Source: Frankiaceae bacterium
Lineage (GTDB): Bacteria; Actinomycetota; Actinomycetes; BP-191
Direction: 5' to 3'
Length of the DNA: 64,000 nt
Assembly (NCBI GenBank): GCA_035556555.1
Contig: DATMES010000059.1
Location: 12,054-76,053 of the forward strand
Shown here: positions 1 through 64,000 of the stretch, piece by piece
Layout of the letters: every line of letters begins with the position of its first letter
Position numbering within the stretch: position 1 is the first letter of the stretch
The notes under the pieces: generated by a model
Told to the model about the DNA's origin: nothing
Seen by the model: the letters and a program-made list of their open reading frames with translations, nothing else
Databases searched by the model: none
Translations under genes and position numbers: made by a program

Positions 1-95
1 ACCGTTCTACTACTTGCTACTGAACTAGTAGGAAGACGGTATCTTGCTACTGATCTGGTAGCAACTAGTAGAACGCTAGTAGTTAGTCCGCGACG
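1..95. repeat. AT-rich, CTAG-rich short-repeat cluster at the window edge (repeated CTTGCTACTGA and AACTAGTAG units plus short palindromes), sitting 3' of map
   Basis: Seen directly. GC drops sharply against the ~72% background. CTTGCTACTGA occurs twice and ACTAGTAG three times. ttgctac-tgatctg-gtagcaa forms a 7-bp hairpin. The window starts here, so the element may be truncated. Confidence 0.5.
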
Positions 96-1105
96 GTCAG
101 GACGTCGGCGCCGGTGTCGGTCACGACGAGGGTGTGCTCGAACTGCGCCGTACGGCGGCCGTCCACCGTGACCGCGGTCCAGCCGTCGTCCCACATCCGG
201 TGCTCCCACGCGCCCATCGTGATCATGGGCTCGATGGTGAACGTCATCCCCGGCAGCAGCACGGTCGTCGCGCTCGGGTCGTAGTAGTGCGGGATCTGCG
301 GGTCGGCGTGGAACGTCGTCCCGATCCCGTGCCCCACGAACGCCCGCACCACGCCGTAGCCGTTGGCCTCGGCGTGCGTCTGGATGGCGCGCCCGATGTC
401 GCGGACCATCCCGCCTGGGCGAACCGCCGCGATGCCGAGGTCGAGGCACTCGCGGGTCACCTCGACGAGCCGGCGCGACTCCTCGTCCACGTCCCCGCAG
501 AGGAACGTCGCGTTGGTGTCGCCGTGCACCCCGTCGAGGAAGATCGTGACGTCGCAGTTGACGATGTCGCCGTCGCGCAGCACGGTCGAGTCGGGGATGC
601 CGTGGCAGATGACCTCGTTGACGCTGGTGCACAGCGACTTCGGGTAGCCCTGGTAGTTGAGCGGGCTGGGGTAGCCGCCGCGACGTACGCACTCCTCGTG
701 CGCGATCGCGTCGAGCTCGTCGGTCGTCACACCGGGCCGTACGGCAGCACCGACGATCGCGAGGACCTCCGCCGCGGCACGTCCAGCGCGGCGCATGCGC
801 TCGATCTCGTCGGGCGTCTTCGGCTTGGCGGAGACGCGGGTACGGCTCGGCCGCCCGCTCTCGGCGTACTCGGGCCGGCCGATGTGTGCCGGCACCTCGC
901 GGCGCGGCGACAGCCTGCCGGGACGCACGCGTACGGCGGCGGCAGCGGCGGCGGCCTTCGCGGCGGCAGTGGCCGGGTCGAGGTCGGCGAGGCGGTGGCA
1001 GCGCTTGTACTTGCGGCCGCTGCCACACCAGCAGACGTCGTTGGCGCTGAGGGTCTGTGTGGTCATCAGGGCAACAGCGTAACTACGCGCGGCCCTGCAG
1101 GGCAC
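83..1105 (-). CDS. map: Type I methionine aminopeptidase with an N-terminal SEC-C zinc-finger motif
   Basis: 340-aa [16 protein letters not shown] near the N-terminus is a SEC-C motif. The rest shows the MetAP fold and metal-ligand regions ([16 protein letters not shown]...). Confidence 0.9.
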
Positions 1106-1985
1106 GTCTACGCCGATACGCGAGCCCGGCCATCACGCCCCCGGCCACGGCGCCGAGGCCCGCGGCGGTCGGCACGCCGATGAGGATCGCCTTGCGCCCG
1201 GTACGGAAGTCACGGACCTCCCAGCCCCGCTCGCGCGCGACGTCGCGCAGCTCGCCGTCGGGGTTGACGGCCACGGCATGGCCTACGACGGAGAGCATCG
1301 GGATGTCGTTGGCGGAGTCGCTGTACGCCGTGCACCGCGCGAGGTCGAGACCCTCGCGCTCGGCGAGCGCGCGCACCGCCTCGGCCTTCGCGGGCCCGTG
1401 CAGCGGCTCGCCGACGAGCCGGCCCGTGTACCGCCCGTCGCGCACCTCGCTGACGGTCCCCAGCGCGCCGGTGAGCCCGAGCCGCCGCGAGATGATCGTG
1501 GCGAGCTCGACGGGCGTGGCGGTGACGAGCCAGACGCGCTGTCCCTCGTCGAGGTGGAGCTGCGCGAGCGCGCGGGTGCCGGAGTAGATCCGCCCCGCCA
1601 TGAGCTCGTCGTAGATCTCCTCGCCGTACGCCACGATCTCGCCGACCTCACGGCCCGCCACGAAACCGAGCGCCGCCTCGCGCGCCTCGAGCATCGCGCC
1701 GTGCTGCTCGGTCCCGCTGAGCCGGAACCACAGCTGGTGCCACGCGAACCCCAGCAGGTCGCGGGTGGTGATGAGCTTGCGGCCGACGAGGCCCTTGGCG
1801 AAGTGGTAGATCGAAGCGCCGACCATCATCGTGTTGTCGCAGTCGAAGAACGCCGCCGCGGTCGGGTCGGGCGGCACGGTGAGCGCCGTCTCGACCTCGG
1901 CGGCCGCCGCGGAGGCGGCACCGGTGAGGACGTGCGTGACCTCCTCGTCCTCCGGCTTCCGCTTGCGGCTCCACATGATCGGCAA
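1083..1985 (-). CDS. HAD-IB family hydrolase (SerB-like phosphatase fold) with a C-terminal hydrophobic segment
   Basis: FFDCDNTMM matches HAD motif I (DxDxT). The ORF has a downstream [10 protein letters not shown] motif and a C-terminal TM-like stretch. Confidence 0.7.
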
Positions 1986-2069
1986 CGCTATCGGGTGGTC
2001 CGGGCAAAGCCGAAGGCCCCCCGCTTGCGCGGGGGGCCTTCGGTCGGAGGAGCGGGTGTGACGGGTGCC

Positions 2070-3509
2070 TTACGCCTCGACGGTGCGGCGGCGGCGGGCG
2101 ACGAGCGCGACACCGGCGAGGCCCGTGCCGAGGACCGCGAAGAGCGGGAGCTCCACACCGGTGCGGGCGAGCGGGGTCTTCTCCGGGGTCTTGACGGTCG
2201 GCGGGGTCACCTTGGTCGGCGGGTTGCCCTTGGGCGAGACCGCCGCGTTGACCGCGGTGCCGGCCGGGACCAGCTGGACCATCACCAGCGGCTTGGCGGC
2301 CTTGAGCGGGTTGACGATGATGCCAACGCCCTCGCTGCTGCTGCGGGCGAACTTGCCGTCCGGGTCGACGACCTTCTCGGTGGCGCCGTTGACGATCTGG
2401 ACGCCGGCCGTGGCGAGCACGCCGTTGACCGCGGTGATGACGTCCTGGACCGCGTCCTTCGCGACGTCGGGGAGGGCGTTGCCGAGGACGGTGCCCTCGA
2501 GGCCGTTCGACGTGAGCTTCAGGTCGAGGACGTCCGCGACCTTGAGGCCGAGGATGGTCGTCAGGGTGTCGGCCGCGGCCGCGCCCTTGCTGCCGTTCGC
2601 CGAGGAGACCGACTCGGTCTTGACGGCGTCGACCTTGACCAGGTCACCGAGGATCGACAGGCCGCCGACCTCGGAGGTCGCCTTGGAGGTGACCATGGAG
2701 CCGGCGCGGGTGATGTGCTCGGTGGACTTGAGCAGGCCCAGCTCGACCAGGTTGGTGTCGGCGCCGAGGTTGGCGATGGTCTCCTGGAGGGCGTCGAGCA
2801 GCGCGGTGAGCTGCGCCTTGACGGCCTCGACCTGCTGGACGACCGGGGCGGCCGCACCCTGCGTGGCCTCGTCGAGGATGCTCAGCGCGTTGTCGACGAC
2901 GCCGGTGACGGTGCCCTCGGCCTCGTCGACCGTGCCGTTCAGCGTCTCGATGACGCCGGCGAGGTCGGCCTTCAGGGGCAGGTCCGCCGGCAGGCCGGCG
3001 AGGCCGACCGTGAGGTTGGCGAGCGAGGCGCTGGAGGACGAGGTGAGGCCGGTGGTGGCCGTGTCGGGGAGCACGCTGGAGGTGAGCTCGCCGATGCCGA
3101 CCTTGATGAGGCCGAGGTCCTGGGCGAGGATCGAGTCGGTGTCGGTGGCCTTGCCGTCGAGGCTGGACTGCACCGCGAGGCCGAGCGCGTCCGAGAGGGC
3201 GACGACGTTGCCGTTGCCGAGGACGGCCTTGGCGACCGAGGTGGTCGTCGGCGCGATGCCCTTGGCGGTGTTGCCCTCGGTGAACGAGATGTCCTGCGTC
3301 AGCGACGTGATGTCGCCGAGCACGGGCAGGTTCACCGGCTGGGGCAGGTTGATCTCCAGGTGGATCGCGGTACCGCGCGCCGTGCCGCCGAACACGTCGG
3401 GAACGGCGACGGGGGCCGCGCCGGCCTGACCCGTGGCCGCTACGACGAGGGTGCCGGTGGCGAGGGCGAGAGCGGTGAGCCGCGCCCCCCGGCTGTTGTA
3501 CTTGGCCAT
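2070..3509 (-). CDS. Secreted cell-wall-anchored surface protein, a sortase substrate with a LARTG sorting signal
   Basis: N-terminal signal peptide (MAKYNSRGARLTALALATGTLVVAATGQAGA). Long Ala/Thr/Leu/Asp-rich body. C-terminal LARTG, then a hydrophobic stretch and an RRRR tail, the classic actinobacterial LAxTG sorting signal. Start taken at the internal Met (ORF 2070..3599). Confidence 0.65.
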   Translation of the reverse strand: MAKYNSRGARLTALALATGTLVVAATGQAGAAPVAVPDVFGGTARGTAIHLEINLPQPVNLPVLGDITSLTQDISFTEGNTAKGIAPTTTSVAKAVLGNGNVVALSDALGLAVQSSLDGKATDTDSILAQDLGLIKVGIGELTSSVLPDTATTGLTSSSSASLANLTVGLAGLPADLPLKADLAGVIETLNGTVDEAEGTVTGVVDNALSILDEATQGAAAPVVQQVEAVKAQLTALLDALQETIANLGADTNLVELGLLKSTEHITRAGSMVTSKATSEVGGLSILGDLVKVDAVKTESVSSANGSKGAAAADTLTTILGLKVADVLDLKLTSNGLEGTVLGNALPDVAKDAVQDVITAVNGVLATAGVQIVNGATEKVVDPDGKFARSSSEGVGIIVNPLKAAKPLVMVQLVPAGTAVNAAVSPKGNPPTKVTPPTVKTPEKTPLARTGVELPLFAVLGTGLAGVALVARRRRTVEA

Positions 3510-3768
3510 TCCCGACCTCCGAGTGTTGCCGGCTATCCCCAGCCAGCGCCTGATGAACGTGTGTATGTCGTCGTGTGGGTGGTACGACGTAGCCAACAAC
3601 GACTAGTTAGTCGTCGGGGTTACGGGTCCCCTTGAGGTTTTTTCCTGGGCAACTACCCCCGATCCGGGACGAACCGGACACGCATGGTAACTCAGCGTGA
3701 CCAGTGGGTCAGGGACCTTGGTCCCGTATCGGACGGTTCCCGGGAAAGGTTGAGCCGCGGACGAGCGG

Positions 3769-4995
3769 CTACTGGCCGGGCACCAGCGGCGCGGTGACGC
3801 CCGGCAGCGGCGGGATCGTCGGCAGCGGGGTCGGGAGGACTTCCTCGACCTCCTCGATGACGTCCTGCAGCGGCGACGCGACCGGCGTCGGCACCTGCGA
3901 CGGCACCGGGTAGCGCGACTTCGTCGGCGACGGCGTCGACGGGCTCGGCGACGGGGAGTTGGTCGGCGGCGGGTCGCTCGGCGCCGGCGGGTCGCTCGGC
4001 GGGGCCTGCTCGGACGGCGACGGGGTCGGCTCCGGCGTGGGCTCCGCGCCCGGGTCACCTGGGCAGGTGCACGGCACGGGGCCGAGGTCGTCGTACGTCG
4101 GCGTGGCCACCGGCGTCGGCGGCGTGGTGGCGCCGGGCGACGGGGCGACGGGCTTGAGGGCGGCGCAGTTCTCCGCGCCGCAGGTGCCGACCGCGATGAG
4201 CTGGGTGGCGCGCAGGTGGAGGTTGCTGACGAGCGAGAGCGAGGCCTCCGCGTCGTCGTACGCCTCCGCGGGCAGCGCGCTGATGACGGCGCCGAGGTGC
4301 TCGCGCTGGCGCGCGGTGAACTCCTGGACGTGGCGCAGCACGGCCTCGTCCTGCTCCTGGGTGTACGCCTCGAAGAGCAGGCGCGTGCCGTCGCGGGTCG
4401 AGTCGTCCATGGCGTGCAGGCCCTCGGCGACGCGGGCGGACTTGCTGCCTCCGAACGCCACCGTGATCTGCCCGGGACCGGTCGGCGCCGGCCCGAGCGC
4501 GATGTCCTCGCCGACGATCCGCGCGACCTCGTGCAGGCGGGTCTCGGCGTGCTGGAGGTGGCGCTTGCCGCGGTTGACCTCGTTGCGCGCCAGGCTGAGC
4601 TGGACGCCCTCGGCGCTGCGCTTCATGCCGTACAGCGCGTCGCCGGGTACGGAGCGGCTGGCGCCGACGCTGACACCGGTGAGGGCGACGACGCCGGCCA
4701 TGGAGGCGGCCGCGACCTGCATCGCGCGCTGGACGCGCCAGCCCTCGACCCACGTACGAGCGCGGTCGACGGGGCTCGGGACGGCGGCGGGCGAGGGCGC
4801 GACGGTGGCGACGGCGAGGAGGCGCTGGCGCAGCGTGTCGCGGAAGTCGGGGGCGGCCGCGAGCGGCACGGCCTGGAGGCCCTGCGCGAGGCTCAGCAGG
4901 GGCGCCAGGGCCGGGTCACGGCGCGCGGAGGCGACGCCACTGCCCTCGAGGGCGGCGGCGAACTCCTCTGCCAGACGAGCCGAACGGCGCATCAC
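3769..4995 (-). CDS. Membrane anti-sigma factor (DUF5667-like) with a Pro/Ser-rich C-terminal tail, cognate to the upstream ECF sigma
   Basis: Lies immediately downstream of the ECF sigma gene on the same strand. Has a single TM (AMQVAAASMAGVVALTGVSVGA) and a proline-rich C-terminus. Confidence 0.6.
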   Translation of the reverse strand: MMRRSARLAEEFAAALEGSGVASARRDPALAPLLSLAQGLQAVPLAAAPDFRDTLRQRLLAVATVAPSPAAVPSPVDRARTWVEGWRVQRAMQVAAASMAGVVALTGVSVGASRSVPGDALYGMKRSAEGVQLSLARNEVNRGKRHLQHAETRLHEVARIVGEDIALGPAPTGPGQITVAFGGSKSARVAEGLHAMDDSTRDGTRLLFEAYTQEQDEAVLRHVQEFTARQREHLGAVISALPAEAYDDAEASLSLVSNLHLRATQLIAVGTCGAENCAALKPVAPSPGATTPPTPVATPTYDDLGPVPCTCPGDPGAEPTPEPTPSPSEQAPPSDPPAPSDPPPTNSPSPSPSTPSPTKSRYPVPSQVPTPVASPLQDVIEEVEEVLPTPLPTIPPLPGVTAPLVPGQ

Positions 4996-5083
4996 CGGAG
5001 TGCCTCCTTCCGCATGCCCAACGACCTCGACACCGGAGAGTTACGGGAAGGTCGCGGGGATTCCTGCCGATGTGCACGGAGCG

Positions 5084-5818
5084 TCACAACATCAGCTCCT
5101 TCGGCAGCATCCGTCCCAGGGTGCGGACGGCGCGGTACTGCAGCGCCTTGATCGCGCCCTCGGACTTGTTCATGGCCTGGGCGGTCTCCAGGACCGACAT
5201 GCCCTGGAGGAACCGGAGCACGACGCACTCCATCTGCTCGTCGTTGAGCTTCTTGACGGCGTCGAGGAGGGCGGCGTTCGTGATGCCGTCGAGTACCTCG
5301 GACTCGATGCCCTCGTCGGCGCGGTCGGCGTCGATCATGTCCGCGGTCGAGACCTCGAGGCGGAACCGGCCGGACTTGTAGTGGTCGGCGATGATGTTGC
5401 GCGCGATCGTGATGAGCCACGCCGCGAAGTCGCGGCCCTGCCACTCGAACGTCCCGATGCGGCGCAGCGCCCGGAGGAACGTCTCGCTCACGAGGTCCTC
5501 GGCGAGCGCCTTGCCGCCGACGCGGTAGTAGACGTAGCGGTAGACGAGGTCGAGGTAGCGGTCGTACAGCTCCCCGAACGCCTCCGCGTCGCCCTGCTGT
5601 GCCTTGCGCACCAGCGCGACGACGTCGGGGCCGGCGCCGGACTCGTCGCCCGAGGGGAGCGTCACGTCGGGGCGCAGGGGGACGACGTTGCCGAACGACC
5701 CCAGGCCCGGCAACGGACGGCCAGGACCCTCGGCGAACGCGTTCGGCTCCGTGTGGAAGCGGACCAGCTCGGCGCGCAGGTCGTCGAGACCGCCGAGGCG
5801 GTTGCGGGGGCGGCTCAC
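5084..5818 (-). CDS. ECF (group IV) RNA polymerase sigma factor with an N-terminal extension (SigE-like)
   Basis: Sigma-70 region 2 (LVRKAQQGDAEAFGELYDRYLDLVYRYVYYRV...FAAWLITIARN) and region 4 (ECVVLRFLQGMSVLETAQAMNKSEGAIKALQYRAVRTL). Confidence 0.85.
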   Translation of the reverse strand: MSRPRNRLGGLDDLRAELVRFHTEPNAFAEGPGRPLPGLGSFGNVVPLRPDVTLPSGDESGAGPDVVALVRKAQQGDAEAFGELYDRYLDLVYRYVYYRVGGKALAEDLVSETFLRALRRIGTFEWQGRDFAAWLITIARNIIADHYKSGRFRLEVSTADMIDADRADEGIESEVLDGITNAALLDAVKKLNDEQMECVVLRFLQGMSVLETAQAMNKSEGAIKALQYRAVRTLGRMLPKELML

Positions 5819-6058
5819 CGGGTCACCCGTTCAGCCGCAGGACCTGGATCCCCGCGGCCACGAGGATGACGAGCGCGAGCAGCAGCACGCCGACGGCGGT
5901 CTGCGTGCGCATCGCGGCGCCTCCCTGGCGGGCGGGAAATCTGGGACTGGTCAGCCATGGTGAGGCCTTTGGTCACTCTTCGTCCAGAATCGGACAACTC
6001 AGAGTGTCGGGTGTCGCGGGACGTGCCTTGAGTGAACGGCGTGACGGACCGGCCTGCG

Positions 6059-6439
6059 CTACGCGTCGCCGGCGAGCTCGAGGGTCAGCCGGGAGATCTG
6101 GCGTTCGAGCTCGGGGAGGCCGTCGATCTTGCCCAGGCAGAGCGTGACGCCGACCTCCTTGGCCTGCGCCTCGATGACCGGGTCGAGGTACGCCGTGTAG
6201 AGGATGACCGCCTGGGTCGGGCGGGTCTCCTTGATGCGGCGCGTGCTCTCGAGCCCGTCGGTGCCCGGCATCTTCAGATCCATGACGATGACGTCCGGGT
6301 CGGCCTCGATGGCCAGGGCTACGGCCTCGTCGCCGTTGGCCGCCTGCGCCACGACCTCGAACCCGTCGAGCTCCAGCATCTCGGCCAGCATCGTGCGGAC
6401 GTGGTCCGTGTCGTCCACAACCATGACCCGCACGGCCAT
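6059..6439 (-). CDS. Single-domain response regulator (CheY-like receiver)
   Basis: 126 aa. MVVDDTDHVRTML...VIVMDLKMPGTDGLEST...ILYTAY is a receiver domain with the phospho-acceptor Asp. No output domain. Confidence 0.8.
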   Translation of the reverse strand: MAVRVMVVDDTDHVRTMLAEMLELDGFEVVAQAANGDEAVALAIEADPDVIVMDLKMPGTDGLESTRRIKETRPTQAVILYTAYLDPVIEAQAKEVGVTLCLGKIDGLPELERQISRLTLELAGDA

Positions 6440-6473
6440 CGGCTTGTCACACCTCCGTCGTACTCTTCGTCAC

Positions 6474-8702
6474 GTGGCCCAGACTCTCGCGCCTCGCGCG
6501 GCCGGTGGCAACCCCGGTCGCGGGCGCGGTCGCGCGCGCCGCCGCGGCAGGCGGTTCCCGTTCGTGCGCTGGACGCTGCTCGCGGCGGTGGTCGGGCTGC
6601 TGTCGTTCGTCGGCGGGCTGCTCGCCGCGCCGATCGACCTGACCGTGCCCGCGCGGCTGCCCGCCGCCCTGCTGCTCGACGCCAACGAGCGCTACTTCGC
6701 CTCCATCCGCGCGCCCGAGATCCGCGAGGACGTACCCGCCTCCGACATCCCGCAGGCGATGCGGCTCGCGATCATCGCCGCGGAGGACGAACGGTTCCTC
6801 TCGCACAAGGGCGTCGACCCGATCGCGATCATGCGGGCCGGCTACCGCGACATCGTCAACGACTCCCGGCAGGGCGGGTCGACGATCACGCAGCAGTACG
6901 TCAAGAACATCTACGTCGGCCGCGAGCGCACGTACATGCGGAAGATGCGCGAGGCCGCGGTGGCGTACCGCGCGGAGAAGAAGTTCGGCAAGGAAGAGAT
7001 CCTCATCCGCTACCTGAACTCCGTGTACCTCGGCAACGGCACGTACGGCGTGCAGGCCGCGAGCAAGTACTACTTCGGCGTGCCCATCAAGGACCTCGCG
7101 CTGCGCAAGGCGACGGGGGAGCGTTCGGAGACGCTGGAGCTGGCCCGCGCGGCGATCCTCGCCGGCATCGTCGCGGCACCGTCGAAGTACAACCCCGTCC
7201 ACGACATGACGCTCGCGAAGCAGCGGCAGTTCTACACGCTCGAGCGCATGAGCAAGAACGCCTTCATCACGCCGATCCAGGCCTCGCAGGCGTACCGCCA
7301 GCCGCTGGTGCTGGCCAAGCTGCGACCGCCGGCGGAGGCGACCGAGGCGCCGCTGTTCACCGACATGGTCACCGCGGAGCTGAAGGAGACGCTGCCCGAC
7401 GACGACCTCTACCGCGGCGGCCTGCGCATCAAGACGACGCTCGACCTGCTCATGCAGCGGGCGATGGAGCAGTCGGTCTTCGCGGCGCTCCCAGGGCTGA
7501 ATCCCGCGACGCCGAACGACACCGACCCCGACGCGGCGGTCGTCGCGATCGACCCGCGCAACGGCGACCTCAAGGCCGTCTACGCCTCCCGCTACACCCG
7601 CGGCGGTTTCAACACCGCGACCCAGGGCGGGCTGCAGACCGGGTCGGCGATCAAGCCGTTCACCCTCGCCGCCGCGCTCATGAACGGCAGGACGCTCGAC
7701 ACGGTCTACCAGGCGTCCACGTGCACGACCGTGCCGCACACGCCGCAGCCGTACCGGTTCTGCAACGCCGAGCGCGGCGAGACCGGCGGCTACACGCTGC
7801 GCCGCGCGCTCGCGGCCTCGGTCAACACCGTCTACGGCCGCCTCGCGCACGACGTCGGCCGCGCCAAGGTCAAGAAGGTCGCCGTCGACGCAGGCATGGG
7901 CCCGGCGCGCGGCATCGGCACCAACCCCGCCATGGCGCTCGGTGCGGTGTCGGTCACGCCGCTGTCGGTGGCGAAGGCGTACGCCACGCTCGCCGCGGGC
8001 GGCCGGCGCCACGACGTCCGCCTCATCCTCGAGGAGCGTCGCGACGCCGACACGAAGAAGACGTTCAGCGGCATCGAGGTATTCAAGGCGCCCGCGCGGC
8101 CGCGCGGCCGGCAGGTCATCCCCAAGCCCGTCGCCGACCAGGTCGTCGAGGCGATGTACGACGTCGTCGAGCGCGGCACCGGGGGCGGCGCCGCGGTGCC
8201 CGGCAAGCGGGTCTTCGGCAAGACCGGGACGACGAACAACTTCACGAACGCGTGGTTCGCGGGCTGCGTGCCCGAGCTCTGCGTCGTGACGTGGATGGGC
8301 TACAAGAACGCCTCCAACAAGGAGATGCGCAGCGTCCGCGGCGTCGGTCCGGTGTTCGGCGGCACGCTGCCGGCGGCGATCTTCCGCGGCTTCTTCACGA
8401 AGTACGAGGCGCTGAAGGCGGCCGAGGCACGGTCCGAGGACGCGGTGGCGTCGGCCTCGCCGTCGGCGACGCCGTTCCGCCGCCGGCCGACGCCGGTGCG
8501 TACGGTCGCCCCGCAGCCGCGCCCGTCCACGACGCCCAGCCCGACGCCGCGGCGTACGGCCACGCCGACCGCGAGCGCGACGCCCGCGCCGAGCGAGACG
8601 CCGCCGGTGACGACGCCTCCGCCGGAGCCGACCGTGACGGCGTCGTCGACGGGCGACCCGCCGGGCGGCGGCGGCGCGACCGGCCCGCCCGCGCCTCCGT
8701 AG
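6474..8702 (+). CDS. Class A penicillin-binding protein (bifunctional transglycosylase/transpeptidase) with a Pro/Thr-rich C-terminal tail
   Basis: Glycosyltransferase-51 motifs (RLAIIAAEDERFLSHKGVD, ITQQYVKN). Transpeptidase KTGTTNN motif. N-terminal cytoplasmic Arg-rich stretch plus one TM. Start set at an in-frame GTG after the overlapping opposite-strand gene (ORF 6204..8702). Confidence 0.85.
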   Translation: MAQTLAPRAAGGNPGRGRGRARRRGRRFPFVRWTLLAAVVGLLSFVGGLLAAPIDLTVPARLPAALLLDANERYFASIRAPEIREDVPASDIPQAMRLAIIAAEDERFLSHKGVDPIAIMRAGYRDIVNDSRQGGSTITQQYVKNIYVGRERTYMRKMREAAVAYRAEKKFGKEEILIRYLNSVYLGNGTYGVQAASKYYFGVPIKDLALRKATGERSETLELARAAILAGIVAAPSKYNPVHDMTLAKQRQFYTLERMSKNAFITPIQASQAYRQPLVLAKLRPPAEATEAPLFTDMVTAELKETLPDDDLYRGGLRIKTTLDLLMQRAMEQSVFAALPGLNPATPNDTDPDAAVVAIDPRNGDLKAVYASRYTRGGFNTATQGGLQTGSAIKPFTLAAALMNGRTLDTVYQASTCTTVPHTPQPYRFCNAERGETGGYTLRRALAASVNTVYGRLAHDVGRAKVKKVAVDAGMGPARGIGTNPAMALGAVSVTPLSVAKAYATLAAGGRRHDVRLILEERRDADTKKTFSGIEVFKAPARPRGRQVIPKPVADQVVEAMYDVVERGTGGGAAVPGKRVFGKTGTTNNFTNAWFAGCVPELCVVTWMGYKNASNKEMRSVRGVGPVFGGTLPAAIFRGFFTKYEALKAAEARSEDAVASASPSATPFRRRPTPVRTVAPQPRPSTTPSPTPRRTATPTASATPAPSETPPVTTPPPEPTVTASSTGDPPGGGGATGPPAPP

Positions 8703-8721
8703 GCCCCACCCCCACGCAAAC

Positions 8722-8778
8722 GATCACCTGTGTCCCCCCGCGTACGGCGGAAAGGTCCGCCAGGGGACACAGGTGATC
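8722..8778 (+). terminator. Strong hairpin just 3' of the PBP gene (16-bp perfect stem gatcacctgtgtcccc/ggggacacaggtgatc)
   Basis: A perfect inverted repeat seen directly, about 20 nt after the stop codon. Confidence 0.5.
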
Positions 8779-8885
8779 GTTCTTCGTGCCGGGGGGTGCG
8801 GGGGTGAGCGCTAGTAGCGCTTGGCGAAACGGCCCGATGGTGGCCGAGCGTGACCGGCCGCGTCCCAGGTGAGCGCCTTCGCTCT

Positions 8886-8995
8886 GATCGGGGTGCGATC
8901 TGCGCTTTTTCCCCGCACGGCCCGCAACCCGGTTGCGAAGCCGACCCAGACGCCGTCACCGCACGTGATCATGCGCGGCGTTTCGCCAAGCCCTC
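8886..8995 (+). repeat. Copy 1 of a ~110-bp intergenic repeat family (core GATCGGGGTGCGATCTGCGCTTTTTCCCCGCACGGCCCGCAACCCGGTTGCG) in a convergent 3' intergenic region
   Basis: Near-identical ~52-bp core to the copies at ~54884 and ~61579 (the latter in reverse orientation). Looser similarity extends ~60 bp further. Confidence 0.7.
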
Positions 8996-9691
8996 CTAGC
9001 GGGCGAGGGCGCTCATCGTGTCGGCGTACGCCGTCGCCTGCGCGAACGGGTTCGTGGCCTCGACGTTCTCCGTGGCGAGCGCGGTGAGGAAGCGGCTGGC
9101 GTCCGGGCGGACCGGCGCGGCCGGCGCGGGGCGCTTGGGGGCGACGGCGGCGGGCTTGGCGACCGGCTTGACGACGGGGCGCTGCACCGGGACGCGGACG
9201 ACGGAGCGGGAGACCTGCTTCCGCACCGGCGGCGTCACCTTCGGGGCGGCCATCGGGAGGCGGAAGACCTGGGTCATCCAGATGACGCCGCGGCTGTCGG
9301 TGACGGTGCCGATGCCGATCTCGGTGTACTCGGTGGCGAGGATGTTCGCGCGGTGCGCGGGGGAGTTCATGAGCGCGGTGTGGATGGAGTCGACGGAGCC
9401 GCCGTTGCCGACGTTCTCGCCGACGACCTGCCAGCCGGAGACCTCCGAGCCGAGGCTCGGGTTGTGGTAGAGCTTGCTCTGGGCGGCCATCCGCGCGCTG
9501 TGGCGGGCGGCGACGGCGGTGAGGTCGGACTTGACGACGAGGGCCCGCAGGCCGCGCGAGGTGCGCTCCGCGTTGGCCTTCGCGACGAACGAGCCGGCGT
9601 GCGGGTCGCCCGCGGCCGAGGCCTGCGTGGCGGCGGCGACGCCGAGGAAGAGCACCGGGGCGAGTACCAGGACCGCGAGCTTGCGGAGCAC
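8996..9691 (-). CDS. Secreted CAP/SCP/PR-1-like (YkwD-family) protein, paralog 1 of 3
   Basis: Signal peptide (VLRKLAVLVLAPVLFLGVAAATQASA). CAP-domain motifs (YHNPSLGSEVSGWQVVGENVG, ALMNSPAHRANIL, GIGTV). Start taken at an in-frame GTG (ORF 8996..9742). Confidence 0.8.
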   Translation of the reverse strand: MLRKLAVLVLAPVLFLGVAAATQASAAGDPHAGSFVAKANAERTSRGLRALVVKSDLTAVAARHSARMAAQSKLYHNPSLGSEVSGWQVVGENVGNGGSVDSIHTALMNSPAHRANILATEYTEIGIGTVTDSRGVIWMTQVFRLPMAAPKVTPPVRKQVSRSVVRVPVQRPVVKPVAKPAAVAPKRPAPAAPVRPDASRFLTALATENVEATNPFAQATAYADTMSALAR

Positions 9692-9913
9692 CGGGTTCTC
9701 CTTCGTTAGGCCGATCGTCAGGGCCATCAGTCCCACGACCACTGATCCGATCGGACTAACGCGCTCAGACCTTGAGGGTTACGGAGCGAGTTTTTTCGAC
9801 CACAGGGAGAGACGGCTTGTGTCCTGGTTCGCCGGAAAGGTCGTGCCCACCTGCCGCCCGGCAAGCCACAATGCAGGCTACGGACGCAGGGACTTAGGTC
9901 CCGAACCGCCTGG

Positions 9914-10603
9914 TCAGTCCGCCACGATCTTCGTGGTCCGGAGGAAGACCACCGCGCGGTCGAGCGACGTGACGGGCCGGGCCTTGCGGTACACGCGCCA
10001 CGCGGTGCGCAGCCGCGCCGGGGTCGGGTCGGCGACGACGCGCTTGCGCGCGGGCTTGCGGATGACGATCGGCTTGCGGGGGGCGCTACGGCTGGCCCGC
10101 TGGCGTACGACGGGGCGCTGGTAGACCGGCTTCGGCGCCGGGCGGGGGGCCGGCGGGGTGTACGACGCCCCGGAAGGACGGCGGAACACCTGCGACACGA
10201 ACAGCTCGCCGCTGCTCGACCGCGCCGTGCCCACGCCGAACTCCGTGAACGTCGTGCTGAGGATGTTCGAGCGGTGGGAGGACGAGTTCATGAACGCGTT
10301 GTGGATCGACGCGACGTCGGGTCCGCGGCCGACGTTCTCGCCGACGTTGCTCCACCCGCCGACCTCCGAGCCGAGGTTGGGGTTGTGGTACATCCGCCCC
10401 GACGCGGCCATCCGTGCGGCCTGGCGCCGCGCGACGGCCGTGAGGTCGCTGCGTACGGCGTAGGCGCGGATCCCGCGCGAGGTGCGGGCCCCGTTGGTCC
10501 GGGAGACGAACTCCGAGTCGCTCGACGCCGTGGCGGGCGTCGTCGCGGACAGGAGCGTCATCGGCAGGACGAGGGCGAGCAGGACGGCAACGCGGCGCAG
10601 CAA
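9914..10603 (-). CDS. Secreted CAP/SCP/PR-1-like (YkwD-family) protein, paralog 2 of 3
   Basis: Signal peptide plus the same CAP motifs (YHNPNLGSEVGGWSNVGENVG, FMNSSSHRSNIL). Clearly paralogous to the neighbouring two genes. Confidence 0.8.
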   Translation of the reverse strand: MLRRVAVLLALVLPMTLLSATTPATASSDSEFVSRTNGARTSRGIRAYAVRSDLTAVARRQAARMAASGRMYHNPNLGSEVGGWSNVGENVGRGPDVASIHNAFMNSSSHRSNILSTTFTEFGVGTARSSSGELFVSQVFRRPSGASYTPPAPRPAPKPVYQRPVVRQRASRSAPRKPIVIRKPARKRVVADPTPARLRTAWRVYRKARPVTSLDRAVVFLRTTKIVAD

Positions 10604-10781
10604 GACGGCAGTACCCCTGAGCGTTCGGGCCGGACGTGCAGGGCCGGCGACGGCAGACAGCTCCGGTCACGCCCTAGGTGCGGACGCGGCCGGATCCCAC
10701 CCCTCCGGGGGTCACCCTGCCAGACCATTAGCCCGAATGCCAGCAGATCGGACGAACGCGCCACTATCCGGACAGACCGGA

Positions 10782-10809
10782 CCCCGTTACTCCGAAGGGA
10801 GTAACGGGG
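10782..10809 (-). terminator. Perfect 12-bp stem hairpin (CCCCGTTACTCC-gaag-GGAGTAACGGGG) immediately 3' of CAP paralog 3
   Basis: Inverted repeat seen directly, ~25 nt downstream of the minus-strand stop. Confidence 0.6.
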
Positions 10810-10832
10810 TCCGGGAAGTCAGGAGCGGAGCG

Positions 10833-11552
10833 TCAGCCGAGCTTGGCCATCACGTCGACGTACGTCACGGCCCGGCCCAGCGCGCCGGTCTGGCCGGAGT
10901 TCGCGGCCACCAGGCTCGCGGCGGCGAGGCGCTTGCGGAGCGCGACCTTGGGGTCGACGGCCTTGCGGACGGGCTTGCTCACCGGCTTGGCGACCGGCGC
11001 GGCGGCGCGGGTGGCGACCGGAGCGGGGGCCGTGGCGGGCTTGTAGACGGCGCGCGGGCGGGGCGAGGCGGTGACGCGCGGCGCGGGGGCCGGGGCCGGG
11101 GCGGTCGAGCCCATCGGCTTGCGGAAGACCTGCGTGACGTAGAGGACGCCCTTGCTGTCGCGCGCCGTGCCCATGCCGACCTGCGTGAAGTCGCCGTCGA
11201 GGATGTTCGCGCGGTGCGCGGCCGAGTTCATGAACGCCTGGTGGATCGACGAGGCCGAGCCGCCCATGCCGACGTTCTCGCCGACGGCCTGCCAGCCGCT
11301 GACCTCGGAGCCGAGGTTCGGGTTGTGCCAGATCTTGCCGGCGGCGGCCATGCGCTGCGCGTGGCGGCGGGCGACGGCGACGAGGTCGCTCGCGACGCTG
11401 TAGGAGCGCAGGCCGCGGCTGGAACGCTCGCTGTTGGCCAGGGAGGTGAACTGCGACTCCTCCGTGCTCGCGTGGGCCGCGGGGGCCGTGACGGCGAGAC
11501 CGCCCACCGCGACGGCGGTGGTGACGAGAAGAGAAGCAAGTCGGCGAAGCAC
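10833..11552 (-). CDS. Secreted CAP/SCP/PR-1-like (YkwD-family) protein, paralog 3 of 3
   Basis: Signal peptide (VLRRLASLLVTTAVAVGGLAVTAPAAHAS). CAP motifs (WHNPNLGSEVSGWQAVGENVG, FMNSAAHRANIL). Start placed at the in-frame GTG before the signal peptide (ORF 10833..11669). Confidence 0.8.
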   Translation of the reverse strand: MLRRLASLLVTTAVAVGGLAVTAPAAHASTEESQFTSLANSERSSRGLRSYSVASDLVAVARRHAQRMAAAGKIWHNPNLGSEVSGWQAVGENVGMGGSASSIHQAFMNSAAHRANILDGDFTQVGMGTARDSKGVLYVTQVFRKPMGSTAPAPAPAPRVTASPRPRAVYKPATAPAPVATRAAAPVAKPVSKPVRKAVDPKVALRKRLAAASLVAANSGQTGALGRAVTYVDVMAKLG

Positions 11553-11790
11553 GCGCAGACACCTCCGGTGTGAACCCGAGGCGGCTGCCGTCTCAATGTG
11601 CTGAGTCGGTAGACCAGGGACTGGCCGTTGACCCTTCGGTGGGCTGGCTGACTGCCGGAGCAGTTCCATGCCTTTGCGGCCCGCACTCGCGTGCGGTGTG
11701 CCTTTGTCGAGGTCGGCGGTCGTCTCGGTGCTGTTGGCTGAACACCAGGTGTATCGGCCGGTCTAGGAAGAACTTGAACCGAAAGAGTGA

Positions 11791-12081
11791 TCAGGCAGGG
11801 ACTTTGGTCCCAACGGAGCAGCGATCTACCTCCGCGGCGGCGGCGACGGGCCTCGGCAGGCCGCAGAACCGGCCCAGCACGTCGGAGCTCTCCACCTCGA
11901 CGAGCGCGAGGTGGCGTTCGGCCGCGAGGCGGCGGACCGGCTCGGTCGCGGCGGCGGGTGCGTCGGCGGCGACGATGACGCGGCGTACGCCGCCGTCCCC
12001 CGCGGCAGCGCGCAGCACGGCCTTCGCCCCGACGACGAAGCCCTCGGGGATCCTGGGTACGGCGGACGGACCGTGCGCCAT
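11791..12081 (-). CDS. Putative L7Ae/L30e-family small RNA-binding protein (YlxQ-like)
   Basis: ~96 aa with GAKAVLRAAAGDGGVRRVIVAADA...LALVEVESSDVLGRFCG, matching the L7Ae/YlxQ fold pattern. It is standalone, and a GGGACTTTGGTCCC hairpin overlaps its last codons. Moderate-low confidence. Confidence 0.4.
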   Translation of the reverse strand: MAHGPSAVPRIPEGFVVGAKAVLRAAAGDGGVRRVIVAADAPAAATEPVRRLAAERHLALVEVESSDVLGRFCGLPRPVAAAAEVDRCSVGTKVPA

Positions 12082-12179
12082 GGCACCTCCTCCTTGGCTA
12101 CGTCGGGTGGCCGCGCGGGGACCTGTAGGGCCATGCGACACTTCCGACCGGGTGAGGGCGCGGACGAAGGGCGGGGCTC

Positions 12180-13703
12180 GTGAACCTGGCTGACCTCGTA
12201 CGCGAGGCGGCGCGCCGTTCCCCCGACAAGCCGGCGCTGCTCTACCGCGACTCGGCGATGACCTGGGGCGAGCTCGAGGACGCCGTCTCCTCCGTCGCCG
12301 CCGGCCTCGGCACGCTCGGCCTGTCGCCCGGCGACCGCGTCGCCGTCGCGCTCGGCAACACTCCCGGCTTCGTCGTCTCCTACTTCGGCGCGCTGCGCGG
12401 CGGGTACGTCGCCGTGCCCGTCAACACGACGTACACCCCCGCCGAGCTCGGGCACGTCCTCGGCGACTCCGGCGCGGCCGTCGTCATCGGCACCCGCAGC
12501 GCCGCGCCGGCGCTGCTCGCGCTGCGCGAGGACGTACCCACGCTGAAGCACGTCGTGGTGTCCGACGCCGCCGCGGCGCCCGAGGGGACGACCAGCCTCG
12601 ACGCGGTTCGCGCCGCGGGCGCGCCGGGGGTCGAGGCGTCGGAGCGCGGCGGCGAGGACCTCGCCGTCCTCATCTACACGTCCGGCACCTCGGGCCGGCC
12701 CAAGGGCGCGATGCTCAGCCACCGCGCGCTGCTCGCCAACCTCGACCAGTGCGCCGCCATCACGCCGCCCGTCGTCCAGGAGGACGACGTCGTGCTGCTC
12801 GTGCTGCCGCTGTTCCACATCTACGGCCTCAACCCCGCGCTCGGCATGGTCGCCAAGGCCGGCGCGACCGGCGTTCTCGTGGAGCGGTTCGACCCCGTCG
12901 ACACCCTCGGCGAGATCCACCGCCGGCACGTCACCAACGTCGTCGGCGCGCCGCCGATGTACGTCGCCTGGTCGATGCTGCCCGACCTCTCCGAGGCGTT
13001 CGCGTCGGTACGCCTGCTCGTGTCGGGCGCTGCGCCGCTGCCCGCCACCGCGCTCTCCTCGATCCTCGAGCGGACCGGCCAGCACGTCTTCGAGGGGTAC
13101 GGCCTCACCGAGACCTCGCCCGTCGTCACGACGACGCTCATGTCCGAGGTCGCGAAGCCCGGCTCGATCGGCCGCCCCGTCCCCGACGTCGAGCTCAAGC
13201 TCGTCGACGAGGCCGGCCACGAGACCGACGAGGAGGACCCCGGCGAGATCGTCGTCCGCGGCCCCAACGTCTTCTCCGGCTACTGGCCCGACGGCCACGA
13301 CGGCCCGGACGCGGCCGGATGGTTCGCGACCGGCGACGTGGCGTACGCCGACGCCGACGGCGACCTGTTCCTCGTCGACCGGCGCAAGGAGCTCGTTCTC
13401 GTCAGCGGGTTCAACGTGTACCCGCGCGAGGTCGAGGACGTGCTGCTGCGTCACCCCGACATCCAGGAGGCGGCGGTCCTCGGGATCCCGCACCCGTACA
13501 CCGGCGAGGCGGTCAAGGCGATCGTCGTCGTACGTCCCGGCGCGCAGCTGTCGGTCGAGGACGTCGTCGCGCACTGTCAGGTCTCGCTGGCGCGGTTCAA
13601 GTGCCCGACGGCCGTGGAGTTCGCGGACGAGCTGCCGCACTCGGCGACCGGCAAGGTGTCGAAGGGCCGGCTCCGCGAGAATGCCGGGCTCCTCGCGCGG
13701 TGA
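12180..13703 (+). CDS. fadD: Long-chain fatty-acid--CoA ligase (AMP-binding enzyme family)
   Basis: AMP-binding motifs LIYTSGTSGRPKGAML, YGLTET, GEIVVRGPNVFSGYW and PKSATGKVSKGRL. Confidence 0.85.
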   Translation: MNLADLVREAARRSPDKPALLYRDSAMTWGELEDAVSSVAAGLGTLGLSPGDRVAVALGNTPGFVVSYFGALRGGYVAVPVNTTYTPAELGHVLGDSGAAVVIGTRSAAPALLALREDVPTLKHVVVSDAAAAPEGTTSLDAVRAAGAPGVEASERGGEDLAVLIYTSGTSGRPKGAMLSHRALLANLDQCAAITPPVVQEDDVVLLVLPLFHIYGLNPALGMVAKAGATGVLVERFDPVDTLGEIHRRHVTNVVGAPPMYVAWSMLPDLSEAFASVRLLVSGAAPLPATALSSILERTGQHVFEGYGLTETSPVVTTTLMSEVAKPGSIGRPVPDVELKLVDEAGHETDEEDPGEIVVRGPNVFSGYWPDGHDGPDAAGWFATGDVAYADADGDLFLVDRRKELVLVSGFNVYPREVEDVLLRHPDIQEAAVLGIPHPYTGEAVKAIVVVRPGAQLSVEDVVAHCQVSLARFKCPTAVEFADELPHSATGKVSKGRLRENAGLLAR

Positions 13704-14404
13704 GGAGTCAGGCCGTACTCCCGCTCGTCGCGACCGTCATCGCGTGGGAGTTCGCGCTGGCGCTGTTCCGGCGGTGGCGGCGTTCGCGGCGGCCGTACCT
13801 CCGGTCCTGGGCGATCTCGCTGCTCTTCTTCGCGATGGGGTCGGCGTGCCTCTGGTACGGCACGGCGTTCGGCTGGAGCGAGCCCGTCTTCCGCGGCTAC
13901 TACGTCTGCGGCGCGCTGCTGTCCGTGCCGTGGCTCGCGATGGGCGAGATCGAGCTGCTCGCGCGGCCCGCACTGTCGCGCGCGGTCCTCGTCTTCCTCG
14001 TGCTGTTCTCGATCGACGCGGCGCTGGTGGTCGGGGTGTCGGACTTCGTCGACGGCAGGACGGTGTCGGGGTACGCCGCCCCCCACGGCTCCGACTACTT
14101 CGGCGTCCTGCCGCGGGTGCTCGTCGTCGTGTCCAACGCCGTGGGGACGTTCGTCGTCGTCGGCGGCACCTTGTGGTCGGGGTGGCGCGCGCGGCGGCAG
14201 GGCGCGGCCGCGCGGACCCGCTTCCGCGGCACCCTCGTCATCGCGCTCGGCGTCCTCGTCGCCGCGGCCGGCGGGACGCTGTCGTTCCTCTCGGCGGAGG
14301 ACAGCCAGGCCGCCACCCTCGCCGTCGGGGTCAGCGTCATGTACGCCGGCTTCGTCCTCGCCTCCCGCCGCCCCGGCGGTCGCGCGGACCCCGCCGTGGC
14401 CTGA
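13700..14404 (+). CDS. Integral membrane protein of unknown function (about 6 predicted TM segments), start-overlapping the fadD stop
   Basis: Hydrophobic ORF in the second half of ORF 12749..14404. A GTG start overlaps the fadD stop codon. Confidence 0.55.
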   Translation: MRSQAVLPLVATVIAWEFALALFRRWRRSRRPYLRSWAISLLFFAMGSACLWYGTAFGWSEPVFRGYYVCGALLSVPWLAMGEIELLARPALSRAVLVFLVLFSIDAALVVGVSDFVDGRTVSGYAAPHGSDYFGVLPRVLVVVSNAVGTFVVVGGTLWSGWRARRQGAAARTRFRGTLVIALGVLVAAAGGTLSFLSAEDSQAATLAVGVSVMYAGFVLASRRPGGRADPAVA

Positions 14405-14467
14405 TGGCGCCAGCGGACATCACGGCGTAGCGCACTCCTCGTACTGCGGGCCTCCGAGCCCGAAGGA

Positions 14468-14722
14468 GTGGTGCCCATGCGCCGCTGTGCCGTCCTGCTG
14501 TCCCTCGCCGTCGCGGCGAGTCTCGCGCCCGCGTCCGCCGCGCACGCCGGCGACTTCTGCGCGCGCGTCTGGACCGAGAACACGATCGGCCCGAACGTCG
14601 ACACCGCGCCCGCGGAGCCGTGCGTCGCGTACGACTACGGGCTGATCTGCCACTACGACGAGAACTACGTCCACCCGTACGTCGCCGTCTTCATCACGGT
14701 CTGCCACCCGCGCCCTATCTAG
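14468..14722 (+). CDS. Small secreted cysteine-containing protein (84 aa), hypothetical
   Basis: Signal peptide (MRRCAVLLSLAVAASLAPASAAHA) followed by 4 Cys. Its stop overlaps the convergent ECF sigma gene stop. Confidence 0.45.
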   Translation: MVPMRRCAVLLSLAVAASLAPASAAHAGDFCARVWTENTIGPNVDTAPAEPCVAYDYGLICHYDENYVHPYVAVFITVCHPRPI

Positions 14723-15600
14723 CAGACCGCCGTCAGCGCGCAGACGCCGGATTGCCCGTCCTCGTACTCGGCGCGGTACGCCTTCTCGACCGGGCCGTAC
14801 CCGGCCTCCGCCTCGACGGGGGAGTCCCCGGGACGCGGCTCGCGCTCGTGCGGCGCCGGGGTCGCGGCGGGACGTACGTCGTCCGCGCGCGGCGCCACGA
14901 GCCGCGCCGCCCTCGCCGGTTGTAGGGGCCGACCGGGGGCGGCGCGCCCGGCCGCCGGTCCGGCAGGTGCACTGCTTCGGCGCACCGCCGGGCCGGCGGC
15001 CACCTCCTGCCGTACGGCCGGTGCCGCCGGCGGCGCGGGCGCCTGCGCCAGCACCGCGCCCGCGACGACCGCCGCCGCGACCGGCTCGGGCCAGCGGCGC
15101 AGCCACCACAGCACGCCGCAGGCCCTGCCGCCCAGTGCGGTGTACGCCGCCGCCAGCCGGCGCCGCGCCCGGAACACCTGCTGGCGCAGCGTGTTCTCGC
15201 TCCGGCCGAACAGCGCCGACAACTCGAGGAACGTCAGGTCCTCGCACTCCCGCAGCACCAGCACGTCGCGGTCCGACTCGGACAGCCGGCCGAGCGCCGT
15301 ACGGACCAGGTGGCGTTCGGCGACGTCGGCGCAGGCGTCGGCCGACGCGCCCCCGACGTCGGGCACAGGCACCGGATGCGGGCGCGCGGCACGGTCGCGG
15401 GCGACGTTGCGGACGATCGCCGTGAGCCACCCCCAGGCGTCGCGCTCGCGGTCGTAGCGGGCGAAGGAGGCGTACGCCCGCAGCATCGCCTCCTGCACGA
15501 TGTCGTCGGCGTCGGCCCTGCCGTACGCCGCGATCGCGAAGCGGCGCAGGCGTGCCCGGTAGCGGGCGTAGAGCTCGTCGAACGCGACGTCGTGGGCCAT
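14719..15600 (-). CDS. ECF sigma factor fused to a C-terminal TM/proline-rich extension, likely a built-in anti-sigma-like domain
   Basis: Sigma-70 region 2 (DDIVQEAMLRAYASFARY...WLTAIVRNVARD) and region 4 (VLVLRECEDLTFLELSALFGRSENTLRQQVFRARRRL). A TM-like AAAVVAGAVLA stretch and Pro/Ala-rich tail follow. Start at the internal Met of ORF 14719..15906. Confidence 0.75.
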   Translation of the reverse strand: MAHDVAFDELYARYRARLRRFAIAAYGRADADDIVQEAMLRAYASFARYDRERDAWGWLTAIVRNVARDRAARPHPVPVPDVGGASADACADVAERHLVRTALGRLSESDRDVLVLRECEDLTFLELSALFGRSENTLRQQVFRARRRLAAAYTALGGRACGVLWWLRRWPEPVAAAVVAGAVLAQAPAPPAAPAVRQEVAAGPAVRRSSAPAGPAAGRAAPGRPLQPARAARLVAPRADDVRPAATPAPHEREPRPGDSPVEAEAGYGPVEKAYRAEYEDGQSGVCALTAVC

Positions 15601-15933
15601 GGCGGCCTCCCCCGTTCTCTCGCGCGCTGAGGCGGGCGCGTGACGCCCAGAGTGGCGCGAACAGGGCATAGCGGCAAGGCGCGCGGCAAACCTTCCGGCG
15701 ACAATGCCGTTACCCGGGAACGAATCGGACGGATCGCCGCTTACCGTCGTAGGAAGCAACGTCCCACGCTCGGCTACCACGATCGTCAGCGCCCAGACGC
15801 ACGGCAGGAGACGTCCTGACCGCGTCGAAGCCAGGCTAGGTAGGCCGTTTTCAGGGGCGGACCCAGCACCACTGGAACACAATTCACGTAACCCCTGTCT
15901 AGCCAAGCCCAGCCAGGCTGGCGAGGAGAGCTC

Positions 15934-18900
15934 ATGTCGTCTCGTGTCCGTTCCCGGTTCGTCGCCATCACGGCGGCGCTACCGCTTCTGGTCGTGGGTG
16001 GCCCCCTGGTCACGGCGGCCGACGCCGCCGACGGGGTCCGTCAGGCGGACATCGCCACCACCCAGGGCGCGCTGCGTATCGGCCCGCGCGCGGGCTTCCG
16101 CGGCGACGTAGCCCGCGGCATCAACGGGAACACCGCGATCGTCGCGATCGACGCCGCGTCGTCGACCACGCTCGAGAAGGTGTCCGTCTCCGTCACCCAG
16201 GGCGGGCCGTTCTCGATCTACGACGACTTCGACGCGACCGACGGCTTCGCGCTCTACAAGGACCTCAACGACGACGACCACCTCGACGTCGCCGACTACG
16301 AGGCCGGCCCCGTCTCCCTCCCGCGGTACGACATCGGCTTCAGCAACGGCGCCGTCGTCGTCACCGTCAACGCCGACCAGAGCAAGGCCACCGGCGAGGA
16401 CTCGTACCTGCTGACCGTGCACCCCTCGGCGAACATCTCCGACGAGCGCATCGTGAAGTTCGCGGTCCCGGCGAACGGCGTCGACACGACGTCCGGCACG
16501 TTCCCGTCCGCCACGGTGACCCTCGCGGACATCCTGCTGGACTCGCAGGCGCCCGCCGCGATCCCGCTCACGAACTTCGAGGCCGTCAGCCGCCCGCCGC
16601 TCGACACCTGCCCGGCCGGCGCGGCCGAGGGTGCGTGCGGCGACGACTCCTACAAGGTCTTCCGCTCGACCGCTGCCGAGACCGGTGAGCAGCTGGGCTT
16701 CTTCAACGCCCCCGGCGACCTCTCCGACGCGGCCCTCCTCGTCAAGCCGAACGGCAACTCGACGCTGCCGGCGCTGTACGACGTGAGCGGCATCAGCGGC
16801 TCGTCCGAGAGCCCGACCACGCTCTCCATCGGCAACGGCACCGGCCGCGACGCCAGCACCCCCGGCTCTCGCGCGCTGAACAACCAGGTCAGCGACGACG
16901 TCGTCGCCGTCCAGTGGGACCTCATGGGCAACACCGTCGCGACGGCGCTCAACAACACGCCGAACTGCGACCAGAACGTCACGACGCCCACCTGCGGCGT
17001 GCACGTTCCCCGCGGCAACGACGTCACCGCCCCGTCGCTCACGTACTCCGTGTCGATGGACCCGGTCAACGCCGCCTCGACGCCCAACGCCATCGCGGTC
17101 CGCGGGACCATCGGTTCCGGCAACGACGCCGGCGAGCACGCCTGGACCAAGCGCACGCCGGTCGAGCAGCTCGCCAAGCCGGAGCACGTCCGTCCGGTCG
17201 CCGGCTCCAACCCGGTCGAGTACACCGTCGTCGAAGGCCACGTCGGCACGGAGAAGCGCAGCGCCACGTCGTACACCCCCGGTGGTGCCGGCACGACGCT
17301 GATCACCAACGTCGACGTCTCCAACAACACGCTCTTCCCGCAGAACGAGCTGGTCCGCTCGCAGGCCCGCCTCGTCGACGCGGCCGGCAATGCCATGGCG
17401 CCCAAGGCGACCGCGCCGGTCCTCAAGGACACCATCGCGCCGAGCTTCGTCCGCATCTCGCTGATCGACGGCAACGGCGACGGCAACGCCGACGAGGGCG
17501 AGGTCTACCGCGTCGAGTTCGACGACCCGATGGACACTGCCGACATCACGAGCGGCAACGTCAACACCAACCTCAAGGTCAAGGACCCGCAGAAGGCCGC
17601 CTGCGACACCGTCACCATCGACGGGTACGTCCCGTGCGCCAACTGGGGTCAGGCTCCCACCGTCAGTTGGTCCGACGACGCGCGCATCGCGTCCATCACG
17701 CTGGGCGACCCGTGTGACGAGCTCGGCGAATGCGCCAAGGACACTGAACTGCCGCAGACGGGCTACCTCGTCACGGCGACCGGCGTCACCGACAAGAACC
17801 AGAACGCCCTGCTGAACCCGACGAACTTCCCGATCTCGGCGCCGAGCGTCCTCGCCTTCCAGGCGCGCACGATCGACTCCGGGAACGTAGGCACCCCGGT
17901 CTACAACACGGGCCGTGACGGCGTCCTCGACGCCATCGACGTCGAGTTCACCGCCCCGCTCAACACGTCCACCATCGCGGACGCGTCGAACGAGGGGCTG
18001 TTCGAGGTCACCTGGGCCGGCACCACGGTCGTCGCGACCGCCACCGCCGGCAGCGCCAGTGACATCGTCCACCTCACGTTCACGCTGCCGTCCGCGGCCC
18101 GGGCCGACTGGTCGACCGGCGCGCTCCCGGTCGTCGAGCTCAAGAACGACGGCAACGGCTCGACCCGCCTCAAGACCGCCACCAACTCGGCGATCGACGC
18201 GTTCAGCCTCACCAGCGTCGACCGCGCCGCCGCGGTCCCCGTCGCGATGACGACGAAGGACTCCAACGCCGACGGCAAGATCGACCAGGTGCACGTGAAG
18301 TACAGCGAGGCGATCGTCCACGCCGAGGGGAACCCCTGCGGGTACTCCGTGACGGGCTACGGCGACGCCAACTACAAGCCGGCCGGCTTCAACACCGTGC
18401 CGAGCGCGGCGTCCTGCCCGGCGGGCCAGCCCGGCAACGTCAACCGCAACGAGCCCAGCCCGGTCCCGGCCGGCGCCACGGCGAGCGACACCGTGTCGCT
18501 CAAGCTCGCGCCGGGTGCCAGCCCGGACACGAACGCCACCCCGGCGGTCGCGTACTCCGCCACCAACGCCACCCCGAGCTACGCCATCGGCGCGACCGCG
18601 CCCGACTGCATGAAGCCAGTGAGCCCGGTGGGTGCCACGACGCCGAACTGCCCGATCAACGACAGTGCGGGCAACGGCCTGGCGTCGTTCTCCGGCACGG
18701 CCGCGGACGGTGCGGGCCCGGCGATCATCGAGCGGACCACCGCTGACATCAACAGCGACGGCCGGCTCGACGAGATCCGCGTGAAGTTCAGCGAGACGCT
18801 GTCGACGCCGTCGATTGCGAACGCGCTGTTCTCGGTCTCCGACCCGTCGTACACGATCCTGTCGCTGGCCGTTCTGAGCGACAAGGACCTGGCGATCCGG

Positions 18901-20913
18901 CTCGAGAACATCGCGCCGCGCCAGGGCGACACCGGGGTCAAGCCGAAGCTCACGTTCTTCGGCGGCACCACCGACATGGCCGACCCGCCCGCCGCCTCGC
19001 CCGCCGACAACGGCGTCGTGGTGACGGACAAGGCCGGCCCGGCGCTCCTCGGGGCCTGTGCCTCGTCCGCGGCGGGGACCAACGGCAACTGCCCGGTCGA
19101 CGACGCGGCCAACGACAAGGTGACCGTGTTCCTCTCCGAGGCTGTCGACCCGGCAACGGTCACGTCGAGCGACTTCGTCGTCGAACAGCCGGCGGGCACC
19201 GCGAAGACGCAGACGGCGGCGCCGGCGTTCGAGGACTCGAACAAGCGCGTGGTGCTGACGTTCGCCCAGGGCTCGATCGACTCCGCGGTAGAGGGTGTCG
19301 TCCGGCTCGCGACCGGAGCGGCCGACAGCGGTATCAAGGACCCGGCCGCGGCCGGTGCCAACCCGAGCACGCAGACGACGAACGTGCCGATCTACCCGGC
19401 GCCGTCCGTCACGATCGACCTGACGTGCCCGACGCCGGCCAACCCCGGCTACTGCTCGGCCGACAAGGTCAACACCGGTGCGGCCGGCACGGCGGCGGTC
19501 AGCCGCTGGAGGCTCTCCGAGACCGCGCGGACGGCGACGCCGGCGGACTCGGAGTACACCGAGGGCATCCCGACGGTCTACCCGGCCTCCGGTGTCATCA
19601 CCGAGGGCACGCACACGCTGTACCTCTCCGGCAAGGACGACTTCGGTCGCCTGACGCCCGAGGTCAGCGACACGATCACCGTCTACAAGGCGCCGAAGAT
19701 CCTCAACGTGCAGTTCGTCAACAGCGCCATCCGCGGCGCGGGGACGTTCGCCAAGACGTCCACCGTCATGGACGGCGACACGCTGCACATCGGCGCCGAC
19801 GCCTACGGCACCGACGCCGCGCAGTGGGCGGCCAACAACGCCCCGGCCGGCGGCGGCTGCCTGGTGTCGCACATGTCGATCAACCTCAAGGCGCTGACCG
19901 GCGCGAACAACCACACCGCCGTTCCGCCGACGAAGTGCGACCTGCGGACCACGACGGAGCAGCCGTTCCGCCAGATGCAGTTCCCGGTGGTCAAGGCCGC
20001 GGGTACGACCAAGTACCCGGTCGGCACCGTCCTCAAGGTGACCGACAGCGATCCGGGCTCGATGATCGTGGACGGCCCCGGCGGCACCATCCGCCGTCGC
20101 CAGTTCATCTCGGTCAACGCGCGCCGCAGCTGGATGATCACCGACGCGTCGGTCATCAAGGTCCCGACCACGCTCGTCAACGCGATCCCGCGCCTGACGA
20201 ACCTCGGGTACCGCAACGGCGCGATCCTGAGGGCGACCAGCGGCTACTACTACATGCACAACGGCACCAAGCGACCGGTCAGCACGACCCAGCTGGCCGC
20301 TTGGAGGATCTCGACGGCGCGGGCGTACGCACCGACGTCGACCGAGCTCAAGGCCATGCCGACGGGCACCCGGATCACGGGTGCGGCGCACGCCGCCGGC
20401 ACGTGGATCAAGTACACGGACGGCCGGATCTACCAGCTCGTCACGAATGCCCAGGGCGCGACGGTCCGTCGCCAGCTGGCGAACAGCGGCGCGCTGCGCA
20501 CGCTGGTTCCGTCGACCCAGGTCTACCCGGCCAACTCGTCGGACTCGAAGATCGCGATCGACACGTGGCTGCGTGGCTACCGTGACGGCACGGTGCTCAA
20601 GCTGGCGTCCGGCGGCTACGCCGTCGTCGCCCGCGGCGCGCTGCGGAAGTTCGCGAACAGCACGACGTTCAACACCCTCGGGTACAGCACGTCGAATGCC
20701 ATCGCGGCGAACGGCGCGGCCATCCCGCGGGTGAAGGGTCAGGCGTACCGCACCGGCGTTCCGATCGACCGTTACAAGATCTCCACGGTCGTCATCAAGG
20801 TGACGAACAAGGCGGGTGCCAGCGACGAGGAGATCGTGATCCCGAGCCTGTCCGGCATCTACGCGGTCGGCACGCTCGACCCGGCCCCGAACGGCTGGGA
20901 CGTAACCCGCTAG
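15934..20913 (+). CDS. Giant (1659 aa) secreted surface/S-layer-like protein with three tandem ~100-aa C-terminal repeats resembling cell-wall-binding (CWB2-like) domains
   Basis: Signal peptide (VAITAALPLLVVGGPLVTAADAADG). Very long Thr/Ser/Asn/Asp/Gly-rich body suggestive of Ig-like/adhesin folds. The C-terminal ~300 aa hold three repeats of the pattern G-Y...R..V......A (e.g. RNGAILRATSGYYY / RDGTVLKLASGGYAV). The domain assignment is inferred, not computed. Confidence 0.7.
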   Translation: MSSRVRSRFVAITAALPLLVVGGPLVTAADAADGVRQADIATTQGALRIGPRAGFRGDVARGINGNTAIVAIDAASSTTLEKVSVSVTQGGPFSIYDDFDATDGFALYKDLNDDDHLDVADYEAGPVSLPRYDIGFSNGAVVVTVNADQSKATGEDSYLLTVHPSANISDERIVKFAVPANGVDTTSGTFPSATVTLADILLDSQAPAAIPLTNFEAVSRPPLDTCPAGAAEGACGDDSYKVFRSTAAETGEQLGFFNAPGDLSDAALLVKPNGNSTLPALYDVSGISGSSESPTTLSIGNGTGRDASTPGSRALNNQVSDDVVAVQWDLMGNTVATALNNTPNCDQNVTTPTCGVHVPRGNDVTAPSLTYSVSMDPVNAASTPNAIAVRGTIGSGNDAGEHAWTKRTPVEQLAKPEHVRPVAGSNPVEYTVVEGHVGTEKRSATSYTPGGAGTTLITNVDVSNNTLFPQNELVRSQARLVDAAGNAMAPKATAPVLKDTIAPSFVRISLIDGNGDGNADEGEVYRVEFDDPMDTADITSGNVNTNLKVKDPQKAACDTVTIDGYVPCANWGQAPTVSWSDDARIASITLGDPCDELGECAKDTELPQTGYLVTATGVTDKNQNALLNPTNFPISAPSVLAFQARTIDSGNVGTPVYNTGRDGVLDAIDVEFTAPLNTSTIADASNEGLFEVTWAGTTVVATATAGSASDIVHLTFTLPSAARADWSTGALPVVELKNDGNGSTRLKTATNSAIDAFSLTSVDRAAAVPVAMTTKDSNADGKIDQVHVKYSEAIVHAEGNPCGYSVTGYGDANYKPAGFNTVPSAASCPAGQPGNVNRNEPSPVPAGATASDTVSLKLAPGASPDTNATPAVAYSATNATPSYAIGATAPDCMKPVSPVGATTPNCPINDSAGNGLASFSGTAADGAGPAIIERTTADINSDGRLDEIRVKFSETLSTPSIANALFSVSDPSYTILSLAVLSDKDLAIRLENIAPRQGDTGVKPKLTFFGGTTDMADPPAASPADNGVVVTDKAGPALLGACASSAAGTNGNCPVDDAANDKVTVFLSEAVDPATVTSSDFVVEQPAGTAKTQTAAPAFEDSNKRVVLTFAQGSIDSAVEGVVRLATGAADSGIKDPAAAGANPSTQTTNVPIYPAPSVTIDLTCPTPANPGYCSADKVNTGAAGTAAVSRWRLSETARTATPADSEYTEGIPTVYPASGVITEGTHTLYLSGKDDFGRLTPEVSDTITVYKAPKILNVQFVNSAIRGAGTFAKTSTVMDGDTLHIGADAYGTDAAQWAANNAPAGGGCLVSHMSINLKALTGANNHTAVPPTKCDLRTTTEQPFRQMQFPVVKAAGTTKYPVGTVLKVTDSDPGSMIVDGPGGTIRRRQFISVNARRSWMITDASVIKVPTTLVNAIPRLTNLGYRNGAILRATSGYYYMHNGTKRPVSTTQLAAWRISTARAYAPTSTELKAMPTGTRITGAAHAAGTWIKYTDGRIYQLVTNAQGATVRRQLANSGALRTLVPSTQVYPANSSDSKIAIDTWLRGYRDGTVLKLASGGYAVVARGALRKFANSTTFNTLGYSTSNAIAANGAAIPRVKGQAYRTGVPIDRYKISTVVIKVTNKAGASDEEIVIPSLSGIYAVGTLDPAPNGWDVTR

Positions 20914-20927
20914 GCAACTCCGTACGA

Positions 20928-20968
20928 CCCGAAGGCGTCTCCGGCCATCACGGCCGGGGCGCCTTCGG
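20928..20968 (+). terminator. Hairpin (ccgaaggcg...cgccttcgg) just 3' of the giant surface protein gene
   Basis: Inverted repeat seen ~15 nt after the stop. Confidence 0.4.
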
Positions 20969-20991
20969 CGTTTCCGGGGGAGACTGCTCGC

Positions 20992-21234
20992 GTGCCGGAC
21001 CACCTCGTCACCCTGCTGGGCAAGCCGGGCTGCCACCTGTGCGATGACGCGCGCGCCTTGGTCGTGCGGGTCGCGACGGATCTCGGCGTGGCGTGGGAGG
21101 AGCGCGACGTGACGACCGAAGACGCGCTGTACGAGGAGTACGCCGACCGCATCCCCGTCGTCCTCGTCGATGGCAAGGAGCACGGCTACTGGACAGTCGA
21201 CGAAGGTCGCCTGCGCCGCGCCCTCGCCCGCTGA
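20992..21234 (+). CDS. Glutaredoxin-family small thiol-disulfide protein (CxxC: CHLC)
   Basis: 80 aa. KPGCHLCDDA thioredoxin-fold active site with a conserved VDG...GYW C-terminal region. Confidence 0.75.
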   Translation: MPDHLVTLLGKPGCHLCDDARALVVRVATDLGVAWEERDVTTEDALYEEYADRIPVVLVDGKEHGYWTVDEGRLRRALAR

Positions 21235-21385
21235 ACCCCCATTGATCGCACCCAGCTGCTCCGCTACCCTGCGCCCTTCGTCGGCGCGCATGTTGTGCGC
21301 CGGTTTCGCGCTGCGCGCGTCTCTCGAGGGGGTTGGGTTCTTGTCCAGTTCGTCCCTGCATGCTCTGCGCCGGATTGGCCGATGG

Positions 21386-23104
21386 ATGGTCTCGTTGTCC
21401 GTGATAGCCGCGGGAACCGCGGTGGGAGTGGCGGCGACCGCACCGCCATCGATGGCAGCCACGACGACCCGATTCGACTGCGTCGGTGTGGCAGAGTCGT
21501 ACGTCGTGCCGCCGGCTGTCGTCGCGCTCGACGTGCTCCTCGCCGGCGCGTCAGGCGGCACTAACGAGACGGCAGGCCTCGGAGGAACCGTGGCGGCGCG
21601 GATCAACGTCGCCCCCGGCACGGTCCTCACCGTGAACGCGGGATGCGCTAACGGGTACAACGGCGGTGGCCTCGCACGCTACCGCCGGAACGGAGGAGGA
21701 GCTTCGGATATCCGTACCGGTGCCGCGACGCTCAACGACCGGATCGTCGTCGCGGGTGCCGGCGGCGGTGCCGGCCATCTGGATGGCGCGGCCGGAGGGT
21801 CAGGCGGATTCATTGGCACGCGTGGCGCCTTCGGCGTAGACCGACAGACAGGAGCCGTGCTGTACGGCGGGGACGGTGGCAGCCGAACCCACGGCGGTTC
21901 CGCTGGTCGTGTGTTGATCGGATCCCGCTGTCAGCTCGTCGACTACCCGGGCGACGGCGAGTTCGGTTCGGGTGGTGGCGGCGCGGTCCCCGTGCCCGGC
22001 TCCGGCGGGACGGGCGGCGGTGGAGGCGGCGGGTACTACGGGGGCGGCGGGGGTGACGCGACATGCAACGGCGGCGGTGCCGGTGGCGGCGGTTCAAGCT
22101 TCGGTCCGCCCGACGCGGTGTTCGCCACCGGCGTGAACCTGGGTGACGGGTACGTCGAGATCACGCCCGCGTCCGCGCCGGCGGTCAGCACGCCCTCTCC
22201 GACGTTCGCGTCCGATGACTGCGCCGGGGGCACTTTGATCGCCGACGTCATCGCCGCGGACGACACGCGCGTCCGTGTCCTCTCGCGCCAGCCCGACTCG
22301 CAGACGCTCTGGGTCTGCGTCCGTGCCGACGGGTCGGCGGTTCGTACGGGCGGGAAGTTCGTCGTCACGGCGCCAACCGGCATCGGCGGGCGGCCGACGG
22401 TCGACTCGGCGTCGAACGCGTGCACGGCGACGCCGGGTAACGGCGTTCCGACGCCGCATCCGCTGCTCTCCGGCGCTGTCGGCGATCCCGCGGATCCCAC
22501 GACGTTTCTGCCGTACCTCCTCGACGCCTACAGCGGCGCGCAAGGCACCTGGGTCTGCGTCGGAGTCGGTCCTGTCCAGACGCGGTTCGTCGTGCCTTCG
22601 GGCATTGGTGTGTCACCCGCGCCGGTGACGTTCGTCGCCGATCCGCCTGGCCCGCACCCGCTGGCGCCGGTCCCCGCAGGCACCATCCCGTCTGGCGAGT
22701 GCCAGTCTCGTCCGAGCAACAACGCGTACCTCGATGTGGCGAGTGACGCCGGGCGGGTGTTAGTCCACCAGCGTCCGGTCGCAGAGAACGAGGTGGCGAT
22801 CTGCGTCCGTGCGGAGTCGGTGGCCGCGGTCGGCGGCAGGCTGACGGTGCGCGTCGCCGGTGCAGAGGGGCTCCTCCCGTCTGTCACGACGAGCTCGACG
22901 GACATGTCTCCGTGCACCGTCCAGGTCTTCCACAACGACGCCCCGCTGATCGACATACGCCGCAGTTCGACCGGTGCCGTGCCCGCGTCGCTCTGCGTCA
23001 CGGTCGGCACGGACTCGCTGCGCGTCACCGTGGGCACCGGCAGCGGCGGCGCGCCCGCCGACGTCACGTGGACCCCCGACCCCGGCACGCCCGGGCTGCC
23101 GTAA
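21386..23104 (+). CDS. Secreted glycine-rich repeat protein (predicted beta-helix/Gly-rich domain)
   Basis: Signal peptide, then GGxGG-rich tracts (GGGGAVPVPGSGGTGGGGGGGYYGGGGGDATCNGGGAGGGGSS) and a Thr/Pro/Val-rich C-terminus. The start is uncertain: the first ATG after the glutaredoxin stop was used (ORF 21170..23104), and an alternative TTG sits ~45 nt upstream. Confidence 0.6.
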   Translation: MVSLSVIAAGTAVGVAATAPPSMAATTTRFDCVGVAESYVVPPAVVALDVLLAGASGGTNETAGLGGTVAARINVAPGTVLTVNAGCANGYNGGGLARYRRNGGGASDIRTGAATLNDRIVVAGAGGGAGHLDGAAGGSGGFIGTRGAFGVDRQTGAVLYGGDGGSRTHGGSAGRVLIGSRCQLVDYPGDGEFGSGGGGAVPVPGSGGTGGGGGGGYYGGGGGDATCNGGGAGGGGSSFGPPDAVFATGVNLGDGYVEITPASAPAVSTPSPTFASDDCAGGTLIADVIAADDTRVRVLSRQPDSQTLWVCVRADGSAVRTGGKFVVTAPTGIGGRPTVDSASNACTATPGNGVPTPHPLLSGAVGDPADPTTFLPYLLDAYSGAQGTWVCVGVGPVQTRFVVPSGIGVSPAPVTFVADPPGPHPLAPVPAGTIPSGECQSRPSNNAYLDVASDAGRVLVHQRPVAENEVAICVRAESVAAVGGRLTVRVAGAEGLLPSVTTSSTDMSPCTVQVFHNDAPLIDIRRSSTGAVPASLCVTVGTDSLRVTVGTGSGGAPADVTWTPDPGTPGLP

Positions 23105-23119
23105 GCGGGAACGCACCCA

Positions 23120-23158
23120 CCAGGGGCCGTCGGCACAACACCTCGCCGACGGCCCCTG
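23120..23158 (+). terminator. 13-bp stem hairpin (caggggccgtcggc...gccgacggcccctg) 3' of the glycine-rich protein gene
   Basis: Perfect inverted repeat seen directly. Confidence 0.55.
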
Positions 23159-23176
23159 GCGTGCGTACGCCCGACT

Positions 23177-23194
23177 TTGTGCAGGCGTTCACAA
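23177..23194 (+). promoter_or_regulatory. Candidate Rex operator TTGTGCAGGCGTTCACAA, ~100 nt upstream of rex
   Basis: Matches the actinobacterial Rex operator consensus TTGTGAA-N4-TTCACAA with one mismatch. Sits ahead of the rex-hem operon as in Streptomyces. Confidence 0.6.
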
Positions 23195-23297
23195 GGCGTA
23201 TTCTCAATGGCACAAGCGAGCGGCCCGGACTCGGAGTGTGGCCGGGACCAAGGCTCGCGCGAGGGAGATCCGTGCGTACGCGAGCCTGGGGCGGGGC

Positions 23298-23963
23298 GTG
23301 AAAAGCTCGCGCGGCATACCCGAGGCCACGGTCGCCCGGCTGCCCGTCTACCTCCGCGCGCTGGCCGGCCTGGCCGACGGCGGCTCCGAGACGGTCTCCT
23401 CCGACGCCCTCGCTCTCGCGGCGGGCGTCAACTCCGCCAAGGTGCGCAAGGACCTCTCCCACCTCGGCTCGTACGGCACCCGCGGCGTCGGCTACGACGT
23501 CAACTACCTCGTCCACCAGATCTCCCGCGAGCTCGGCCTCACGCAGGACTGGGCCGTCGTCATCGTCGGCATCGGCAACCTGGGCCACGCGCTCGCCAAC
23601 TATGGTGGGTTCGCCGAACGCGGCTTCCGCATCGCCGCCCTCGTCGACGCGGACCGCCGGCGAGTCGGCGAGGAGCTCGCCGGGGTCAACGTCAGCCACA
23701 TGGACGACCTCGACGCGATCGTCCGCGAGTCGAAGGTCTCCATCGGCGTCATCGCCACTCCCGCGCACGCCGCGCAGGACGTGTGCGACCGTCTGGTGGC
23801 GGCCGGCGTGACGAGCATCCTCAACTTCGCCCCCGTCGTCATCAACGTCCCCGCGGGCGTCGACCTCCGCAAGGTGGACCTGTCGATCGAGCTGCAGATC
23901 CTGTCGTTCCACGAGCAGCGCAAGGCCGCGATGTCGCGCCTGCGAACGGCGGTGGAGTCGTGA
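23298..23963 (+). CDS. rex: Redox-sensing transcriptional repressor Rex
   Basis: RGIPEATVARLPVYLRAL winged-helix N-terminus. Rossmann NADH-binding region (VVIVGIGNLGHALANY). Conserved position directly upstream of hemA. Confidence 0.85.
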   Translation: MKSSRGIPEATVARLPVYLRALAGLADGGSETVSSDALALAAGVNSAKVRKDLSHLGSYGTRGVGYDVNYLVHQISRELGLTQDWAVVIVGIGNLGHALANYGGFAERGFRIAALVDADRRRVGEELAGVNVSHMDDLDAIVRESKVSIGVIATPAHAAQDVCDRLVAAGVTSILNFAPVVINVPAGVDLRKVDLSIELQILSFHEQRKAAMSRLRTAVES

Positions 23964-25264
23964 GCGTCCTCGTCGTCGGCCTCTCCCACAAGACCGCCCC
24001 TGTCGACCTGCTCGAACGCGTCGCGATCCCCGCCGACCACGTGGCCAAGGCACTGAACGACCTCCAGGCCGGGCTGCACGTCGTCGAGTCCGCCGTCCTC
24101 TCCACGTGCAACCGCGTCGAGGTCTACGCGCACGTCACCCGTTTCCACGGCGGTGTCCAGGAGGTCAGCGACCTGCTGTCGCGGCTGTCCGGCGTTCCCC
24201 TCGAGGACCTATCCGACCACCTCTACGTCCACTACGAGGAGCGCGCGGTCCAGCACCTGTTCGCGGTCGCGTCCGGGCTCGACTCGATGGTCGTCGGCGA
24301 GGGGCAGATCCTCGGCCAGGTCCGCGGCGCGTTCAAGGTCGCGCAGGACGAGGGCAGCGTCTCGCGGGTGCTCGGCGAGCTGTTCCGCCACTCGCTGCGC
24401 GTCGGCAAGCGGGTCCGTACGGAGACCGCCATCGGCCGCGCCGGCGCCTCGCTCGTCGGGATCGGGCTGCGCGTCGCGCAGGCCACCCTCGGCCCCCTCG
24501 GCCCCGACACCAAGGCGCTCATCGTCGGCGCGGGCTCGATGGGCGCGCTGGCCGGTACGACGCTGCGCCGCGAGGGCGTCACCGACCTCGTCGTCGCCAA
24601 CCGCACCGCCGACCGCGCCGCCGCCCTGGCCGGCACGCTGGACGGCCGTGGGATCGGCCTCGACGACCTCGCTGCCGCCATGGCCGGCGCCGACCTCGTG
24701 ATCTCCTCGACCGGCGCCTCCGGCCTGGTGATCGAGGCCGATGCCGTACGCCGCGCCGTCGAGCAGCGTGAAGGCCGCCCGCTCTTCCTGCTCGACCTCG
24801 CGCTGCCCCGCGACGTCGATCCCGCCGTCCGCGAGATACCCGGCGTACGCCTCGCCGACCTCGACGCGCTGCGCGCCGTCCTCGACACCGAGGAGACCGG
24901 CGCCGACCTCGACGACGCGCGCGACATCGTGGCCGAGGAGGTCATGGCGTTCCTCGCGTGGCAGCGTTCGATGCGGGTCGCGCCGACGGTGGTCGCCCTG
25001 CGCGCCAAGGCCGACGCCCTCATCGCCGGTGAGCTCGAACGCCTCACCGCCCGCGTCCCCGACCTCGACGCGCGCTCGCGTACGGAGGTCGAGACCGCCG
25101 TACGCCGCGTCGTCGACAAGCTCCTGCACGCCCCGACGGTGCGCGTGAAGGAGCTGGCCGAGTCGCCCGGCGGCGACCAGTACGCCGAGGCGCTGCGCGA
25201 GCTGTTCATGCTCGATCCGCAGGTCGCCGAGGCCGTCATCGTGCCCGACGAGGTGACGCCGTGA
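23960..25264 (+). CDS. hemA: Glutamyl-tRNA reductase
   Basis: VLVVGLSHKTAPVDLLE...STCNRVEVY...LIVGAGSMG are hallmark HemA motifs. A GTG start overlaps the rex stop. Confidence 0.9.
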   Translation: MSVLVVGLSHKTAPVDLLERVAIPADHVAKALNDLQAGLHVVESAVLSTCNRVEVYAHVTRFHGGVQEVSDLLSRLSGVPLEDLSDHLYVHYEERAVQHLFAVASGLDSMVVGEGQILGQVRGAFKVAQDEGSVSRVLGELFRHSLRVGKRVRTETAIGRAGASLVGIGLRVAQATLGPLGPDTKALIVGAGSMGALAGTTLRREGVTDLVVANRTADRAAALAGTLDGRGIGLDDLAAAMAGADLVISSTGASGLVIEADAVRRAVEQREGRPLFLLDLALPRDVDPAVREIPGVRLADLDALRAVLDTEETGADLDDARDIVAEEVMAFLAWQRSMRVAPTVVALRAKADALIAGELERLTARVPDLDARSRTEVETAVRRVVDKLLHAPTVRVKELAESPGGDQYAEALRELFMLDPQVAEAVIVPDEVTP

Positions 25265-26166
25265 CGCTGCGCCTGGGCACGAGGAGGAGCGCGCTCGCGA
25301 TGGCGCAGAGCGGCGGCGTCGCGGCCACGCTCATCGCCACCACGGGCCAGGACGTCGAGCTGGTCGAGATCACCACGCGCGGCGACACCGACCCCGGCGC
25401 GATCACGCAGATCGGCGGTACGGGCGTCTTCGTCTCCGCGCTGCGCGACGCGCTGCTCGCCGGCGAGGTCGACCTCGCGGTGCACTCGCTCAAGGACCTC
25501 CCGACCGAGCCCGCCGAGGGGTTGGTGGTCGCCGCGATCCCGACGCGCGAGGACCCGCGCGACGTGCTCTGCTCGCCCGCCGGGCTGACGCTCGGCGAGC
25601 TGCCGACCGGCGCCCGCGTCGGTACGGGCTCGCCGCGACGCGCCGCGCAGCTGCTCGCGCTGGGCCTGGGCATCGAGGTCGTCCCGATCCGCGGCAACGT
25701 CGACACCCGCCTCAAGAAGGCCATCGACGGCGAGGTCGACGCGGTCGTCCTCGCCCGCGCCGGACTGGCCCGGCTCGACCGGCTCGACGCTGTGAGCGAG
25801 GTGCTCGACCCGATCCAGCTGCTCCCGGCGCCCGGCCAGGGCGCGCTCGCGGTCGAGTGCGTCGCGGGGTCGCCGGTCGCCGACCTGCTGCGAGCCCTGG
25901 ACGACCCCGACACCCGCGCCTGCGTCACCGCCGAGCGGGCGCTGCTCCGCGCGCTGGAGGCCGGCTGCACCGCGCCGGTCGGCGCGCTGGCAGACCTGGC
26001 CGACGACGAGATCTACCTGCGGGCCGCGGCCTGCGCCCCGGACGGCTCCGACGTCCTGCGGCAGAGCCTGACCGGACCCATGACGGAGCCGGAGGAGCTG
26101 GGGCGCCGGCTCGCGGCGATCCTGCTCGACGACGGCGCCGCGGAACTGATGGGGGAGCGCCCATGA
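25261..26166 (+). CDS. hemC: Hydroxymethylbilane synthase (porphobilinogen deaminase)
   Basis: LRLGTRRSALAMAQS...VHSLKDLPT...GALAVE motifs. Translationally coupled to hemA. Confidence 0.9.
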   Translation: MTLRLGTRRSALAMAQSGGVAATLIATTGQDVELVEITTRGDTDPGAITQIGGTGVFVSALRDALLAGEVDLAVHSLKDLPTEPAEGLVVAAIPTREDPRDVLCSPAGLTLGELPTGARVGTGSPRRAAQLLALGLGIEVVPIRGNVDTRLKKAIDGEVDAVVLARAGLARLDRLDAVSEVLDPIQLLPAPGQGALAVECVAGSPVADLLRALDDPDTRACVTAERALLRALEAGCTAPVGALADLADDEIYLRAAACAPDGSDVLRQSLTGPMTEPEELGRRLAAILLDDGAAELMGERP

Positions 26167-27866
26167 GCGCCCGCAAGCCGAAGGGGTCGGTCGCGCTGGT
26201 CGGTGCGGGTCCCGGTGACCCGGGCCTGCTGACGCTGCGCGGCCGTGAGCTGCTCGAGCACGCCGACGTGGTCGTCATCGACCGCCTCGCGCCGCTCGCG
26301 CTGCTGGCGTACTGCAGGACCGACGTCGAGGTCATCGACGCAGGCAAGGCGCCGCACGGCGAGGGCATGACCCAGGCCGACATCAACGCCCTGCTCGTCG
26401 CGCACGCCAAGGACGGCAAGCACGTCGTACGCCTCAAGGGCGGCGACCCGTTCGTCTTCGGCCGCGGCGGCGAGGAGGCCGAGGCCTGCGTCAAGGCGCG
26501 CATCCCCTGGGAGGTCGTGCCGGGCGTGACGTCGGCGGTGGCCGTGCCTGCGTACGCCGGCGTCCCCGTCACACACAGGGGCCGTACGCAGGACTTCGCC
26601 GTCGTCTCCGGTCACGTCGACCCGAGCGCGCCCGACAGCACCGTCGACTGGCGCGCGCTCGCGACCGGCCCCGGCACCGTCGTGCTCCTCATGGGCGTCG
26701 AGAAGATCGGCAAGATCGCCGCCAAGCTCATCGAGCACGGCAAGGCCGGCGACACCCCCGTCGCGATGACGCAGTGGGGCACCACCGCGCGGCAGCGCAC
26801 CGTCGTCGCCGACCTCAACACCATCGAGGAGACGGCCAACGCCGCCGGCATGAAGGCGCCCGCCGTCACCGTCATCGGCGAGGTCGTCAAGCTGCGCGAC
26901 AAGCTCAACTGGTACGAGTCCCGCCCGCTGTTCGGCATGACCGTGCTCGTCCCGCGGACCCGTCAGCAGGCGGGGACGCTGTCGTACGAGGTCCGCGCGC
27001 TCGGCGGCTCGCCGCTCGAGGTCCCGACCATCGCCATCGAGCCGCCGCGCAACCCCGAGCCGATGCGCCGCGCCGTCAGCGGGCTGGTGCAGGGGCGGTA
27101 CCAGTGGGTGGCGTTCACCTCGGTCAACGCCGTCCGCGCCGTCCGCGAGGGGCTGGAGTCCGTGGGTCTCGACCCCCGCGCGCTGGCCGGCGTGAGGATC
27201 GCCGCCGTGGGCGACGCAACCGTGGAAGCGTTGCGGGAGTGGGGACTCCGGGCCGACCTCGTGCCCGACGCCGCGATGTCGTCGGAGGAGCTGGGCAAGG
27301 TCTGGCCGCCGTACGACCCGCAGCTCGACTTCCTCGATCGCGTCCTGCTGCCGCGCGCCGACATCGCGACCGAGACGCTCGTCGCGGCTGTGAAGGCGAA
27401 GGGCTGGGCGGTCGACGAGGTCACGGCGTACCGCACCGTCCGCGCGCAGCCGCCGGCCGACGAGGTCAAGGCCGCCGTCCGCAACGGCGACGTCGACGCC
27501 GTCGTCTTCACGTCGTCCTCGACCGTCAAGAACCTCGTCGCGCTCTGCGGCAAGCCGCACGAGCGGACGCTCGTCGCGGCCATCGGCCCGCAGACCGCCG
27601 CCGCCGCGCGCGAGGCGGGCCTGCGCGTCGACGTCGAGTCCAAGGTGGCGACCGTCGCGGCCGTCACCAAGGCGCTCGGCGACTTCGTGGTGGCGGGCCG
27701 TACGGCCGCGCTCGAGGCCGCCGCGAAGCCTGCCCGCAAGGCGCCCGCGAAGAAGCCCGTTGCGAAGGCCGTGCCCGTCAAGAAGGCGCCGGCCAAGAAG
27801 GCTCCTGCCAAGGCCGCCCCTGCCAAGGCCGCCCCTGCCAAGGCCAAGGCGCGGACGAAGCGATGA
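26163..27866 (+). CDS. hemD: Bifunctional uroporphyrinogen-III C-methyltransferase / uroporphyrinogen-III synthase (CobA-HemD fusion) with a Lys/Ala/Pro-rich basic C-terminal tail
   Basis: N-terminal SUMT motifs ([36 protein letters not shown]). C-terminal HemD-like half. Final ~50 aa are [47 protein letters not shown]. Confidence 0.85.
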
Positions 27867-28852
27867 CGACGCCGCCGCCGTTCCCCGTGTCGAGGCCGCG
27901 GCGGCTGCGCCGTACGCCCGCTCTCCGCAGGCTCGCCGCCGAGACGCGGCTGCACCCGAGCGACCTCGTGCTGCCGCTGTTCGTCAAGGAGGGCATCGCC
28001 GACCCCGCGCCCGTCGCGTCGATGCCGGGTGTCGTCCAGCACACCCGCGACTCGCTGCGGAAGGCCGCCGTCGAGGCGGTCGAGGCCGGCGTCGGCGGGC
28101 TGATCCTCTTCGGCATCCCCGCGGTCAAGGATGCGCGCGGCTCGGCCGCCGACGACCCCGACGGCATCGTCCAGGTGGCGCTGCGCGACCTCGTCTCCGA
28201 GCTGGGCGACAGCACGGTGCTCATGACCGACTGCTGCCTCGACGAGTACACCGACCACGGCCACTGCGGCCTGCTCCGCGAGGACGGCTCCGTCGACAAC
28301 GACGCCACGCTCGCCCGCTACGCCGCCGCCGCCGTCGCGCAGGCTCGTGCCGGGTCCGCCGTCGTCGCGCCGAGCGGGATGATGGACGGCCAGGTCGCCG
28401 CGATCCGCGATGCCTTGGATGCCAACGGCTTCGACGAGGTCGCGATCCTCGCGTACAGCGCGAAGTACGCCAGCGCGTTCTACGGCCCGTTCCGGGACGC
28501 GGCCGAGTGCGCACCCCAGTTCGGTGACCGGGCGGCGTACCAGCAGGACCCGGCCAACGCCGGCGAGGCCGTCCGCGAGGTGCTGCTCGACCTCGCCGAG
28601 GGCGCCGACATGGTCATGGTGAAGCCGGCGATGGCGTACCTCGACGTCGTCCGCCGCGTCGCCGACGTGTCCGGGGTCCCTGTGGCGGCGTACCAGGTGT
28701 CGGGGGAGTACGCGATGGTCGAGGCCGCCGCCGCCAACGGCTGGCTCGACCGCGACCGCACGATCCTCGAGACGCTGACGTCGATCCGCCGCGCGGGTGC
28801 CGACATCGTGCTGACGTACTGGGCCACCGAGGTCGCGCGCGCGCTCCGGTAG
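27863..28852 (+). CDS. hemB: Porphobilinogen synthase (delta-aminolevulinic acid dehydratase)
   Basis: [15 protein letters not shown]-terminus. Active-site region ([32 protein letters not shown]). Confidence 0.9.
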
Positions 28853-28886
28853 GTACGCGGCGGCCTCACGCCGAATCTCCCAGGGC

Positions 28887-30539
28887 ATGAAGCGCCTGGT
28901 CGCCGTCCTCGCGGCTCTCTTGCTCGCCACGCCCGCCGCGCCGCCGTCGGCTGCGGCCGACGTGACGTACGAGTCGGTGTACTTCCCTTCGGCGGACGGC
29001 ACGCTGCTGCACGCCGAGGTCTTCCGGCCCGCCGGCGGGGGCCGCGCGCCCGTGGTGCTCCTCGTCTCGCCGTACAACAACGGCACCAGCGTCACGGTGG
29101 ACGACCGGCAGCCGGGCAACCTGCACTACGCGCCGTTTCAGACGCTGCTCGACCAGGGGTACGCCGTCGTCCAGGCCAGCCTGCGCGGCTACAGCGCGAG
29201 CGGCGGCTGCGGCGACTGGGGCGGCAAGGGCGAGCAGGCCGACGCCAAGGCCGCAGTGGAGTGGGCCGCGAGCCAGCGCTGGTCCACCGGGCGTGTGGGG
29301 ATGTACGGCATCTCGTACGACGGGTGGACGCAGATCATGGCGCTCGCCACGAAGCCGCGCGGGCTCGCGGCGGTCGTCGCGCAGGCGCCGCTCACCGACG
29401 GGTACCGCGCGTTCTGGATGAACGGCTCGCACTACCAGGGCGCCTGGTGGATCTCGGCGACGGTCGGCTACGGGACGACCGACCTCAAGCCGCCGAACCA
29501 GGCCCAGGGCCCCGAGGGACTCGTCAACGCCACCACCGGCACCGCTCTCAACCCGCACTGCTACGCGTCCAACGCGGCGTTCACCGCGACGGGCGACAAG
29601 TCGCTGCCGTACTGGCGGGAGCGCGACATCGTCGCGCGCGCGGCGGAGTCGAGGGTGCCGGTGCTGTGGTCGCAGGGCTTCCGCGACATCCAGGTGAAGC
29701 CCGACAACTTCGCGGTGCTGTATCCGAGGCTGCGCGGTCCGAAGCGGACGTGGGTCGGCCAGTTCACCCACCGCGCGCCCAACCACGCCGGCGTCGAGGC
29801 CGTCGCCGCGCGCTACGTCAGCGAGGCGATCGACTGGTTCGACGCGTACGTGAAGCGCGACCCCGCCGCGCTCGCGCGCGTCGAGGCCGAGCCCGAGGCA
29901 GTCGTGCAGGAGGGCGACGGCCGCTGGCGCACCGACACGGCGTGGCCGCCGCGCGACGCGCGCGCGACCTCACTGAGGCTGCGTTCGGGGACGTACTTCG
30001 AGGACCCGCGCGACGACGGCAAGCAGCCGACCGACGAGGGCGACATCGTCTGGTCGGTCAGCAGGCCGCTGCCGTACGCCGTGCACCTCGCGGGCATCCC
30101 GCGCGTGACGCTCACCGCGCAGGGCATCGGTCCCGCGCAGGTCGTCGTCAAGGTCTACGACGTCGACCCGGCCGGCCAGGCCCGCATGGTGACGCGCGCC
30201 GTCCACGCGAACGTCAGCGGCAAGGTGTCGTTCGACCTGTACCCGCAGGACTGGCGGTTCGAGCCGGGCCACCGCATCGCGGTCGGCGTGCAGGGCAGCG
30301 ACACGTTCTGGTCGGGGCCGCGCTCGCACTACCCGCCGGGCACCGACTTCGTCCGCGTCGCGACCGGCGGCAACGTCGCCGTCAGCGGTGCGTCGCTGAC
30401 GGTGCCCGCGCTGCGCGACGAGCGGACGACGTTCCTCTTCCCGCAGCGCATCGCGGCGGTCGCGCCGGAGCTGACGCTGACGGCGGCGCAGCTCGCGGCG
30501 TACGAGACGGCGTTCCGGCTCCCGGCGAGGATGCGCTGA
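28887..30539 (+). CDS. Secreted CocE/NonD-family alpha/beta hydrolase (S15 X-Pro dipeptidyl-peptidase-like), tandem paralog 1 of 3
   Basis: Signal peptide. Nucleophile elbow GISYDGW, then the CocE/NonD beta-sandwich C-domain. ~75% identical to paralog 2 by eye. Confidence 0.8.
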   Translation: MKRLVAVLAALLLATPAAPPSAAADVTYESVYFPSADGTLLHAEVFRPAGGGRAPVVLLVSPYNNGTSVTVDDRQPGNLHYAPFQTLLDQGYAVVQASLRGYSASGGCGDWGGKGEQADAKAAVEWAASQRWSTGRVGMYGISYDGWTQIMALATKPRGLAAVVAQAPLTDGYRAFWMNGSHYQGAWWISATVGYGTTDLKPPNQAQGPEGLVNATTGTALNPHCYASNAAFTATGDKSLPYWRERDIVARAAESRVPVLWSQGFRDIQVKPDNFAVLYPRLRGPKRTWVGQFTHRAPNHAGVEAVAARYVSEAIDWFDAYVKRDPAALARVEAEPEAVVQEGDGRWRTDTAWPPRDARATSLRLRSGTYFEDPRDDGKQPTDEGDIVWSVSRPLPYAVHLAGIPRVTLTAQGIGPAQVVVKVYDVDPAGQARMVTRAVHANVSGKVSFDLYPQDWRFEPGHRIAVGVQGSDTFWSGPRSHYPPGTDFVRVATGGNVAVSGASLTVPALRDERTTFLFPQRIAAVAPELTLTAAQLAAYETAFRLPARMR

Positions 30540-32167
30540 TGCACCGCCTCGTCGGCGTCCTCGCGGCCCTCCTGCTCGCGGTCCCCGCCGCGCCGTCGTC
30601 GGTCGCGGCGACGACGACGTACGAGACGGCGTACTTCCCCTCGGGCGACGGCACGATGCTGCACGCCGAGGTCTACCGCCCCGCCGGCTCCGGCAAGGTG
30701 CCGGTCGTGCTGCTGCTGTCGCCGTACAACAACGGCACCGGCGTCCTGTTCGAGGACCGGGGGCCAGGCAAGCTGCACTACCCGCAGCTTCAGACGTTGC
30801 TTGACCGCGGCTACGCCGTCGCGCAGGTCACGCTGCGCGGGTTCGGCGCGAGCGGCGGCTGCGGCGACCTCGGCGGCAACGGCGAGCAGGCCGACGCGAA
30901 GGCGTCCGTCGAGTGGGCGGCGTCGCGGCCGTGGTCCACGGGCCGAGTGGGCATGTGGGGCATCTCGTACGACGGGTGGACGCAGATCATGGCGCTCGCC
31001 ACGAAACCGCGAGGCCTCGCGGCGGTCGTCGCGCAGGCGCCGCTGTCGGCGGGCTACCGCGGCTTCTGGATGAACGGCTCCCACTACATGCACGGCTGGT
31101 GGCTCACCGCCGCCAACGGCTACGGGCTGCTCGACCTGAAGCCGCCGAACCAGGCGTACGGCCCCGAGGGTGTCGTGAACGCCGGCACCGGCACGGCCAC
31201 GAGCCCGCACTGCTATGCCACCAACGCCTCCATGACCGCAGTCGGCGACCCGTCGATCCCGTACTGGCGCGAGCGCGACCTCGTCGCGCGCGCCGCGCAG
31301 TCGACGGTGCCGGTGCTGTGGTCGCACGGCTTCCGCGACCCGTCGGTGAAGCCCGACAACATGACCGCGCTCTATCCGCTGCTGCGCGGGCCGAAGCGCG
31401 CGTGGGTCGGCCAGTTCGGCCACCGCGCGCCGCAGGACCCCAACGACCCGGCCGTCCTCGCGCGGTACAGCGCCGAGGCCGTCGACTGGCTCGACGCGTA
31501 CGTCCGCCAGGACCCGGCGGCTCTCGAGCGCGTCACCGCCGCGCCGGAGGCGGTCGTGCAGGAGGGCGACGGCCGTTGGCGCAACGACACCGCGTGGCCG
31601 CCCCGCGACGCCCGCGCGACGTCGCTGCGGCTGCGGGAGGGGACGTACGTCGAGGACCCGCGCGACGACGGCACCCAGCCGGCCGACGACGGCGAGGTGC
31701 TGTGGTCGGTGAGCAGGCCGCTGCCGTACGCCGTGCACCTCTCGGGGGTGCCGCGCGTGACGCTCACCGCGCGGGGTACCGGTCCGGCGCAGGTGGTCGT
31801 CAAGGTGTTCGACGTCGACCCGACCGGCGCGGCCCGCGTCGTCACGCGCGGCGTGCACGCGGCGGTGGCAGGGCGCGTGTCGTTCGAGCTCTATCCGCAG
31901 GACTGGCGCTTCGAGCCGGGCCATCGCATCGCCGTCGCGGTGCAGGGCAGCGACACGTACTGGTCGTACCCGTACGCCAACGCCCGCCCCGCCACCGGCC
32001 TCACCGTCGGCGTCGACGACGCCGCGCTGGCGGTGCCCGCGCTGCGGCAGGAGCGGACGGCGTTCCTGCACACCGCGCGTACCGACGTCGCACCCGAGCT
32101 GACGCTCACGCCGGCGCGAGTGGCGGCGGCCGAGACGGCGTTCCGGCTGCCGCCGAGGATGCGCTGA
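30539..32167 (+). CDS. Secreted CocE/NonD-family alpha/beta hydrolase, tandem paralog 2 of 3
   Basis: Same architecture and motifs (GISYDGW). Its start overlaps the paralog 1 stop. Confidence 0.8.
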   Translation: MHRLVGVLAALLLAVPAAPSSVAATTTYETAYFPSGDGTMLHAEVYRPAGSGKVPVVLLLSPYNNGTGVLFEDRGPGKLHYPQLQTLLDRGYAVAQVTLRGFGASGGCGDLGGNGEQADAKASVEWAASRPWSTGRVGMWGISYDGWTQIMALATKPRGLAAVVAQAPLSAGYRGFWMNGSHYMHGWWLTAANGYGLLDLKPPNQAYGPEGVVNAGTGTATSPHCYATNASMTAVGDPSIPYWRERDLVARAAQSTVPVLWSHGFRDPSVKPDNMTALYPLLRGPKRAWVGQFGHRAPQDPNDPAVLARYSAEAVDWLDAYVRQDPAALERVTAAPEAVVQEGDGRWRNDTAWPPRDARATSLRLREGTYVEDPRDDGTQPADDGEVLWSVSRPLPYAVHLSGVPRVTLTARGTGPAQVVVKVFDVDPTGAARVVTRGVHAAVAGRVSFELYPQDWRFEPGHRIAVAVQGSDTYWSYPYANARPATGLTVGVDDAALAVPALRQERTAFLHTARTDVAPELTLTPARVAAAETAFRLPPRMR

Positions 32168-33693
32168 TGCGCAGGGTCGCCCTCGCGCTCGCGGCGCTCG
32201 TCCTCGCCGCGCTGCCCGTCCCCGCGTCGGCCGCGACGACGTACGAGGAGACGTACATCGCCTCGGCCGACGGCACGCGGCTGCACACCGAGATCTTCCG
32301 GAAGCGGACGGGTCGGCTGCCGGTGGCGCTCATCGTGTCGCCGTACCTGCACGGGGACGCGTACCTGCGCGGCCCGGAGGCCGAGGCGCTGCTCGACCGC
32401 GGCTACGCCGTCGTGCAGACGGCGCTGCGCGGCTACGGCGGCAGTGACGGCTGCAGCGACCTCGGCGGCAAGGGCGAGCAGTCCGACGTGAAGGCCGCGG
32501 TCGAGTGGGCGGCGCGGCAGTCGTGGTCGACCGGCCGCGTCGGCATGTGGGGGCTGTCGTACGAAGGCTGGACGCAGGTCATGGCGCTCGCCACCCGACC
32601 GCGCGGGCTCGCGGCCGTCGCGATCCAGTCACCGCTGGTGAGCCTGTACCACGGCCTCTACATGAACCGCGCGCACTACGGCGGCGTCTGGTGGGCCATG
32701 CCGGCGTCGTACGGCGCCGACGACCTCGGCGGCACCGGCTCGCCCCAGCCCACCGACGCGACCTGCTACGCCGCGAACCTCACCGAGACGACGGGCGCCG
32801 ACCCGGACACGGCGTACTACCGCGAGCGCGACCTGATCGCCCGCGCCAGGACGTCGCGGGTGCCGGTGCTCTGGTCGCACGGGTTCAACGACGTCAACAC
32901 CAAGCCCGACAACCTCTCGGCGCTGTATCCGCTGCTGCGCGGGCCGAAGCGCGCGTGGGTCGGGCAGTTCCCGCACGTGACGCCGCCGGGCGGCGTCGGG
33001 CCGCGGTACCTGCGCGAGGTCGTGGACTGGTTCGACGCGTACGTCCGCGGCGACCGCGCCGCGCTCCGCCGGGTGACCGCCGCCCCGCGCGCGGTCGTGC
33101 AGCAGGGCGACGGGCGCTGGCGTACGGACTCGGCGTGGCCGCCGCGCGACGCGCGCGCCGTGACGTCGCGGCTGCGTTCGGGGACGTTCACCGACATCCC
33201 CGCCAACGACGGCAGCCAGGGCCACGAGGACGGCGCGGTGCTGTGGTCGTTCAGCCAGCGGCTGCCGTACGCCGTGCACCTCTCCGGCGCGCCGCGCGTG
33301 ACGGTCACGGTGCGCGGCACGGCGCCCGCGCAGGTCGTCGTCAAGGTGTACGACGTCGGCCCGGAGGGCGAGGCCGTGCCGGTGACCCGCGGCGTGCACG
33401 CTCTGGTGGACGGCAAGGCGTCGTTCGAGCTGTACCCGCAGGACTGGCGGTTCGCGCCTGGACACCGGATCGGGGTCGCGGTGCTCGGCAGCGACGGGAC
33501 GTTCTGGTCGCCCGCGGCGGGCGGGCAGGTGACGGTGAGCGGCGCGTCCCTGGCGGTGCCCGCTCTGCGCTACGAGCGCGGCGCGTCGTTCGCGGACACG
33601 TCGTCCACGAAGCCGGCGCAGTTCACGGTGGTCCCGGACGTCGTGAAGGCGGGCGAGACGACGTTCCGCCTCCCGCCGCGAATGCGCCCCTGA
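32167..33693 (+). CDS. Secreted CocE/NonD-family alpha/beta hydrolase, tandem paralog 3 of 3 (more diverged)
   Basis: Signal peptide plus a GLSYEGW nucleophile elbow. Start overlaps the paralog 2 stop. Confidence 0.8.
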   Translation: MRRVALALAALVLAALPVPASAATTYEETYIASADGTRLHTEIFRKRTGRLPVALIVSPYLHGDAYLRGPEAEALLDRGYAVVQTALRGYGGSDGCSDLGGKGEQSDVKAAVEWAARQSWSTGRVGMWGLSYEGWTQVMALATRPRGLAAVAIQSPLVSLYHGLYMNRAHYGGVWWAMPASYGADDLGGTGSPQPTDATCYAANLTETTGADPDTAYYRERDLIARARTSRVPVLWSHGFNDVNTKPDNLSALYPLLRGPKRAWVGQFPHVTPPGGVGPRYLREVVDWFDAYVRGDRAALRRVTAAPRAVVQQGDGRWRTDSAWPPRDARAVTSRLRSGTFTDIPANDGSQGHEDGAVLWSFSQRLPYAVHLSGAPRVTVTVRGTAPAQVVVKVYDVGPEGEAVPVTRGVHALVDGKASFELYPQDWRFAPGHRIGVAVLGSDGTFWSPAAGGQVTVSGASLAVPALRYERGASFADTSSTKPAQFTVVPDVVKAGETTFRLPPRMRP

Positions 33694-33735
33694 CCCCGTT
33701 TCGGCGGGGGTGGCGCGGGCTGGGAGGATGGGAGG

Positions 33736-35037
33736 GTGATGTACCCAGCCGACGCCCCCGCCTCCGAGGCACTGTTCGAGCGCGCCAAGCGCGTGACCCC
33801 CGGTGGGGTCAACTCGCCGGTCCGCGCGTTCGGCGCCGTCGGCGGCGCGCCGCGGTTCATGGTCTCCGGCGACGGCGCGTACCTCACCGACGCGGACGGG
33901 CGGACGTACGTCGACCTCGTCTGCTCGTGGGGCCCGATGATCCTCGGCCACCGGCACCCCGCGGTGCAGGAGGCGATCGCCGGCGCCGCCACGCAGGGCA
34001 CGAGCTTCGGCACGCCCACGCCCGGCGAGGTCGAGCTGGCCGAGCACATCACCGGGCGCGTGGACTTCGTCGAGCAGGTCAGGCTCGTCTCCTCCGGCAC
34101 CGAGGCGACGATGTCCGCGGTACGCCTCGCGCGCGGCTTCACCGGTCGCTCCAAGGTCGTGAAGTTCGCCGGCTGCTACCACGGCCACGTCGACGCGCTG
34201 CTCGCCAGCGCGGGCAGCGGCGTGGTGACGTTCGGGCTGCCGGACACGCCGGGCGTCACCGGCGCCAGCGCCGCCGACACGATCGTGCTGCCGTACAACG
34301 ACGTCGCCGCGGTCGAGGCGGCGTTCGAGGTGCACGGCAACGACATCGCCTGCGTCATCACCGAGGCCGCCGCCGCCAACATGGGCGTCGTCGCGCCGCT
34401 GCCCGGCTTCAACGCCGCCCTCCGCGACCTGACCACGCGGTACGGAGCGCTGCTGATCATCGACGAGGTCCTCACCGGCTTCCGCGTCAGCCCGACCGGC
34501 TGGTACGGCCTGGAGGGCGTACGGCCCGACCTCGCGACGTTCGGCAAGGTGATGGGCGGGGGGCTGCCGGCGGCGGCGTTCGGCGGGCGGGCCGACGTCA
34601 TGGGGCACCTCGCGCCCGCGGGCCCGGTCTACCAGGCGGGCACGCTCTCCGGTAACCCCGTCGCTGTCGCCGCCGGCCTGACGACCCTGCGGCACTGCAC
34701 CGACGACGTCTACGCGCACGTCGGCAAGACGGCGGAGACCGTGGCGGCCCTGGTGACCCAGGCCCTCACCGAGGCCGGCGTCGCACACCGGCTCAACACC
34801 GCGGGCAGCCTGTTCTCGGTCTTCTTCACGGAGCAGGCCGTCGTGGACTACGCCACCGCGAAGACCACGGACACGAAGCGGTACGGCGCGTTCTTCCACG
34901 AGTGCCTGCGCCGCGGCGTCTACCTGCCGCCGAGCGCGTACGAGGCGTGGTTCCTCTCCGCGGCGCACGACGACGCGGCCGTCGAGCGCATCGCCGAGGC
35001 CCTCCCGCATGCCGCTAGAGCCGCGGCGGCGCAGTGA
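33736..35037 (+). CDS. hemL: Glutamate-1-semialdehyde 2,1-aminomutase
   Basis: [21 protein letters not shown]-terminus. Class III aminotransferase motifs with the PLP Lys region ([18 protein letters not shown]). Confidence 0.9.
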
Positions 35038-35672
35038 CCGTCGTCACCCGGGTCCACCTGCTGCGGCACGGCGAGGTGCACAACCCAGGCAAGGTGCTGT
35101 ACGGCCGCCTGCCCGGCTTCCGGCTCTCGGACACCGGCGAGGCGATGGCGGTCATGGCCGCCGCGGCGCTGACCGGCCGTGACGTCACGCTGCTGCTCAC
35201 CTCGCCGCTCGAACGCGCCCAGCAGACCGCCGAGCCGCTGGCGAAGGTGCTCGACCTCACGCCGCGCGTCGACGACCGGCTGATCGAGAGCGGCAACAAG
35301 TTCGAGGGGCGCACCGTCGACCGCGGCTGGAAGTCGTTCACCGACCCGGCGGCGCTCACGCTGCTGCGCAACCCGTTCGAGCCGTCGTGGGGGGAGCCCT
35401 ACGCGGAGACGGCCCAGCGCATGCTCGAGGCCGTGACCGACGCGCGAGACGAGGCGTACGGGCACGAGGCCGTGGCGGTCAGCCACCAGCTCCCGATCTA
35501 CGTGCTGCGCCGCTTCGTCGAGGGGCGCCGCCTCGCGCACCGCCCCGACAAGCGGCAGTGCGGATTGGCGAGCTACACGACGCTGACCTGGCACGACCGC
35601 CGGCTCGCGTCGGTGACGTACACCGAGCCGGCCGGCGCGCTCTCCCGCAAGCCGGCTACGCCGGGGGCGTAG
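35034..35672 (+). CDS. Histidine phosphatase (phosphoglycerate-mutase-like) family protein
   Basis: [11 protein letters not shown] is the RHG catalytic motif. Conserved position after hemL as in mycobacteria and Streptomyces. Confidence 0.8.
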
Positions 35673-35841
35673 GCCAGCCGGGAGCCGGGGGGCCTGGCGG
35701 GTTCTTGCGGCGGCTGCGCTTCACGAGCAGCACGACGATGAGCACGACCGTGCCCACGACGAGGGCGAGGAACGCCAGCAGGATCAGGCCGACGATGGCG
35801 AGTCCGGCGCCCGTCGGGGCGGCGTCGGCGAGGGGGATCAT
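35656..35841 (-). CDS. Small single-TM membrane protein (about 61 aa), hypothetical
   Basis: MIPLADAAPTGAGLAIVGLILLAFLALVVGTVVLIVVLLVKRSRRK... Low confidence: it is a short ORF. Confidence 0.3.
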   Translation of the reverse strand: MIPLADAAPTGAGLAIVGLILLAFLALVVGTVVLIVVLLVKRSRRKNPPGPPAPGWPTPPA

Positions 35842-36680
35842 GCGGGTACCTCTCTCGGTCGGAACACCACGAGCGCCAGGACCGCGTACTCGACGTACGC
35901 GTGGTAGCTCGCGAGGGACGTATAGGCGATTTTGGTACCGGTCCACGCGGTCATGTAGCCGAACGCGAAAACTGCCGCCACCGCCGCCACGCCGACCCAC
36001 GCGATGCGCGGGAGGCGGGCCTGCGCGGGGCCGTTGCGCGGCAGGAACCAGCACCAGAACACGTAGTGCAGCACCTGGAGGAACGCGAACACCGCCAGCA
36101 GCCGCGCCGCCTCCGGCCCGCGCCACTCCGGCGGCGCGACCGTCGCGACGTGCCCCGACATCGGCCCCGCGAACGACACCGACTGGGACGACAGCGACGG
36201 CACGGGCAGCGCGCCGGTGAGCAGCAGCGCCGGCACGACGAGCAGCCAGGCGACCTGCACCGCGCGGAACGCCGTCCGCGCGCGGCCTGCCAGCCGGCGC
36301 GACCAGTCCCAGAGGAAGACGAACGGCACGAGGTTGTGCAGGTACGTCACCGCGACGAAGTAGTGGTCGAGGTGCGTCCACGCGATCACGCCGGCGACGA
36401 CGACGGCGGGCAGGCCGAACGCCGCGAGCACGGGCCGCGACCGCGCGCCCCACGCCATGCCGAATGCCAGGATCGCGAAGCCCGCGACGACCTCCACCCG
36501 CCGGCCAGGGGCGCCCACGAGGCGGGTCATGGCGATGACCGTGACCAGCGCGAGCACGCCGACCCGGAAGACGCCCGCGAACGACCCCGCCCACCGGGCC
36601 AGCACGTAGCGGAGCTCGAGGACGTTGTGCAGAATCCCCAGCACCATGAGCCCGACGACCGAGGCGAGCAGCGGCGCGCG
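35838..36680 (-). CDS. Polytopic integral membrane protein of unknown function; start uncertain
   Basis: Continuous run of hydrophobic helices in the C-terminal ~280 aa of ORF 35838..37100. The N-terminal part of that ORF is Arg/Asp-rich and looks spurious. Confidence 0.45.
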   Translation of the reverse strand, partial: RAPLLASVVGLMVLGILHNVLELRYVLARWAGSFAGVFRVGVLALVTVIAMTRLVGAPGRRVEVVAGFAILAFGMAWGARSRPVLAAFGLPAVVVAGVIAWTHLDHYFVAVTYLHNLVPFVFLWDWSRRLAGRARTAFRAVQVAWLLVVPALLLTGALPVPSLSSQSVSFAGPMSGHVATVAPPEWRGPEAARLLAVFAFLQVLHYVFWCWFLPRNGPAQARLPRIAWVGVAAVAAVFAFGYMTAWTGTKIAYTSLASYHAYVEYAVLALVVFRPREVPA

Positions 36681-36738
36681 CGCCGCGAGCACGGCCGCGA
36701 TCGCGACGTACCCAGCTGTCTCCGCGACGGGCCGCCAC

Positions 36739-37073
36739 GGATGAGCGGCTACGTCGCCGCGCTGCTCCTGACGCTGGCCGTCGAGCCGCCGCTGTACGCG
36801 CTCGCGCTGCGGCTGGGACTCGGCGTGCGGCCGCGGCGCGGGTACGTGGAAGGTCTGCTCGCCAACGCCACTAGTCATCCGCTCACCTGGCTCTTCCTCT
36901 TCCCGCTGACGGAGGGGTCGCTGGCCGCCGCCGCGCTGGTGGAGCTGTTCGTCGTGGCCTGGGAGGCCGGGCTGCTGCGCGTACGGCTTGGGCGCGACCT
37001 GCCGCTGCTGGTCGGGGTGTCGTTCGTCGTCAACGCCGTCTCGCTCGCGCTCGGCGCCGCCGTCCTCCGATGA
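36739..37073 (+). CDS. Small (~111 aa) membrane protein with 3 predicted TM segments, divergent from the preceding membrane gene
   Basis: [28 protein letters not shown]... hydrophobic segments. The upstream part of ORF 35901..37073 is antisense to another gene and is discounted. Confidence 0.4.
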
Positions 37074-37162
37074 AAGCAAACGGCGCGCACGTGCGAGCAT
37101 CGATTCGTGAAAGAAACCCCACGACAGCGCTCGCTGCGCTCACGCTGCCGCGGGGGCCCCGG

Positions 37163-37726
37163 ATGAGATTGGTCCTGGCCTCGGCGTCACCGGCGCGGCT
37201 GCGGCTGCTGCGTGACGCGGGGTTCGACCCCGAGGTCGTCGTCAGCGGCGTACAGGAGGACGTGGACGACGTCGAGGAGCTCGCGGTCCGCAAGGCTCTC
37301 GCCGTCGCCGATCGGGTGAGCGACGCGCTCGTCGTCGGGTGCGACTCCATGCTGCTGCTGAACGGCACCCTGGCAGGCAAGCCGCGCGACGCCGCGGAGG
37401 CGACCGAGCGCTGGCGGGCCATGCGCGGCACGACCGGCGCGCTGCTGACGGGCCACTGCGTCGTCGACACGGGCTCCGGCCGCCGCGTGTCCGCGACCGC
37501 CGAGACGGCCGTGCGTTTCGGCACGCCGACCGACGCCGAGATCGACGCGTACGTCGCCAGCGGCGAGCCGCTGCGCGTCGCGGGGGCGTTCACGATCGAC
37601 GGGCGCGGGGCGGCGTTCGTGGAGTCGATCGACGGCGACCACGGCAACGTCGTCGGCCTCTCGCTGCCGCTGCTGCGCCGCCTCCTCGCCGACCTCGGCC
37701 ACTCGGTGGTGGACCTGTGGGCCTGA
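37163..37726 (+). CDS. maf: Maf-like nucleoside triphosphate pyrophosphatase (septum-formation protein Maf)
   Basis: [15 protein letters not shown]...SGVQE...GCDSML...VGLSLPLL is a typical Maf signature. Confidence 0.85.
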
Positions 37727-38796
37727 CCATCGGGCCGATCACCGTGGACCCGCCCGTCGTCCTCGCGCCGATGGCCGGCATCACGAACGCGGCGTTCCGC
37801 CGGCTCTGCCGCTCGTACGGCGGCGGGCTCTACGTCAGCGAGATGGTCTCCGCGCGGGCGCTGCTGGAGGGTGGGTCGGCGCAGGCGGCGTTCGACGCCG
37901 ACGAGTCGCCGCGCAGCGTGCAGCTCTACGGCGTCGACCCCGTCACGGTCGCGAGCGCCGTACGGCACATGGCCGAGGTCTGGCAGGTGGACCACGTCGA
38001 CCTCAACATGGGCTGCCCCGTCCCGAAGGTCACGCGCAAGGGCGGCGGGGCCGCGCTGCCGGTGCACACGAGCGCGTTCAGCAACGTCGTCCGCGCCGCC
38101 GTCCGCGCCGCCGAGGGCAGGCCGGTCACGGTGAAGATGCGGATGGGCGTGGACGCGGACACGCTGACCTACCTCGACGCCGGCCGTGCCGCCGAGGACG
38201 CGGGCGCCGCCGCCGTGACGCTGCACGCGCGCACCGCCGAGCAGCTCTACTCGGGCACCGCCGACTGGGCCGCGATCGCGAAGCTCGCGGCCGCGCTGAA
38301 CATCCCCGTCCTCGGCAACGGCGACGTGTGGGTCGCCGACGACGCCGTACGGATGGTGCGCGAGACGGGCTGCGACGGCGTCGTCGTGGGGCGCGGCTGC
38401 CTGGGGCGGCCGTGGCTGTTTCGGGACCTCGAGGACGCGTTCGCGGGGCGTCCCGTGCGGCCGGCGCCGACCCTCGGCGAGGTCGCCGAGACCATGCGCG
38501 AGCACGTACGGCTGCTCGGCGACGTCCGCGGCTTCCGCAAGCACGCGCGCTGGTACCTCACAGGCTACGACGCGCCCGAGGCCGAGGCGGCCATCCGGCG
38601 CGCGGAGACCGTCGGGGACGTGGACGCCGCCCTCGCGTCACTCGACCCGGAGCGGCGGCCCGAGCCTGGCTCCGACGCGCGCCCGCGCGGCGTCACCGAC
38701 GGGCCGCGCCGGGTCGTGCTGCCCGACCGCTGGCGCGAGTGCGCGGACGACCCGACGCCGCCGTACGACGCGGACGTGCTGGTCTCGGGAGGCTGA
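37717..38796 (+). CDS. dus: tRNA-dihydrouridine synthase
   Basis: [16 protein letters not shown]...[10 protein letters not shown]...VTVKMRMG are Dus FMN-binding motifs. A GTG start overlaps the end of maf. Confidence 0.85.
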
Positions 38797-38841
38797 CCCG
38801 CGTCTTGCGAAGCGGGGGCGCGCCGACCGGACGTGCCGCGG

Positions 38842-39456
38842 CTAGCCGGGCTTGACGCAGGAGCGGGCGCCGGCGACGTACGGCTTGCCGCCGGTCGCGC
38901 GGTCGGCCTCGCGCGAGTCGTGCGCGTACACCTGCGGGGTCGCGTACGCCCCGACCCACCGGAAGGCGAACGCCGTCAGGCCGGTGATCCGCGCGCCGCG
39001 GGTGAACCTCCCGTACGCCCGCAGCGCGTCGACGGGCACGGTGAGGTGGACGGCGTTGCCGGCGACGCGGGCGGTGGCGTAGCCGAGGTTGGTCTCGGTC
39101 TCGCCGGCGTCGTCGTAGAGCCCGTACTTCGCGACGCCGCCGGTGGGGGTCAGGACGTACCAGACGAACACCGCAAGCGTCCCGCCCTGCCCGCTGAACC
39201 GCACGAGGTACCGGTGCCCCGCGGGCGAGGTCGGGCCGAACACCGACGGCGACCCCGCGACCCGGACGACCGCGGTGATGCGCCGCGCGTCGGAGACGAC
39301 GTCGGCGCTGAGCACGTCGAGGGAGGGGGTGTCGGCCAGGGCCGTGTCGCCGCGCGCGTCGACCAGCAGCCGGCAGTACGGCTTCGTGGCCGCGCCGGCG
39401 GGCGAGGCGCCGAGCAGCGCCAGCAGCGCGGCAGCGCAGACGGAACGGACTCGCAT
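38842..39456 (-). CDS. Secreted hypothetical protein (204 aa)
   Basis: Signal peptide (MRVRSVCAAALLALLGASPAGAA). No recognisable catalytic motif. Confidence 0.55.
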   Translation of the reverse strand: MRVRSVCAAALLALLGASPAGAATKPYCRLLVDARGDTALADTPSLDVLSADVVSDARRITAVVRVAGSPSVFGPTSPAGHRYLVRFSGQGGTLAVFVWYVLTPTGGVAKYGLYDDAGETETNLGYATARVAGNAVHLTVPVDALRAYGRFTRGARITGLTAFAFRWVGAYATPQVYAHDSREADRATGGKPYVAGARSCVKPG

Positions 39457-39551
39457 CGCGGGGCTCCCACCGTCGGACGTACGTCCCCGCGACTTCCGCC
39501 CGGCGGCGCCCTGTCCTGCGCCCCTCGGCGCCGCACTCGCGCCAGTGGCGT

Positions 39552-40379
39552 CTAGACGCCGACGGCGACGCGTTCCGGGGCGCCCTGCGGCTGCGGGATG
39601 CGGCGCAGCTCGTAGATCACGAGGCCGGCGAGGTGCACGAGGAAGAGCACGAGGAACAGCAGGATCGACCAGTACGTCGGCGTGGCCAGCGAGCCGGTGT
39701 TGAGGACCAGGGTCATCGTCTTCGGCTTGATCTTGGCCTTGAGCTCCTTGGCCGGCTCGTTGTCGGTCGCGGTGACGTCGGCGGGCCCGAACGTCACGCG
39801 GGCGTACTTGTAGCGGCCCTCGTCACGCGCGAGGCGGGTCTCGGTGATCTTGATGACGTTGGGCACGGTGATGTCGGCGGCGCCGACGCCGAGCTCGACG
39901 GCGTACTCCTCGGAGATCCGCTCGGCCGCGGCGGACTCGGCGGAGGCCTTGTCGCCCGCGGCCGACGTCACGGAGTCGTCGATCGCGATGAACGCGTCGC
40001 GGCCGGGCCCCTCCTCGAACTCCTTGAACTCACTCTGCAGCGCCGCGGGTCCGTTGGGGGAGGCGACCTCCCAGCGTTGCTCGGCGCCCTGCGGGCCGTA
40101 GTACTTCGGCGTCGACCGCGGGATGCCGAGCGGCTCGAAGCCGGGCACGCCGAACAGCCAGATCAGCGACAGCACCAGCCACGAGCCCCAGAACGCGACG
40201 CCCGAGACGAGGTACGCCTGCTTCGGCCCGAACGACGACTGCAGCAGCATCCACACGCCGCCGCAGAGGATGAGGAACATCAGGACGGTGCCGAAGACCG
40301 CGCGCGGGCCCTTGGTCTTGACCTCCTCCTGCGCCAGCAGCACCACCGGGTTGGCGGTCAGGGCGTACACGTTGGGCAC
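39552..40379 (-). CDS. Membrane protein of unknown function, last gene of the b6f-type operon (2 N-terminal TM, a soluble Ala/Glu-rich domain, 1 C-terminal TM)
   Basis: Hydrophobic segments (VFGTVLMFLILCGGVWMLL; WSILLFLVLFLVHLAGLVI). Start placed at an in-frame GTG 17 nt after the cytochrome c stop. Confidence 0.5.
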   Translation of the reverse strand: MPNVYALTANPVVLLAQEEVKTKGPRAVFGTVLMFLILCGGVWMLLQSSFGPKQAYLVSGVAFWGSWLVLSLIWLFGVPGFEPLGIPRSTPKYYGPQGAEQRWEVASPNGPAALQSEFKEFEEGPGRDAFIAIDDSVTSAAGDKASAESAAAERISEEYAVELGVGAADITVPNVIKITETRLARDEGRYKYARVTFGPADVTATDNEPAKELKAKIKPKTMTLVLNTGSLATPTYWSILLFLVLFLVHLAGLVIYELRRIPQPQGAPERVAVGV

Positions 40380-40395
40380 GACGAGCCTTCCTAGG

Positions 40396-41085
40396 TCAGT
40401 GAGCGGCGGCGAACGCGATGAGGCGCGAGAACGGTCCCGGCTGGTTGCCCAGAGCAAGCTCCGCGGCGTCCTCCTCCGGCAGCCCCTCCTGGATCGAGAT
40501 GAGGAAGTTGACGACGTCCTCGATCTGCTGGTCGTTCATCGGGCCGCCGTAGCCCAGGCCCCACGTCGGCATCGGGGTGCCGGGCCGGCCCTGCGCGATG
40601 GTGTCGTAGACGAAGCGGTACGCGTCGCGGACCGACTTGTTCTGGTCGATCATCTGGCGCTTGAAGATCTCGTGGAGGTTGGGCACCGGGTAGTCGGTGG
40701 CCTCGGCGTCGGCGTTGGCCTTGTACTGCGGCACGACACCGCCGCCGGCGAACGTCCCGTGACAGCGCGCGCACCCGGCCTGGAAGCCGTGCGCCCCGGG
40801 CTCGGCCTGCGCGTAGATGAACGCCCCGCGCTCGATCGACTCCTCGCGCTGCTCGAGCGCGGCGTCGTTGGAGCGCTGGTTCTCGAAGAACACGAAGTAG
40901 ATCGGCAGGTACAGCGCCAGGAACACGACGAGCAGCGTGCCCCAGCCCTGCCAGCGCTCGAGGATGTTGGTCTCGAGCTCGTCGTCGGAGGGCGCGGGGC
41001 GGAAGCCGATGGGGATGGAGAGCGGCTTGCGGCGCCGGACGACGGCGCCCTTGGCACGCTCGCCGCGCGGGGTGATGTCGCTCAT
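40396..41085 (-). CDS. Membrane-anchored monoheme c-type cytochrome (single CxxCH: CARCH)
   Basis: N-terminal TM (WGTLLVVFLALYLPIYFVFF), one CARCH heme-binding motif and a candidate Met axial ligand region (GTPMPTW). Confidence 0.7.
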   Translation of the reverse strand: MSDITPRGERAKGAVVRRRKPLSIPIGFRPAPSDDELETNILERWQGWGTLLVVFLALYLPIYFVFFENQRSNDAALEQREESIERGAFIYAQAEPGAHGFQAGCARCHGTFAGGGVVPQYKANADAEATDYPVPNLHEIFKRQMIDQNKSVRDAYRFVYDTIAQGRPGTPMPTWGLGYGGPMNDQQIEDVVNFLISIQEGLPEEDAAELALGNQPGPFSRLIAFAAAH

Positions 41086-41122
41086 CGTGCTTCCGCTCTC
41101 TCCTTCTATCGGTCAGGCCTGG

Positions 41123-41683
41123 TCAGCCCGTGCAGTGAGCGCCTTCGGGGTTCTGGTTGATCGTGTCCGTGCCGCGCGGGGGGCCGTCCTTGGGGTCGGC
41201 CGTGTCGACGATGACGTTGCCGCCGTCGATGACGATCGGGAAGTGCTGCAGGCCGGTCGGCGCGGGGCCGAACTCGTACTCGCCGGCCTTGTTGTAGCGG
41301 GAGCCGTGGCACGGGCACTCGAACCAGCCGCTGGTCTCGCACTGCGGGACCTTGCAGCCGAGGTGCGCGCACTTCTGGTAGACGGCGAGGAAGCCCTCGG
41401 CGGCGACGCCCTTGTAGAACGCCTCCTGGCCGGCGACCGGCTTGTACGCGACGAGGTACGTGCGCGCCTCGGCGTAGTACTTCCAGCCGTGCGGGATGGC
41501 GGCGAGCTCGCCCTTCAGATCGTCGACCTTGCCGAGGTTGATCTTCGCGCCGAAGCCGCCGCGCAGGCTCGGCCAGAGCATGCCGAGGCTCGCGGCGGCG
41601 AAGCCGCCCAGCCCGACCGCGGAACCGCCGAGCATGCTCAGCCGGAAGAAGTCCCGGCGGGACATGCCCTTCTTCTTGGCCAT
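41123..41683 (-). CDS. Rieske [2Fe-2S] iron-sulfur protein with a Tat signal
   Basis: Twin-arginine motif SRRDFFRL. Rieske boxes CAHLGC and CPCHGS. Confidence 0.85.
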   Translation of the reverse strand: MAKKKGMSRRDFFRLSMLGGSAVGLGGFAAASLGMLWPSLRGGFGAKINLGKVDDLKGELAAIPHGWKYYAEARTYLVAYKPVAGQEAFYKGVAAEGFLAVYQKCAHLGCKVPQCETSGWFECPCHGSRYNKAGEYEFGPAPTGLQHFPIVIDGGNVIVDTADPKDGPPRGTDTINQNPEGAHCTG

Positions 41684-41695
41684 CGTTGCGCCGCC

Positions 41696-42577
41696 TTAGA
41701 ACTCGAAGTAGAGGCCCTTTTGCCACGGGAACACGAAGTTGTATCCGGGTCCGCGGAACAGGGAGCCGATGGTCGACAGGATGGCCGAGAACATCATGAA
41801 CCAGGTGAACAGCATGATCGCGAACTTGCGGTTGGCGGGCCGCATCGACGGGTTCTTGTCGAGGTACGGGAACGCCATGAGGATGCCGAGCCCGATGCCG
41901 GGGATGAGCACGCCCGCGATCATCGGGTGGTAGTACCTCAGCAGCTCCTGGAGGCCCAGGAAGTACCAGGGCGCCTTGGAGGGGTTCGGCGTGAGGTTGA
42001 CATTGGCGAGGTCGAGCAGCGGGGCGTCGACCAGCGTCGAGAACACCGTGAGGAACGCCAGGCAGGCCAGCACCGCGACGAACTCCTCGAGGAGCAGGTG
42101 CGGCCAGACGTTGACCTTGTCGTCCTGGGTGCGCTCGACGCGCTGGATGCCCTCCGGCGGGACCATCGCCAGCAGGCGGTGGGTCATCTCGCCGGACAGC
42201 CCGCGGCCGCCGCCGCCCTTGCCCGCCGTGGCCGCGGCGACGCGGGCCTGGCGCTCGGCGGGGGACAGCGGGGTGGCGCGGGTGAGCGTGCTCGTACCGC
42301 CGCCGGCGGCGGCAGGAGCGGCTGCGGCAGCGGCGGCCGGAGCCGGGGCGGCAGCGGCGGGTGCGTCGGCCGTCGCGGCTGCGGCGGCGGGGGGCGCGGC
42401 GGCGGCGGGCGCTGACGCGGCGGCGGCGGCCTGCTGGGCCGGCGACGGGATGCCGGCGGCCTTGCGGGCCTTCTTCACCGCGGCGGACTTCGCCTTGGCG
42501 CGCGCCATCCGCTCCGAGTCGCCCGCGGCGATGGCGGCCGCGTAGACCTCGGGATCCGGCGTGATCTCTTCGCTCAT
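41696..42577 (-). CDS. Cytochrome b6f subunit IV (PetD)-like protein with an ~130-aa Ala/Pro-rich N-terminal extension
   Basis: C-terminal half matches subunit IV / the C-terminal cytochrome b (PWYFLGLQELLRYYHPMIAGVLIPGIGLGILMAFPYL, three TM helices). The N-terminus is low-complexity Ala-rich. Confidence 0.8.
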   Translation of the reverse strand: MSEEITPDPEVYAAAIAAGDSERMARAKAKSAAVKKARKAAGIPSPAQQAAAAASAPAAAAPPAAAAATADAPAAAAPAPAAAAAAAPAAAGGGTSTLTRATPLSPAERQARVAAATAGKGGGGRGLSGEMTHRLLAMVPPEGIQRVERTQDDKVNVWPHLLLEEFVAVLACLAFLTVFSTLVDAPLLDLANVNLTPNPSKAPWYFLGLQELLRYYHPMIAGVLIPGIGLGILMAFPYLDKNPSMRPANRKFAIMLFTWFMMFSAILSTIGSLFRGPGYNFVFPWQKGLYFEF

Positions 42578-42587
42578 GTCGACTCCC

Positions 42588-43385
42588 TTACAGAGGCCCG
42601 GAGATCCCGCCGTCCTTGCGGATCCGCCAGAAGTGGACGGCCATGAAGATGACCGCCACGAACGGCAGCGCGAGGACGTGGAGGACGTACCAGCGGAGAA
42701 GCGTCGGAGGCCCGATCTCGACCCCGCCGAGGAGGACGAACCGCACCTCCTTGCCGAACACGGGGGTGTAGCCCATCATCTGCGTGCCGACGGCGACGGC
42801 CCAGATGGCCAGCTGGTCCCACGGCAGCAGGTAGCCGGTGAACGACAGCAGCAGCGTCAGCAGCAGCAGGATGACGCCGACGACCCAGTTGAACTCTCTC
42901 GGGGCCTTGTACGCGCCGTGGTAGAAGACGCGCGCCATGTGCAGGAACACCGTGAACACCATGGCGTGCGCGGACCACCGGTGCATGTTGCGTACGAGCT
43001 GGCCGAACGCGATGCCGGACGAGAGGTTCTGGATGTCCTTGTACGCGAGCTCCTGGCCGAAGCCGGCGGAGGGCCGGTAGAAGAACATCAGGTAGATGCC
43101 GGTGACCGTCAGCAGGATGAAGAGGAAGAACGACAGCCCGCCGAGGCAGTACGTGTAGGTGAGCTTGAGGCCGTGACGCTTCAGCTTCACCGGGTGCAGG
43201 TGGTAGAGGACGTTGTTCATCGTCGCGAGCGCGCGGTCGCGCGACGTGTCCCGGTAGCCGGGGCGGTAGATCGAGCCCGGGCGGAAGATCGACTTCCAGA
43301 CCGCGCCGTCGCGCGGGTCCTTGGGCTTGACCATCTCCTCGAGGTGCTGCCGCACCTCGGCCTTGCGCCCGTCCTTGTCGGCCAC
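42588..43385 (-). CDS. Cytochrome b6-type (split cytochrome b, N-terminal four-helix) subunit
   Basis: Unmistakable b6 signatures: CLGG...HRWSAH, FLHMARVFY, GYLLPWDQLAIWAV, RWYVLHVLALP, HFWRIRKDGGISGPL, with four His heme ligands. Start at a GTG preceded by AAGGAAGG (ORF 42588..43643). Confidence 0.85.
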   Translation of the reverse strand: MADKDGRKAEVRQHLEEMVKPKDPRDGAVWKSIFRPGSIYRPGYRDTSRDRALATMNNVLYHLHPVKLKRHGLKLTYTYCLGGLSFFLFILLTVTGIYLMFFYRPSAGFGQELAYKDIQNLSSGIAFGQLVRNMHRWSAHAMVFTVFLHMARVFYHGAYKAPREFNWVVGVILLLLTLLLSFTGYLLPWDQLAIWAVAVGTQMMGYTPVFGKEVRFVLLGGVEIGPPTLLRWYVLHVLALPFVAVIFMAVHFWRIRKDGGISGPL

Positions 43386-43402
43386 GTCGGGTCGTACCTT
43401 CC

Positions 43403-43756
43403 TTATCGCTTCGGGCGAGCGGCGGCTTCGCCGATCTTCGAGTAGAACAGGGCGCCCGGCGGGCAGCGGTCGACGCAGATGCCGCAGCGGGTGCACTCGT
43501 TGTCGTCGATGATGAAGATCGCGCCCGCCGTCTCCGACAGGGTCTTCAGCTCGCTGTTCTCGGCGCCGGCGACGATCTCCGGGGACATCATGTAGATGCA
43601 CTCCCACGGGCAGACGTCCTCGCACGCGCGGCAGAGGATGCACAGCTCCGGGGACAGCGCGATGTGGCGCTTCGGCTTGACCCGCTCCTGCAGCCAGTTG
43701 GGGTCGACGGTGCCGAGGACGTAGTCGTCGTAGATCTCGACGCGGTTGTCGGTCAT
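43403..43756 (-). CDS. Dicluster 2x[4Fe-4S] ferredoxin
   Basis: Two CxxCxxCxxxCP motifs (CILCRACEDVCP and CTRCGICVDRCP). Confidence 0.8.
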   Translation of the reverse strand: MTDNRVEIYDDYVLGTVDPNWLQERVKPKRHIALSPELCILCRACEDVCPWECIYMMSPEIVAGAENSELKTLSETAGAIFIIDDNECTRCGICVDRCPPGALFYSKIGEAAARPKR

Positions 43757-43765
43757 GTCGACGCC

Positions 43766-44080
43766 CTAACGGTAGCCACCGGCGTCGCGCTTCATCTCGT
43801 CAGCGTCGGCGTTGACCGGGTTCATGCGCTGGTAGAGAGCGAAGGCGACGAACGTGACCGGGGTGATGGCGCCGTAGTAACCGACGACGATGAGGTCGCG
43901 CAGGCGCGGGCCGAGACCGAGGATGCCGAACGTCTTGGGCGCGAGCACCCAGCTCCAGTCGTTGGACCAGGTCAGGAGCGCGCTGGGGACGGACGCGAAG
44001 AAGATCATGAACAGCACGGTGAAGATGAACGACCCGATGCTCGCGCGGAGCCATGCCGACCGCTGGAGCAGGTTGCCCAT
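43766..44080 (-). CDS. Small membrane protein (about 104 aa, 2-3 TM), first gene of the b6f-type operon
   Basis: MGNLLQRSAWLRASIGSFIFTVLFMIFFASVPSALL... Start at the internal Met of ORF 43766..44272. Confidence 0.4.
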   Translation of the reverse strand: MGNLLQRSAWLRASIGSFIFTVLFMIFFASVPSALLTWSNDWSWVLAPKTFGILGLGPRLRDLIVVGYYGAITPVTFVAFALYQRMNPVNADADEMKRDAGGYR

Positions 44081-44279
44081 GAGCGCCTTCCTCGTGTGGA
44101 TGAGCACGCCGGAGCGCGAGCCCCGGCCGCCAGCGATACTACGTCCCTGGGCAGAGCGCCCGCGAATCCATCCGCCGCCCGCGCGCCGCGCGTCGCGGCC
44201 CGCCCCGTGATCGCCCCCGACAGCCAGGAAGGCCGGCTCCCCGTGCCCCGCCCCGCCACCCCCGCGGCCCACCCCCGGC

Positions 44280-44392
44280 GGTTACTGGTGAGTAGCGGCG
44301 CGCCGTATGGGGGAACTGGTGAGCCACGACGTCGCTACTCACCAGTAACCGCGGGTCGGCGGCGGCTCGCGGGCCGGGTACTGCCGGGCGCG
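44280..44392 (+). repeat. Structured repeat, copy A: 18-bp perfect inverted arms (GGTTACTGGTGAGTAGCG / CGCTACTCACCAGTAACC) around a 35-bp spacer, plus a shared tail. Lies in the divergent promoter region between the b6f-type operon and resA, and overlaps the resA 5' end
   Basis: Seen directly. A second copy at ~48198-48292 has identical arms, the first 20 nt of the spacer inverted, and a shared tail (GCGGG...CTGCCGGGCGCG). The ACTGGTGAG motif occurs three times per copy. Confidence 0.7.
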
Positions 44393-44944
44393 GTGGCGGC
44401 GGTCGTGCTCGTGGCCGGGTGCACCGGCGGGGGGTCGGAGACCACGTCCGGTACGCAGCGTTTCGTCGCAGGGGACGGGGTCGTGCACTACGTCCCCGCG
44501 GCCAACCGCGAGCCCGGTCCCGACATCGCCGGCGAGACGCTCGACGGGGAACGGCTCGACGTCGGCACGCTGCGCGCGGGCGGCGTCGCGGTCGTCAACA
44601 TCTGGGGCTCCTGGTGCGCCCCCTGCAAGAAGGAGCAGGGCGCGCTGGAACGCGTCGCCCGCGCGACCCGTTCCCGAGGGGTGCGGTTCGTCGGCATCAA
44701 CATCCGGGACTCCTCGAAGACCGCGGCGAGGATGCACGTGACGAAGTACGACGTGACGTACCCCTCGCTCTACGACCCCTCGGCCCGGCTGCTGCCACGC
44801 TTCGAGATCGCGCCCAAGACGATCCCCAGCACGTACGTCATCGACCCCGGCGGGCGCATCGCGGCGTACGTCTACGGCCCCATCGAGGAGCAGCCGCTGA
44901 CCGACCTCGTGGACCGGGTGCTCGCGGAGGCGGGCCCGGCGTGA
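44393..44944 (+). CDS. resA: Thioredoxin-like thiol-disulfide oxidoreductase ResA/TlpA family (lipoprotein-type signal, WCxxC)
   Basis: VLVAGC lipobox-like signal. The WCAPCKKE thioredoxin motif. Conserved position before ccdA. The start is uncertain: no canonical start lies upstream of the n-region RRRLAGR because the repeat arm occupies it. Shown from the first in-frame GTG. Confidence 0.7.
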   Translation: MAAVVLVAGCTGGGSETTSGTQRFVAGDGVVHYVPAANREPGPDIAGETLDGERLDVGTLRAGGVAVVNIWGSWCAPCKKEQGALERVARATRSRGVRFVGINIRDSSKTAARMHVTKYDVTYPSLYDPSARLLPRFEIAPKTIPSTYVIDPGGRIAAYVYGPIEEQPLTDLVDRVLAEAGPA

Positions 44945-45708
44945 ACGGCATCCAGGACACCGTCCTCAACGGCTCGCTGCTCGCGGCGCTGCCGCTGGCG
45001 CTGCTGGCGGGGCTGGTGTCGTTCCTCTCGCCGTGCGTGCTGCCGCTGGTCCCCGGCTACCTCTCGTACATCACCGGCCTCACCGGCGCCGACCTCGCCG
45101 AGGAGGAGGCCGGCGGCCGCGCGAAGCGCCGGGCGATGATCGGCGCGCTGCTGTTCGTGGGCGGGTTCTCGGTCGTGTTCGTCAGCGCGGGGGCGGCGTT
45201 CGGGGCGGCGGGTTCGTTCTTCGCGGACTACGCCACCGTCATCACGCGCGTGCTGGGCGTCGTGACGATCGTGCTCGGGCTGGCGTTCATGGGGGCGATG
45301 CAGCGGATCCCGTTCTTCTCGCGGGAGTTCAAGGTCCACAAGCTGCCGGCGACGGGGCTGGCGGGGGCGCCGTTCCTCGGGGTGCTGTTCGGGATCGGCT
45401 GGACGCCGTGCGCCGGACCGACGCTGACCGCGGTCAACTCGCTCGCGTACTCCACCGGCACGGCGGGCCGCGGGGCGGTGCTGTCGCTGGCGTACTGCCT
45501 CGGTCTCGGGCTGCCGTTCATCCTCGCGGGGCTGGCGTTCGAGAAGTCGATGTCGATGTTCGCGGTCGTCAAGCGGCACTACGCGCTGGTGACGCGGATC
45601 GGCGGCGGGCTGCTCGTCGTCATCGGCCTGCTGCTCGTGACCGGCTTCTGGGACCGGATCGTGGCGTACATGCAGGTCTGGGTCGGCGGCTTCGAGACGG
45701 TCGTATGA
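44941..45708 (+). CDS. ccdA: Cytochrome c-type biogenesis thiol:disulfide interchange membrane protein CcdA
   Basis: DsbD-beta core with the two conserved Cys (FLSPCVLPLVPGY and GWTPCAGP). Confidence 0.85.
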   Translation: MNGIQDTVLNGSLLAALPLALLAGLVSFLSPCVLPLVPGYLSYITGLTGADLAEEEAGGRAKRRAMIGALLFVGGFSVVFVSAGAAFGAAGSFFADYATVITRVLGVVTIVLGLAFMGAMQRIPFFSREFKVHKLPATGLAGAPFLGVLFGIGWTPCAGPTLTAVNSLAYSTGTAGRGAVLSLAYCLGLGLPFILAGLAFEKSMSMFAVVKRHYALVTRIGGGLLVVIGLLLVTGFWDRIVAYMQVWVGGFETVV

Positions 45709-47228
45709 CGGCCACGCTCTCGACGTCGCCGGAGGAGCGCGAGGTCTCGCCTCGCCGCGTCCGGCCGCTCCGCCGCGCCTGGGGCCAGCTGACGTCGATG
45801 CGGACGGCGCTGCTGCTGCTGTTCCTGCTGGCGCTGGCCGCGGTGCCCGGCTCGCTGCTGCCGCAGCGCAACCTCGACCTGCTCGCGGTGCAGACGTACT
45901 ACGCCGAGCACCCCTCGCTCGCGCCGACGCTGGACCGGCTGTACCTGTTCGACGTGTACGCCTCGCCGTGGTTCATGGCGATCTACCTCGCGCTGATGAT
46001 CTCGCTGGTCGGCTGCCTCGCGCCGCGGATCCGGCTGCACGCGCGGGCACTCGTACGCCGTCCGCCCGCGCCGCCCGCGCACCTCTCGCGTCTCCCCGCC
46101 TACCGGTCCTGGGTGACGGACGCGGCGCCGGCCGAGGTGGAGGCGTCGGCCGCGAAGGCGCTGCGGCGCTGGCGGGTGCGCTCGTACGACGGCCGCGGCG
46201 TCGCCGCCGAGCGCGGCTACCTCCGCGAGACCGGCAACCTCCTCTTCCACGTGGCCCTGCTCACGCTGCTCGTCGGCATCGGGATCGGCGCGGCGTACGG
46301 CTACCAGGGCGCGGTGCTGGTGGTGGAGGGCGACACGTTCGTCAACACGCCCGCCGCCTACGACGAGCTCCGTCCAGGCCGGCTGAACTCGGTGGAGGAC
46401 CTGCCGCCGTTCGAGGTCACACTCGACGACTTCCGGGCGACCTATCTGGACAACGGGGCGCCGACGTCGTTCGCGGCGGATGTCCGGTGGCGCCCCTCGC
46501 CCGACGACGCGGTGCGGCCGCGGACGGTGAAGGTGAACGAGCCCCTCACCGTCGACGGCGCGCGCGTCTACCTGCTCGACCACGGCTACGCGCTGCACTT
46601 CACCGCCACGCTGCCCGACGGCACCGTGATCTACGACCAGTGGCAGCCGTTCCTCCCCGAGCGCGGCGACCCGAACCTCGCCTCCGACGGGGCGTTGAAG
46701 ATCACCGACCTGCCCGGCGGGCTGCCGGACATCGGGCTGCGGGGTCTGTTCACGCCGACGCTGGGGGTGCGGCAGGGGTTCGCGTACTCGCAGTTCCCCG
46801 CGGCGCACCTGCCGGCGTTCGCGTACGAGGTCTGGGCCGGCGACCTCGGCCTGTCGAGCGGCGTACCCCAGTCGGTCTACGACCTCGACACGTCGAAGAT
46901 GACGAAGACGAGCAACGGCATCGTCTTCGAGGGCCAGACCATCGAACGGCTGCCCGGCGGGGCCACGCTGACGTTCGACGGGGTGAAGGACTTCGCGGTC
47001 TTCCAGGTGACGGTGGACCCGGGCAAGTACCTCGTGCTCGGCTCGGCCGTCGCGGCGCTGACCGGTCTCGTGCTGTCGCTGCGGGTACGGCGGCGGCGGG
47101 TCTGGGTGCGGGCGACGCCGACCGAGGCCGGTACCCTCGTGGAGGTCGGCGGGCTGGCCCGGCAGGACCCCGAGGCGTTCGCGCCCGAGGTCGCCAGGCT
47201 CGCCGAACGAATGGGAGGACCACCCTGA
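45705..47228 (+). CDS. resB: Cytochrome c biogenesis protein ResB/CcsB
   Basis: ResB architecture: N-terminal TMs (MRTALLLLFLLALAAVPGSLLPQ), a large soluble domain and a C-terminal TM. Sits between ccdA and ccsA. Confidence 0.85.
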   Translation: MTATLSTSPEEREVSPRRVRPLRRAWGQLTSMRTALLLLFLLALAAVPGSLLPQRNLDLLAVQTYYAEHPSLAPTLDRLYLFDVYASPWFMAIYLALMISLVGCLAPRIRLHARALVRRPPAPPAHLSRLPAYRSWVTDAAPAEVEASAAKALRRWRVRSYDGRGVAAERGYLRETGNLLFHVALLTLLVGIGIGAAYGYQGAVLVVEGDTFVNTPAAYDELRPGRLNSVEDLPPFEVTLDDFRATYLDNGAPTSFAADVRWRPSPDDAVRPRTVKVNEPLTVDGARVYLLDHGYALHFTATLPDGTVIYDQWQPFLPERGDPNLASDGALKITDLPGGLPDIGLRGLFTPTLGVRQGFAYSQFPAAHLPAFAYEVWAGDLGLSSGVPQSVYDLDTSKMTKTSNGIVFEGQTIERLPGGATLTFDGVKDFAVFQVTVDPGKYLVLGSAVAALTGLVLSLRVRRRRVWVRATPTEAGTLVEVGGLARQDPEAFAPEVARLAERMGGPP

Positions 47229-48169
47229 TGCCGATCGACGCCGGCCTGGCGAGCGCGAGCGACAACCTGCTCTTCGCGGCCGTCGTGGCGTACGTCGTCG
47301 CGATGCTCGGCTACTTCGTCGAGTTCGCGTCCGGTCGTCGCGTGCCCTTGCCGATCGCGGGTGGCGCCACGGACACCGCTCTCCCGCCGTCGTACGTGGC
47401 GTCGGTCGAGTCCGCGTCGCGGCGCGGGCGGCTCGGGCTGTGGTGCGGCCGTGGCGCTGTGGCGCTGACGGTGGTGGGCTGGGGGCTGCACGCTGGTGCC
47501 GCCGTGCTGCGCGGCCTCGCGACCGACCGGGTGCCGTGGGGGAACATGTACGAGTTCTCCTCGATGGTCTGCCTGATCGGCGTGACGTCGTTCCTCGTGC
47601 TGCTGGTACGGCAGCCGGTGCGCTACCTCGGCGGCTTCGTGATGCTGCCGGTGGTGCTGACGCTGGGGCTCGCGTCGTCGGTGCTGTACGCGCCCGCGGC
47701 TCCTTTGGTACCCGCGCTCAACTCGTACTGGATCAAGATCCACGTGGTCGCGGCGATGACGGCGTTCGGCGTGTTCATGGTGGGGATCGTGGCGACGCTG
47801 CTGTATCTGGTGGCTGTGCGGCTGGAGGCCCGGGGGCGCGGTGCGTCGCGGCTGCCGGCCGCCGCCTCGCTGGACCGGGTCGCCTACAGGACGATCGCCT
47901 TTGCCTTCCCGATCTGGACCTTTGCCGTGATGGCCGGCGCGGTGTGGGCCGAGGCGTCGTGGGGGCGGTACTGGGGCTGGGACCCCAAGGAGACGTGGTC
48001 GTTCATCACGTGGGTGCTCTACGCGGGCTACCTGCACGCGCGCGCGACGGCCGGGTGGCGCGGGTCCCGCGCGGCCTGGGTGGCGGTCGCCGGCTTCGTG
48101 GCGCTGATGTTCACGTACTACGGCGTCAACATCTGGATCCCCGGCCTCCACTCGTACTCGGGCGTGTAG
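47228..48169 (+). CDS. ccsA: Cytochrome c-type biogenesis protein CcsA/ResC (heme exporter/lyase subunit)
   Basis: WWD-domain region (WGRYWGWDPKETWSFITW) with the conserved His residues. Confidence 0.85.
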   Translation: MPIDAGLASASDNLLFAAVVAYVVAMLGYFVEFASGRRVPLPIAGGATDTALPPSYVASVESASRRGRLGLWCGRGAVALTVVGWGLHAGAAVLRGLATDRVPWGNMYEFSSMVCLIGVTSFLVLLVRQPVRYLGGFVMLPVVLTLGLASSVLYAPAAPLVPALNSYWIKIHVVAAMTAFGVFMVGIVATLLYLVAVRLEARGRGASRLPAAASLDRVAYRTIAFAFPIWTFAVMAGAVWAEASWGRYWGWDPKETWSFITWVLYAGYLHARATAGWRGSRAAWVAVAGFVALMFTYYGVNIWIPGLHSYSGV

Positions 48170-48197
48170 GTCGCGCGCCCGACCCGGCGCCGCCGGA

Positions 48198-48292
48198 GGT
48201 TACTGGTGAGTAGCGACGTCGCGGCTCACCAGTTCGTGCTCGCTGTTTGTCGCTACTCACCAGTAACCGCGGGCCCACTGCCGGGCGCGCCG
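48198..48292 (+). repeat. Structured repeat, copy B: same 18-bp inverted arms as copy A, 35-bp spacer with an inverted core, shared tail. Lies between ccsA and the CcoN-like gene
   Basis: Seen directly. The arms are identical to copy A. Spacer ACGTCGCGGCTCACCAGTTC is the reverse complement of the copy A spacer segment GAACTGGTGAGCCACGACGT (1 mismatch). Confidence 0.7.
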
Positions 48293-48360
48293 GTTTCAGC
48301 CCAGCGCGGCGCGCCGACTATCCTCTGCGTCGCTCGCCCGACGCGTTCCCGGAGGCTCCT

Positions 48361-49749
48361 GTGACTGTCACGACGTCGGCGTCGACGGCGTCGGAGCGGG
48401 AGGCCGCCGCCTGGGAGGCGCCGTACGGTCCCGCGCTGACGTACCTCGTCGCCGGCACGTTCTGCCTCGCCATCGGCGGCCTGCTCATGCTGCTCGCCGC
48501 GGCGCAGACGGTGTCGCCGGACCTGTTCACGATCGGCGGGTCGACGTCGTTCGGCCGCATCCGCCCGGCGGCCCACCTGCTGCTCGTCTACGGCGGCCTC
48601 GGCATGGTGGGCAACGGCGTCGCCCTCGACGTCGCGCGCCGCGCCGCCAAGGCCCCCGCGAGCCTCGACAAGCTGGTCCGCGCCGCGGGCGCCGTGACGA
48701 CGATCGGCGTCGTCGGGAGCGTCGCCGCGGTCCTGCTCGGGCACTCGACGGGGCGCGTCGGCTTCGAGATGCCGCGCCCGTTCGCGGCGCTGCTCGCGCT
48801 CGGCCAGCTTCTCGTGCTGCTGGCGGTGCTGCGTACGCTCTCTCGCCGCACGACGAGCGACCTGCACCCGTCGCTGTGGTTCGTGGTGGCGGCGCTGTTC
48901 TGCGCGCCGTTCGTCATCCTCGCGGGCTCGCTGCCCGCCGTCCGCGGCATCAACGACGAGATCGTGCTGTCGTTCGGCATCTCCGGGCTGAAGCTGCTCT
49001 GGCTGATCCCGCTCGGCATCGGCGCCGCGCTCTACGTCGTCCCCAACGCCGGCCGCGCCGCGCTGCACAGCCGCCAGCTGGCGCTGGTGGCGTTCTGGGG
49101 CTGGTTCCTCTTCGCGCCGTTCGCCGGGCCGATGCGCCTCGTGTCGGGCCCCGCGCAGGAGTGGCTCGAGACGGTCGGCGTCGCCGCGTCGATCGCGCTC
49201 GGCGCGCCGTTGCTCGCGGTCGTCGTGCTGCTCCTCGCGACGTACTCCCGGCGTACGTCGCTCGCCCACGGTGCCGACCTGCGCCTCGCCCTCGCGGGCG
49301 TGGGGCTGCTGGCGTTCTGGGGGCTCACGTCGATGCTGACGGCGGGCCGTACGGCCGGCGCCCTCCTGCACGGCTCGGTCGCGGCGGACGGGCTCGCCGA
49401 GCTGGCGCTGTTCGGGGTCGCGGGGGCGCTGCTGCTGGCGGGGGTGTTCCACGCGCTGCCGAGCGTCACGGGCGACCGCATCGCCAACGTCCGCGTGGCC
49501 GGCTCCACCGTCTGGCTGCTCGCGGCCGGCGCCGCTCTCGTCGCGCTGTCGCTGCTCGTCGGCGGCTACGTCCAGGGGATGCTCCTGGAGCAGGGCGTCC
49601 GCACCGGCGGCGAGTCGTTCGCCGAGGTCGCCGACGCGATCGAGCCGATGCTCTGGCTCCGCGTCGTAGGCGAGGCGCTCGTCGCGCTGGCCTGGGTGAT
49701 GGCGTTCCAGCAGGTGTTCTCGACGTCGACCGCGAGCGACGGGGAGTAG
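48361..49749 (+). CDS. 12-TM heme-copper-oxidase-like (CcoN/NorB-like) membrane subunit lacking the canonical adjacent His-His CuB pair
   Basis: 462 aa with 12 predicted TM helices. 7 His spread across helices but no HH dipeptide. GTG start preceded by GGAGG. Translationally coupled to a bona fide CcoO-like gene. Confidence 0.55.
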   Translation: MTVTTSASTASEREAAAWEAPYGPALTYLVAGTFCLAIGGLLMLLAAAQTVSPDLFTIGGSTSFGRIRPAAHLLLVYGGLGMVGNGVALDVARRAAKAPASLDKLVRAAGAVTTIGVVGSVAAVLLGHSTGRVGFEMPRPFAALLALGQLLVLLAVLRTLSRRTTSDLHPSLWFVVAALFCAPFVILAGSLPAVRGINDEIVLSFGISGLKLLWLIPLGIGAALYVVPNAGRAALHSRQLALVAFWGWFLFAPFAGPMRLVSGPAQEWLETVGVAASIALGAPLLAVVVLLLATYSRRTSLAHGADLRLALAGVGLLAFWGLTSMLTAGRTAGALLHGSVAADGLAELALFGVAGALLLAGVFHALPSVTGDRIANVRVAGSTVWLLAAGAALVALSLLVGGYVQGMLLEQGVRTGGESFAEVADAIEPMLWLRVVGEALVALAWVMAFQQVFSTSTASDGE

Positions 49750-49751
49750 CG

Positions 49752-50264
49752 ATGCCGAGCCTGTTCCCCGTGATCGCCGGGCCAGCGCTGCTCGTCGCCG
49801 CCGGCTACGGCGTCACCGTCGTCGCGCCGGCCACCGAGCGGACCAACACCGTCCGCACCGAGGAGACCCGCGAGTACACCGTCGGCGCCGGCAAGGGCCG
49901 CGAGATCTACGCCGCCAACGGCTGCGTCTACTGCCACTCGCTGCAGCGCCGCGACACGTACGCCGACGCCGCGCTCGGGCCCGCGCCGTCCTCGAACAAG
50001 GAGGCGCTGAACGACCGACCGGCGATGCTCGGCGACGTCCGCTACGGCCCCGACCTCTCCTGCGCCGGCGACCATGTGCCCGGTGCCGCCGAGGACGCCG
50101 ACACCGACGCGCGGATCGACGCGATGGTCGCGTACCTGGAGCACCCGGAGCGCGCGCACGAGGGGTCGACGATGCCGTCGTACGCCTTCCTGAAGCACGA
50201 CGACCTGCGCCGGCTGGCGTCGTACCTCGTCGAGCACACCTGCGCCGCGGAGGCCGCCGAATGA
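49752..50264 (+). CDS. Membrane-anchored monoheme cytochrome c subunit of cbb3/NOR type (CcoO/FixO-like)
   Basis: N-terminal TM, then GREIYAANGCVYCHS (CxxCH) and the FixO-like motifs GPDLSCAGD and MPSYAFL. Strong family resemblance to cbb3 subunit II. Confidence 0.7.
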   Translation: MPSLFPVIAGPALLVAAGYGVTVVAPATERTNTVRTEETREYTVGAGKGREIYAANGCVYCHSLQRRDTYADAALGPAPSSNKEALNDRPAMLGDVRYGPDLSCAGDHVPGAAEDADTDARIDAMVAYLEHPERAHEGSTMPSYAFLKHDDLRRLASYLVEHTCAAEAAE

Positions 50265-50491
50265 CCGAGCGCATGCCCGACCGCCCGCTGTTCATCGACC
50301 CGATCGCCGTCGGGTCCGGCGACGAGGTCGACGACGCGCCCGCGCCGCGCTGGTTCCTGCTCGTGGCGCTGGTGATCCTGGCCGCGGCGGGCTACTACCT
50401 CGCGACGTTCCTGTCCGGCCCGAGCGAGTCGTCGGAGCACCGCTTCCAGCCGGGCCGCGAGGTCTACGAGCAGGTGTCCCGCTCGGAGTGA
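50261..50491 (+). CDS. Small single-TM protein (76 aa), possible CcoQ-like accessory subunit
   Basis: Single hydrophobic helix (WFLLVALVILAAAGYYLATFL). Overlaps both neighbours, which suggests translational coupling. Confidence 0.4.
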   Translation: MTERMPDRPLFIDPIAVGSGDEVDDAPAPRWFLLVALVILAAAGYYLATFLSGPSESSEHRFQPGREVYEQVSRSE

Positions 50492-50919
50492 CCCGCGTCG
50501 AGAAGGCGTACGCGTACGTCGTCTCCGCGGGCAGGCTGCTCGTCTTCACGCACCGCGACGTGTCCCTGCTGGAGACCGGCGTGCAGGTGCCCGGCGGCAC
50601 CGTACGACCGGGGGAGGCGCCGGAGGCCGCGGTCCTGCGCGAGGTCCGCGAGGAGACCGGCTACGAGACGTTCGAGGTACGCCGCGCGCTCGGCACCGCC
50701 GACTACCGCGTCGGCGACGTCACGCACCACCGGCACTTCTTCCAGCTCGCGCCGACCGCGCCGCTGCCGGAGACGTGGGAGGCGGCCGAACGCCACGACG
50801 GCCTGCGCGCGCCGACGGCGTTCGTCCTCTCGTGGCTCCCGCTGGCGCACGGGCACGTGCTGGCGGCCGGGCTGGGGGCGCTGCTGCACGGCGTTCAGGA
50901 CACCGGTGTCCAGGGGTAG
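50488..50919 (+). CDS. NUDIX hydrolase
   Basis: Nudix box GGTVRPGEAPEAAVLREVREETG. Confidence 0.8.
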   Translation: MTRVEKAYAYVVSAGRLLVFTHRDVSLLETGVQVPGGTVRPGEAPEAAVLREVREETGYETFEVRRALGTADYRVGDVTHHRHFFQLAPTAPLPETWEAAERHDGLRAPTAFVLSWLPLAHGHVLAAGLGALLHGVQDTGVQG

Positions 50920-51114
50920 CGGCCGCGGACGACGACGTTGAACGTCCGCCCGATCGACTCCGACTTCAGCAGCGACTCGTGCACGGCGCGCGGGACAGCG
51001 AAGTAGCGGTAGACGCCGCCGCCCTCGAACTCCACCTCCAGCGTGCTGGTGGCGGGGTCGTAGCCGAGGGAGGCGATGCTGGCGGAGGTGATCGGAATCC
51101 GTTGCACGCCAGGC
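50895..51114 (-). CDS. KTSC-domain small protein
   Basis: SLGYDPATSTLEVEFEGGGVYRYFAVPRAVHESLLKSESIGRTFNVVVRGRYPW matches the KTSC domain. Start placed at an in-frame GTG (ORF 50895..51173). Confidence 0.55.
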
Positions 51115-51121
51115 CATACGG

Positions 51122-52636
51122 GTGAGCGACCCGCGCCGTGACAGCCCTGGCACGCGCGCGCCAGCGGTGGCACGGGATACTGCCCCCGTGGCGTACGCCG
51201 ACCTCCGCGACTTCCTCACGCGACTCGACCGCGGGGGCGACCTGCGCCGTGTCCGGGCCAAGGTGGACCCGTACCTCGAGGTCACCGAGATCGTGCAGCG
51301 CGTCACGCGCGCGGGCGGCCCGGCGCTGGTGTTCGAGGACGTCCTCGGCTCGTCGATGCCGCTGGCCATCAACGTCTTCGGCACCGAACGCCGCATGGCG
51401 CTCGCCCTCGGCGTCGACCGGCTGGACGAGATCGGCGAACGCATCGGCGACCTCGTCAAGCCCGAGCTGCCGCACGGGTTCTCCGGCATGCGCGAGAGCA
51501 TCGGCAAGCTGCTCTCGCTGAAGGCCGTACCGCCGAAGAAGGTCAAGACCGCGCCGTGCCAGGAGGTCGTCCGGATGGGCGACCAGGTCGACCTGTACGA
51601 GCTGCCCGCGCTGCACACGTGGCCGCTCGACGGCGGCGCGTTCATGAACCTCGGCCTCACCAACACGCGCCACCCCACCGAGGGCACGCGCAACGTCGGC
51701 ATGTACCGCCTGCAGCGCCACGACCAGCGCACGGTGGGCATGCACTGGCAGATCCACAAGGACTCCAACGCCCACCACGCCGTCGCCGAACGCCGCGGCG
51801 AGCGACTGCCCGTCGCGATCGCGTTCGGCTGCGACCCGGCCGTGACCTACGCGGCGTCCGCGCCGCTGCCGGGCATCGACGAGTACCTGTTCGCGGGCTT
51901 CCTCCGCGGCGAACGCGTCGAGCTCGTCGACTGCAAGACGGTGCCGCTGCAGGTCCCCGCCAACGCCGAGATCGTCCTCGAAGGCTGGCTGGAGCCCGGC
52001 GTACGGCTGCCCGAGGGGCCGTTCGGCGACCACACCGGCTTCTACACGCCGGTCGAGCCGTTCCCCGCGCTGACCGTGGACTGCATGACGATGCGGCGGA
52101 ACCCGCTGTTCCAGACGATCGTCGTCGGCCGGCCTCCGCAGGAGGACCAGTGGCTCGGCAAGGCGACCGAGCGGATCTTCCTGCCGCTGATCCGGATGAC
52201 GGTGCCGGAGATCGTCGACTACGACCTGCCGGTCGAGGGCGTGTTCCACAACTGCGCGATCGTCTCCATCGAGAAGCGCTACCCGAAGCACGCGCAGAAG
52301 GTCATGAACGCCATCTGGGGCGCGGGCCTCCTCTCGCTCACCAAGCTCGTCGTCGTGGTCGACGCCGACTGCGACGTGCACGACTACTCCGAGGTGGCGT
52401 GGCGGGCGTTCGGCAACGTCGACTACGCCCACGACCTGCTGCTCTCCACGGGCCCTGTCGACCACCTGGACCATGCTGCGTACCAGCAGTTCTGGGGCGG
52501 CAAGGCCGGCATCGACGCGACCCGCAAGCTGCCCACCGAGGGGTACGCGCGCGACGGCGGCTGGCCCCCGGAGATCGAGCAGGACCCGTCGATCGTGTCG
52601 CGCGTAACGGACCGCTGGAACGAGCTCGGCCTGTGA
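51122..52636 (+). CDS. UbiD-family decarboxylase (menaquinone/futalosine-pathway-associated prenyl-FMN decarboxylase)
   Basis: UbiD-family N-terminus (YADLRDFLTRLDRGGDLRRV...EVTEIVQRV). Genomic context of a UbiA-like then a UbiX gene, as in the Streptomyces SCO4490-4492 cluster. Confidence 0.85.
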   Translation: MSDPRRDSPGTRAPAVARDTAPVAYADLRDFLTRLDRGGDLRRVRAKVDPYLEVTEIVQRVTRAGGPALVFEDVLGSSMPLAINVFGTERRMALALGVDRLDEIGERIGDLVKPELPHGFSGMRESIGKLLSLKAVPPKKVKTAPCQEVVRMGDQVDLYELPALHTWPLDGGAFMNLGLTNTRHPTEGTRNVGMYRLQRHDQRTVGMHWQIHKDSNAHHAVAERRGERLPVAIAFGCDPAVTYAASAPLPGIDEYLFAGFLRGERVELVDCKTVPLQVPANAEIVLEGWLEPGVRLPEGPFGDHTGFYTPVEPFPALTVDCMTMRRNPLFQTIVVGRPPQEDQWLGKATERIFLPLIRMTVPEIVDYDLPVEGVFHNCAIVSIEKRYPKHAQKVMNAIWGAGLLSLTKLVVVVDADCDVHDYSEVAWRAFGNVDYAHDLLLSTGPVDHLDHAAYQQFWGGKAGIDATRKLPTEGYARDGGWPPEIEQDPSIVSRVTDRWNELGL

Positions 52637-53580
52637 CGACGATCGCCGAGCCGATCGCGCACCAGGGGGGCGTGAAGGGCTTCCTGCGGCTGGTCGTCAT
52701 CGAGCACTCGGTGTTCGCGCTGCCGTTCGCGTACATCGCCGCGCTCACCGCGATGCTCTCCACCACCGGCATCGGCGACGTCGGCTGGCGCGACCTGCTC
52801 GTCGTGACGGTCGCGATGGTGGCGGCGCGGACGTTCGCCATGGCGGCCAACCGCGTCATCGACCGCGAGATCGACGCCCGCAACCCGCGTACGGCGCAGC
52901 GCGAGCTCGTCACGGGCGCGCTGCCGCTCCGTACGGCGTACTACGGAATGGGCGTCTCGCTCGCCGTCTTCTTCCTCGCGGCGTGGTGGCTCGCGCCGAT
53001 CTGCCTGCTGCTCTCGCCGGTCGCGCTGGCGCCGCTCGTGCTCTACCCGTACGCCAAGCGGTTCACCTGGGCGTGCCACTACGTCCTCGGCTTCGCGCAG
53101 GCCGTCGCTCCGGTCGGCGCCTGGGTCGCCATCGCGAACGGCTTCGGCCGCGCGGAGGTGCAGGGCGTCGCGGAGTCCGCGCCGTTCCTCAGCGCGATCT
53201 GGCTGGGCCTCGCGGTCGGCACGTGGATCGCCGGCTTCGACCTCATCTACGCCTGCCAGGACGTCGAGTCCGACCGCCGCGAGGGCGTCCACTCGCTCCC
53301 CGCGCGCTTCGGCGTCGCGGCGGCGCTGCGGGTGAGCATCGCGACGCACGTCGTCACGCTCGTCCTGCTCGTGCTCTTCGGCGTCACCGCCGGCTTCGGG
53401 GTGCTCTGGTGGGTTGGCGTCGCGCTCACAGCGGGTGCGCTCGCGTACGAGCACGCGATCGTCAAGCCCACGGACCTCTCGCGCGTCAACAGAGCGTTCT
53501 TCACGGTCAACGGCTACGTCGGCATCGGGCTGTTCGCCTTCGCCGTCGCGGACCTCGTACGGCGGGGGCTGACGCCATGA
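52633..53580 (+). CDS. UbiA-family aromatic prenyltransferase (menaquinone-pathway-associated)
   Basis: Polytopic membrane protein with UbiA Asp-rich motifs (NRVIDREIDARNPRT; DLIYACQDVESDRREG). Confidence 0.85.
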   Translation: MTTIAEPIAHQGGVKGFLRLVVIEHSVFALPFAYIAALTAMLSTTGIGDVGWRDLLVVTVAMVAARTFAMAANRVIDREIDARNPRTAQRELVTGALPLRTAYYGMGVSLAVFFLAAWWLAPICLLLSPVALAPLVLYPYAKRFTWACHYVLGFAQAVAPVGAWVAIANGFGRAEVQGVAESAPFLSAIWLGLAVGTWIAGFDLIYACQDVESDRREGVHSLPARFGVAAALRVSIATHVVTLVLLVLFGVTAGFGVLWWVGVALTAGALAYEHAIVKPTDLSRVNRAFFTVNGYVGIGLFAFAVADLVRRGLTP

Positions 53581-54200
53581 GGGTGCCGTACGTCGTCGGC
53601 GTGAGCGGCGCGAGCGGCACGCCGTACGCCAAGGCCGTCATCACGGCGCTCCTCGCGGCACAGCAGCCGGTGGACCTCATCGTGAGCCGCGCCGCGCGGC
53701 TGACGATTCTCGACGAGACCGGCCTCGCCTGGCACGACACAGCGGAGGACCTGGCGGCGTGGCTGGGGCCGGTGGAGGGGGACGTACGCCACTGGGGTCC
53801 CGCCGACCTCGCGGCCGGGCCGAGCAGCGGGAGCTACGTCACGCGCGGGATGGTCGTCGTGCCGGCGAGCACCGCGTCGGTGGCCGGCATCGCGCAGGGG
53901 CTGTCGAAGGACCTGTTGCAGCGGGCGGCGGACGTGACGTTGAAGGAACGGCGCCGGCTCGTCGTCGTGCCGCGCGAGACGCCGTTGTCGCGCGGGCACC
54001 TGGTCTCGCTGCTGGCTCTGCACGACGCGGGGGCCGTCGTGCTCCCGGCGAGCCCGGCGTTCTACACCGGGCCCACGGAGCTGCAGCAGCTCGTGGACTT
54101 CGTGGCGGGCCGGGTGCTGGACGCGCTGGGCGTCGAGCACGACCTGTACCGCCGGTGGACGGGCGACCTCGGGGCCGCCCGCCGCGCCGAGGAGTCCTAG
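53577..54200 (+). CDS. ubiX: Flavin prenyltransferase UbiX (prenyl-FMN synthase)
   Basis: VVGVSGASGTPYA...VVPASTASVAGIA are flavoprotein UbiX/Pad1 motifs. Confidence 0.9.
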   Translation: MRVPYVVGVSGASGTPYAKAVITALLAAQQPVDLIVSRAARLTILDETGLAWHDTAEDLAAWLGPVEGDVRHWGPADLAAGPSSGSYVTRGMVVVPASTASVAGIAQGLSKDLLQRAADVTLKERRRLVVVPRETPLSRGHLVSLLALHDAGAVVLPASPAFYTGPTELQQLVDFVAGRVLDALGVEHDLYRRWTGDLGAARRAEES

Positions 54201-54397
54201 CCCGCCGCGGCGATGGGCGCCCGGGGCTCGCCGCGCAGCAGCGCGCGCACCTCGGACTCGCGGAAGCGGCGGTGACCACCCGGCGTACGGACGCTGCCGA
54301 TCCGCCCGGCGACGGCCCAGCGCGTCACCGTCTTCGGGTCGACGCGGAACAGGGTGGCGACCTCGCCTGGGGTCATGAGCCGGTCGCGGCCTTCCAT
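54197..54397 (-). CDS. bldC: BldC-like small MerR/excisionase-family DNA-binding protein
   Basis: 66 aa. LMTPGEVATLFRVDPKTVTRWAVAGRIGSVRTPGGHRRFRESEVRALL closely resembles Streptomyces BldC (…LLTPAEVATMFRVDPKTVTRWAKAGKL…GGHRRY…EVRALL). Confidence 0.7.
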   Translation of the reverse strand: MEGRDRLMTPGEVATLFRVDPKTVTRWAVAGRIGSVRTPGGHRRFRESEVRALLRGEPRAPIAAAG

Positions 54398-54578
54398 GGC
54401 GTCCTCCTGGAGTCCCGCGCCGGAGCCCCTACAACTCCGGCGTCACTGGCCTCAACGACCGACTCGGTCAGGAGTGACGGGTAGTGCGAAAAGTCGTTCG
54501 GCCGCCCAAATCGGGCGCCCGGAACCGGACGGCGCGGGACGAACCCGTGAGAGCGGGAGAGGCGTAGCGTCCGAGGGC

Positions 54579-54839
54579 ATGACCGAACCCGAGGCCCACG
54601 TGGACGTTCTCCTGGCTGAGTTCAAGCGCCGCCTCACGGATGGGCGCGACGTGCTCCTCAACGCCCCGGAGACGGTCGACTTCGCGACGTACGACGCGTT
54701 CCGCGTGCGGCTCTCGGAGGCGCGGAACGTCCTCGACGCGCTGCACAGCGAGCTCGAGCGAGTGCTCACGCTCGCGGACGCCCTCTTCGCGGAGGGGTCT
54801 GCCGACCGGCGGGAGATCGCGGAGCGCCTTCACATCTGA
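54579..54839 (+). CDS. Hypothetical small helical protein (86 aa)
   Basis: ORF with an internal Met start that avoids overlap with bldC. No motifs. Confidence 0.3.
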   Translation: MTEPEAHVDVLLAEFKRRLTDGRDVLLNAPETVDFATYDAFRVRLSEARNVLDALHSELERVLTLADALFAEGSADRREIAERLHI

Positions 54840-54883
54840 GGCGGCGGGGTGACGGGGCGTGCCCCTGGGCGCTCGCCCCTCGC

Positions 54884-54998
54884 GATCGGGGTGCGATCTG
54901 CGCTTTTTCCCCGCACGGCCCGCAACCGGGTTGCGGACGTGACCGGCGGTGCCGTCACCGGGGGTGATCGCGGGCGGCGTCCCCCGAGCCGCTCCTAG
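54884..54998 (+). repeat. Copy 2 of the ~110-bp intergenic repeat family (same core as 8886 and 61579), in a convergent intergenic region
   Basis: Core GATCGGGGTGCGATCTGCGCTTTTTCCCCGCACGGCCCGCAACCGGGTTGCGG is near-identical to copy 1. The downstream ~60 bp is also similar. Confidence 0.7.
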
Positions 54999-55189
54999 CG
55001 GGCGGTGAGGCGGCGCAGCGCGGCGCGCAGGGCGCCGGGGTAGCCGCGGCCCTCGTTCGCGTGGCGGTAGTCGTGGCGCAGCTCGGCGAACCGAGCCTCG
55101 AAGATGTCCTGGTAGACCATGGGGTCCCTCCCCTTGACGTTCGTTCCCTTACAGATCGACACTCTACCAGTCCAACGCCGAACAATCAA
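54995..55189 (-). CDS. Small hypothetical ORF divergent from the Lrp/AsnC regulator (41-64 aa)
   Basis: ORF only. Its C-terminal codons lie within repeat copy 2. Doubtful. Confidence 0.2.
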   Translation of the reverse strand: MIVRRWTGRVSICKGTNVKGRDPMVYQDIFEARFAELRHDYRHANEGRGYPGALRAALRRLTAR

Positions 55190-55198
55190 AGGTATTCC

Positions 55199-55705
55199 AT
55201 GCCTAGTGCCGATGGATCAGCAGGCCGTACGCCCGCACGGCCGAATGTCGACGCCACGGACAGGGCGCTCATCGCGGCCCTGCGGGCCAACGCGCGAGCG
55301 ACGTTCGCCGAGCTGGCGCGCACGGTGGGGCTGTCCGCGCCGGCCGTCCACGAGCGCGTACGCCGCCTGGAGACGGCAGGGATCGTCACCGGCTACCACG
55401 CGTCGGTGGCGCCCGCGGCGCTCGGCCTCGGCGTCTCCGCCCTGGTCGGCATCCACCAGTCCGACGACGTCGAGCAGGACGACCTCGCCGCCAGGCTGGC
55501 GGAGGTGCCGGTCATCGAGGACTGCTGGTTCGTGGCCGGGGAGGAGGCGTTCGTCGTCAAGGTGCGGGTGCCCGACGTGGACGCGCTCGAGCACACGCTC
55601 GCCGTCCTGCGCCGCATCCCCGGCGTGGCCCGTACGCGGACGACGGTCGTGCTCTCGACGCGCTGGGAGGGCCGTGTGCAGGTGGAGGACGCACCGACCG
55701 CCTGA
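55199..55705 (+). CDS. Lrp/AsnC-family transcriptional regulator
   Basis: HTH (LDATDRALIAALRANARATFAELARTVGLSAPAVHERVRRLE) plus a RAM/AsnC-C ligand-binding domain. Confidence 0.85.
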   Translation: MPSADGSAGRTPARPNVDATDRALIAALRANARATFAELARTVGLSAPAVHERVRRLETAGIVTGYHASVAPAALGLGVSALVGIHQSDDVEQDDLAARLAEVPVIEDCWFVAGEEAFVVKVRVPDVDALEHTLAVLRRIPGVARTRTTVVLSTRWEGRVQVEDAPTA

Positions 55706-55824
55706 CCCGTCGGGGTGGAGTGACTAGAGCGGAAATGGCCCCATCTCGCCATGGCTCAAATCGGGCAGATCGCGAAGGCTTGCCCGAAGTCCTCCCATAC
55801 GGCCATCACGACAGGGGGCGCGTC

Positions 55825-57489
55825 ATGCGCTTGCACCGTCCGGTACTCGCCGGCCTCGTTCTTGGTACGGCAGTCCTTCCCGTGACCGCGGCGAACGCCG
55901 CCACCGGTGTGACCGCGGCAGGTAGCGCCGTGTCCACCGCCACGCTCGCCACCTTCTCGGTGGGCGCGTTGGCCGACCTCGTCGAGGCGCAGAGCGTCTC
56001 GATCGGGTCGCTCGCCGCGACCGCTCAGACGGTGACGAACGCCGCTCCGTCGGTGACGTTCGTCCCGATCACGCTGAACGGCGTCAAGACCGGCGCCGTC
56101 ACCGTGACCGCGGCGAACAGCCCGCAGACCGTGGGCGCCGTCAACACCAACGACCTCGGAGTCCTCTCCGCGACCAGCCCGGGCGCGACGCTCATGGCCG
56201 ACGACTCGTCCTCGGCGCTCGAGACGTCCCTCGGGTCGCTCAGCGTGCTCGGCCTTCCCGTGACGCTGGACGGCGGCCTCGACGTCGGCTCGGCGACGAG
56301 CGCGACGCAGTCGCAGGCCGGCAAGGCGCTCAGCATCTCCAACGTCGAGCTGCCGAACCTCGCCGACCTCCTCGCGGCCCTCGGCCTCGACCTCACCAAG
56401 CTTCCCGCCGACACGCTCAACGGCCTCATCGAGGACCTCAACGTCGCGCTCGACGGCGCGCAGCAGACCGCGATGGACAACGCCAACACGGCGATCGGCC
56501 TCGCGCAGCAGGCCGTCGACGACGCGGACGGCGACGTCGCCGACGCGACGACCGCGCTCTCCGCGGCCGCGGCCACGCTGACGTCCGAGCTGTCCAGCGC
56601 GAACTACCCGATCGGCACCTCGCCGATGACGGCCGAGGAGTGGGCGGCGCTCGACGCGACCGTGCAGGCCACCATCCTGGCGCTGAACGTCGGCGACACC
56701 GGCCTGGCCGACGCGATCACGGCGTACGACGCCGCCGTCGCCGCGCTCGCGCTCGCCGAGGACGCCATCGCGCCGCTCACCGAGGCGCTCGCCAACGCCA
56801 TCGCCGCGCTCGGCGGCATCGTGGACGGCATCCTCCAGGGCCTGCCGCTGCTCGAGGTCGGCGCCGCCGAGATCTCGACCAAGGCGCTCGTCGGCTCCGC
56901 CAAGACCGCGAACGTCACCGGCACCATCAGCGGCGTCAAGGTCCTCGGTACGGACATCCTCGAGACCGTCACGGGCGACAGCGAGCTCGACGTGGCAGGC
57001 CTCGTGGGCGATGTCGCCGACGACGTCAACGCCGCGCTCGGCACCGTCTCCGCCGCGCTCTCCGACGTCCTGTCCAGCGTGACCGGCGCCACCGGCCTCG
57101 TCGTTCCGGCTCCGGAGATCGCGCTCATGGAGAAGACGACGGCAACGGGTACGGACGGCGCGTTCGGCACCGCCGACGCGACCGTGACGGCGCTGTCGGT
57201 CAGCCTCGGCTCGGTGACCGTTCCCGCGATCTACGCCCTCGACGACGCCGCCGCCCTGCCGGGCCTCGGCGCCATCACCGGCGGCTTCCAGACGGCGCCG
57301 CTGTCCATGAAGGTCGGCTCGCTCGTCGAGTCGGCGCGGTTCCGCCCCGGTGCCGCGGCACCGAACGCGCCGACCCCCGGCAACACCGGCTCGCTGCCCT
57401 CGACCGGTGGCCCTGAGGGCCTCGCGATCGTCGCGGTGATCGGCACGGCGCTCGCCGTCGGCATCCGCCGGATGCGTACGCAGCAGTAA
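55825..57489 (+). CDS. Secreted cell-wall-anchored surface protein (LPSTG sortase motif), paralogous in architecture to the 2070-3509 protein
   Basis: Signal peptide (MRLHRPVLAGLVLGTAVLPVTAANAATG). Ala/Thr/Leu/Asp-rich body. C-terminal LPSTGG, a hydrophobic stretch and RRMRTQQ. Confidence 0.65.
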   Translation: MRLHRPVLAGLVLGTAVLPVTAANAATGVTAAGSAVSTATLATFSVGALADLVEAQSVSIGSLAATAQTVTNAAPSVTFVPITLNGVKTGAVTVTAANSPQTVGAVNTNDLGVLSATSPGATLMADDSSSALETSLGSLSVLGLPVTLDGGLDVGSATSATQSQAGKALSISNVELPNLADLLAALGLDLTKLPADTLNGLIEDLNVALDGAQQTAMDNANTAIGLAQQAVDDADGDVADATTALSAAAATLTSELSSANYPIGTSPMTAEEWAALDATVQATILALNVGDTGLADAITAYDAAVAALALAEDAIAPLTEALANAIAALGGIVDGILQGLPLLEVGAAEISTKALVGSAKTANVTGTISGVKVLGTDILETVTGDSELDVAGLVGDVADDVNAALGTVSAALSDVLSSVTGATGLVVPAPEIALMEKTTATGTDGAFGTADATVTALSVSLGSVTVPAIYALDDAAALPGLGAITGGFQTAPLSMKVGSLVESARFRPGAAAPNAPTPGNTGSLPSTGGPEGLAIVAVIGTALAVGIRRMRTQQ

Positions 57490-57569
57490 CGACGTAAGGC
57501 ACACGGCTACGCCCCGCGACCGCTGGCAGGAGGGGAGTCGCGGGGCGTCGCCATGTCCGGCCCCGTATC

Positions 57570-58736
57570 GTGACGTTCATGGACGCCGGGCTGATGCGCG
57601 AGATCGAGAGCAAGGTCGCCAACGAGGAGCGGCTGTCGTACGACGACGGCGTCGCCCTCTACGAGTGCGACGACCTCATGTGGCTCGGGTCGCTGGCCCA
57701 CTCGGTGCGGACGCGGCTCAACGGCGACCGCGTGATGTTCAACGTCAACCGCCACCTCAACCTCACGAACGTCTGCACGGCGTCGTGCGCGTACTGCTCG
57801 TTCCAGCGGAAGCCGGGGGAGAAGGACGCGTACACGATGCGCGTCGAGGAGGCCGTGCGCCTCGCGTCCGCGATGTCGGGCGAGGGGCTGACGGAGCTGC
57901 ACATCGTCAACGGCCTGCACCCCACGCTGCCGTGGCGCTACTACCCGCGGGTGCTGCGCGAGCTCAAGGCGGCGCTGCCCGGGGTGGCGTTGAAGTGCTT
58001 CACGGCGACCGAGATCCACTTCTTCGAGCGGCTGTCGGGCATGTCCGCCTCGGATGTGCTGGACGAGCTCATCGACGCCGGGCTCGAGTCGCTCACCGGC
58101 GGCGGCGCGGAGATATTCGACTGGGAGATCCGCCAGCAGATCGTCGACCACGACACCCACTGGGAGGACTGGTCGCGCATCCACCGGCTCGCCCATGCGA
58201 AGGGGCTGCGTACGCCGGCGACCATGCTCTACGGCCACATCGAGGAGCCGCGGCACCGGGTCGACCACGTGCTGCGGCTGCGCGAGCTGCAGGACGAGAC
58301 CGGCGGCTTCGTGGTGTTCATCCCGCTGCGGTACCAGCACGACCGCGACCTCGACCCGCGCAACCGGCTGCAGTCGCGCACCGTCATGGCGACGGGCGCG
58401 GAGGCGCTGAAGACGTTCGCCGTGTCGCGGCTGCTGTTCGACAACGTGCCGCACCTCAAGAACTTCTGGGTCATGCACGGCCTGTCGACGGCGCAGCTGT
58501 CGCTGTCGTTCGGGGCAGACGACCTCGACGGCTCGGTGGTCGAGTACAAGATCACCCACGACGCCGACCGCTTCGGCACGCCCGACAAGATGACGCGCGA
58601 GGACCTGCTCGACGTCATCCGCGACGCCGGCTTCACGCCGGTCGAGCGCAACACGCGGTACGAGGTCATCCGCGAGTTCGACGGTCCGGTGCCCCTGGCC
58701 GAGCGCCGCGCGGAGCCCCAGCCCATCTGGGCCTAG
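57570..58736 (+). CDS. mqnE: Radical-SAM menaquinone biosynthesis enzyme of the futalosine pathway (aminofutalosine synthase MqnE / MqnC family)
   Basis: CxxxCxxC cluster motif (CTASCAYC). MqnE-like N-terminus (MDAGLMREIESKV...LYECDDLMWLG). The SCO4494-like context next to the UbiD/UbiA/UbiX genes favours MqnE over MqnC. Confidence 0.75.
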   Translation: MTFMDAGLMREIESKVANEERLSYDDGVALYECDDLMWLGSLAHSVRTRLNGDRVMFNVNRHLNLTNVCTASCAYCSFQRKPGEKDAYTMRVEEAVRLASAMSGEGLTELHIVNGLHPTLPWRYYPRVLRELKAALPGVALKCFTATEIHFFERLSGMSASDVLDELIDAGLESLTGGGAEIFDWEIRQQIVDHDTHWEDWSRIHRLAHAKGLRTPATMLYGHIEEPRHRVDHVLRLRELQDETGGFVVFIPLRYQHDRDLDPRNRLQSRTVMATGAEALKTFAVSRLLFDNVPHLKNFWVMHGLSTAQLSLSFGADDLDGSVVEYKITHDADRFGTPDKMTREDLLDVIRDAGFTPVERNTRYEVIREFDGPVPLAERRAEPQPIWA

Positions 58737-58834
58737 CCCGGCGAGCCGCGCACGCCCCTCTTCCGTGCGGCGTTTCGTTCACGCAACGTGCCACGGTCTG
58801 CGTTCCGTCGACGAAACGCCGCACCGTGGCGGCG

Positions 58835-59722
58835 CTACGCCCCGGCCAGCAGGCGGTCGCGCAACGACGCCGGGTCGATGTGCGCGGGCTCCGTCGTCTC
58901 CAGGAAGTCCGCGAGCAGCCGCGCGAACCGCACCGGCTCGTCCACGTGCGGGAAGTGCCCGGAGTTCTCGAACACCTCGAGCCGCGCCGTCGGCACCAGC
59001 GACGTGAAGTGCGCCGCGTGCGCGACAGGGATGAACGAGTCCCGCCCGCCCCAGACCACCAAGGTAGGCAGCTCGGTGGCGAGGTAGAGCCGGTCGCTCG
59101 CGTCGACCCGCTGCCCGCCGACGTCCATGACGCTGCGCGCCGTGTGCACGAACGCCGCCCGCGCCTGCGTGTCGACCAGCGACGCGTACCCCCGTGCCAC
59201 CTCGCTGAGAGCGGGGCGCGCGGGCACCCACCGCGTGTACCGGCCCGCCCACCGCAGAGCCGACAGCACCTTCCGGTGCGCGATGACCGGCAGCACGACC
59301 TCCGCCCCCGGCAAGGTCACCGCGCGCAGCAACGGCGTCACCTCGCGCCCGAGCCCGCCGCTGTCGACGAGCACGAGGCGTTCGCACATCTCGGGGAACT
59401 GGTACGCGAACTGCATCGCCACCCCACCGCCGAGCGAGTGCCCGACGACGGTCGCGGACGACACGTCGAGAGCCGCCAGGAGGTCGCGTACGCCGCTCGC
59501 GTACGCCCCCAGCGAGTAGTCGCCGCGCGGCTTGGCCGACTCGCCGTGGCCGAGCAGGTCGGGCGCGATGACGCGTGCCGAGGCGGAGAGCAGCGGCAGC
59601 ACCGCGTCCCACGCGTGGCCGCACCCGGCGATGCCGTGCAGGAGGAGGACGACAGGCCCGTCGGACCCGGCCTCCGTGTAGGTGACGCGGTGTCCGTGCA
59701 GCGTGATCTCGCGGCGTTCCAT
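58835..59722 (-). CDS. Alpha/beta-fold hydrolase
   Basis: HGxxG oxyanion region (LLLHGIAGCG) and a GHSLGG nucleophile elbow. Start at the internal Met of ORF 58835..60709. Confidence 0.8.
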   Translation of the reverse strand: MERREITLHGHRVTYTEAGSDGPVVLLLHGIAGCGHAWDAVLPLLSASARVIAPDLLGHGESAKPRGDYSLGAYASGVRDLLAALDVSSATVVGHSLGGGVAMQFAYQFPEMCERLVLVDSGGLGREVTPLLRAVTLPGAEVVLPVIAHRKVLSALRWAGRYTRWVPARPALSEVARGYASLVDTQARAAFVHTARSVMDVGGQRVDASDRLYLATELPTLVVWGGRDSFIPVAHAAHFTSLVPTARLEVFENSGHFPHVDEPVRFARLLADFLETTEPAHIDPASLRDRLLAGA

Positions 59723-59741
59723 GAGCGTATGGTCCCCCACG

Positions 59742-60719
59742 ATGGCCGGGGACGAACACGACGCGATGCTCGCGGAGACGGCGGAGGCGATTCTCGGCCC
59801 CGCGAGGTACACGCGCGAGCAGGCCGCCGAGGCCGCCGGGGTGCCCCACGAGCGGGCCACGCGGCTGTGGCGCGCGATGGGCTTCCCCGAGGTGTCGTAC
59901 GACGAGGTGCTCTTCACGGAGCAGGACGTCGCCGCCCTGCGGACCGCGGAGTCGCTGCGCGCCAACGGTGTCGTGGACGAGGACGGCCTCGTCGCGCTCG
60001 CGCGGTCGATGGCACAGGCGCTGTCGCGGCTCGCGGTCTCGCACGCGGCCATCGCGGGCGAGTACATGCTGCGTACGGCCGCCGGTGACGTCGACACGGA
60101 GACCGCGATGCACCAGGCCGAGTCGCTGGTGCCGGAGGTCGGGGAGCTGCTGTCGTTCGTCTGGCGCAGGCACCTCGTCGCGGCCGCGGAGACGACGCTC
60201 GTCACGCTCCTCGGTGACACCTCGCCGGACGCGCCCGTCGTCGTGGGTTTCGCCGACCTCGCCGGCTTCACGGAGGCCTCGCGCAACCTCGACGCGGCCG
60301 CGCTGGACGCGCTGGTCGAACGCTTCGAGGCCAACGCCACCCACCTCGTCACCGGCCGCGGCGGACGCGTGGTCAAGACGCTCGGCGACGAGGTGTTGTT
60401 CACGGTCGACGACGTCCGCGCCGGCGTCGGCATCGCGCTGGACCTGGCTGAGAACGCCGACACGCTCGGCGGGGAGGTGCGTGTCGGGGCGGCGTACGGG
60501 CCGGTGCTCGCCCGGCTCGGCGACGTGTTCGGGCCCACCGTCAACCTCGCCAGCCGCCTCACCGGCATCGCCCATCCCGGCACCGTCCTCGTCGACCGTG
60601 AAGCCGCGCAGGCGCTGCGCGACGACGCGGCGTACGACGTCTCGCCGATCGCGCGGCGTTCGGTGCGGGGATATGCCCACCTCGCCCCGTTCCGTGTCCG
60701 CAGGGCCACCCGGAACTAG
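59742..60719 (+). CDS. Class III adenylate/guanylate cyclase domain protein with an N-terminal helical (HTH-like) region
   Basis: Cyclase homology domain motifs (VVGFADLAGFTE...KTLGDEVLF...VGAAYGPV...GPTVNLASRL). Start approximate. Confidence 0.75.
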   Translation: MAGDEHDAMLAETAEAILGPARYTREQAAEAAGVPHERATRLWRAMGFPEVSYDEVLFTEQDVAALRTAESLRANGVVDEDGLVALARSMAQALSRLAVSHAAIAGEYMLRTAAGDVDTETAMHQAESLVPEVGELLSFVWRRHLVAAAETTLVTLLGDTSPDAPVVVGFADLAGFTEASRNLDAAALDALVERFEANATHLVTGRGGRVVKTLGDEVLFTVDDVRAGVGIALDLAENADTLGGEVRVGAAYGPVLARLGDVFGPTVNLASRLTGIAHPGTVLVDREAAQALRDDAAYDVSPIARRSVRGYAHLAPFRVRRATRN

Positions 60720-60755
60720 CTCAACGACCCCGCGCAACGCGTCGACAAGAGACGC

Positions 60756-61523
60756 ATGCGTCTCCGCCTGGCCCTGACCTGCCTGGTCGCCCTCACCCCC
60801 GTCACCGTCGCCGCGCCGGCCCAGGCCGCGCCGTGCGCCACCGCCACCCGCACGATCACAGGAACGCTGCGCGGCGAGGACGGCAGGTACGTCGACGCCA
60901 TGCTCGGCTTCGACCTCATCCGCGTCGTCGGCGACCAGCGGCTGCACATCAACGGCCGCGACGGCGCCGACAACTGGGGCTGCGCCGGCCACAAGGGGTA
61001 CGGCCAGGTGCTGCGGGTCAACCCCGACGTCCCCGCGACGGGCTCCACGACGACCGGCACGCAGTACTGGAGCGTCAAGATCCCGGCGATCGTCAACCAG
61101 GTCATCATCGAGGTCTGGCCGCGCGCGGCCGGCACCGGCCCCGTCGACGACCGCCGCTACAGCGGCGCGCTGCGCTGGAAGGTGCCGATCCCGTACGGCC
61201 GCAACATCAACATCAAGCTGCCGCTCGTCTGCGCGGCGGGCGGGCGTACCGGCTACATCGCCGGCAAGGCCACCAAGAACGGCGCGCCCGTCAACGTCGA
61301 CTTCGTCGGCGCGTGGTCGGCGGCGAAGGACAACAACTCCGCGAACCCCATCCAGGGCTTCCGCACGGGCTACGGCACCGACCGCGGCACGTGGATCGTC
61401 CGCAACCTCGCCAGCGGGCAGCCGTACACCATGATCTGGATCGAGAACGGCGTCCGCCGCCAGCGCTACTCCATCGCCGTCAGCGCCTGCCAGGGCACGG
61501 CCGTGAGCACCGTCCGCTTCTAG
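60756..61523 (+). CDS. Secreted hypothetical protein (255 aa, 4 Cys)
   Basis: Signal peptide (MRLRLALTCLVALTPVTVAAPAQAA). Confidence 0.5.
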   Translation: MRLRLALTCLVALTPVTVAAPAQAAPCATATRTITGTLRGEDGRYVDAMLGFDLIRVVGDQRLHINGRDGADNWGCAGHKGYGQVLRVNPDVPATGSTTTGTQYWSVKIPAIVNQVIIEVWPRAAGTGPVDDRRYSGALRWKVPIPYGRNINIKLPLVCAAGGRTGYIAGKATKNGAPVNVDFVGAWSAAKDNNSANPIQGFRTGYGTDRGTWIVRNLASGQPYTMIWIENGVRRQRYSIAVSACQGTAVSTVRF

Positions 61524-61578
61524 GGCTTGGCAGGACGCCGCAGGCGACCACCCGCGGTGACGGCGCCGCCGACATCTC

Positions 61579-61680
61579 CGCAACCGGGTTGCGGGCCGTG
61601 CGGCGAAAAAGCGCAGACCGCACCCCGATCACGTGCGGAGGTCGTCACCGGAACGCGAACGGTCACGCCCGGTCACCAGC
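61579..61680 (-). repeat. Copy 3 of the ~110-bp intergenic repeat family, reverse orientation, in a convergent intergenic region
   Basis: The reverse complement, GATCGGGGTGCGGTCTGCGCTTTTTCGCCGCACGGCCCGCAACCCGGTTGCGG, matches copies 1 and 2. Confidence 0.7.
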
Positions 61681-61700
61681 CAGTCCGTTTCGCCGAGCCT

Positions 61701-62645
61701 CTACGAGAGGCCGGTCGCGACCTCGTCGACGGGACGGCGCGGGGTCGGCGCGCCGTCGCTGCCGACGCCGAGCCGGAGGACGAGCTGCGGGAAGCCGGGC
61801 AGCATCAGCTCCTGGCGCAGCTTCGCGCGCATCGCGGGCAGCTCGATCGGCTGGTTGAGGAACGACGCCGACACCCCCAGCACCGTCGCGCGCAGCAGCA
61901 CCGCCTCCAGCGCCATCCCCGCGCGCAGCCAGTCGGCGGGCCGGTCGCCGTCGGTCCAGAGCACCGCGGCGAGGGGGCGGTCGACGCCGTACGTCGTCGC
62001 GCGCGGCACATCACCGGTCAGGTCGAAGTCGCGCTGCACGTACGCCGCGCGGTACGACCCCGTCGCGCCCGGCCCGCGTGCGGCGACCGGGATGCCGTCG
62101 GACCACTCGCGCAGCTCCGCCTCGAACGCCGGGTCCCGCGACCAGACCCGGTCCGCGCGGCCGATGAGCGCCGCGAGCGTCTGCCGTAGTCCCGGCGTCG
62201 CGACCAGGTGCAGCGTCGCGCCCTCCGCCTCGGCGGCGTCCTGCAGAAGGAACGGCGCGCCGGGCTCCATGGCGTCGGCGTCGAGCGGCCCGCGGTCGGT
62301 GTGCCGCACGGGGATCGCGGCGTACGCCGCCATGTCGGACACGGTGGGGGACACGGGCCGGCCCGGCGTGACGCGTGCGAGCAGGCTGAAGCCCGCCCCC
62401 TCGGGGAAGAGCGCGGTGACCGGTTCGCGTCCCTCGCAGCGCATGGCGAGGCGCAGGGCGTACAGCGCGGCGCCGCACGAGATCACCAGCTCGCGCCCTT
62501 GCGGGTCGGAGACGGGCATCGCGCGGGAGCCGTCGGCGTGCAGCTCGACCACGCCGTCGGCGATCTCGAACCGCCACGGCTGCGCGTTGTGCTTGGACGG
62601 GGCGTGGGTGGCGGCCTCGACGCAGCGCCGCAAAAGGTCGGTCAT
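61701..62645 (-). CDS. Acg-like tandem nitroreductase-fold protein (FMN-binding family, DosR-regulon type)
   Basis: Nitroreductase-family N-terminus (RCVEAATHAPSKHNAQPWRF). Two-domain length (~314 aa). Context of a USP and a NarL-type regulator. Confidence 0.7.
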   Translation of the reverse strand: MTDLLRRCVEAATHAPSKHNAQPWRFEIADGVVELHADGSRAMPVSDPQGRELVISCGAALYALRLAMRCEGREPVTALFPEGAGFSLLARVTPGRPVSPTVSDMAAYAAIPVRHTDRGPLDADAMEPGAPFLLQDAAEAEGATLHLVATPGLRQTLAALIGRADRVWSRDPAFEAELREWSDGIPVAARGPGATGSYRAAYVQRDFDLTGDVPRATTYGVDRPLAAVLWTDGDRPADWLRAGMALEAVLLRATVLGVSASFLNQPIELPAMRAKLRQELMLPGFPQLVLRLGVGSDGAPTPRRPVDEVATGLS

Positions 62646-63472
62646 GTGCGCTCCCCTGGGATGACGACGACCGGGCAGCGGGACCGCTGCACGACCGCGG
62701 TGGTGGTCGAGCCGAGCAGGAACCTCGCCAGCGCGCCGTCCCCGTGCGCCCCGACGACGAGCAGGTCGGCCGAACCCGCCGCGTCGAGCAGCGCGGCGGC
62801 CGGCTGCTGCCACGACAGCGCGCCCTCGACGTCGCCGCCGGCCGCGGCCCGGGTCTCCGTGACCACGTCGGCGAGGAACGCCCGCGCGGTCTCGTCGGTG
62901 TACGGCACGGCGGCGCCCGGCACCGCGCTCGCGACGACCGGCGGCGGCGCGGCGTGGACGATCGTCAGCGGCACCCGCCGGCGTACGGCCTCCGCGACCG
63001 CCCAGGCCACGGCGGCCGCGGCGGTGCTCGAGCCGTCGGTGCCCGTGACGATCCGGCGGGCGACGGCGTCGCGGGTCCCCGGCGGTACGACGGCGACCGG
63101 GCACGGCGCCGCACGAACGACGTCGTTGGTCGTCGAGCCCATGATCAGGCGCTTCACGGCGCCGGCGCCGTGCCTGCCGAGGACGAGGAGCTCGGCGAGC
63201 GCGCCCGCGCCCACCAGCCCCTCGGCGGGCGGGCCGTCCACGACCGACGTCGTGACGTCGCTGTCTCCCAGCGTCTCGCGTACGAACGCCACGAGCGTGG
63301 GCAGCAGTGCCGCGCGGCGCTCCTCGGCGTACGGCGTGTGCGCGACGAGGTCGTACACCGGCGGCCCCACGTGCACGGCCGTCAACGGCGTGCCGCGCAT
63401 CGCCGCCTCGCCCTCGGCCCAGCGCAGCGCGGCGCGGGCGTCATCGGAGTAGTCGACGCCGACGACGATCAC
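62642..63472 (-). CDS. Tandem-domain universal stress protein (UspA family)
   Basis: Two USP domains (MIVVGVDYSDDARAALRWA...GSTTNDVVRAAPCPVAVV; VTGTDGSSTAAAAVAWA...GSTTTAVVQRSRCPVVVI). Confidence 0.85.
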   Translation of the reverse strand: MIVVGVDYSDDARAALRWAEGEAAMRGTPLTAVHVGPPVYDLVAHTPYAEERRAALLPTLVAFVRETLGDSDVTTSVVDGPPAEGLVGAGALAELLVLGRHGAGAVKRLIMGSTTNDVVRAAPCPVAVVPPGTRDAVARRIVTGTDGSSTAAAAVAWAVAEAVRRRVPLTIVHAAPPPVVASAVPGAAVPYTDETARAFLADVVTETRAAAGGDVEGALSWQQPAAALLDAAGSADLLVVGAHGDGALARFLLGSTTTAVVQRSRCPVVVIPGERT

Positions 63473-64000
63473 CGCGCACCGGCTCGTGCCGGGGCAGCGG
63501 CCGCCGCGAGGCGGGCGCCGAACACGGCGACCTCGCTGCGGTGCGCCATGCCGAGCTTGGCGAGGACGTTCGAGACGTAGTTCTTCACGGTCTTCTCCGA
63601 CAGGCCGAGGTGCTCGCCGATCTGCCTGTTGGTCAGCCCTTCGGTGACGAGCGCGACGACGCGGCGCTCCTGCGGCGTCAGGCCCGAGTCGTCGGCGGCG
63701 CGCAGCCGCGCGGAGACGTACTCGGCGGTCCGCGGGTCGAGCAGCGACCGGCCGTGCGCGACGTCGCGGACCGCGCGGACCAGCGCGTCGCCGCCGGCCT
63801 CCTTGAGGACGTACGCCGCCACGCCCACCTCGGCGGCGTGCAGCAGCGCGTCGTCGTCGGCGTACGCCGTCAGCACGACGCAGCGCACGTCCGGCGCGAC
63901 ACCGCCCAGGTCGGCGCAGAGGTCGACCCCGTCGCCGTCGGGCAGCCGTACGTCCACGACGGCGACGTCGGGCGCGGCCAGCGGGACCTCCGTGAGCGCG
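63469..64000 (-). CDS. NarL/LuxR-family two-component response regulator (DosR/DevR-like), N-terminus beyond the window edge
   Basis: Receiver fragment plus a LuxR HTH (LTPQERRVVALVTEGLTNRQIGEHLGLSEKTVKNYVSNVLAKLG). The ORF runs off the window. Confidence 0.8.
   Translation of the reverse strand, partial: ALTEVPLAAPDVAVVDVRLPDGDGVDLCADLGGVAPDVRCVVLTAYADDDALLHAAEVGVAAYVLKEAGGDALVRAVRDVAHGRSLLDPRTAEYVSARLRAADDSGLTPQERRVVALVTEGLTNRQIGEHLGLSEKTVKNYVSNVLAKLGMAHRSEVAVFGARLAAAAAPARAGAR

Follow-up and report, generated by a model that had tools for sequence, protein, structure and literature searches.

E1, a probable lineage-restricted MITE at CTAG stop codons of an uncultured Frankiaceae- or Mycobacteriales-like actinobacterium

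The repeat family dealt with here, designated E1, is a new lineage-restricted MITE that goes beyond the ordinary in two respects: conservation is higher in its centre than at its ends, and this centre is the target of a second MITE, designated E2. Three copies of E1 are present in the window, i.e. the whole 64-kb stretch of DNA analysed, which has a G+C content of 72.5%. Their common 52-nt core, GATCGGGGTGCGRTCTGCGCTTTTTCSCCGCACGGCCCGCAACCSGGTTGCG, was matched three times with 0 mismatches, the number expected from 100 dinucleotide-preserving shuffles of the window being 0.00, and an nhmmer profile of the three copies revealed no fourth one within the 64 kb. The preliminary description of this DNA, made from the sequence alone, was thus right both about the near-identical core in three copies and about the rarity of T5 tracts in this genome, as only five runs of T or A of at least five nucleotides occur in the 64 kb, three of them being the E1 cores. 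The length of about 110 bp given there was, on the other hand, an underestimate, since the flanks delimit a unit of 181 bp with CTAG on each side (Table 1).

The boundaries are seen in at least ten E1 copies, in which the similarity ends sharply at the CTAG on both sides, the sequences beyond being all different. The TIR, GCTTGGCGAAACG, is 13 nt long and perfect at both ends (15 of 18 positions match when counted from the CTAG); in copy 1 the inverted pair GCTTGGCGAAACG and CGTTTCGCCAAGC is found with each member four bases inside its CTAG, and the right end was also matched by nhmmer to the left end in reverse. Copy 2 is incomplete, its left end having been shortened by some 25 bp, with the loss of both TIR and CTAG. 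The E1 copies differ from each other by 1- and 2-nt indels, and an internal ORF of 53 aa is not kept, subfamily B being devoid of its ATG; E1 as a coding sequence was ruled out by these frame-breaking indels.

Table 1. Positions of the E1 copies, their parts and neighbouring genes in the window, and of the E2 copies in related loci (prefix L)
Feature	Position	Strand	Basis
E1 copy 1, young subfamily A, CTAG + 181 bp + CTAG	8811–8999	+	homology to ~13 near-identical copies stops at both CTAGs
Copy 1, left TIR, TAGC GCTTGGCGAAACG	8815–8831	+	13-nt perfect inverted repeat with 8979–8991
Copy 1, right TIR, GAGG GCTTGGCGAAACG on the − strand	8979–8995	−	inverted-repeat match to left end
Copy 1, left CTAG, duplicated target copy	8811–8814	.	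next flank CGCTCACCCCC (− strand) continues the sequence after the single CTAG in L048
Copy 1, right CTAG, TAG stop of the CAP-domain gene, pre-existing target site	8996–8999	.	same ...GCCCG-CTAG in empty relatives
Copy 1, hairpin 1 + T5, terminator-like module in the element's sense direction	8871–8910	+	RNAfold
Copy 1, conserved core (52-mer)	8886–8937	+	exact pattern match
Copy 1, palindrome CGCAAC-CCG-GTTGCG (hairpin 2), E2 landing site in related loci	8923–8937	.	within window, inside E1 only
E1 copy 2, older subfamily B, left-truncated	54840–54998	+	alignment and nhmmer
Copy 2, core	54884–54935	+	exact match
E1 copy 3, subfamily B, flanks CTAG 61520–61523 and CTA 61701–61703	61520–61703	−	empty-site comparison, ORFs
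Copy 3, core	61579–61630	−	exact match
Copy 1 neighbour, class A penicillin-binding protein (PBP), TAG stop	6204–8702	+	GC3 and Pfam
Copy 1 neighbour, CAP-domain protein, TAG stop	8996–9742	−	GC3 0.98 and Pfam CAP match
Copy 2 neighbour, small ORF	TGA at 54837–54839	+	GC3 and Pfam
Copy 2 neighbour, small ORF	TAG stop in right CTAG, 54995–54998	−	GC3 and Pfam
Copy 3 neighbour, 255-aa protein, TAG stop	60756–61523	+	GC3 and Pfam
Copy 3 neighbour, nitroreductase-like protein, TAG stop	ending at 61701	−	GC3 and Pfam
E2 copy	L014:6973–7190	−	
Other E2 copies	L016:3734–3951, L021:393–608, L004:572–788, L023:14112–14225, L021:12750–12862, L017:2953–3169		

The mobility of E1 is documented by contigs of relatives, which were reached via homologues of two E1-flanking proteins. 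At the site of copy 1, three of them—L048 (95% nucleotide identity), L049 (88–92%; on a JGI contig of 811 kb, with 17 kb in collinearity with the window) and L050 (92%)—have a single CTAG and the 181 bp are absent; they read ...ATGAGCGCCCTCGCCCG-CTAG and then unique sequence, which in L048 is CGCGTCACCCCC, the window on the same strand reading ...GCCCG-CTAG-[181 bp]-CTAG-CGCTCACCCCC. A single CTAG is found at the CAP stop also in L041, a more distant Frankiaceae MAG. The empty site for copy 3 is offered by L044 (Logan SRR20661040), 92% identical on both sides, that aligns to window positions 60058–61526 and then directly to 61698–61996; here one CTAG forms the overlap between the 255-aa gene and the nitroreductase gene, supplying a TAG for each strand, and in the window 177 bp stand between the CTAG and a CTA. 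The left junction of copy 3 is not a clean one, having an extra Ser codon and reading CG-TAG. There is thus one CTAG in each of the four empty loci (L044, L048–L050) versus one on both sides of the filled copy 1, which is the target-site duplication that the preliminary description had suggested looking for. With the CTAG duplicated, TIRs at the ends, its copy number and no coding content, E1 is therefore a MITE, or non-autonomous DNA transposon, in the working sense of the term, and it is very probably one that duplicates either CTAG or the TA inside CTAG. The original suggestion of a miniature mobile element at gene ends has accordingly been borne out by the TIRs, the CTAG flanks, the dispersed copies and the precise empty sites.

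Several other features were observed around copy 1 and in the relatives. A hairpin with a 16-bp stem, GATCACCTGTGTCCCC...GGGGACACAGGTGATC, is located between the PBP gene and E1 at window positions 8722–8778; it is kept at the orthologous site in L049 (10773–10829), with repeats in L011, L021 and L050, and it is probably a native bidirectional terminator, itself a small repeat family. A different hairpin repeat, GTGATCTTGGCTGCG...CGCAGCCAAGATCAC, occurs twice in the orthologous PBP/CAP spacer of a more distant relative (L042:8290–8600); small repeats have accumulated in this spacer in several lineages. In L050 the CAP gene is immediately followed by a ParE/Phd toxin-antitoxin pair (3990–4553), the overlap of the ParE gene with the CAP stop consisting again of the 4 nt CTAG. 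A stretch of about 2.8 kb with three ORFs, one of them with a weak Peptidase_C39_2 match, is present at L049:17527–20346 and absent from the window at 1997–1999, an indel unrelated to E1.

Beyond the window, about 20 further E1 copies were found by nhmmer, spread over 16 contigs from a single soil metagenome, Ga0190268, their flanks being mutually unrelated. The metagenome loci came from a scan of the JGI metagenome collection for a 19-nt pattern of the core, which matched 24 loci, 17 of them from Ga0190268, on contigs of up to 277 kb; the remaining seven were rejected as chance matches with no further similarity to E1. In a megablast comparison only E1 in the Ga0190268 loci matches the window. 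The copy number of three, as first described, therefore holds for the window only, the wider search proposed at that time having shown the family to extend further. Most copies constitute a young subfamily A, 94–99% identical both to copy 1 and to each other, and copies 2 and 3 fall into a looser, older set B. An apparent ‘solo core’ element at L016:3677 and L021:12701 was rejected, both being old E1 copies because their flanks retain decayed arm sequence.

It should be mentioned that some of the copies are accompanied by irregularities. The E1 terminus is duplicated beside a full copy at L016:12104–12123 (CTAGTAGTGC-CTAGTAGCGC), it occurs twice beside a full copy at L017:6325–6363 (TTTCGCCAAGCCCTCCTAG), and at L021:330–350 two E1 copies abut at one CTAG; all these may be footprints or repeated insertions at the same CTAG. 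At L001:656–760 the left arm is replaced by tandem units of GGTGGGG(G)CGGTGCGGC, a microsatellite-like expansion within E1.

The distribution of E1 is narrow. A 24-nt core pattern had no exact match in 185,579 reference genomes (one genome per species), blastn of the whole E1 and of each of its ends against 72,556 plasmids yielded none or chance matches only, the core gave no match in viral contigs, no E1 was detected by nhmmer in any locus from the close relatives (88–95% nucleotide identity), and a full-text literature search for the TIR string returned nothing relevant. E1 is restricted to one lineage. The best matches of the PBP beyond itself are 69–81% identical, several of them named as Frankiaceae MAGs, and a scan of the reference genomes with the PBP retrieved only proteins of other phyla, with 30–35% identity. 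The host belongs to the Frankiaceae- or Mycobacteriales-like actinobacteria and is uncultured. The only TIR match in viral contigs is a 65-bp stretch with CTAG on both sides in IMG/VR UViG_3300044797_000084 (L043:1764–1827, − strand), which begins with the right-end TIR of E1 (GAGGGCTTGGCGAAAC) and repeats TTGGCGAAA; it could be the remnant of a related element or have matched by chance.

A different reading is that E1 would be an RNA element serving the host in regulation or structure, for instance as a terminator family or a small RNA, and would owe its spread to duplication or recombination and not to transposition. Such an origin would agree with the location at gene 3′ ends, with the conserved terminator-like hairpin followed by U5 and with the young copy folding better than its shuffles; it is, however, contradicted by the TIRs, the duplicated CTAG flanks and the precise empty sites in four relative loci, by the lack of an Rfam family match, by the loss of the whole-element fold in the older copies, as well as by the absence of E1 from both the 88–95% identical relatives and the 185,579 reference genomes. 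It is highly improbable and has been largely refuted by the empty sites. The fold of the whole element compared with shuffles reached z = −3.1 for copy 1, −1.5 for copy 3 and −0.3 for copy 2; since it beats the shuffles only in the young copy, decaying inverted repeats are indicated rather than a maintained large RNA, and the large structured RNA was rejected because its fold is not kept in the older copies. The small structured RNA that had been among the roles first considered has thus not been borne out, Rfam giving no match for E1 either: with Rfam 15 the only gathering-score match in the window was a c-di-GMP-I riboswitch, not at E1, six related loci had no match reaching the gathering score, and the L014 stretch with E1 and E2 gave none at E ≤ 1. 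The − strand carries three CAP-domain genes in tandem, and the riboswitch (RF01051, 50.3 bits; 11635–11712, − strand) is positioned directly upstream of the first one.

It could also be considered that E1 is a REP/REPIN-type palindrome mobilised by a RAYT, i.e. an IS200/IS605-like tyrosine transposase, acting on single-stranded hairpins. E1 indeed resembles REP/BIME and REPIN in being an intergenic palindromic repeat often found between convergent genes, it has a long imperfect foldback, and its left end contains GTAG (CTAGTAGC). Unlike these, however, it possesses TIRs, duplicates its target and is missing from the orthologous sites of close relatives; GTAG is found at the left end only, the right end being without it, CTAG stands on both sides of E1 versus one CTAG in the empty sites, and no RAYT gene was incidentally noticed. 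REPINs are not known to duplicate their target upon insertion. A REPIN nature of E1 is therefore scarcely credible.

Returning to E1 as a CTAG-directed MITE, its position with respect to genes can be understood from the target itself. The CTAG at the right end is the TAG stop of the adjoining gene in all three window copies, and in copy 3 stop codons are found at both ends; with regard to copy 2, Pfam gave no match for either of the small ORFs flanking it. In the window CTAG occurs 24 times versus 80 expected from the dinucleotide content and 159 from the base content, about 10 of the 24 being the stop of a well-supported ORF and the remainder appearing intergenic. Because the third codon positions have a G+C content of about 96%, CTAG is hardly possible inside genes; being scarce and confined almost entirely to NNC-TAG stops and to spacers, it makes E1 land at gene ends, and since it reads TAG on both strands, its duplication leaves a stop for the gene on either side. 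CTAG targeting explains the gene-end location of E1, a point missed in the preliminary description, according to which the copies always lie between convergent genes. This is true of the three window copies and of most resolved copies elsewhere, but not of L007, where E1 is found between genes of the same direction, probably not of L005, where it is likewise, and not of L010, where a possible start codon follows it at a distance of 11 nt, all gene contexts outside the window being approximate as delivered by a crude GC3-based gene caller. Selection against insertions upstream of genes would enrich convergent junctions further. Three of the 24 window CTAGs belong to the beginning of the window (1–95), which is AT-richer and carries repeated CTAGTAG and TTGCTACT...AGTAGCAA inverted motifs that look like an operator array.

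Conservation in ordinary MITEs is highest in the TIRs. E1 deviates from this prediction of the plain MITE model, its centre being better conserved than its TIRs. Across the diverged copies, the identity is 46% in the left arm, 67% in the right arm and 96% in the 52-nt core, the conservation of the latter being partly biased, since the metagenome copies were found by the 19-nt core pattern; the excess nevertheless persists outside these 19 nt, where the core positions are 96% identical across the diverged copies, too. Within the young subfamily, differences from the consensus amount to 22/714 (3.1%) and 28/602 (4.7%) in the arms and to 2/427 (0.5%) in the core outside the 19-mer. As the fourfold-degenerate sites differ only by 9–19% between the window and the relatives without the insertions, the divergence of the arms among the B copies largely pre-dates the insertion, and several source lineages with the same centre have therefore to be assumed. 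Clearly decayed cores, with 6–9 changes, were seen only in three copies interrupted by E2, the numbers being small and the ascertainment uneven.

As far as the structure of the centre is concerned, folding of 12 variants yielded a hairpin with energies between −9.5 and −17.8 kcal/mol, its end lying 0–2 nt before UUUU(U). In copy 1, hairpin 1 has −12.5 kcal/mol with its stem ending 0 nt before UUUUU (RNAfold), a simple terminator scan recognised the inner 5-bp stem and the T run in copies 1 and 3, and a diverged copy (L021:472) has kept a perfect 10-bp stem via paired changes on both sides. On the opposite strand, the first strong hairpin is the perfect, 7-bp one of the palindrome CGCAAC-CSG-GTTGCG—found nowhere else in the window than in E1—and no U tract comes after it. 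A hairpin with a U tract, as in intrinsic terminators, is thus seen in the sense direction only, so that of the factor-independent bidirectional terminators initially proposed, one direction is plausible from the folding of the 12 variants with U5, but the other, without a U tract, is not. The ancestral state of the copy 3 site had no intergenic terminator at all, and therefore no terminator needed replacing there. The centre of E1 could, in terms of these predicted folds, be a terminator-like payload making the insertions harmless, the chances of which we place at or somewhat below an even balance; it is about equally possible that gene conversion homogenises the centre or that transposition requires it in cis.

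If the core had no function, E1 would be an ordinary selfish MITE devoid of any terminator role, its core being kept uniform either via short-tract gene conversion, which would homogenise the segment in which the many copies are most alike, or by a centre common to several active source lineages and needed in cis during transposition. The two core polymorphisms, C/G after T5 and another C/G in the middle of the palindrome, are found in each of the four possible combinations, pointing to exchange or recurrent change, and copy 3 post-dates the split from a relative with only 12.5% difference at fourfold sites, yet its arms are 35–40% off the other B copies, which again points to several source lineages; in addition, 6 of about 25 E1 copies tolerate E2 inside the core. 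It is more difficult to reconcile a non-functional core with the contrast in the young subfamily between the core outside the 19-mer and the arms (2/427 differences against 22/714 and 28/602), with the hairpin adjoining U5 kept through paired changes in the diverged copy, and with T5 tracts being otherwise very rare in this genome. A core without function is a real, albeit minority, possibility.

The second element, E2, is a MITE-like sequence of 218 bp with the TIRs GAGCCYTTKTCCATCCTG, present in the Ga0190268 loci. In six of its seven copies it resides, in both orientations, in the central 3 nt of the E1 palindrome CGCAAC-CSG-GTTGCG, its insertion duplicating the 3 bp, CSG; the remaining copy is located elsewhere. 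E2 is absent from the 64-kb window and has no match in Rfam. Taken together with the terminator-like centre, this might be read so that E1 is a ‘self-insulating’ MITE, combining a stop-codon CTAG target, a 55-nt terminator or insulator payload kept by purifying selection once inserted, and a palindrome serving as the landing pad for E2, a combination we consider rather unlikely as a whole. If it were true, new 3′-end signals would be installed between convergent genes and a two-level, sequence-addressed MITE-in-MITE system would exist.

A possible course of events can be outlined as follows. A transposase acting in trans would most likely recognise the TIRs (T/G)AG(C/G)GCTTGGCGAAACG, and the 181-bp E1 would integrate at the palindromic CTAG, duplicating the target, where the duplicated unit would be either all four bases, as in the IS5 family, or only TA at the centre, as in IS630/Tc1. 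A 4-bp duplication of the IS5 type would agree with the CTAG flanks, and so would a TA duplication of the IS630/Tc1 type, the two being inseparable because the target is palindromic. Insertion would take place at gene ends, often at convergent junctions, with TAG rebuilt for both genes and no frame damaged; the central hairpin with U5 and then the perfect 6–7-bp palindrome would act as a terminator or insulator making the insertions harmless, and this harmlessness would be the reason why the centre stays nearly invariant. Both the transposase family and the terminator role of E1 are what we infer. The autonomous partner would be expected to be bounded by CTAG and (T/G)AG(C/G)GCTTGGCGAAAC; no autonomous element with the E1 TIRs was found in 276 kb of host DNA at up to 2 mismatches, CTAG-flanked inverted ends 60–3000 bp apart in the same 276 kb were only those of E1 copies, the E1 ends match no plasmid-borne IS, and viral contigs contained no autonomous partner.

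Several known systems are reminiscent of E1. ISPsy2 belongs to the IS5 family, and many ends of this family begin with GAGG. A derivative of ISPsy2, MITEPsy1 from Pseudomonas syringae, has CTAG (or YTAA) as its insertion target and duplicates 4 nt there (PMC3189936). E1 resembles it in being small, non-coding, equipped with TIRs and inserted at CTAG, and its right TIR begins with GAGG; it differs by having no sequence similarity, by its length of 181 bp versus 100 nt, by its actinobacterial host, by no parent IS being found and by its centre being more conserved than the TIRs. With regard to the MITEs derived from IS630/Tc1-mariner (Stowaway-like), a TA duplication gives the same CTAG...CTAG look, but no IS630-type transposase is linked to E1. 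IS630 prefers TA inside CTAG and duplicates TA. Among the IS families of Frankia genomes it is one of the major ones (PMC2770080). The pneumococcal repeats, which are known to insert into one another (reviewed in PMC10969869), are likewise dispersed, small and similar to intrinsic terminators, and the insertion of E2 into E1 parallels their nested insertion; their host is, however, from another phylum and their sequence is unrelated, E1 being moreover distinguished by its TIRs, target duplication and empty sites. The insertion of E2 into the E1 palindrome resembles that of IS1397 and ISKpn1 into REP/BIME loops. Both these elements insert there specifically.

Based on the above results, the pattern of convergent gene ends can be put down simply to where targets are available: when a genome is rich in G+C, directing an element at CTAG brings it to TAG stops, which its own duplication then repairs. 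For practical purposes, the E1 insertions are clean strain-level markers for an uncultured Frankiaceae-like soil lineage, and a warning for annotation follows from the fact that ORF finders call spurious peptides inside the E1 copies. If the centre does terminate transcription, E1 would be a natural mobile element spreading ready-made 3′-end signals, and the E1/E2 pair would represent a compact case of sequence-addressed transposition.

Follow-up and report, generated by a model that had tools for sequence, protein, structure and literature searches.

We propose that the three tandem genes lying between hemB and hemL in 64,000 nucleotides of sequence from an uncultured Frankiaceae bacterium (the whole stretch analysed, hereafter the window) belong to an uncharacterised clade of Sec-exported CocE/NonD (MEROPS S15-like) serine hydrolases of predicted activity, that the array is an optional accessory cassette in a variable spot between the hemB stop codon and hemL, and that its link to haem synthesis is one of position, possibly of co-regulation, and not of shared biochemistry. 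We put the probability of this explanation as a whole at roughly 0.7. The features of the window referred to below are as follows.

23177..23194, forward strand: Rex operator-like palindrome TTGTGCAGGCGTTCACAA, 43 nt 5' of rex, with one mismatch to TTGTGAANNNNTTCACAA
23238..23963, forward strand: rex, redox-sensing repressor (NCBIfam equivalog model NF003992, 373 bits; cut-off 226)
23960-25264, forward strand: hemA (Pfam family and ORF; overlaps its neighbours)
25261-26166, forward strand: hemC (Pfam family and ORF; overlaps its neighbours)
26163-27866, forward strand: cobA/hemD fusion (Pfam family and ORF; overlaps its neighbours)
27863-28852, forward strand: hemB (NF006762, 481 bits; cut-off 297)
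28853..28886, forward strand: hemB-P1 spacer, 34 nt, with a 5-bp GC hairpin (28858-28873) that has no U-tract
28887..30539, forward strand: P1, predicted type-A secreted CocE/NonD hydrolase, 550 aa (Tyr63, Ser143, Asp267, His295; Cys108, Cys225)
30539..32167, forward strand: P2, type-B paralog, 542 aa (Tyr63, Ser143, Asp267, His295), its start overlapping the P1 stop
32167..33693, forward strand: P3, type-C paralog, 508 aa (Tyr60, Ser131, Asp242, His270)
33694..33735, forward strand: P3-hemL spacer, 42 nt, which keeps the GTTTCGGCGGGG...GGGCTGGGAGGATGG hemL leader and has no long terminator-like hairpin
33736-35037, forward strand: hemL (TIGR00713, 601 bits; cut-off 527)
35034-35672, forward strand: histidine-phosphatase-family gene (Pfam His_Phos_1), overlapping hemL

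The initial annotation described three co-oriented hydrolase genes with overlapping starts and stops downstream of hemB, and the open reading frames agree: both the P1-P2 and the P2-P3 junctions read TGATG, so that stop and start share one base. Third-position GC reaches 0.94-1.00 in exactly the P1, P2 and P3 frames, and these three are the only hydrolase copies in the window. A GAGGA Shine-Dalgarno sequence, which contains the rare AGG codon, lies 7 nt 5' of the P2 and P3 starts, and no recognisable Shine-Dalgarno is present in the spacer before P1. The overlaps and the AGG-based Shine-Dalgarno support the translational coupling among the paralogs that had been suggested. None of the three genes is disrupted, and all are under purifying selection. 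Deletions set P3 apart from the other paralogs; they affect the cap region and one N-terminal loop.

All three proteins match Pfam Peptidase_S15 (PF02129; E 1e-46 to 1e-52, 159-179 bits against a cut-off of 23) and PepX_C (PF08530; 57-62 bits against 22.5), and the NCBIfam model TIGR00976 CocE_NonD scores 227.5, 222.4 and 188.3 bits for P1, P2 and P3, respectively, against a cut-off of 66.3. The nucleophile elbows are GISYDGW in P1 and P2 and GLSYEGW in P3; the catalytic triad, Ser143/Asp267/His295 in the first two proteins, is Ser131/Asp242/His270 in the third. Ser143, Asp267 and His295 fall on the catalytic motifs of the Xanthomonas citri AEH (1mpx) in a profile alignment and of CocE in an alignment. 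Across 83 homologs, Ser143, His295, Tyr63, Cys108 and Cys225 never vary, and Asp267 is kept in 90% or more. As judged from these alignments, P1-P3 retain the Ser/Asp/His triad, the oxyanion-hole Tyr and the conserved Cys pair. Thus the GxSYxGW elbow and the CocE/NonD C-terminal domain that had been read from each gene are found in all three, as is a signal peptide by rule (see below), and the triad is intact in every copy.

An AlphaFold2 model of P1 (pLDDT 91.4, pTM 0.91) has a predicted order of secondary structure that matches an alpha/beta-hydrolase core with a helical cap and, at the C-terminus, a beta jelly-roll. Foldseek with this model gave CocE as the best match (TM 0.69), and the top 29 matches all came from the same fold family (TM 0.63-0.70); full-length matches were CocE, PaL lipase, AEH, PepX, SACOL2612 and an archaeal S15 aminopeptidase. 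Solved structures share about 20% identity with these proteins, and the nearest characterised enzymes are all distant. We considered the conserved C-terminal FRLPPRMR(RR) tail as a sorting signal and rejected it: in the model the tail lies within the fold at a pLDDT of about 98 and a hydrophobic anchor is absent, and it is therefore treated as probably structural.

The hemB-hemL site carries zero, one, two or three hydrolase copies in related Frankiaceae contigs, and their order varies. There is none at the site in L137, L135 or L134, the last being the closest relative, with 97% identity in hemB and 92-94% nucleotide identity in the flanks; one is present in L129/L002, L130 and L131, two in L127, and three, in the order C-B-A, in L128. 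The same spot gathers further cargo, namely restriction-modification and DndB genes that adjoin the hydrolase array in L132 and L133, and a BNR protein and GNAT in some relatives. A scan of metagenome contigs found no relative above 48% identity and therefore no close context. In the history that we favour, the cassette would have entered the hemB-hemL site once in a Frankiaceae sub-lineage, followed by local duplication and later by reshuffling or loss.

Upstream of the array, the gene order and the palindrome identify a rex-hemACDB operon with a putative Rex operator. The palindrome at 23177..23194 is the only TTGTGAANNNNTTCACAA-type match in the 64-kb window, and it is kept upstream of rex in L127, L128, L129, L002 and L131; 1.75 Mb of unrelated loci contained one comparable match. 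The footprinted rex operator of Streptomyces avermitilis is TTGTGCACGCGTTCACAA (PMC5355995). Downstream, the run of co-oriented genes ends with hemL and the histidine-phosphatase gene. Because the long terminator-like hairpin found ahead of the hemL leader in L134, L130 and L135 is missing from the window, and because a lone hydrolase lies upstream of that hairpin in one relative (L130, where it sits between hemB and a hairpin of -102 kcal/mol followed by TCTTTTC), co-transcription from the Rex-controlled promoter through the array to hemL is plausible, as judged from spacing and missing structures only. The hydrolases would then be read through from the hem promoter in this genome, and transcription probably runs on into hemL, since the relatives' hairpin is missing here.

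The tight hemB-P1 junction without an obvious terminator, as first annotated, was borne out by the 34-nt spacer, by a consensus scan and by folding. The scan of positions 23000-36000 found no relevant terminator or sigma-70-type promoter, a kind of simple scan that misses actinobacterial promoters and U-less terminators, and neither spacer folded better than its shuffles (z of -0.5 and +1.3). Searching the window together with L002 and L003 against Rfam, with gathering thresholds, gave no RNA family near the locus. The small 5-bp hairpin after hemB, which recurs at the same position in L127, L128, L131 and the array-less L134, could be a leaky terminator or a processing site.

It is possible, though we consider it the less likely course, that the hydrolases make up a separate transcription unit whose promoter lies in the spacer or within the 3'-terminal part of hemB, and that they merely adjoin the hem genes. 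The conserved hairpin after the hemB stop would fit such a unit, as would the gaps of 442 nt and 855 nt that precede the single hydrolase in L129/L002 and L003 and leave room for a promoter, and the S. avermitilis operon ends with hemB (PMC5355995). On the other hand, the gap is just 20-37 nt and has no promoter-like hexamers in the window, L127, L128, L130 and L131, and the strong hairpin in L130 follows the hydrolase, not hemB. More doubtful still is a scenario in which the strain-variable hydrolase cassette was captured ahead of the terminator that closes the Rex-controlled haem operon. The NADH/NAD+ ratio (oxygen limitation) would then turn on hydrolase export and haem synthesis at the same time, and terminator loss here would have joined rex-hemACDB, the hydrolases and hemL in a single redox-controlled transcript of 11 genes.

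Export of the hydrolases themselves is predicted from the N-termini of P1-P3, which have positive charge, a hydrophobic core with a mean Kyte-Doolittle value above 3, and small-x-small cleavage sites; a lipobox Cys is absent from all three. These signal-peptide-like features were assessed by a rule for Sec type I signal peptides (charged n-region, h-region of about 10 or more residues, small-x-small site, no lipobox Cys) used in place of a trained predictor. Helix 2-13 at the N-terminus of the P1 model is of low confidence. A Tat signal in P3, considered for its start MRRVALAL with a loose RR pattern, was rejected as unconvincing, the n-region being just three residues. Cys108 and Cys225, invariant as noted above, are the only two Cys residues, and the pair is consistent with an extracytoplasmic disulfide.

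Once exported, the predicted enzymes would hydrolyse extracellular peptides, amides or esters, presumably in nutrient scavenging. Because the paralogs diverge most in the helical cap region, where identity is 32-40% between paralog types and 58-80% among same-type orthologs, the sequences suggest that types A, B and C each have a different specificity. In Nocardia, a signal-peptide-bearing homolog is followed by a gene for a cytoplasmic M20 peptidase, which overlaps the hydrolase stop codon (ATGA) in three of the four loci inspected. The M20 gene makes up 10 of the 57 close neighbours of distant homologs, and this linkage, seen with homologs 35-38% identical and mostly in one genus, hints at peptide or amide substrates. 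A literature search on secreted or secretome CocE/NonD-family hydrolases yielded nothing usable.

A strict assignment of P1-P3 to the Xaa-Pro dipeptidyl-peptidases (PepX) is improbable. The Pfam names Peptidase_S15 and PepX_C invite this reading, and there are weak matches to NCBIfam PepX models and Foldseek matches to PepX structures (TM 0.68-0.70). However, the best NCBIfam PepX score is 133 bits against a cut-off of 642 and the other models give 21-79 bits against cut-offs of 711-988; P1-P3 have 508-550 aa and PepX 763-813 aa; the PepX N-terminal domain was not detected in P1-P3; and CocE, AEH and PaL lipase score equally or better.

The initial annotation found the pairing with tetrapyrrole biosynthesis genes odd. 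The co-orientation and adjacency stand, but the functional oddity does not, the hemB-hemL gap being a variable spot. We regard as very improbable a functional tie to tetrapyrrole metabolism, for example through a haem- or porphyrin-related extracellular substrate, for which the linkage would have been selected. The hydrolases keep their place beside hemB in several related genomes with unequal copy numbers, and the same Rex-dependent promoter could control both sets of genes. However, the closest relative, L134, does without the hydrolases, unrelated cargo gathers at the same site, and homologs outside the clade are never linked to hem genes (78 more distant loci, below 50% identity, with no hem genes within 10 kb). 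We know of no haem-synthesis step that requires a secreted serine hydrolase.

The pairwise identities of the paralogs (P1-P2 74.7%, P1-P3 59.5%, P2-P3 61.7%) agree with the initial annotation, which had the first two about 75% identical and the third more diverged; its further proposal of a recent tandem duplication, with selection on dosage, did not hold. The proportion of synonymous differences (pS) is 0.29 for P1-P2 and 0.35 for P1-P3 (range over the paralogs 0.29-0.36), and 0.25-0.32 for orthologous hemB, hemC and hemL of this contig and related genomes. Because synonymous distances plateau at a third-position GC near 97%, these values bound the paralog ages from below only. A neighbour-joining bootstrap tree has a group C (92), a group D (99) and an A+B group, each holding members from several contigs, and of the four ortholog groups A-D each copy in the window has orthologs elsewhere. 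The sequence comparisons thus indicate that the paralogs are older than the divergence of the sampled related genomes. Dosage selection is unlikely, since paralog pS equals ortholog pS and the copies group with outside orthologs; diversified specificity fits better. We did not accept relaxed or positive selection from the dN/dS of 0.5-0.9 among paralogs, synonymous sites being at a compositional plateau. In L128_1 the first 50 alignment columns are closer to P1 and the remainder is type C, a possible mosaic on little data. A recent duplication selected for gene dosage is scarcely credible: the repeat unit is exactly one gene (period 1652 nt) and the two junction sequences are almost identical, but P1 and P2 (about 76-80% DNA identity) are as far apart as hem genes between genomes, P2 is nearer to L127_2 and L128_2 (78%) than to P1 (75%), P1 has an 87% ortholog (P0001), and types A, B and C occur together on several other contigs.

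The analysis defines a clade of predicted Sec-exported CocE/NonD hydrolases in soil Actinomycetota, divided into four ortholog groups with differing cap regions. It offers candidates in the search for new esterases or peptidases, and its practical value is modest. It also provides an example of accessory secreted-enzyme genes within a housekeeping operon junction, present or absent among close relatives, and corrects the impression of a recent amplification or of a biochemical link to haem synthesis.

The genes are new members of a known family, a matter of ordinary gene-family biology and not a new system. The Rhodococcus cocaine esterase, CocE (PDB 1JU3), has the same alpha/beta-hydrolase domain, helical cap and C-terminal beta jelly-roll as P1-P3, with the triad in GxSYxG, GxxD and GxxxH contexts and the oxyanion-hole Tyr in an (N/S)PY motif (TM 0.69). 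P1-P3 differ from CocE in sequence (about 20% identity), in a cap region of unrelated sequence, and in having predicted signal peptides and the conserved Cys pair; CocE is cytoplasmic. Among solved structures, the X. citri alpha-amino acid ester hydrolase (AEH, 1MPX) gives the strongest profile match (E 2e-31), aligned across all three catalytic motifs; this enzyme and that of Acetobacter turbidans (2B4K) are longer (615-652 aa) and about 20% identical to P1-P3. PaL lipase (8YZN/8YZO), for which a literature search found no publication, is of similar size (505 aa; target-normalised TM 0.70-0.71; profile E 1e-30) at 19-20% identity. As for the operon, S. coelicolor (rex-hemACD) and S. avermitilis (rex-hemAC1DB) share the rex-hemA-hemC-hemD-hemB order seen here, and a near-identical putative Rex operator precedes rex. 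Unlike the Streptomyces operon, the cluster in the window and in some relatives adds one to three predicted secreted-hydrolase genes after hemB, and here it appears to continue terminator-free into hemL and the histidine-phosphatase gene.

Analysis of the hemB-hemL region showed that the three hydrolase genes P1, P2 and P3 belong to a run of genes (stated total, eleven) that are all on the + strand and either overlap or are set very close together, in a window of about 74% G+C. Between hemB and P1 there are 34 nt, and between P3 and hemL 42 nt; the P1-P2 and P2-P3 junctions are both TGATG.

Genes around the hydrolase array
23238-23963, + strand, rex (passes the NCBIfam equivalog cut-off)
ending at 25264, + strand, hemA
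ending at 26166, + strand, hemC
ending at 27866, + strand, cobA/hemD fusion
27863-28852, + strand, hemB (passes the NCBIfam equivalog cut-off)
28887-30539, + strand, P1, 550 aa
30539-32167, + strand, P2, 542 aa
32167-33693, + strand, P3, 508 aa
33736-35037, + strand, hemL (passes the NCBIfam equivalog cut-off)
35034-35672, + strand, histidine-phosphatase-family gene

Third-position GC of 0.94-1.00 marked the coding frames of P1-P3 exactly, in agreement with the three overlapping, co-oriented genes of the initial annotation. At the DNA level the array repeats every 1652 nt, each unit corresponding to exactly one gene, and no fourth hydrolase copy was found elsewhere in the 64-kb window. In P1 and P2 alike, the antepenultimate Arg codon is AGG, which is used for 5% of the Arg codons across eight local genes, and it places GAGGA 7 nt ahead of the following ATG; in P3, with no paralog after it, CGA stands at the same position. 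Together with the TGATG overlaps, this codon pattern supports the proposed translational coupling within the array. No Shine-Dalgarno sequence was found for P1.

The region 5' of rex (15934-23104, + strand) contains a 1659-aa ORF without a Pfam match, a small Glrx-like gene and a gene for a 572-aa protein matching the glycine-rich ALK_LTK_GRD. The first two are syntenic in related contigs L127, L129, L134, L135 and L136, and for the glycine-rich protein a faint match in L136 is the sole recurrence. On the minus strand, a c-di-GMP-I riboswitch (RF01051, 11635-11712; 50.3 bits vs a gathering score of 35) is followed 3' by three tandem signal-peptide-bearing CAP/SCP-domain genes (10833-11669, 9914-10603 and 8996-9742), a second secreted paralog array, possibly under c-di-GMP control.

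All three hydrolases matched Peptidase_S15 and PepX_C, and scored 188-227 bits against TIGR00976 (CocE_NonD; cut-off, 66). Because they scored far below the cut-offs of the PepX-specific NCBIfam models, we assigned them to CocE/NonD and not to PepX. The GxSYxGW nucleophile elbows noted earlier are GISYDGW in P1 and P2 and GLSYEGW in P3, with the catalytic acid in GF(R/N)D and the base in GQFxH; in HMMER alignments these residues coincide with the motifs of cocaine esterase (CocE) and Xanthomonas alpha-amino-acid ester hydrolase (AEH), so that the catalytic triad is retained. Among 83 homologs, reaching down to about 38% identity, Ser143, His295, Tyr63, Cys108 and Cys225 are invariant and Asp267 is kept in at least 90%. 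Tyr63 lies in an SPY motif and is the counterpart of the NPY Tyr of CocE. For P1, AlphaFold2 gave a confident model (pLDDT 91.4, pTM 0.91), whose best 29 Foldseek matches in the PDB all belong to this fold family (TM 0.63-0.70, about 20% identity), namely CocE, PaL lipase, AEH, PepX, SACOL2612 and an archaeal S15 aminopeptidase. A rule-based check found Sec type-I signal peptide features at all three N-termini, as annotated initially, and no lipobox; the invariant Cys pair fits the predicted export. Thus, P1-P3 are new CocE/NonD family members, a real but ordinary feature.

The initial annotation had supposed a recent tandem duplication. Protein identity is 74.7% for P1-P2, as it had estimated, 59.5% for P1-P3 and 61.7% for P2-P3, but the synonymous distances speak against recent copies. 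With third-position GC of about 97% placing synonymous distance near its plateau, Nei-Gojobori pS was 0.29 for P1-P2 (dS 0.37) and 0.35-0.36 for pairs with P3, vs 0.25-0.32 for hemB, hemC and hemL orthologs between the window contig and three related ones. The paralogs thus date back at least to the divergence of these genomes. Ortholog dN, well under saturation, was 0.15-0.19 for hydrolase types A and B (the ortholog groups of P1 and P2) and 0.27 for type C (that of P3), 2-5 times the 0.05-0.10 of the hem genes. Each copy has nearer relatives elsewhere than its sister copies; for example, P0001, a protein found by search, is 87% identical to P1. In a neighbor-joining tree (100 bootstraps), one clade holds all hem-linked hydrolases (100%), comprising type C (P3 and six others; 92%), a fourth type, D (99%), and the A+B group, in which P1 pairs with P0001 (100%) and P2 groups with L128_2, P0013 and P0009. 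Divergence between the types peaks in the helical cap (alignment columns about 175-275), where sliding-window identity of type C vs A/B falls to 32-40%, vs 58-80% for same-type orthologs. Thus, P1-P3 are old paralogs and not a fresh amplification.

We also compared the hemB-hemL junction in related contigs, recovered via the closest proteins (L127-L133) or a hemB search (L134-L137).

Contents of the hemB-hemL junction, or of the stretch after hemB, in relatives
L129/L002: hemB, 442 nt, type D, about 350 nt, hemL
L130: hemB, 20 nt, type A, 138 nt, hemL
L131: hemB, 35 nt, one A+B-group gene (B-like), 112-aa ORF, hemL
L127: hemB, A, B, reverse BNR_2 gene (13524-14864), hemL
L128: hemB, C, B, A, reverse GNAT gene
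L132: type C and an A/B-like gene, then DNA methylase, HNH and Vsr (3494-7133)
L133: types B and C, then DndB (3626-4759)
L134, closest relative (hemB 97% identical, flanks 92-94% in DNA): hemB, 112 nt, directly hemL
L135: one reverse-strand gene
L136: different multi-gene insert with an ABC-transporter block (10311-18987)
L137 (83%): 430-nt gap

No hydrolase homolog was found in the L134-L137 loci. Because the contents differ across relatives, the junction is a variable spot and the array is dispensable, accessory cargo of 0-3 copies in changeable order, and the unrelated cargo in L127, L132, L133 and L136 marks the gap or array end as an insertion hotspot. Of 80 genome loci with homologs, hem genes lie nearby in only 2, those of two Frankiaceae MAGs (60-70% identity); in the remaining 78 (below 50% identity; Solirubrobacterales, Nocardia, Saccharopolyspora and others) there are none within 10 kb. 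The co-orientation with hem genes noted initially holds in the window, but the haem linkage is positional, not functional.

In relatives with a single hydrolase copy, a conserved 112-117-aa ORF without a Pfam match overlaps the start of hemL (L129, 11611-11964; L131, 8615-8953; L002, upstream of 11958); this ORF is not in the window. L128 (5750-10590) carries the array as C-B-A and the window (28887-33693) as A-B-C; despite this, the hemB-proximal spacer and first codons (ATGAAGCG) are conserved between the two, and the first 50 alignment columns of L128_1 are nearer to P1 than to P3. This pattern hints at recombination among the paralogs.

No characterised close homolog of P1-P3 was found. 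Among 57 ORFs within 400 nt of distant homologs, Peptidase_M20 was the most frequent family (10 members). In Nocardia, an M20 gene without a signal peptide comes after a homolog that has one (L027, L039, L044 and L073, about 10001-13060); the M20 start overlaps the hydrolase stop (ATGA) in the first three of these four inspected loci and follows an 87-nt gap in L073. Such pairing would be in keeping with small peptides or amino-acid conjugates being released outside the cell and then finished inside it. These homologs share no more than 35-38% identity and mostly belong to one genus, and the linkage is a hint, making peptide or amide substrates for P1-P3 somewhat more likely.

The hemB-P1 and P3-hemL spacers contain no consensus terminator or promoter, in line with the earlier remark that hemB lies close to P1 without an obvious terminator, and fold no better than shuffled sequence. 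In L134, the hemB-hemL spacer (MFE -67 kcal/mol) has first a small GC hairpin, then a long hairpin GATCACCTGTGT...ACACAGGTGATC, then GTTTCGGCGGGG...GGGCTGGGAGGATGG leading into hemL. Equivalent long hairpins followed by TTTC occur in L130 (-102 kcal/mol, z = -7.3) and L135.

Long hairpins upstream of the hemL leader
L134, 9991-10102
L130, 2232-2368
L135, 10974-11148

In all three loci TTTC comes after the hairpin. The stems differ in sequence with pairing retained, and the hairpins are probably the terminator of the hemB unit. The single hydrolase of L130 lies between hemB and the hairpin, and therefore inside the hemB unit, ahead of the likely terminator. The window retains the small hairpin (28858-28873) and the leader GTTTCGGCGGGGG...GGGCTGGGAGGATGG, and lacks the long stem; transcription would probably run on into hemL. 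At a distance of 43 nt, rex is preceded by a Rex operator-like palindrome, TTGTGCAGGCGTTCACAA, which is kept in five related loci, with only one comparable match in 1.75 Mb of unrelated loci; P1-P3 would be read from the putatively Rex-controlled promoter. The only mildly unusual aspect is that genes for predicted secreted enzymes appear to have been captured by a Rex-controlled housekeeping operon, ahead of its terminator; the known counterpart of this operon is S. avermitilis rex-hemAC1DB with its footprinted operator TTGTGCACGCGTTCACAA (PMC5355995).

Follow-up and report, generated by a model that had tools for sequence, protein, structure and literature searches.

A conserved actinobacterial operon predicted to encode an APWY-type Rieske/cytochrome b complex with an associated ferredoxin

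Gene organization and domain content

Here we report the analysis of a seven-gene operon in a 64-kb window (the whole stretch of DNA analysed, 64,000 nucleotides) from a Frankiaceae MAG, a soil actinobacterium. The first-pass annotation had described seven co-directional and tightly spaced minus-strand genes at positions 39552-44080, and all seven open reading frames were found there (Table 1), separated by spacers of 9, 17, 10, 12, 37, and 16 nt. The motifs quoted from their translations (HRWSAH, PWDQ, HFWRIRKDGGISGPL, CAHLGC/CPCHGS, and CARCH) were likewise all located. GC3 is 0.87-0.98 for all seven genes, matching the rest of the window, and the regional GC content of the operon is slightly lower (0.68-0.70 vs 0.72-0.75). 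Promoter and terminator scans of the operon gave no signal above chance. The operon is confirmed as genuine and intact. Its relatives were taken as the best 80 of at least 583 stretches that matched in species-representative genomes.

Table 1. Genes of the operon and its divergent neighbours in the 64-kb window
Gene or product	Positions	Strand	Description
g1, small membrane protein	43766-44080	-	104 aa, 2 predicted TM helices, first operon gene
Ferredoxin, soluble 2x[4Fe-4S]	43403-43756	-	117 aa, NuoI-like, no TM helices
Cytochrome b6	42588-43385	-	265 aa, 4 TM, GTG start
Subunit IV, PetD-like	41696-42577	-	293 aa, 3-TM core and N-terminal extension
Rieske [2Fe-2S] protein	41123-41683	-	186 aa, twin-arginine signal/anchor
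Cytochrome c, class I monohaem	40396-41085	-	229 aa, one N-terminal TM anchor
g7, membrane protein	39552-40379	-	275 aa, 3 TM helices
resA-ccdA-resB-ccsB, outside the complex	44339-48169	+	Assigned by Pfam

Domain content and cofactor motifs were established for all five redox subunits. Cytochrome b6 matches the Pfam domain Cytochrome_B (PF00033, 143.8 bits), the NCBIfam model ExtP (NF040969, 296.7 bits, cut-off 290), and the cytochrome b6 model PRK03735 (197.9 bits). As read from the sequence, it keeps all four haem-ligand histidines and possesses, in the motif YCLGG, the cysteine predicted to attach haem ci covalently; a conserved cytoplasmic extension of approximately 55 aa precedes the core, and the C-terminus is of the b6 type. 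The CxGG motif occurs in 80/80 relatives and the C-terminal RKDGGISGPL in 76/79. Subunit IV matches Cytochrom_B_C (PF00032, 37.2 bits) and falls below the cut-off of the NCBIfam model ExtQ (49.7 bits vs 150). Its quinol-oxidation (Qo) motif, which lines up with PEWY in cytochromes b of known structure, reads APWY, as in the subunit IV of 71/71 relatives, and the subunit contains an invariant Glu within WPHLLxxE[F/M]. The Ala/Pro-rich N-terminal extension noted earlier on this subunit is real but spans about 140-150 aa rather than 130; it consists of a conserved helix motif and, after it, a linker rich in Ala and Pro, and is found throughout the family, measuring 77-146 aa in members with reliable start calls. 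As a separate observation on the Qo site, APWY is devoid of the acidic residue that PEWY and PDWY enzymes use for quinol binding, a feature that counts against a Q-cycle.

The ferredoxin, the monohaem cytochrome c, and the Tat-exported Rieske protein agree with their initial description. The Rieske protein (Pfam Rieske, 37.8 bits) carries the Tat motif SRRDFF and the PetC-like boxes CAHLGC and CPCHGSRY; its top NCBIfam matches, none of which reaches its cut-off, are PetC models of b6f complexes (about 56 bits), and QcrA_actin scores only 27.4 bits (cut-off 275). The cytochrome c matches Cytochrom_C (39.6 bits) and Cytochrome_CBB3, with the haem motif CARCH and a TM segment at residues 49-67, and its orthologs have a single haem in 37 loci and two haems in 23 (Nitriliruptoria and Acidimicrobiia). 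The ferredoxin matches Fer4 (49 bits) and Fer4_7, and reaches 40 bits with the NuoI subfamily, below the cut-off of that model. Every ligand motif is retained family-wide, including CxGG, APWY, the Rieske boxes (CPCHGS.Y, together with the RR motif), and both CxxCxxCxxxCP cluster motifs of the ferredoxin.

The two remaining genes encode membrane proteins. The ATG start of g1 is preceded, six nt upstream, by the RBS-like sequence GAGGAAGG. Its product has two hydrophobic segments and no Pfam or NCBIfam match, scores 29.9 bits (E 1e-10) against a profile of the small 2-TM ORFs located directly upstream of the ferredoxin gene elsewhere, and is probably a small structural subunit or assembly factor. 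The start of g7 was set 26 codons inside the longest ORF, to match the gene called on a Logan contig of identical sequence. The g7 protein has no Pfam match; it comprises a domain of approximately 150 aa with alpha/beta structure outside the membrane and an invariant His249 in the last TM helix, and, like g1, may serve as a small membrane subunit or in assembly.

Distribution and genomic neighbourhood

All of the best 80 loci among the at least 583 matches are from Actinomycetota and contain the core operon, with the order g1-ferredoxin-b6-subunit IV-Rieske-cytochrome c preserved in each as far as the contigs reach. The gene directly upstream of b6 is that of the ferredoxin in 78 of them, the other two being cut by contig ends. 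The operon is common to many uncultured and a few cultured actinobacteria; Salsipaludibacter albus and Aquihabitans sp. G128 (L077) are among the cultured organisms with this gene order, and Nitriliruptor and Ilumatobacter are further cultured carriers.

In most lineages, the operon is located between hemL and resA-ccdA-resB-ccsB; 51 loci have ccdA as an adjacent gene and 39 have resB. The divergent neighbours encode a ResA-like thioredoxin, CcdA, ResB, and CcsB, that is, the System II cytochrome c maturation pathway, as supported by matches to AhpC-TSA/Redoxin, DsbD_TM, ResB (441 bits), and Cytochrom_C_asm (167.6 bits). The operon genes and the neighbouring ccs genes have correlated distances (r=0.92, Mantel p=0.001). 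Futalosine-type menaquinone genes, encoding UbiD and an MqnC/E-like radical SAM enzyme, are also found in the window. Because it occurs in 80/80 of these best loci, nearly always at a conserved location, the operon looks like an old, vertically inherited actinobacterial module in a haem, cytochrome c maturation, and menaquinone neighbourhood, as opposed to a single chance acquisition; the same data speak against its being an isolated oddity.

Relationship to known Rieske/cytochrome b complexes

The split b6/subunit IV organization, as opposed to the QcrCAB type, was borne out by profile scores: b6 reaches 154.8 bits against the chloroplast and cyanobacterial b6 structures in PDB, vs about 89 bits against mycobacterial QcrB, and only 107 bits with the NCBIfam model QcrB_actin (cut-off 500). 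However, the heliobacterial, bacillar, or cyanobacterial architecture initially assumed does not specifically apply, with APWY in place of PEWY/PDWY, a subunit IV unfused to cytochrome c, and an operon without cytochrome f. Since b6 carries the four haem histidines and CxGG, and subunit IV carries APWY, the predicted complex is assigned to the APWY clade of the Rieske/cytochrome b complexes and belongs neither to the actinobacterial QcrCAB type nor to the true b6f complexes. This clade of mixed phyla was defined by Kao & Hunte in 2014, with Ilumatobacter coccineum as the one actinobacterial member noted before, and at that time neither in vitro nor in vivo characterisation existed for any of its members (PMC4122944). 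Our search of the literature after 2014 found no later characterisation of any member. We take the clade to overlap, probably, with subfamily G of Dibrova et al.

The clade shares with the operon the Qo motif, the split cytochrome b, and CxGG on the b6 part. The operon's closest relatives, which are APWY-type complexes from other phyla, also share, at 52-63% identity of b6, the conserved N-terminal WxSxFR...NxxLHxHP. In nine sequenced relatives, the cysteine is absent in 8/9 and 6/9 are fused. The actinobacterial operon is distinguished by YCLGG (FCLGG or LCLGG in relatives) in place of the clade-typical WCMGG, a dedicated small ferredoxin together with g1 and g7, a class I cytochrome c carrying one or two haems rather than multihaem cytochromes, the long low-complexity extension of subunit IV, and the fixed location beside hemL and the ccs genes. 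Fe-S or flavoprotein partners recur beside several of these non-actinobacterial relatives: a GltD-like Fe-S flavoprotein (FAD, NAD(P) oxidoreductase) adjoins the genes in L083 and L084, a small ferredoxin follows cytochrome b in L085, and the order in L087 is ferredoxin-b6-subunit IV-Rieske. A 54%-identical relative of b6 resides in an operon of the anammox type with an NAD(P) oxidoreductase partner. The anammox (Kuenenia) complexes likewise combine a b6-type core with haem cN, a menaquinone organism, an unexpectedly high-potential Rieske protein, and Fe-S-containing partners on the cytoplasmic side (PMC12954380), a placement that is proposed for the ferredoxin here; the partner in our operon, however, is only the small ferredoxin, which lacks FAD and NAD(P) domains, and a simple monohaem protein takes the place of a multihaem or HAO-like c-type partner.

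Among solved structures, those of b6f complexes score best with b6. Cyanobacterial and chloroplast PetB/PetD/PetC share the 4+3 TM split, the four His ligands, a Cys35-equivalent in YCLGG, PWDQ, the C-terminus RK(D/Q)GISGPL, and the Rieske boxes CxHLGC and CPCHGSxY. They differ in having PEWY and plastoquinone, where the operon has APWY and presumably menaquinone, and neither cytochrome f nor PetG/L/M/N was detected in the operon, which adds a ferredoxin and extended N-termini in a non-photosynthetic host. Firmicute and heliobacterial QcrABC/PetCBD are also split, haem ci-containing enzymes of Gram-positive menaquinone organisms, and a by-eye alignment suggests that their subunit IV shares the acidic residue close to the haem ci site; however, they have PDWY/PEWY, the Rieske gene first, and no ferredoxin gene, and in Bacillus subunit IV is fused to a cytochrome c domain. 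Actinobacterial QcrCAB (bcc) belongs to the same superfamily and phylum and probably shares the substrate menaquinol, but its QcrB is long, fused, of the PDWY type, and without haem ci, and both gene order and chromosomal location differ.

Proposed function and alternative explanations

We consider it probable that the operon encodes a single membrane complex within the Rieske/cytochrome b superfamily, of the split APWY type, operating by a Q-cycle, as homology to solved b6f and bc1 complexes suggests. Its function would most likely be that of a menaquinol:cytochrome c oxidoreductase with an extra Fe-S subunit on the cytoplasmic side. Menaquinol would be oxidised at an outer-side site built by b6, the APWY-bearing subunit IV, and the Rieske protein exported by Tat. 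One electron would pass via the Rieske cluster to the membrane-anchored cytochrome c, from which it is proposed to leave on the outer side towards a terminal acceptor; the other would cross the membrane via haems bL and bH and reach haem ci in the quinone site of the inner side, thus building proton-motive force. The ferredoxin, which has no counterpart in canonical bc1 and b6f complexes, is most likely an additional subunit at the cytoplasmic face near haem ci, given its strict gene linkage, and its attachment may involve the conserved N-terminal extensions that b6 and subunit IV have on the cytoplasmic side.

It is possible, if doubtful, that this complex is the only or main complex III of its host rather than an accessory one, in the role of QcrCAB, as perhaps in Nitriliruptoria and Acidimicrobiia, where the dihaem form of the cytochrome c resembles that of bcc complexes. 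Such a role would agree with the very strong conservation of b6 (68-95% identity across classes in the best 80 loci), with the embedding in a haem and cytochrome c biogenesis cluster, and with the finding that neither the 64-kb window nor any fetched locus contains a second cytochrome b or Rieske gene. However, the cytochrome c of the window's operon is monohaem, 613 of 618 actinobacterial RefSeq cytochromes b were long in 2014, with zero split ones from Actinobacteridae (PMC4122944), and parsimony predicts QcrCAB in the source MAG as well. No named Frankia or other cultured Mycobacteriales isolate is among the best 80 loci, and the cultured relatives of the lineage therefore appear to rely on QcrCAB.

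The same complex might instead operate without a closed Q-cycle, with electrons leaving or entering the cytoplasm via haem ci and the ferredoxin, either by quinol-based bifurcation to a low-potential cytoplasmic acceptor or by ferredoxin-driven quinone reduction in reverse operation; we regard this as unlikely. A comparable proposal was made for anammox complexes with NAD(P) oxidoreductase subunits (PMC12954380). The linkage of ferredoxin to b6 and the GltD-like oxidoreductase beside nearest relatives point in this direction, and Kao & Hunte tied APWY to a possible reverse operation (PMC4122944). The Ser/Tyr pair of the Rieske box is a predictor of a high-potential cluster (Baymann et al., PMC3509893), and its presence in CPCHGSRY, where menaquinone genes occur, is therefore a poor fit with a plain menaquinol Q-cycle; in the anammox study, the same mismatch was taken as an argument for very low-potential b haems (PMC12954380). 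On the other hand, the ferredoxin carries no flavin or NAD(P) domain, the operon encodes no partner enzyme, and CxGG with the invariant Glu by the haem ci site would fit a Qi site that reduces menaquinone in the normal way, like that of Firmicutes.

Identity with the selenite/tellurite reduction system ExtOPQ is highly improbable and effectively refuted: b6 only just exceeds the ExtP cut-off, and NCBI labels many of its relatives ExtP, but subunit IV falls below that of ExtQ, and the multihaem cytochromes ExtKL/M/N/S, porin, and rhodanese that define the Geobacter ext cluster, which has no ferredoxin and of which the porin ExtI is the only component tested experimentally (PMC5877670), are absent from the operon's genes. 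Scarcely credible, too, is a split produced by a frameshift in a long cytochrome b or a recent import from cyanobacteria or Firmicutes, to which the lower regional GC and the strikingly chloroplast-like b6 C-terminus could be ascribed. Between 71 and 80 related loci retain the split, RKDGGISGPL, and a subunit IV with its own start, with a constant split site in 71+ of them, a 10-nt spacer, and subunit IV's own conserved extension of about 140 aa, and an import is refuted by the native GC3, the b6 identity of 43% to spinach vs the higher values with APWY-type relatives, the fixed chromosomal position, and the co-variation with flanking genes.

The operon and its type of complex

The seven minus-strand genes at 39552-44080, read as one operon in the first-pass annotation, were all recovered by ORF calling, with Pfam matches for all but the first and the last, and every motif quoted there was found in the window proteins. 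The ORFs are co-directional with intergenic gaps of 9-37 nt, and exact look-up identified the window-encoded proteins as HWL38140-HWL38144 of a metagenome-assembled genome, with VNQ77_18285 as the locus tag of subunit IV. Scans of the operon for promoters and terminators returned nothing over chance level, and an Rfam scan gave only sub-threshold chance matches. GC3 of the operon genes (0.87-0.98) is the same as that of the neighbouring genes, and we therefore attribute the slightly lower regional GC to membrane-protein composition rather than to foreign origin.

Coordinates of the operon genes and of neighbouring features in the window
Feature	Position	Strand	Description
g1	43766-44080	minus	104 aa, two hydrophobic helices; GAGGAAGG upstream of ATG
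fdx	43403-43756	minus	2x[4Fe-4S] ferredoxin (Fdx), 117 aa; Pfam Fer4
b6	42588-43385	minus	cytochrome b6; Pfam Cytochrome_B (PF00033)
subIV	41696-42577	minus	subunit IV; Pfam Cytochrom_B_C (PF00032)
Rieske	41123-41683	minus	SRRDFF twin-arginine motif; Pfam Rieske
cyt c	40396-41085	minus	monohaem, single TM anchor; Pfam Cytochrom_C
g7	39552-40379	minus	275 aa, three TM helices; start codon as called on a Logan contig of identical sequence
204-aa ORF	38842-39456	minus	95 nt downstream of g7; signal-peptide/lipoprotein-like N-terminus
420-aa ORF	35838-37100	minus	no Pfam match; coding-like GC3
589-aa ORF	55720-57489	plus	no Pfam match; coding-like GC3
CcoN/CcoO-like gene pair	48247-50264	plus	
GGTTACTGGTGAGTAGCG inverted pair 1	44280-44350		region between the divergent b6 operon and resA
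GGTTACTGGTGAGTAGCG inverted pair 2	48198-48268		region between ccsB and the CcoN-like gene

The proposed b6-type nature of the complex is borne out by the structure and NCBIfam scores of b6 and by a conserved split of cytochrome b. The latter consists of a 4-TM b6 and a 3-TM subunit IV, each with its own Pfam domain, encoded by separate ORFs 10 nt apart; the split after helix D is kept in 71 loci among the best 80 of at least 583 related ones. A frameshift or pseudogene as the source of the split was ruled out, since the split and the motifs are kept across related loci. The best solved-structure matches of b6 are chloroplast and cyanobacterial b6 proteins (154.8 bits; 187 residues aligned at 43% identity), while mycobacterial and corynebacterial QcrB structures reach only 83-92 bits. 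Alignment to spinach and Chlamydomonas b6 revealed equivalents of the haem ligands His86/100/187/202, the PWDQ motif, a C-terminal RK(D)GGISGPL, and a YCLGG motif whose cysteine is the predicted covalent haem ci site. Among NCBIfam models, b6 scored 296.7 bits with ExtP (NF040969; cut-off 290), 197.9 with "cytochrome b6", and 107.4 with QcrB_actin (cut-off 500). Subunit IV is divergent, with 37 bits for PF00032 and 49.7 for ExtQ (cut-off 150), and its SKAPWYFLG motif (SKAPWYFLGLQE) aligns at the PEWY site of solved cytochromes b. The Rieske protein is PetC-like (CAHLGC, CPCHGSRY), its top NCBIfam models being those of b6f PetC; QcrA_actin gave 27.4 bits against a cut-off of 275.

By its motifs, the combination of APWY, split cytochrome b and CxGG, the complex would belong to the APWY clade of Rieske/cytochrome b complexes, named after the Qo motif in subunit IV (Kao & Hunte 2014, PMC4122944), in place of the heliobacterial, bacillar or cyanobacterial affinity suggested in the first-pass annotation. 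The clade has been known among delta-proteobacteria as well as Chloroflexi, Nitrospirales, Planctomycetes and deep Firmicutes, with no member characterised as of 2014; Ilumatobacter coccineum (Acidimicrobidae) is one of the few split-b actinobacteria listed in the same study (PMC4122944). Beyond this comparative mention, we found no literature on an actinobacterial b6-type complex. The window complex differs from cytochrome b6f proper (PetABCD) by carrying APWY instead of PEWY and a class I cytochrome c instead of cytochrome f; g1 and g7 matched no Pfam or NCBIfam model, whether of PetG, PetL, PetM, PetN or any other family. It differs from the actinobacterial QcrCAB complex in its QcrB and QcrA scores, which are far below cut-offs, and in a single CxxCH motif where QcrC is dihaem. 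Anammox-type complexes, defined by multihaem c subunits and by a neighbouring FAD/NAD(P)-binding Fe-S flavoprotein, are set apart from the window complex, whose fdx product is solely a Fer4 protein without a Pyr_redox or NAD_binding domain. The complex is a variation on an already known but uncharacterised kind, and its variant features are the putative Fdx subunit, the extended subunit IV, g1 and g7, and a fixed position between hemL and the resA-ccdA-resB-ccsB (ccs) genes.

Many b6 homologues are named "selenite/tellurite reduction operon b-type cytochrome ExtP" by NCBI because the NF040969 cut-off is exceeded, in the window b6 by a small margin of 6.7 bits. In Geobacter, the defining genes of the ext cluster encode the multihaem cytochromes ExtKL/M/N/S, the porin ExtI and the rhodanese ExtH; the cluster contains no ferredoxin, and the porin is its sole component tested by experiment (PMC5877670). 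None of the ext-cluster multihaem cytochromes, porin or rhodanese was found in the operon or its flanks. We rejected a selenite-related function on these missing genes and on the ExtQ score below cut-off; the ExtP name is misleading for the b6 homologues and is not to be taken as a function.

Distribution and inheritance in Actinomycetota

A genome scan with b6, using one genome per species, turned up at least 583 stretches that code for close relatives. All of the best 80 of these loci belong to Actinomycetota and carry the same operon, which is therefore not the rarity that it had first been taken for. Within the best 80, b6 identity is 90-95% in MAGs of Frankiaceae and Mycobacteriales, 84-85% in Nitriliruptoria, 70-78% in many MAGs labelled "Actinomycetes" or "Actinomycetota", and 68-76% in Acidimicrobiia, where Aquihabitans sp. 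G128 is represented by a complete genome. Protein searches added Egibacteraceae, Nitriliruptor and a species in culture, Salsipaludibacter albus. The order fdx-b6-subIV-Rieske-cyt c holds, up to contig ends, in every one of the best 80 loci, and g7-like genes follow the cytochrome c gene in most of those from outside Acidimicrobiia. A small 2-TM ORF lies upstream of fdx in the loci inspected, and its profile matches g1 of the window (E 1e-10).

Several sequence motifs are constant across the best 80 of at least 583 loci. CxGG is present in 80/80, mainly as FCLGG or LCLGG, with YCLGG as the form in the clade of the window; RKDGGISGPL occurs in 76/79 and APWY in 71/71 relatives. CPCHGS.Y, both Fdx cluster motifs and the twin-arginine motif are likewise family-wide invariants. 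The Ala/Pro-rich N-terminal extension of subunit IV, regarded at first as unusual, is indeed present but is a family-wide trait of 77-146 aa, comprising a conserved amphipathic motif followed by an Ala/Pro/Glu-rich linker. Just before helix E, subunit IV carries WPHLLxxE(F/M), with Glu in every motif variant found; in a by-eye PetD alignment, this Glu would adjoin the Phe facing haem ci. In menaquinone organisms, haem ci of low potential has been associated with a Glu ligand (PMC12954380).

The cytochrome c subunit of 37 loci, the window among them, is monohaem (216-308 aa; the window's clade and most Actinomycetes MAGs of unnamed lineages); that of 23 loci from Nitriliruptoria and Acidimicrobiia is dihaem (338-610 aa). 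The latter form is reminiscent of QcrC, the dihaem subunit of bcc complexes, and may mark lineages where the b6-type complex is the main complex III.

The window backbone is typical of Actinomycetes, with hemD/cobA, hemL and a histidine phosphatase gene and, further along, dus and resA-ccdA-resB-ccsB, followed by genes of the futalosine menaquinone route, for UbiD and for a radical SAM enzyme resembling MqnC/E. Among the best 80 of at least 583 loci, the operon adjoins ccdA in 51 and resB in 39 and lies near hemL in 23; for the window and its clade, the operon and resA diverge. Salsipaludibacter albus has every gene running in the same direction, in the order hemA-hemC-hemD...hemB...hemL-thioredoxin-(small ORF)-fdx-b6-subIV-Rieske-dihaem c-(311 aa)-resA-ccdA-resB-ccsB. 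Over 25 loci, pairwise distances among Fdx, b6 and Rieske proteins correlate with those among CcdA, ResB and CcsB (r=0.92, Mantel p=0.001), a correlation partly driven by two deep groups. The conserved location, this co-variation with the ccs genes and the native codon composition together argue for an old vertical inheritance of the operon in Actinomycetota and its loss from most cultured Actinomycetes. A recent horizontal transfer from phototrophs or Firmicutes was rejected on GC3, the conserved locus and the co-variation with flanking genes.

The extreme conservation and housekeeping location of the operon would suit a sole complex III of the organism rather than an accessory one, and neither the 64-kb window nor the best 80 of at least 583 loci yielded another gene for a cytochrome b or a Rieske protein. 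Against this role, bcc complexes have a dihaem c, whereas the cytochrome c of the window carries a single haem. In the 2014 census, Actinobacteridae accounted for each of the 613 long actinobacterial cytochromes b but for no split one (PMC4122944), and the best 80 of at least 583 loci include no genome from a named Frankia or another cultured member of Mycobacteriales. From these two observations, parsimony predicts that QcrCAB has been retained, and we consider it doubtful that the b6-type complex is the only complex III.

Outside relatives and the proposed mechanism

An exhaustive profile-free search with b6 among 1.84 billion representatives yielded 741 proteins at E<=1e-30. The nearest representatives outside the actinobacterial family have 52-63% identity and share the conserved N-terminal region of the family; by pairwise comparison, the closest 50%-identity representatives in this range have APWY or AAWY as their Qo motif, and Planctomycetota is the source of one. 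Six of the nine non-family sequences retrieved are fused b6-subunit IV proteins, and eight are without the CxGG cysteine. Two JGI metagenome contigs, L083 (938-7612) and L084, encode a fused APWY b6-subunit IV with 54% identity, preceded by genes for a 612-aa NAD(P) oxidoreductase (GltD-like, Fe-S/FAD) and a Rieske protein and followed by multihaem cytochromes c, which is the architecture discussed for anammox Rieske/cytochrome b complexes. Another locus, L087, has a split form in the order Fdx-b6-subIV-Rieske, as in the window, and in L085 a planctomycete-type long cytochrome b is followed by a 72-aa ferredoxin. These contexts indicate that cytoplasmic Fe-S partners recur around this branch of the superfamily. 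Three candidate ferredoxin-b6 fusions (P0292, P0255 and P0380) were discarded as Rosetta-stone evidence, as they look like frameshifted or truncated gene calls.

The cofactor motifs, gene linkage and conservation are seen in the sequences themselves; by inference, the complex is probably a menaquinol:cytochrome c oxidoreductase running a Q-cycle, with Fdx as an extra subunit. The Rieske protein and cytochrome c would act at the outer face, and haems bL, bH and ci would form the membrane-spanning chain. Fdx would sit at the cytoplasmic face, in putative contact with haem ci, and the N-termini of b6 and subunit IV, conserved and cytoplasmic, may hold it there. The g1 and g7 products would be small subunits or assembly factors.

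The same parts could also let electrons exit or enter via haem ci and the Fe-S clusters, either by bifurcation to a low-potential acceptor or by ferredoxin-driven quinone reduction. Ser and Tyr in Rieske box II predict a high-potential cluster (Baymann et al., PMC3509893), and box II here (CPCHGSRY) carries this pair against a menaquinone background. Anammox Rieske/cytochrome b complexes offer a precedent (PMC12954380), and reverse operation has been considered possible for APWY enzymes (Kao & Hunte, PMC4122944). We nevertheless judge this route unlikely. Distinctly unlikely is a joint reading in which Fdx is wired to haem ci for bifurcation or its reverse and the complex is also the ancestral complex III of Actinomycetota. 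Bifurcation would pair a high-potential Rieske cluster with low-potential menaquinol, sending one electron uphill in potential to cytochrome c and a second, very low-potential electron via bL-bH-ci to the cytoplasmic [4Fe-4S] clusters. The reverse mode, ferredoxin-driven quinone reduction, would amount to FQR activity, which has long been debated for b6f. The long QcrB type would later have displaced the b6-type complex in most Actinomycetes.

In the textbook view, Actinomycetota use a bcc-aa3 supercomplex. If our reading is true, many of them, including lineages filed under Mycobacteriales and Frankiaceae, have a b6-type complex with haem ci. The hemL-ccs position would then bear on the split-first versus long-first question for cytochrome b, as well as on the disputed horizontal origin of the long QcrB of Actinomycetes (Kao & Hunte 2014; Dibrova et al. 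2017). The strictly linked Fdx would provide a minimal system for probing the purpose of haem ci and the electron exchange between Rieske/cytochrome b complexes and cytoplasmic Fe-S carriers, a question that touches b6f cyclic flow and anammox complexes. Should Fdx be wired to haem ci, the complex would offer a simple model for bifurcation or reverse chemistry in cultured aerobes; cultured carriers are Salsipaludibacter albus and Aquihabitans (this analysis) and Ilumatobacter (literature).

Neighbouring genes and repeats

The Logan contig L081, identical to the window, carries the 204-aa ORF downstream of g7 as well. The 204-aa product matched no Pfam or NCBIfam model, tblastn was silent in L001, one of the window's two closest relatives, and in other loci, and the ORF is probably not in the conserved operon. 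Within the block separating hemL and the b6 operon, the 420-aa ORF is flanked by the hemL/histidine-phosphatase pair on one side and dus on the other.

Directly downstream of ccsB, a CcoN-like membrane protein of 500 aa scored 103.8 bits with Pfam COX1 and 63.8 with the ccoN model (cut-off 583). Alignment to cbb3 oxidase structures revealed neither the CuB histidines nor the haem b3/b histidine pair. The next gene encodes a CcoO-like membrane-anchored monohaem cytochrome c (CVYCH), and the two look like a degenerate cbb3-type pair; among the fetched loci (best 80 of at least 583), it occurs only in L001 and L002, the closest relatives of the window.

An 18-nt element, GGTTACTGGTGAGTAGCG, was absent from L001, L002 and every other fetched locus. 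It occurs four times in the window (chance expectation, 0.06 matches) as two inverted pairs with 35-nt spacers, each spacer containing a degenerate third copy, and may represent a shared operator or, alternatively, a mobile element that is small and palindromic.
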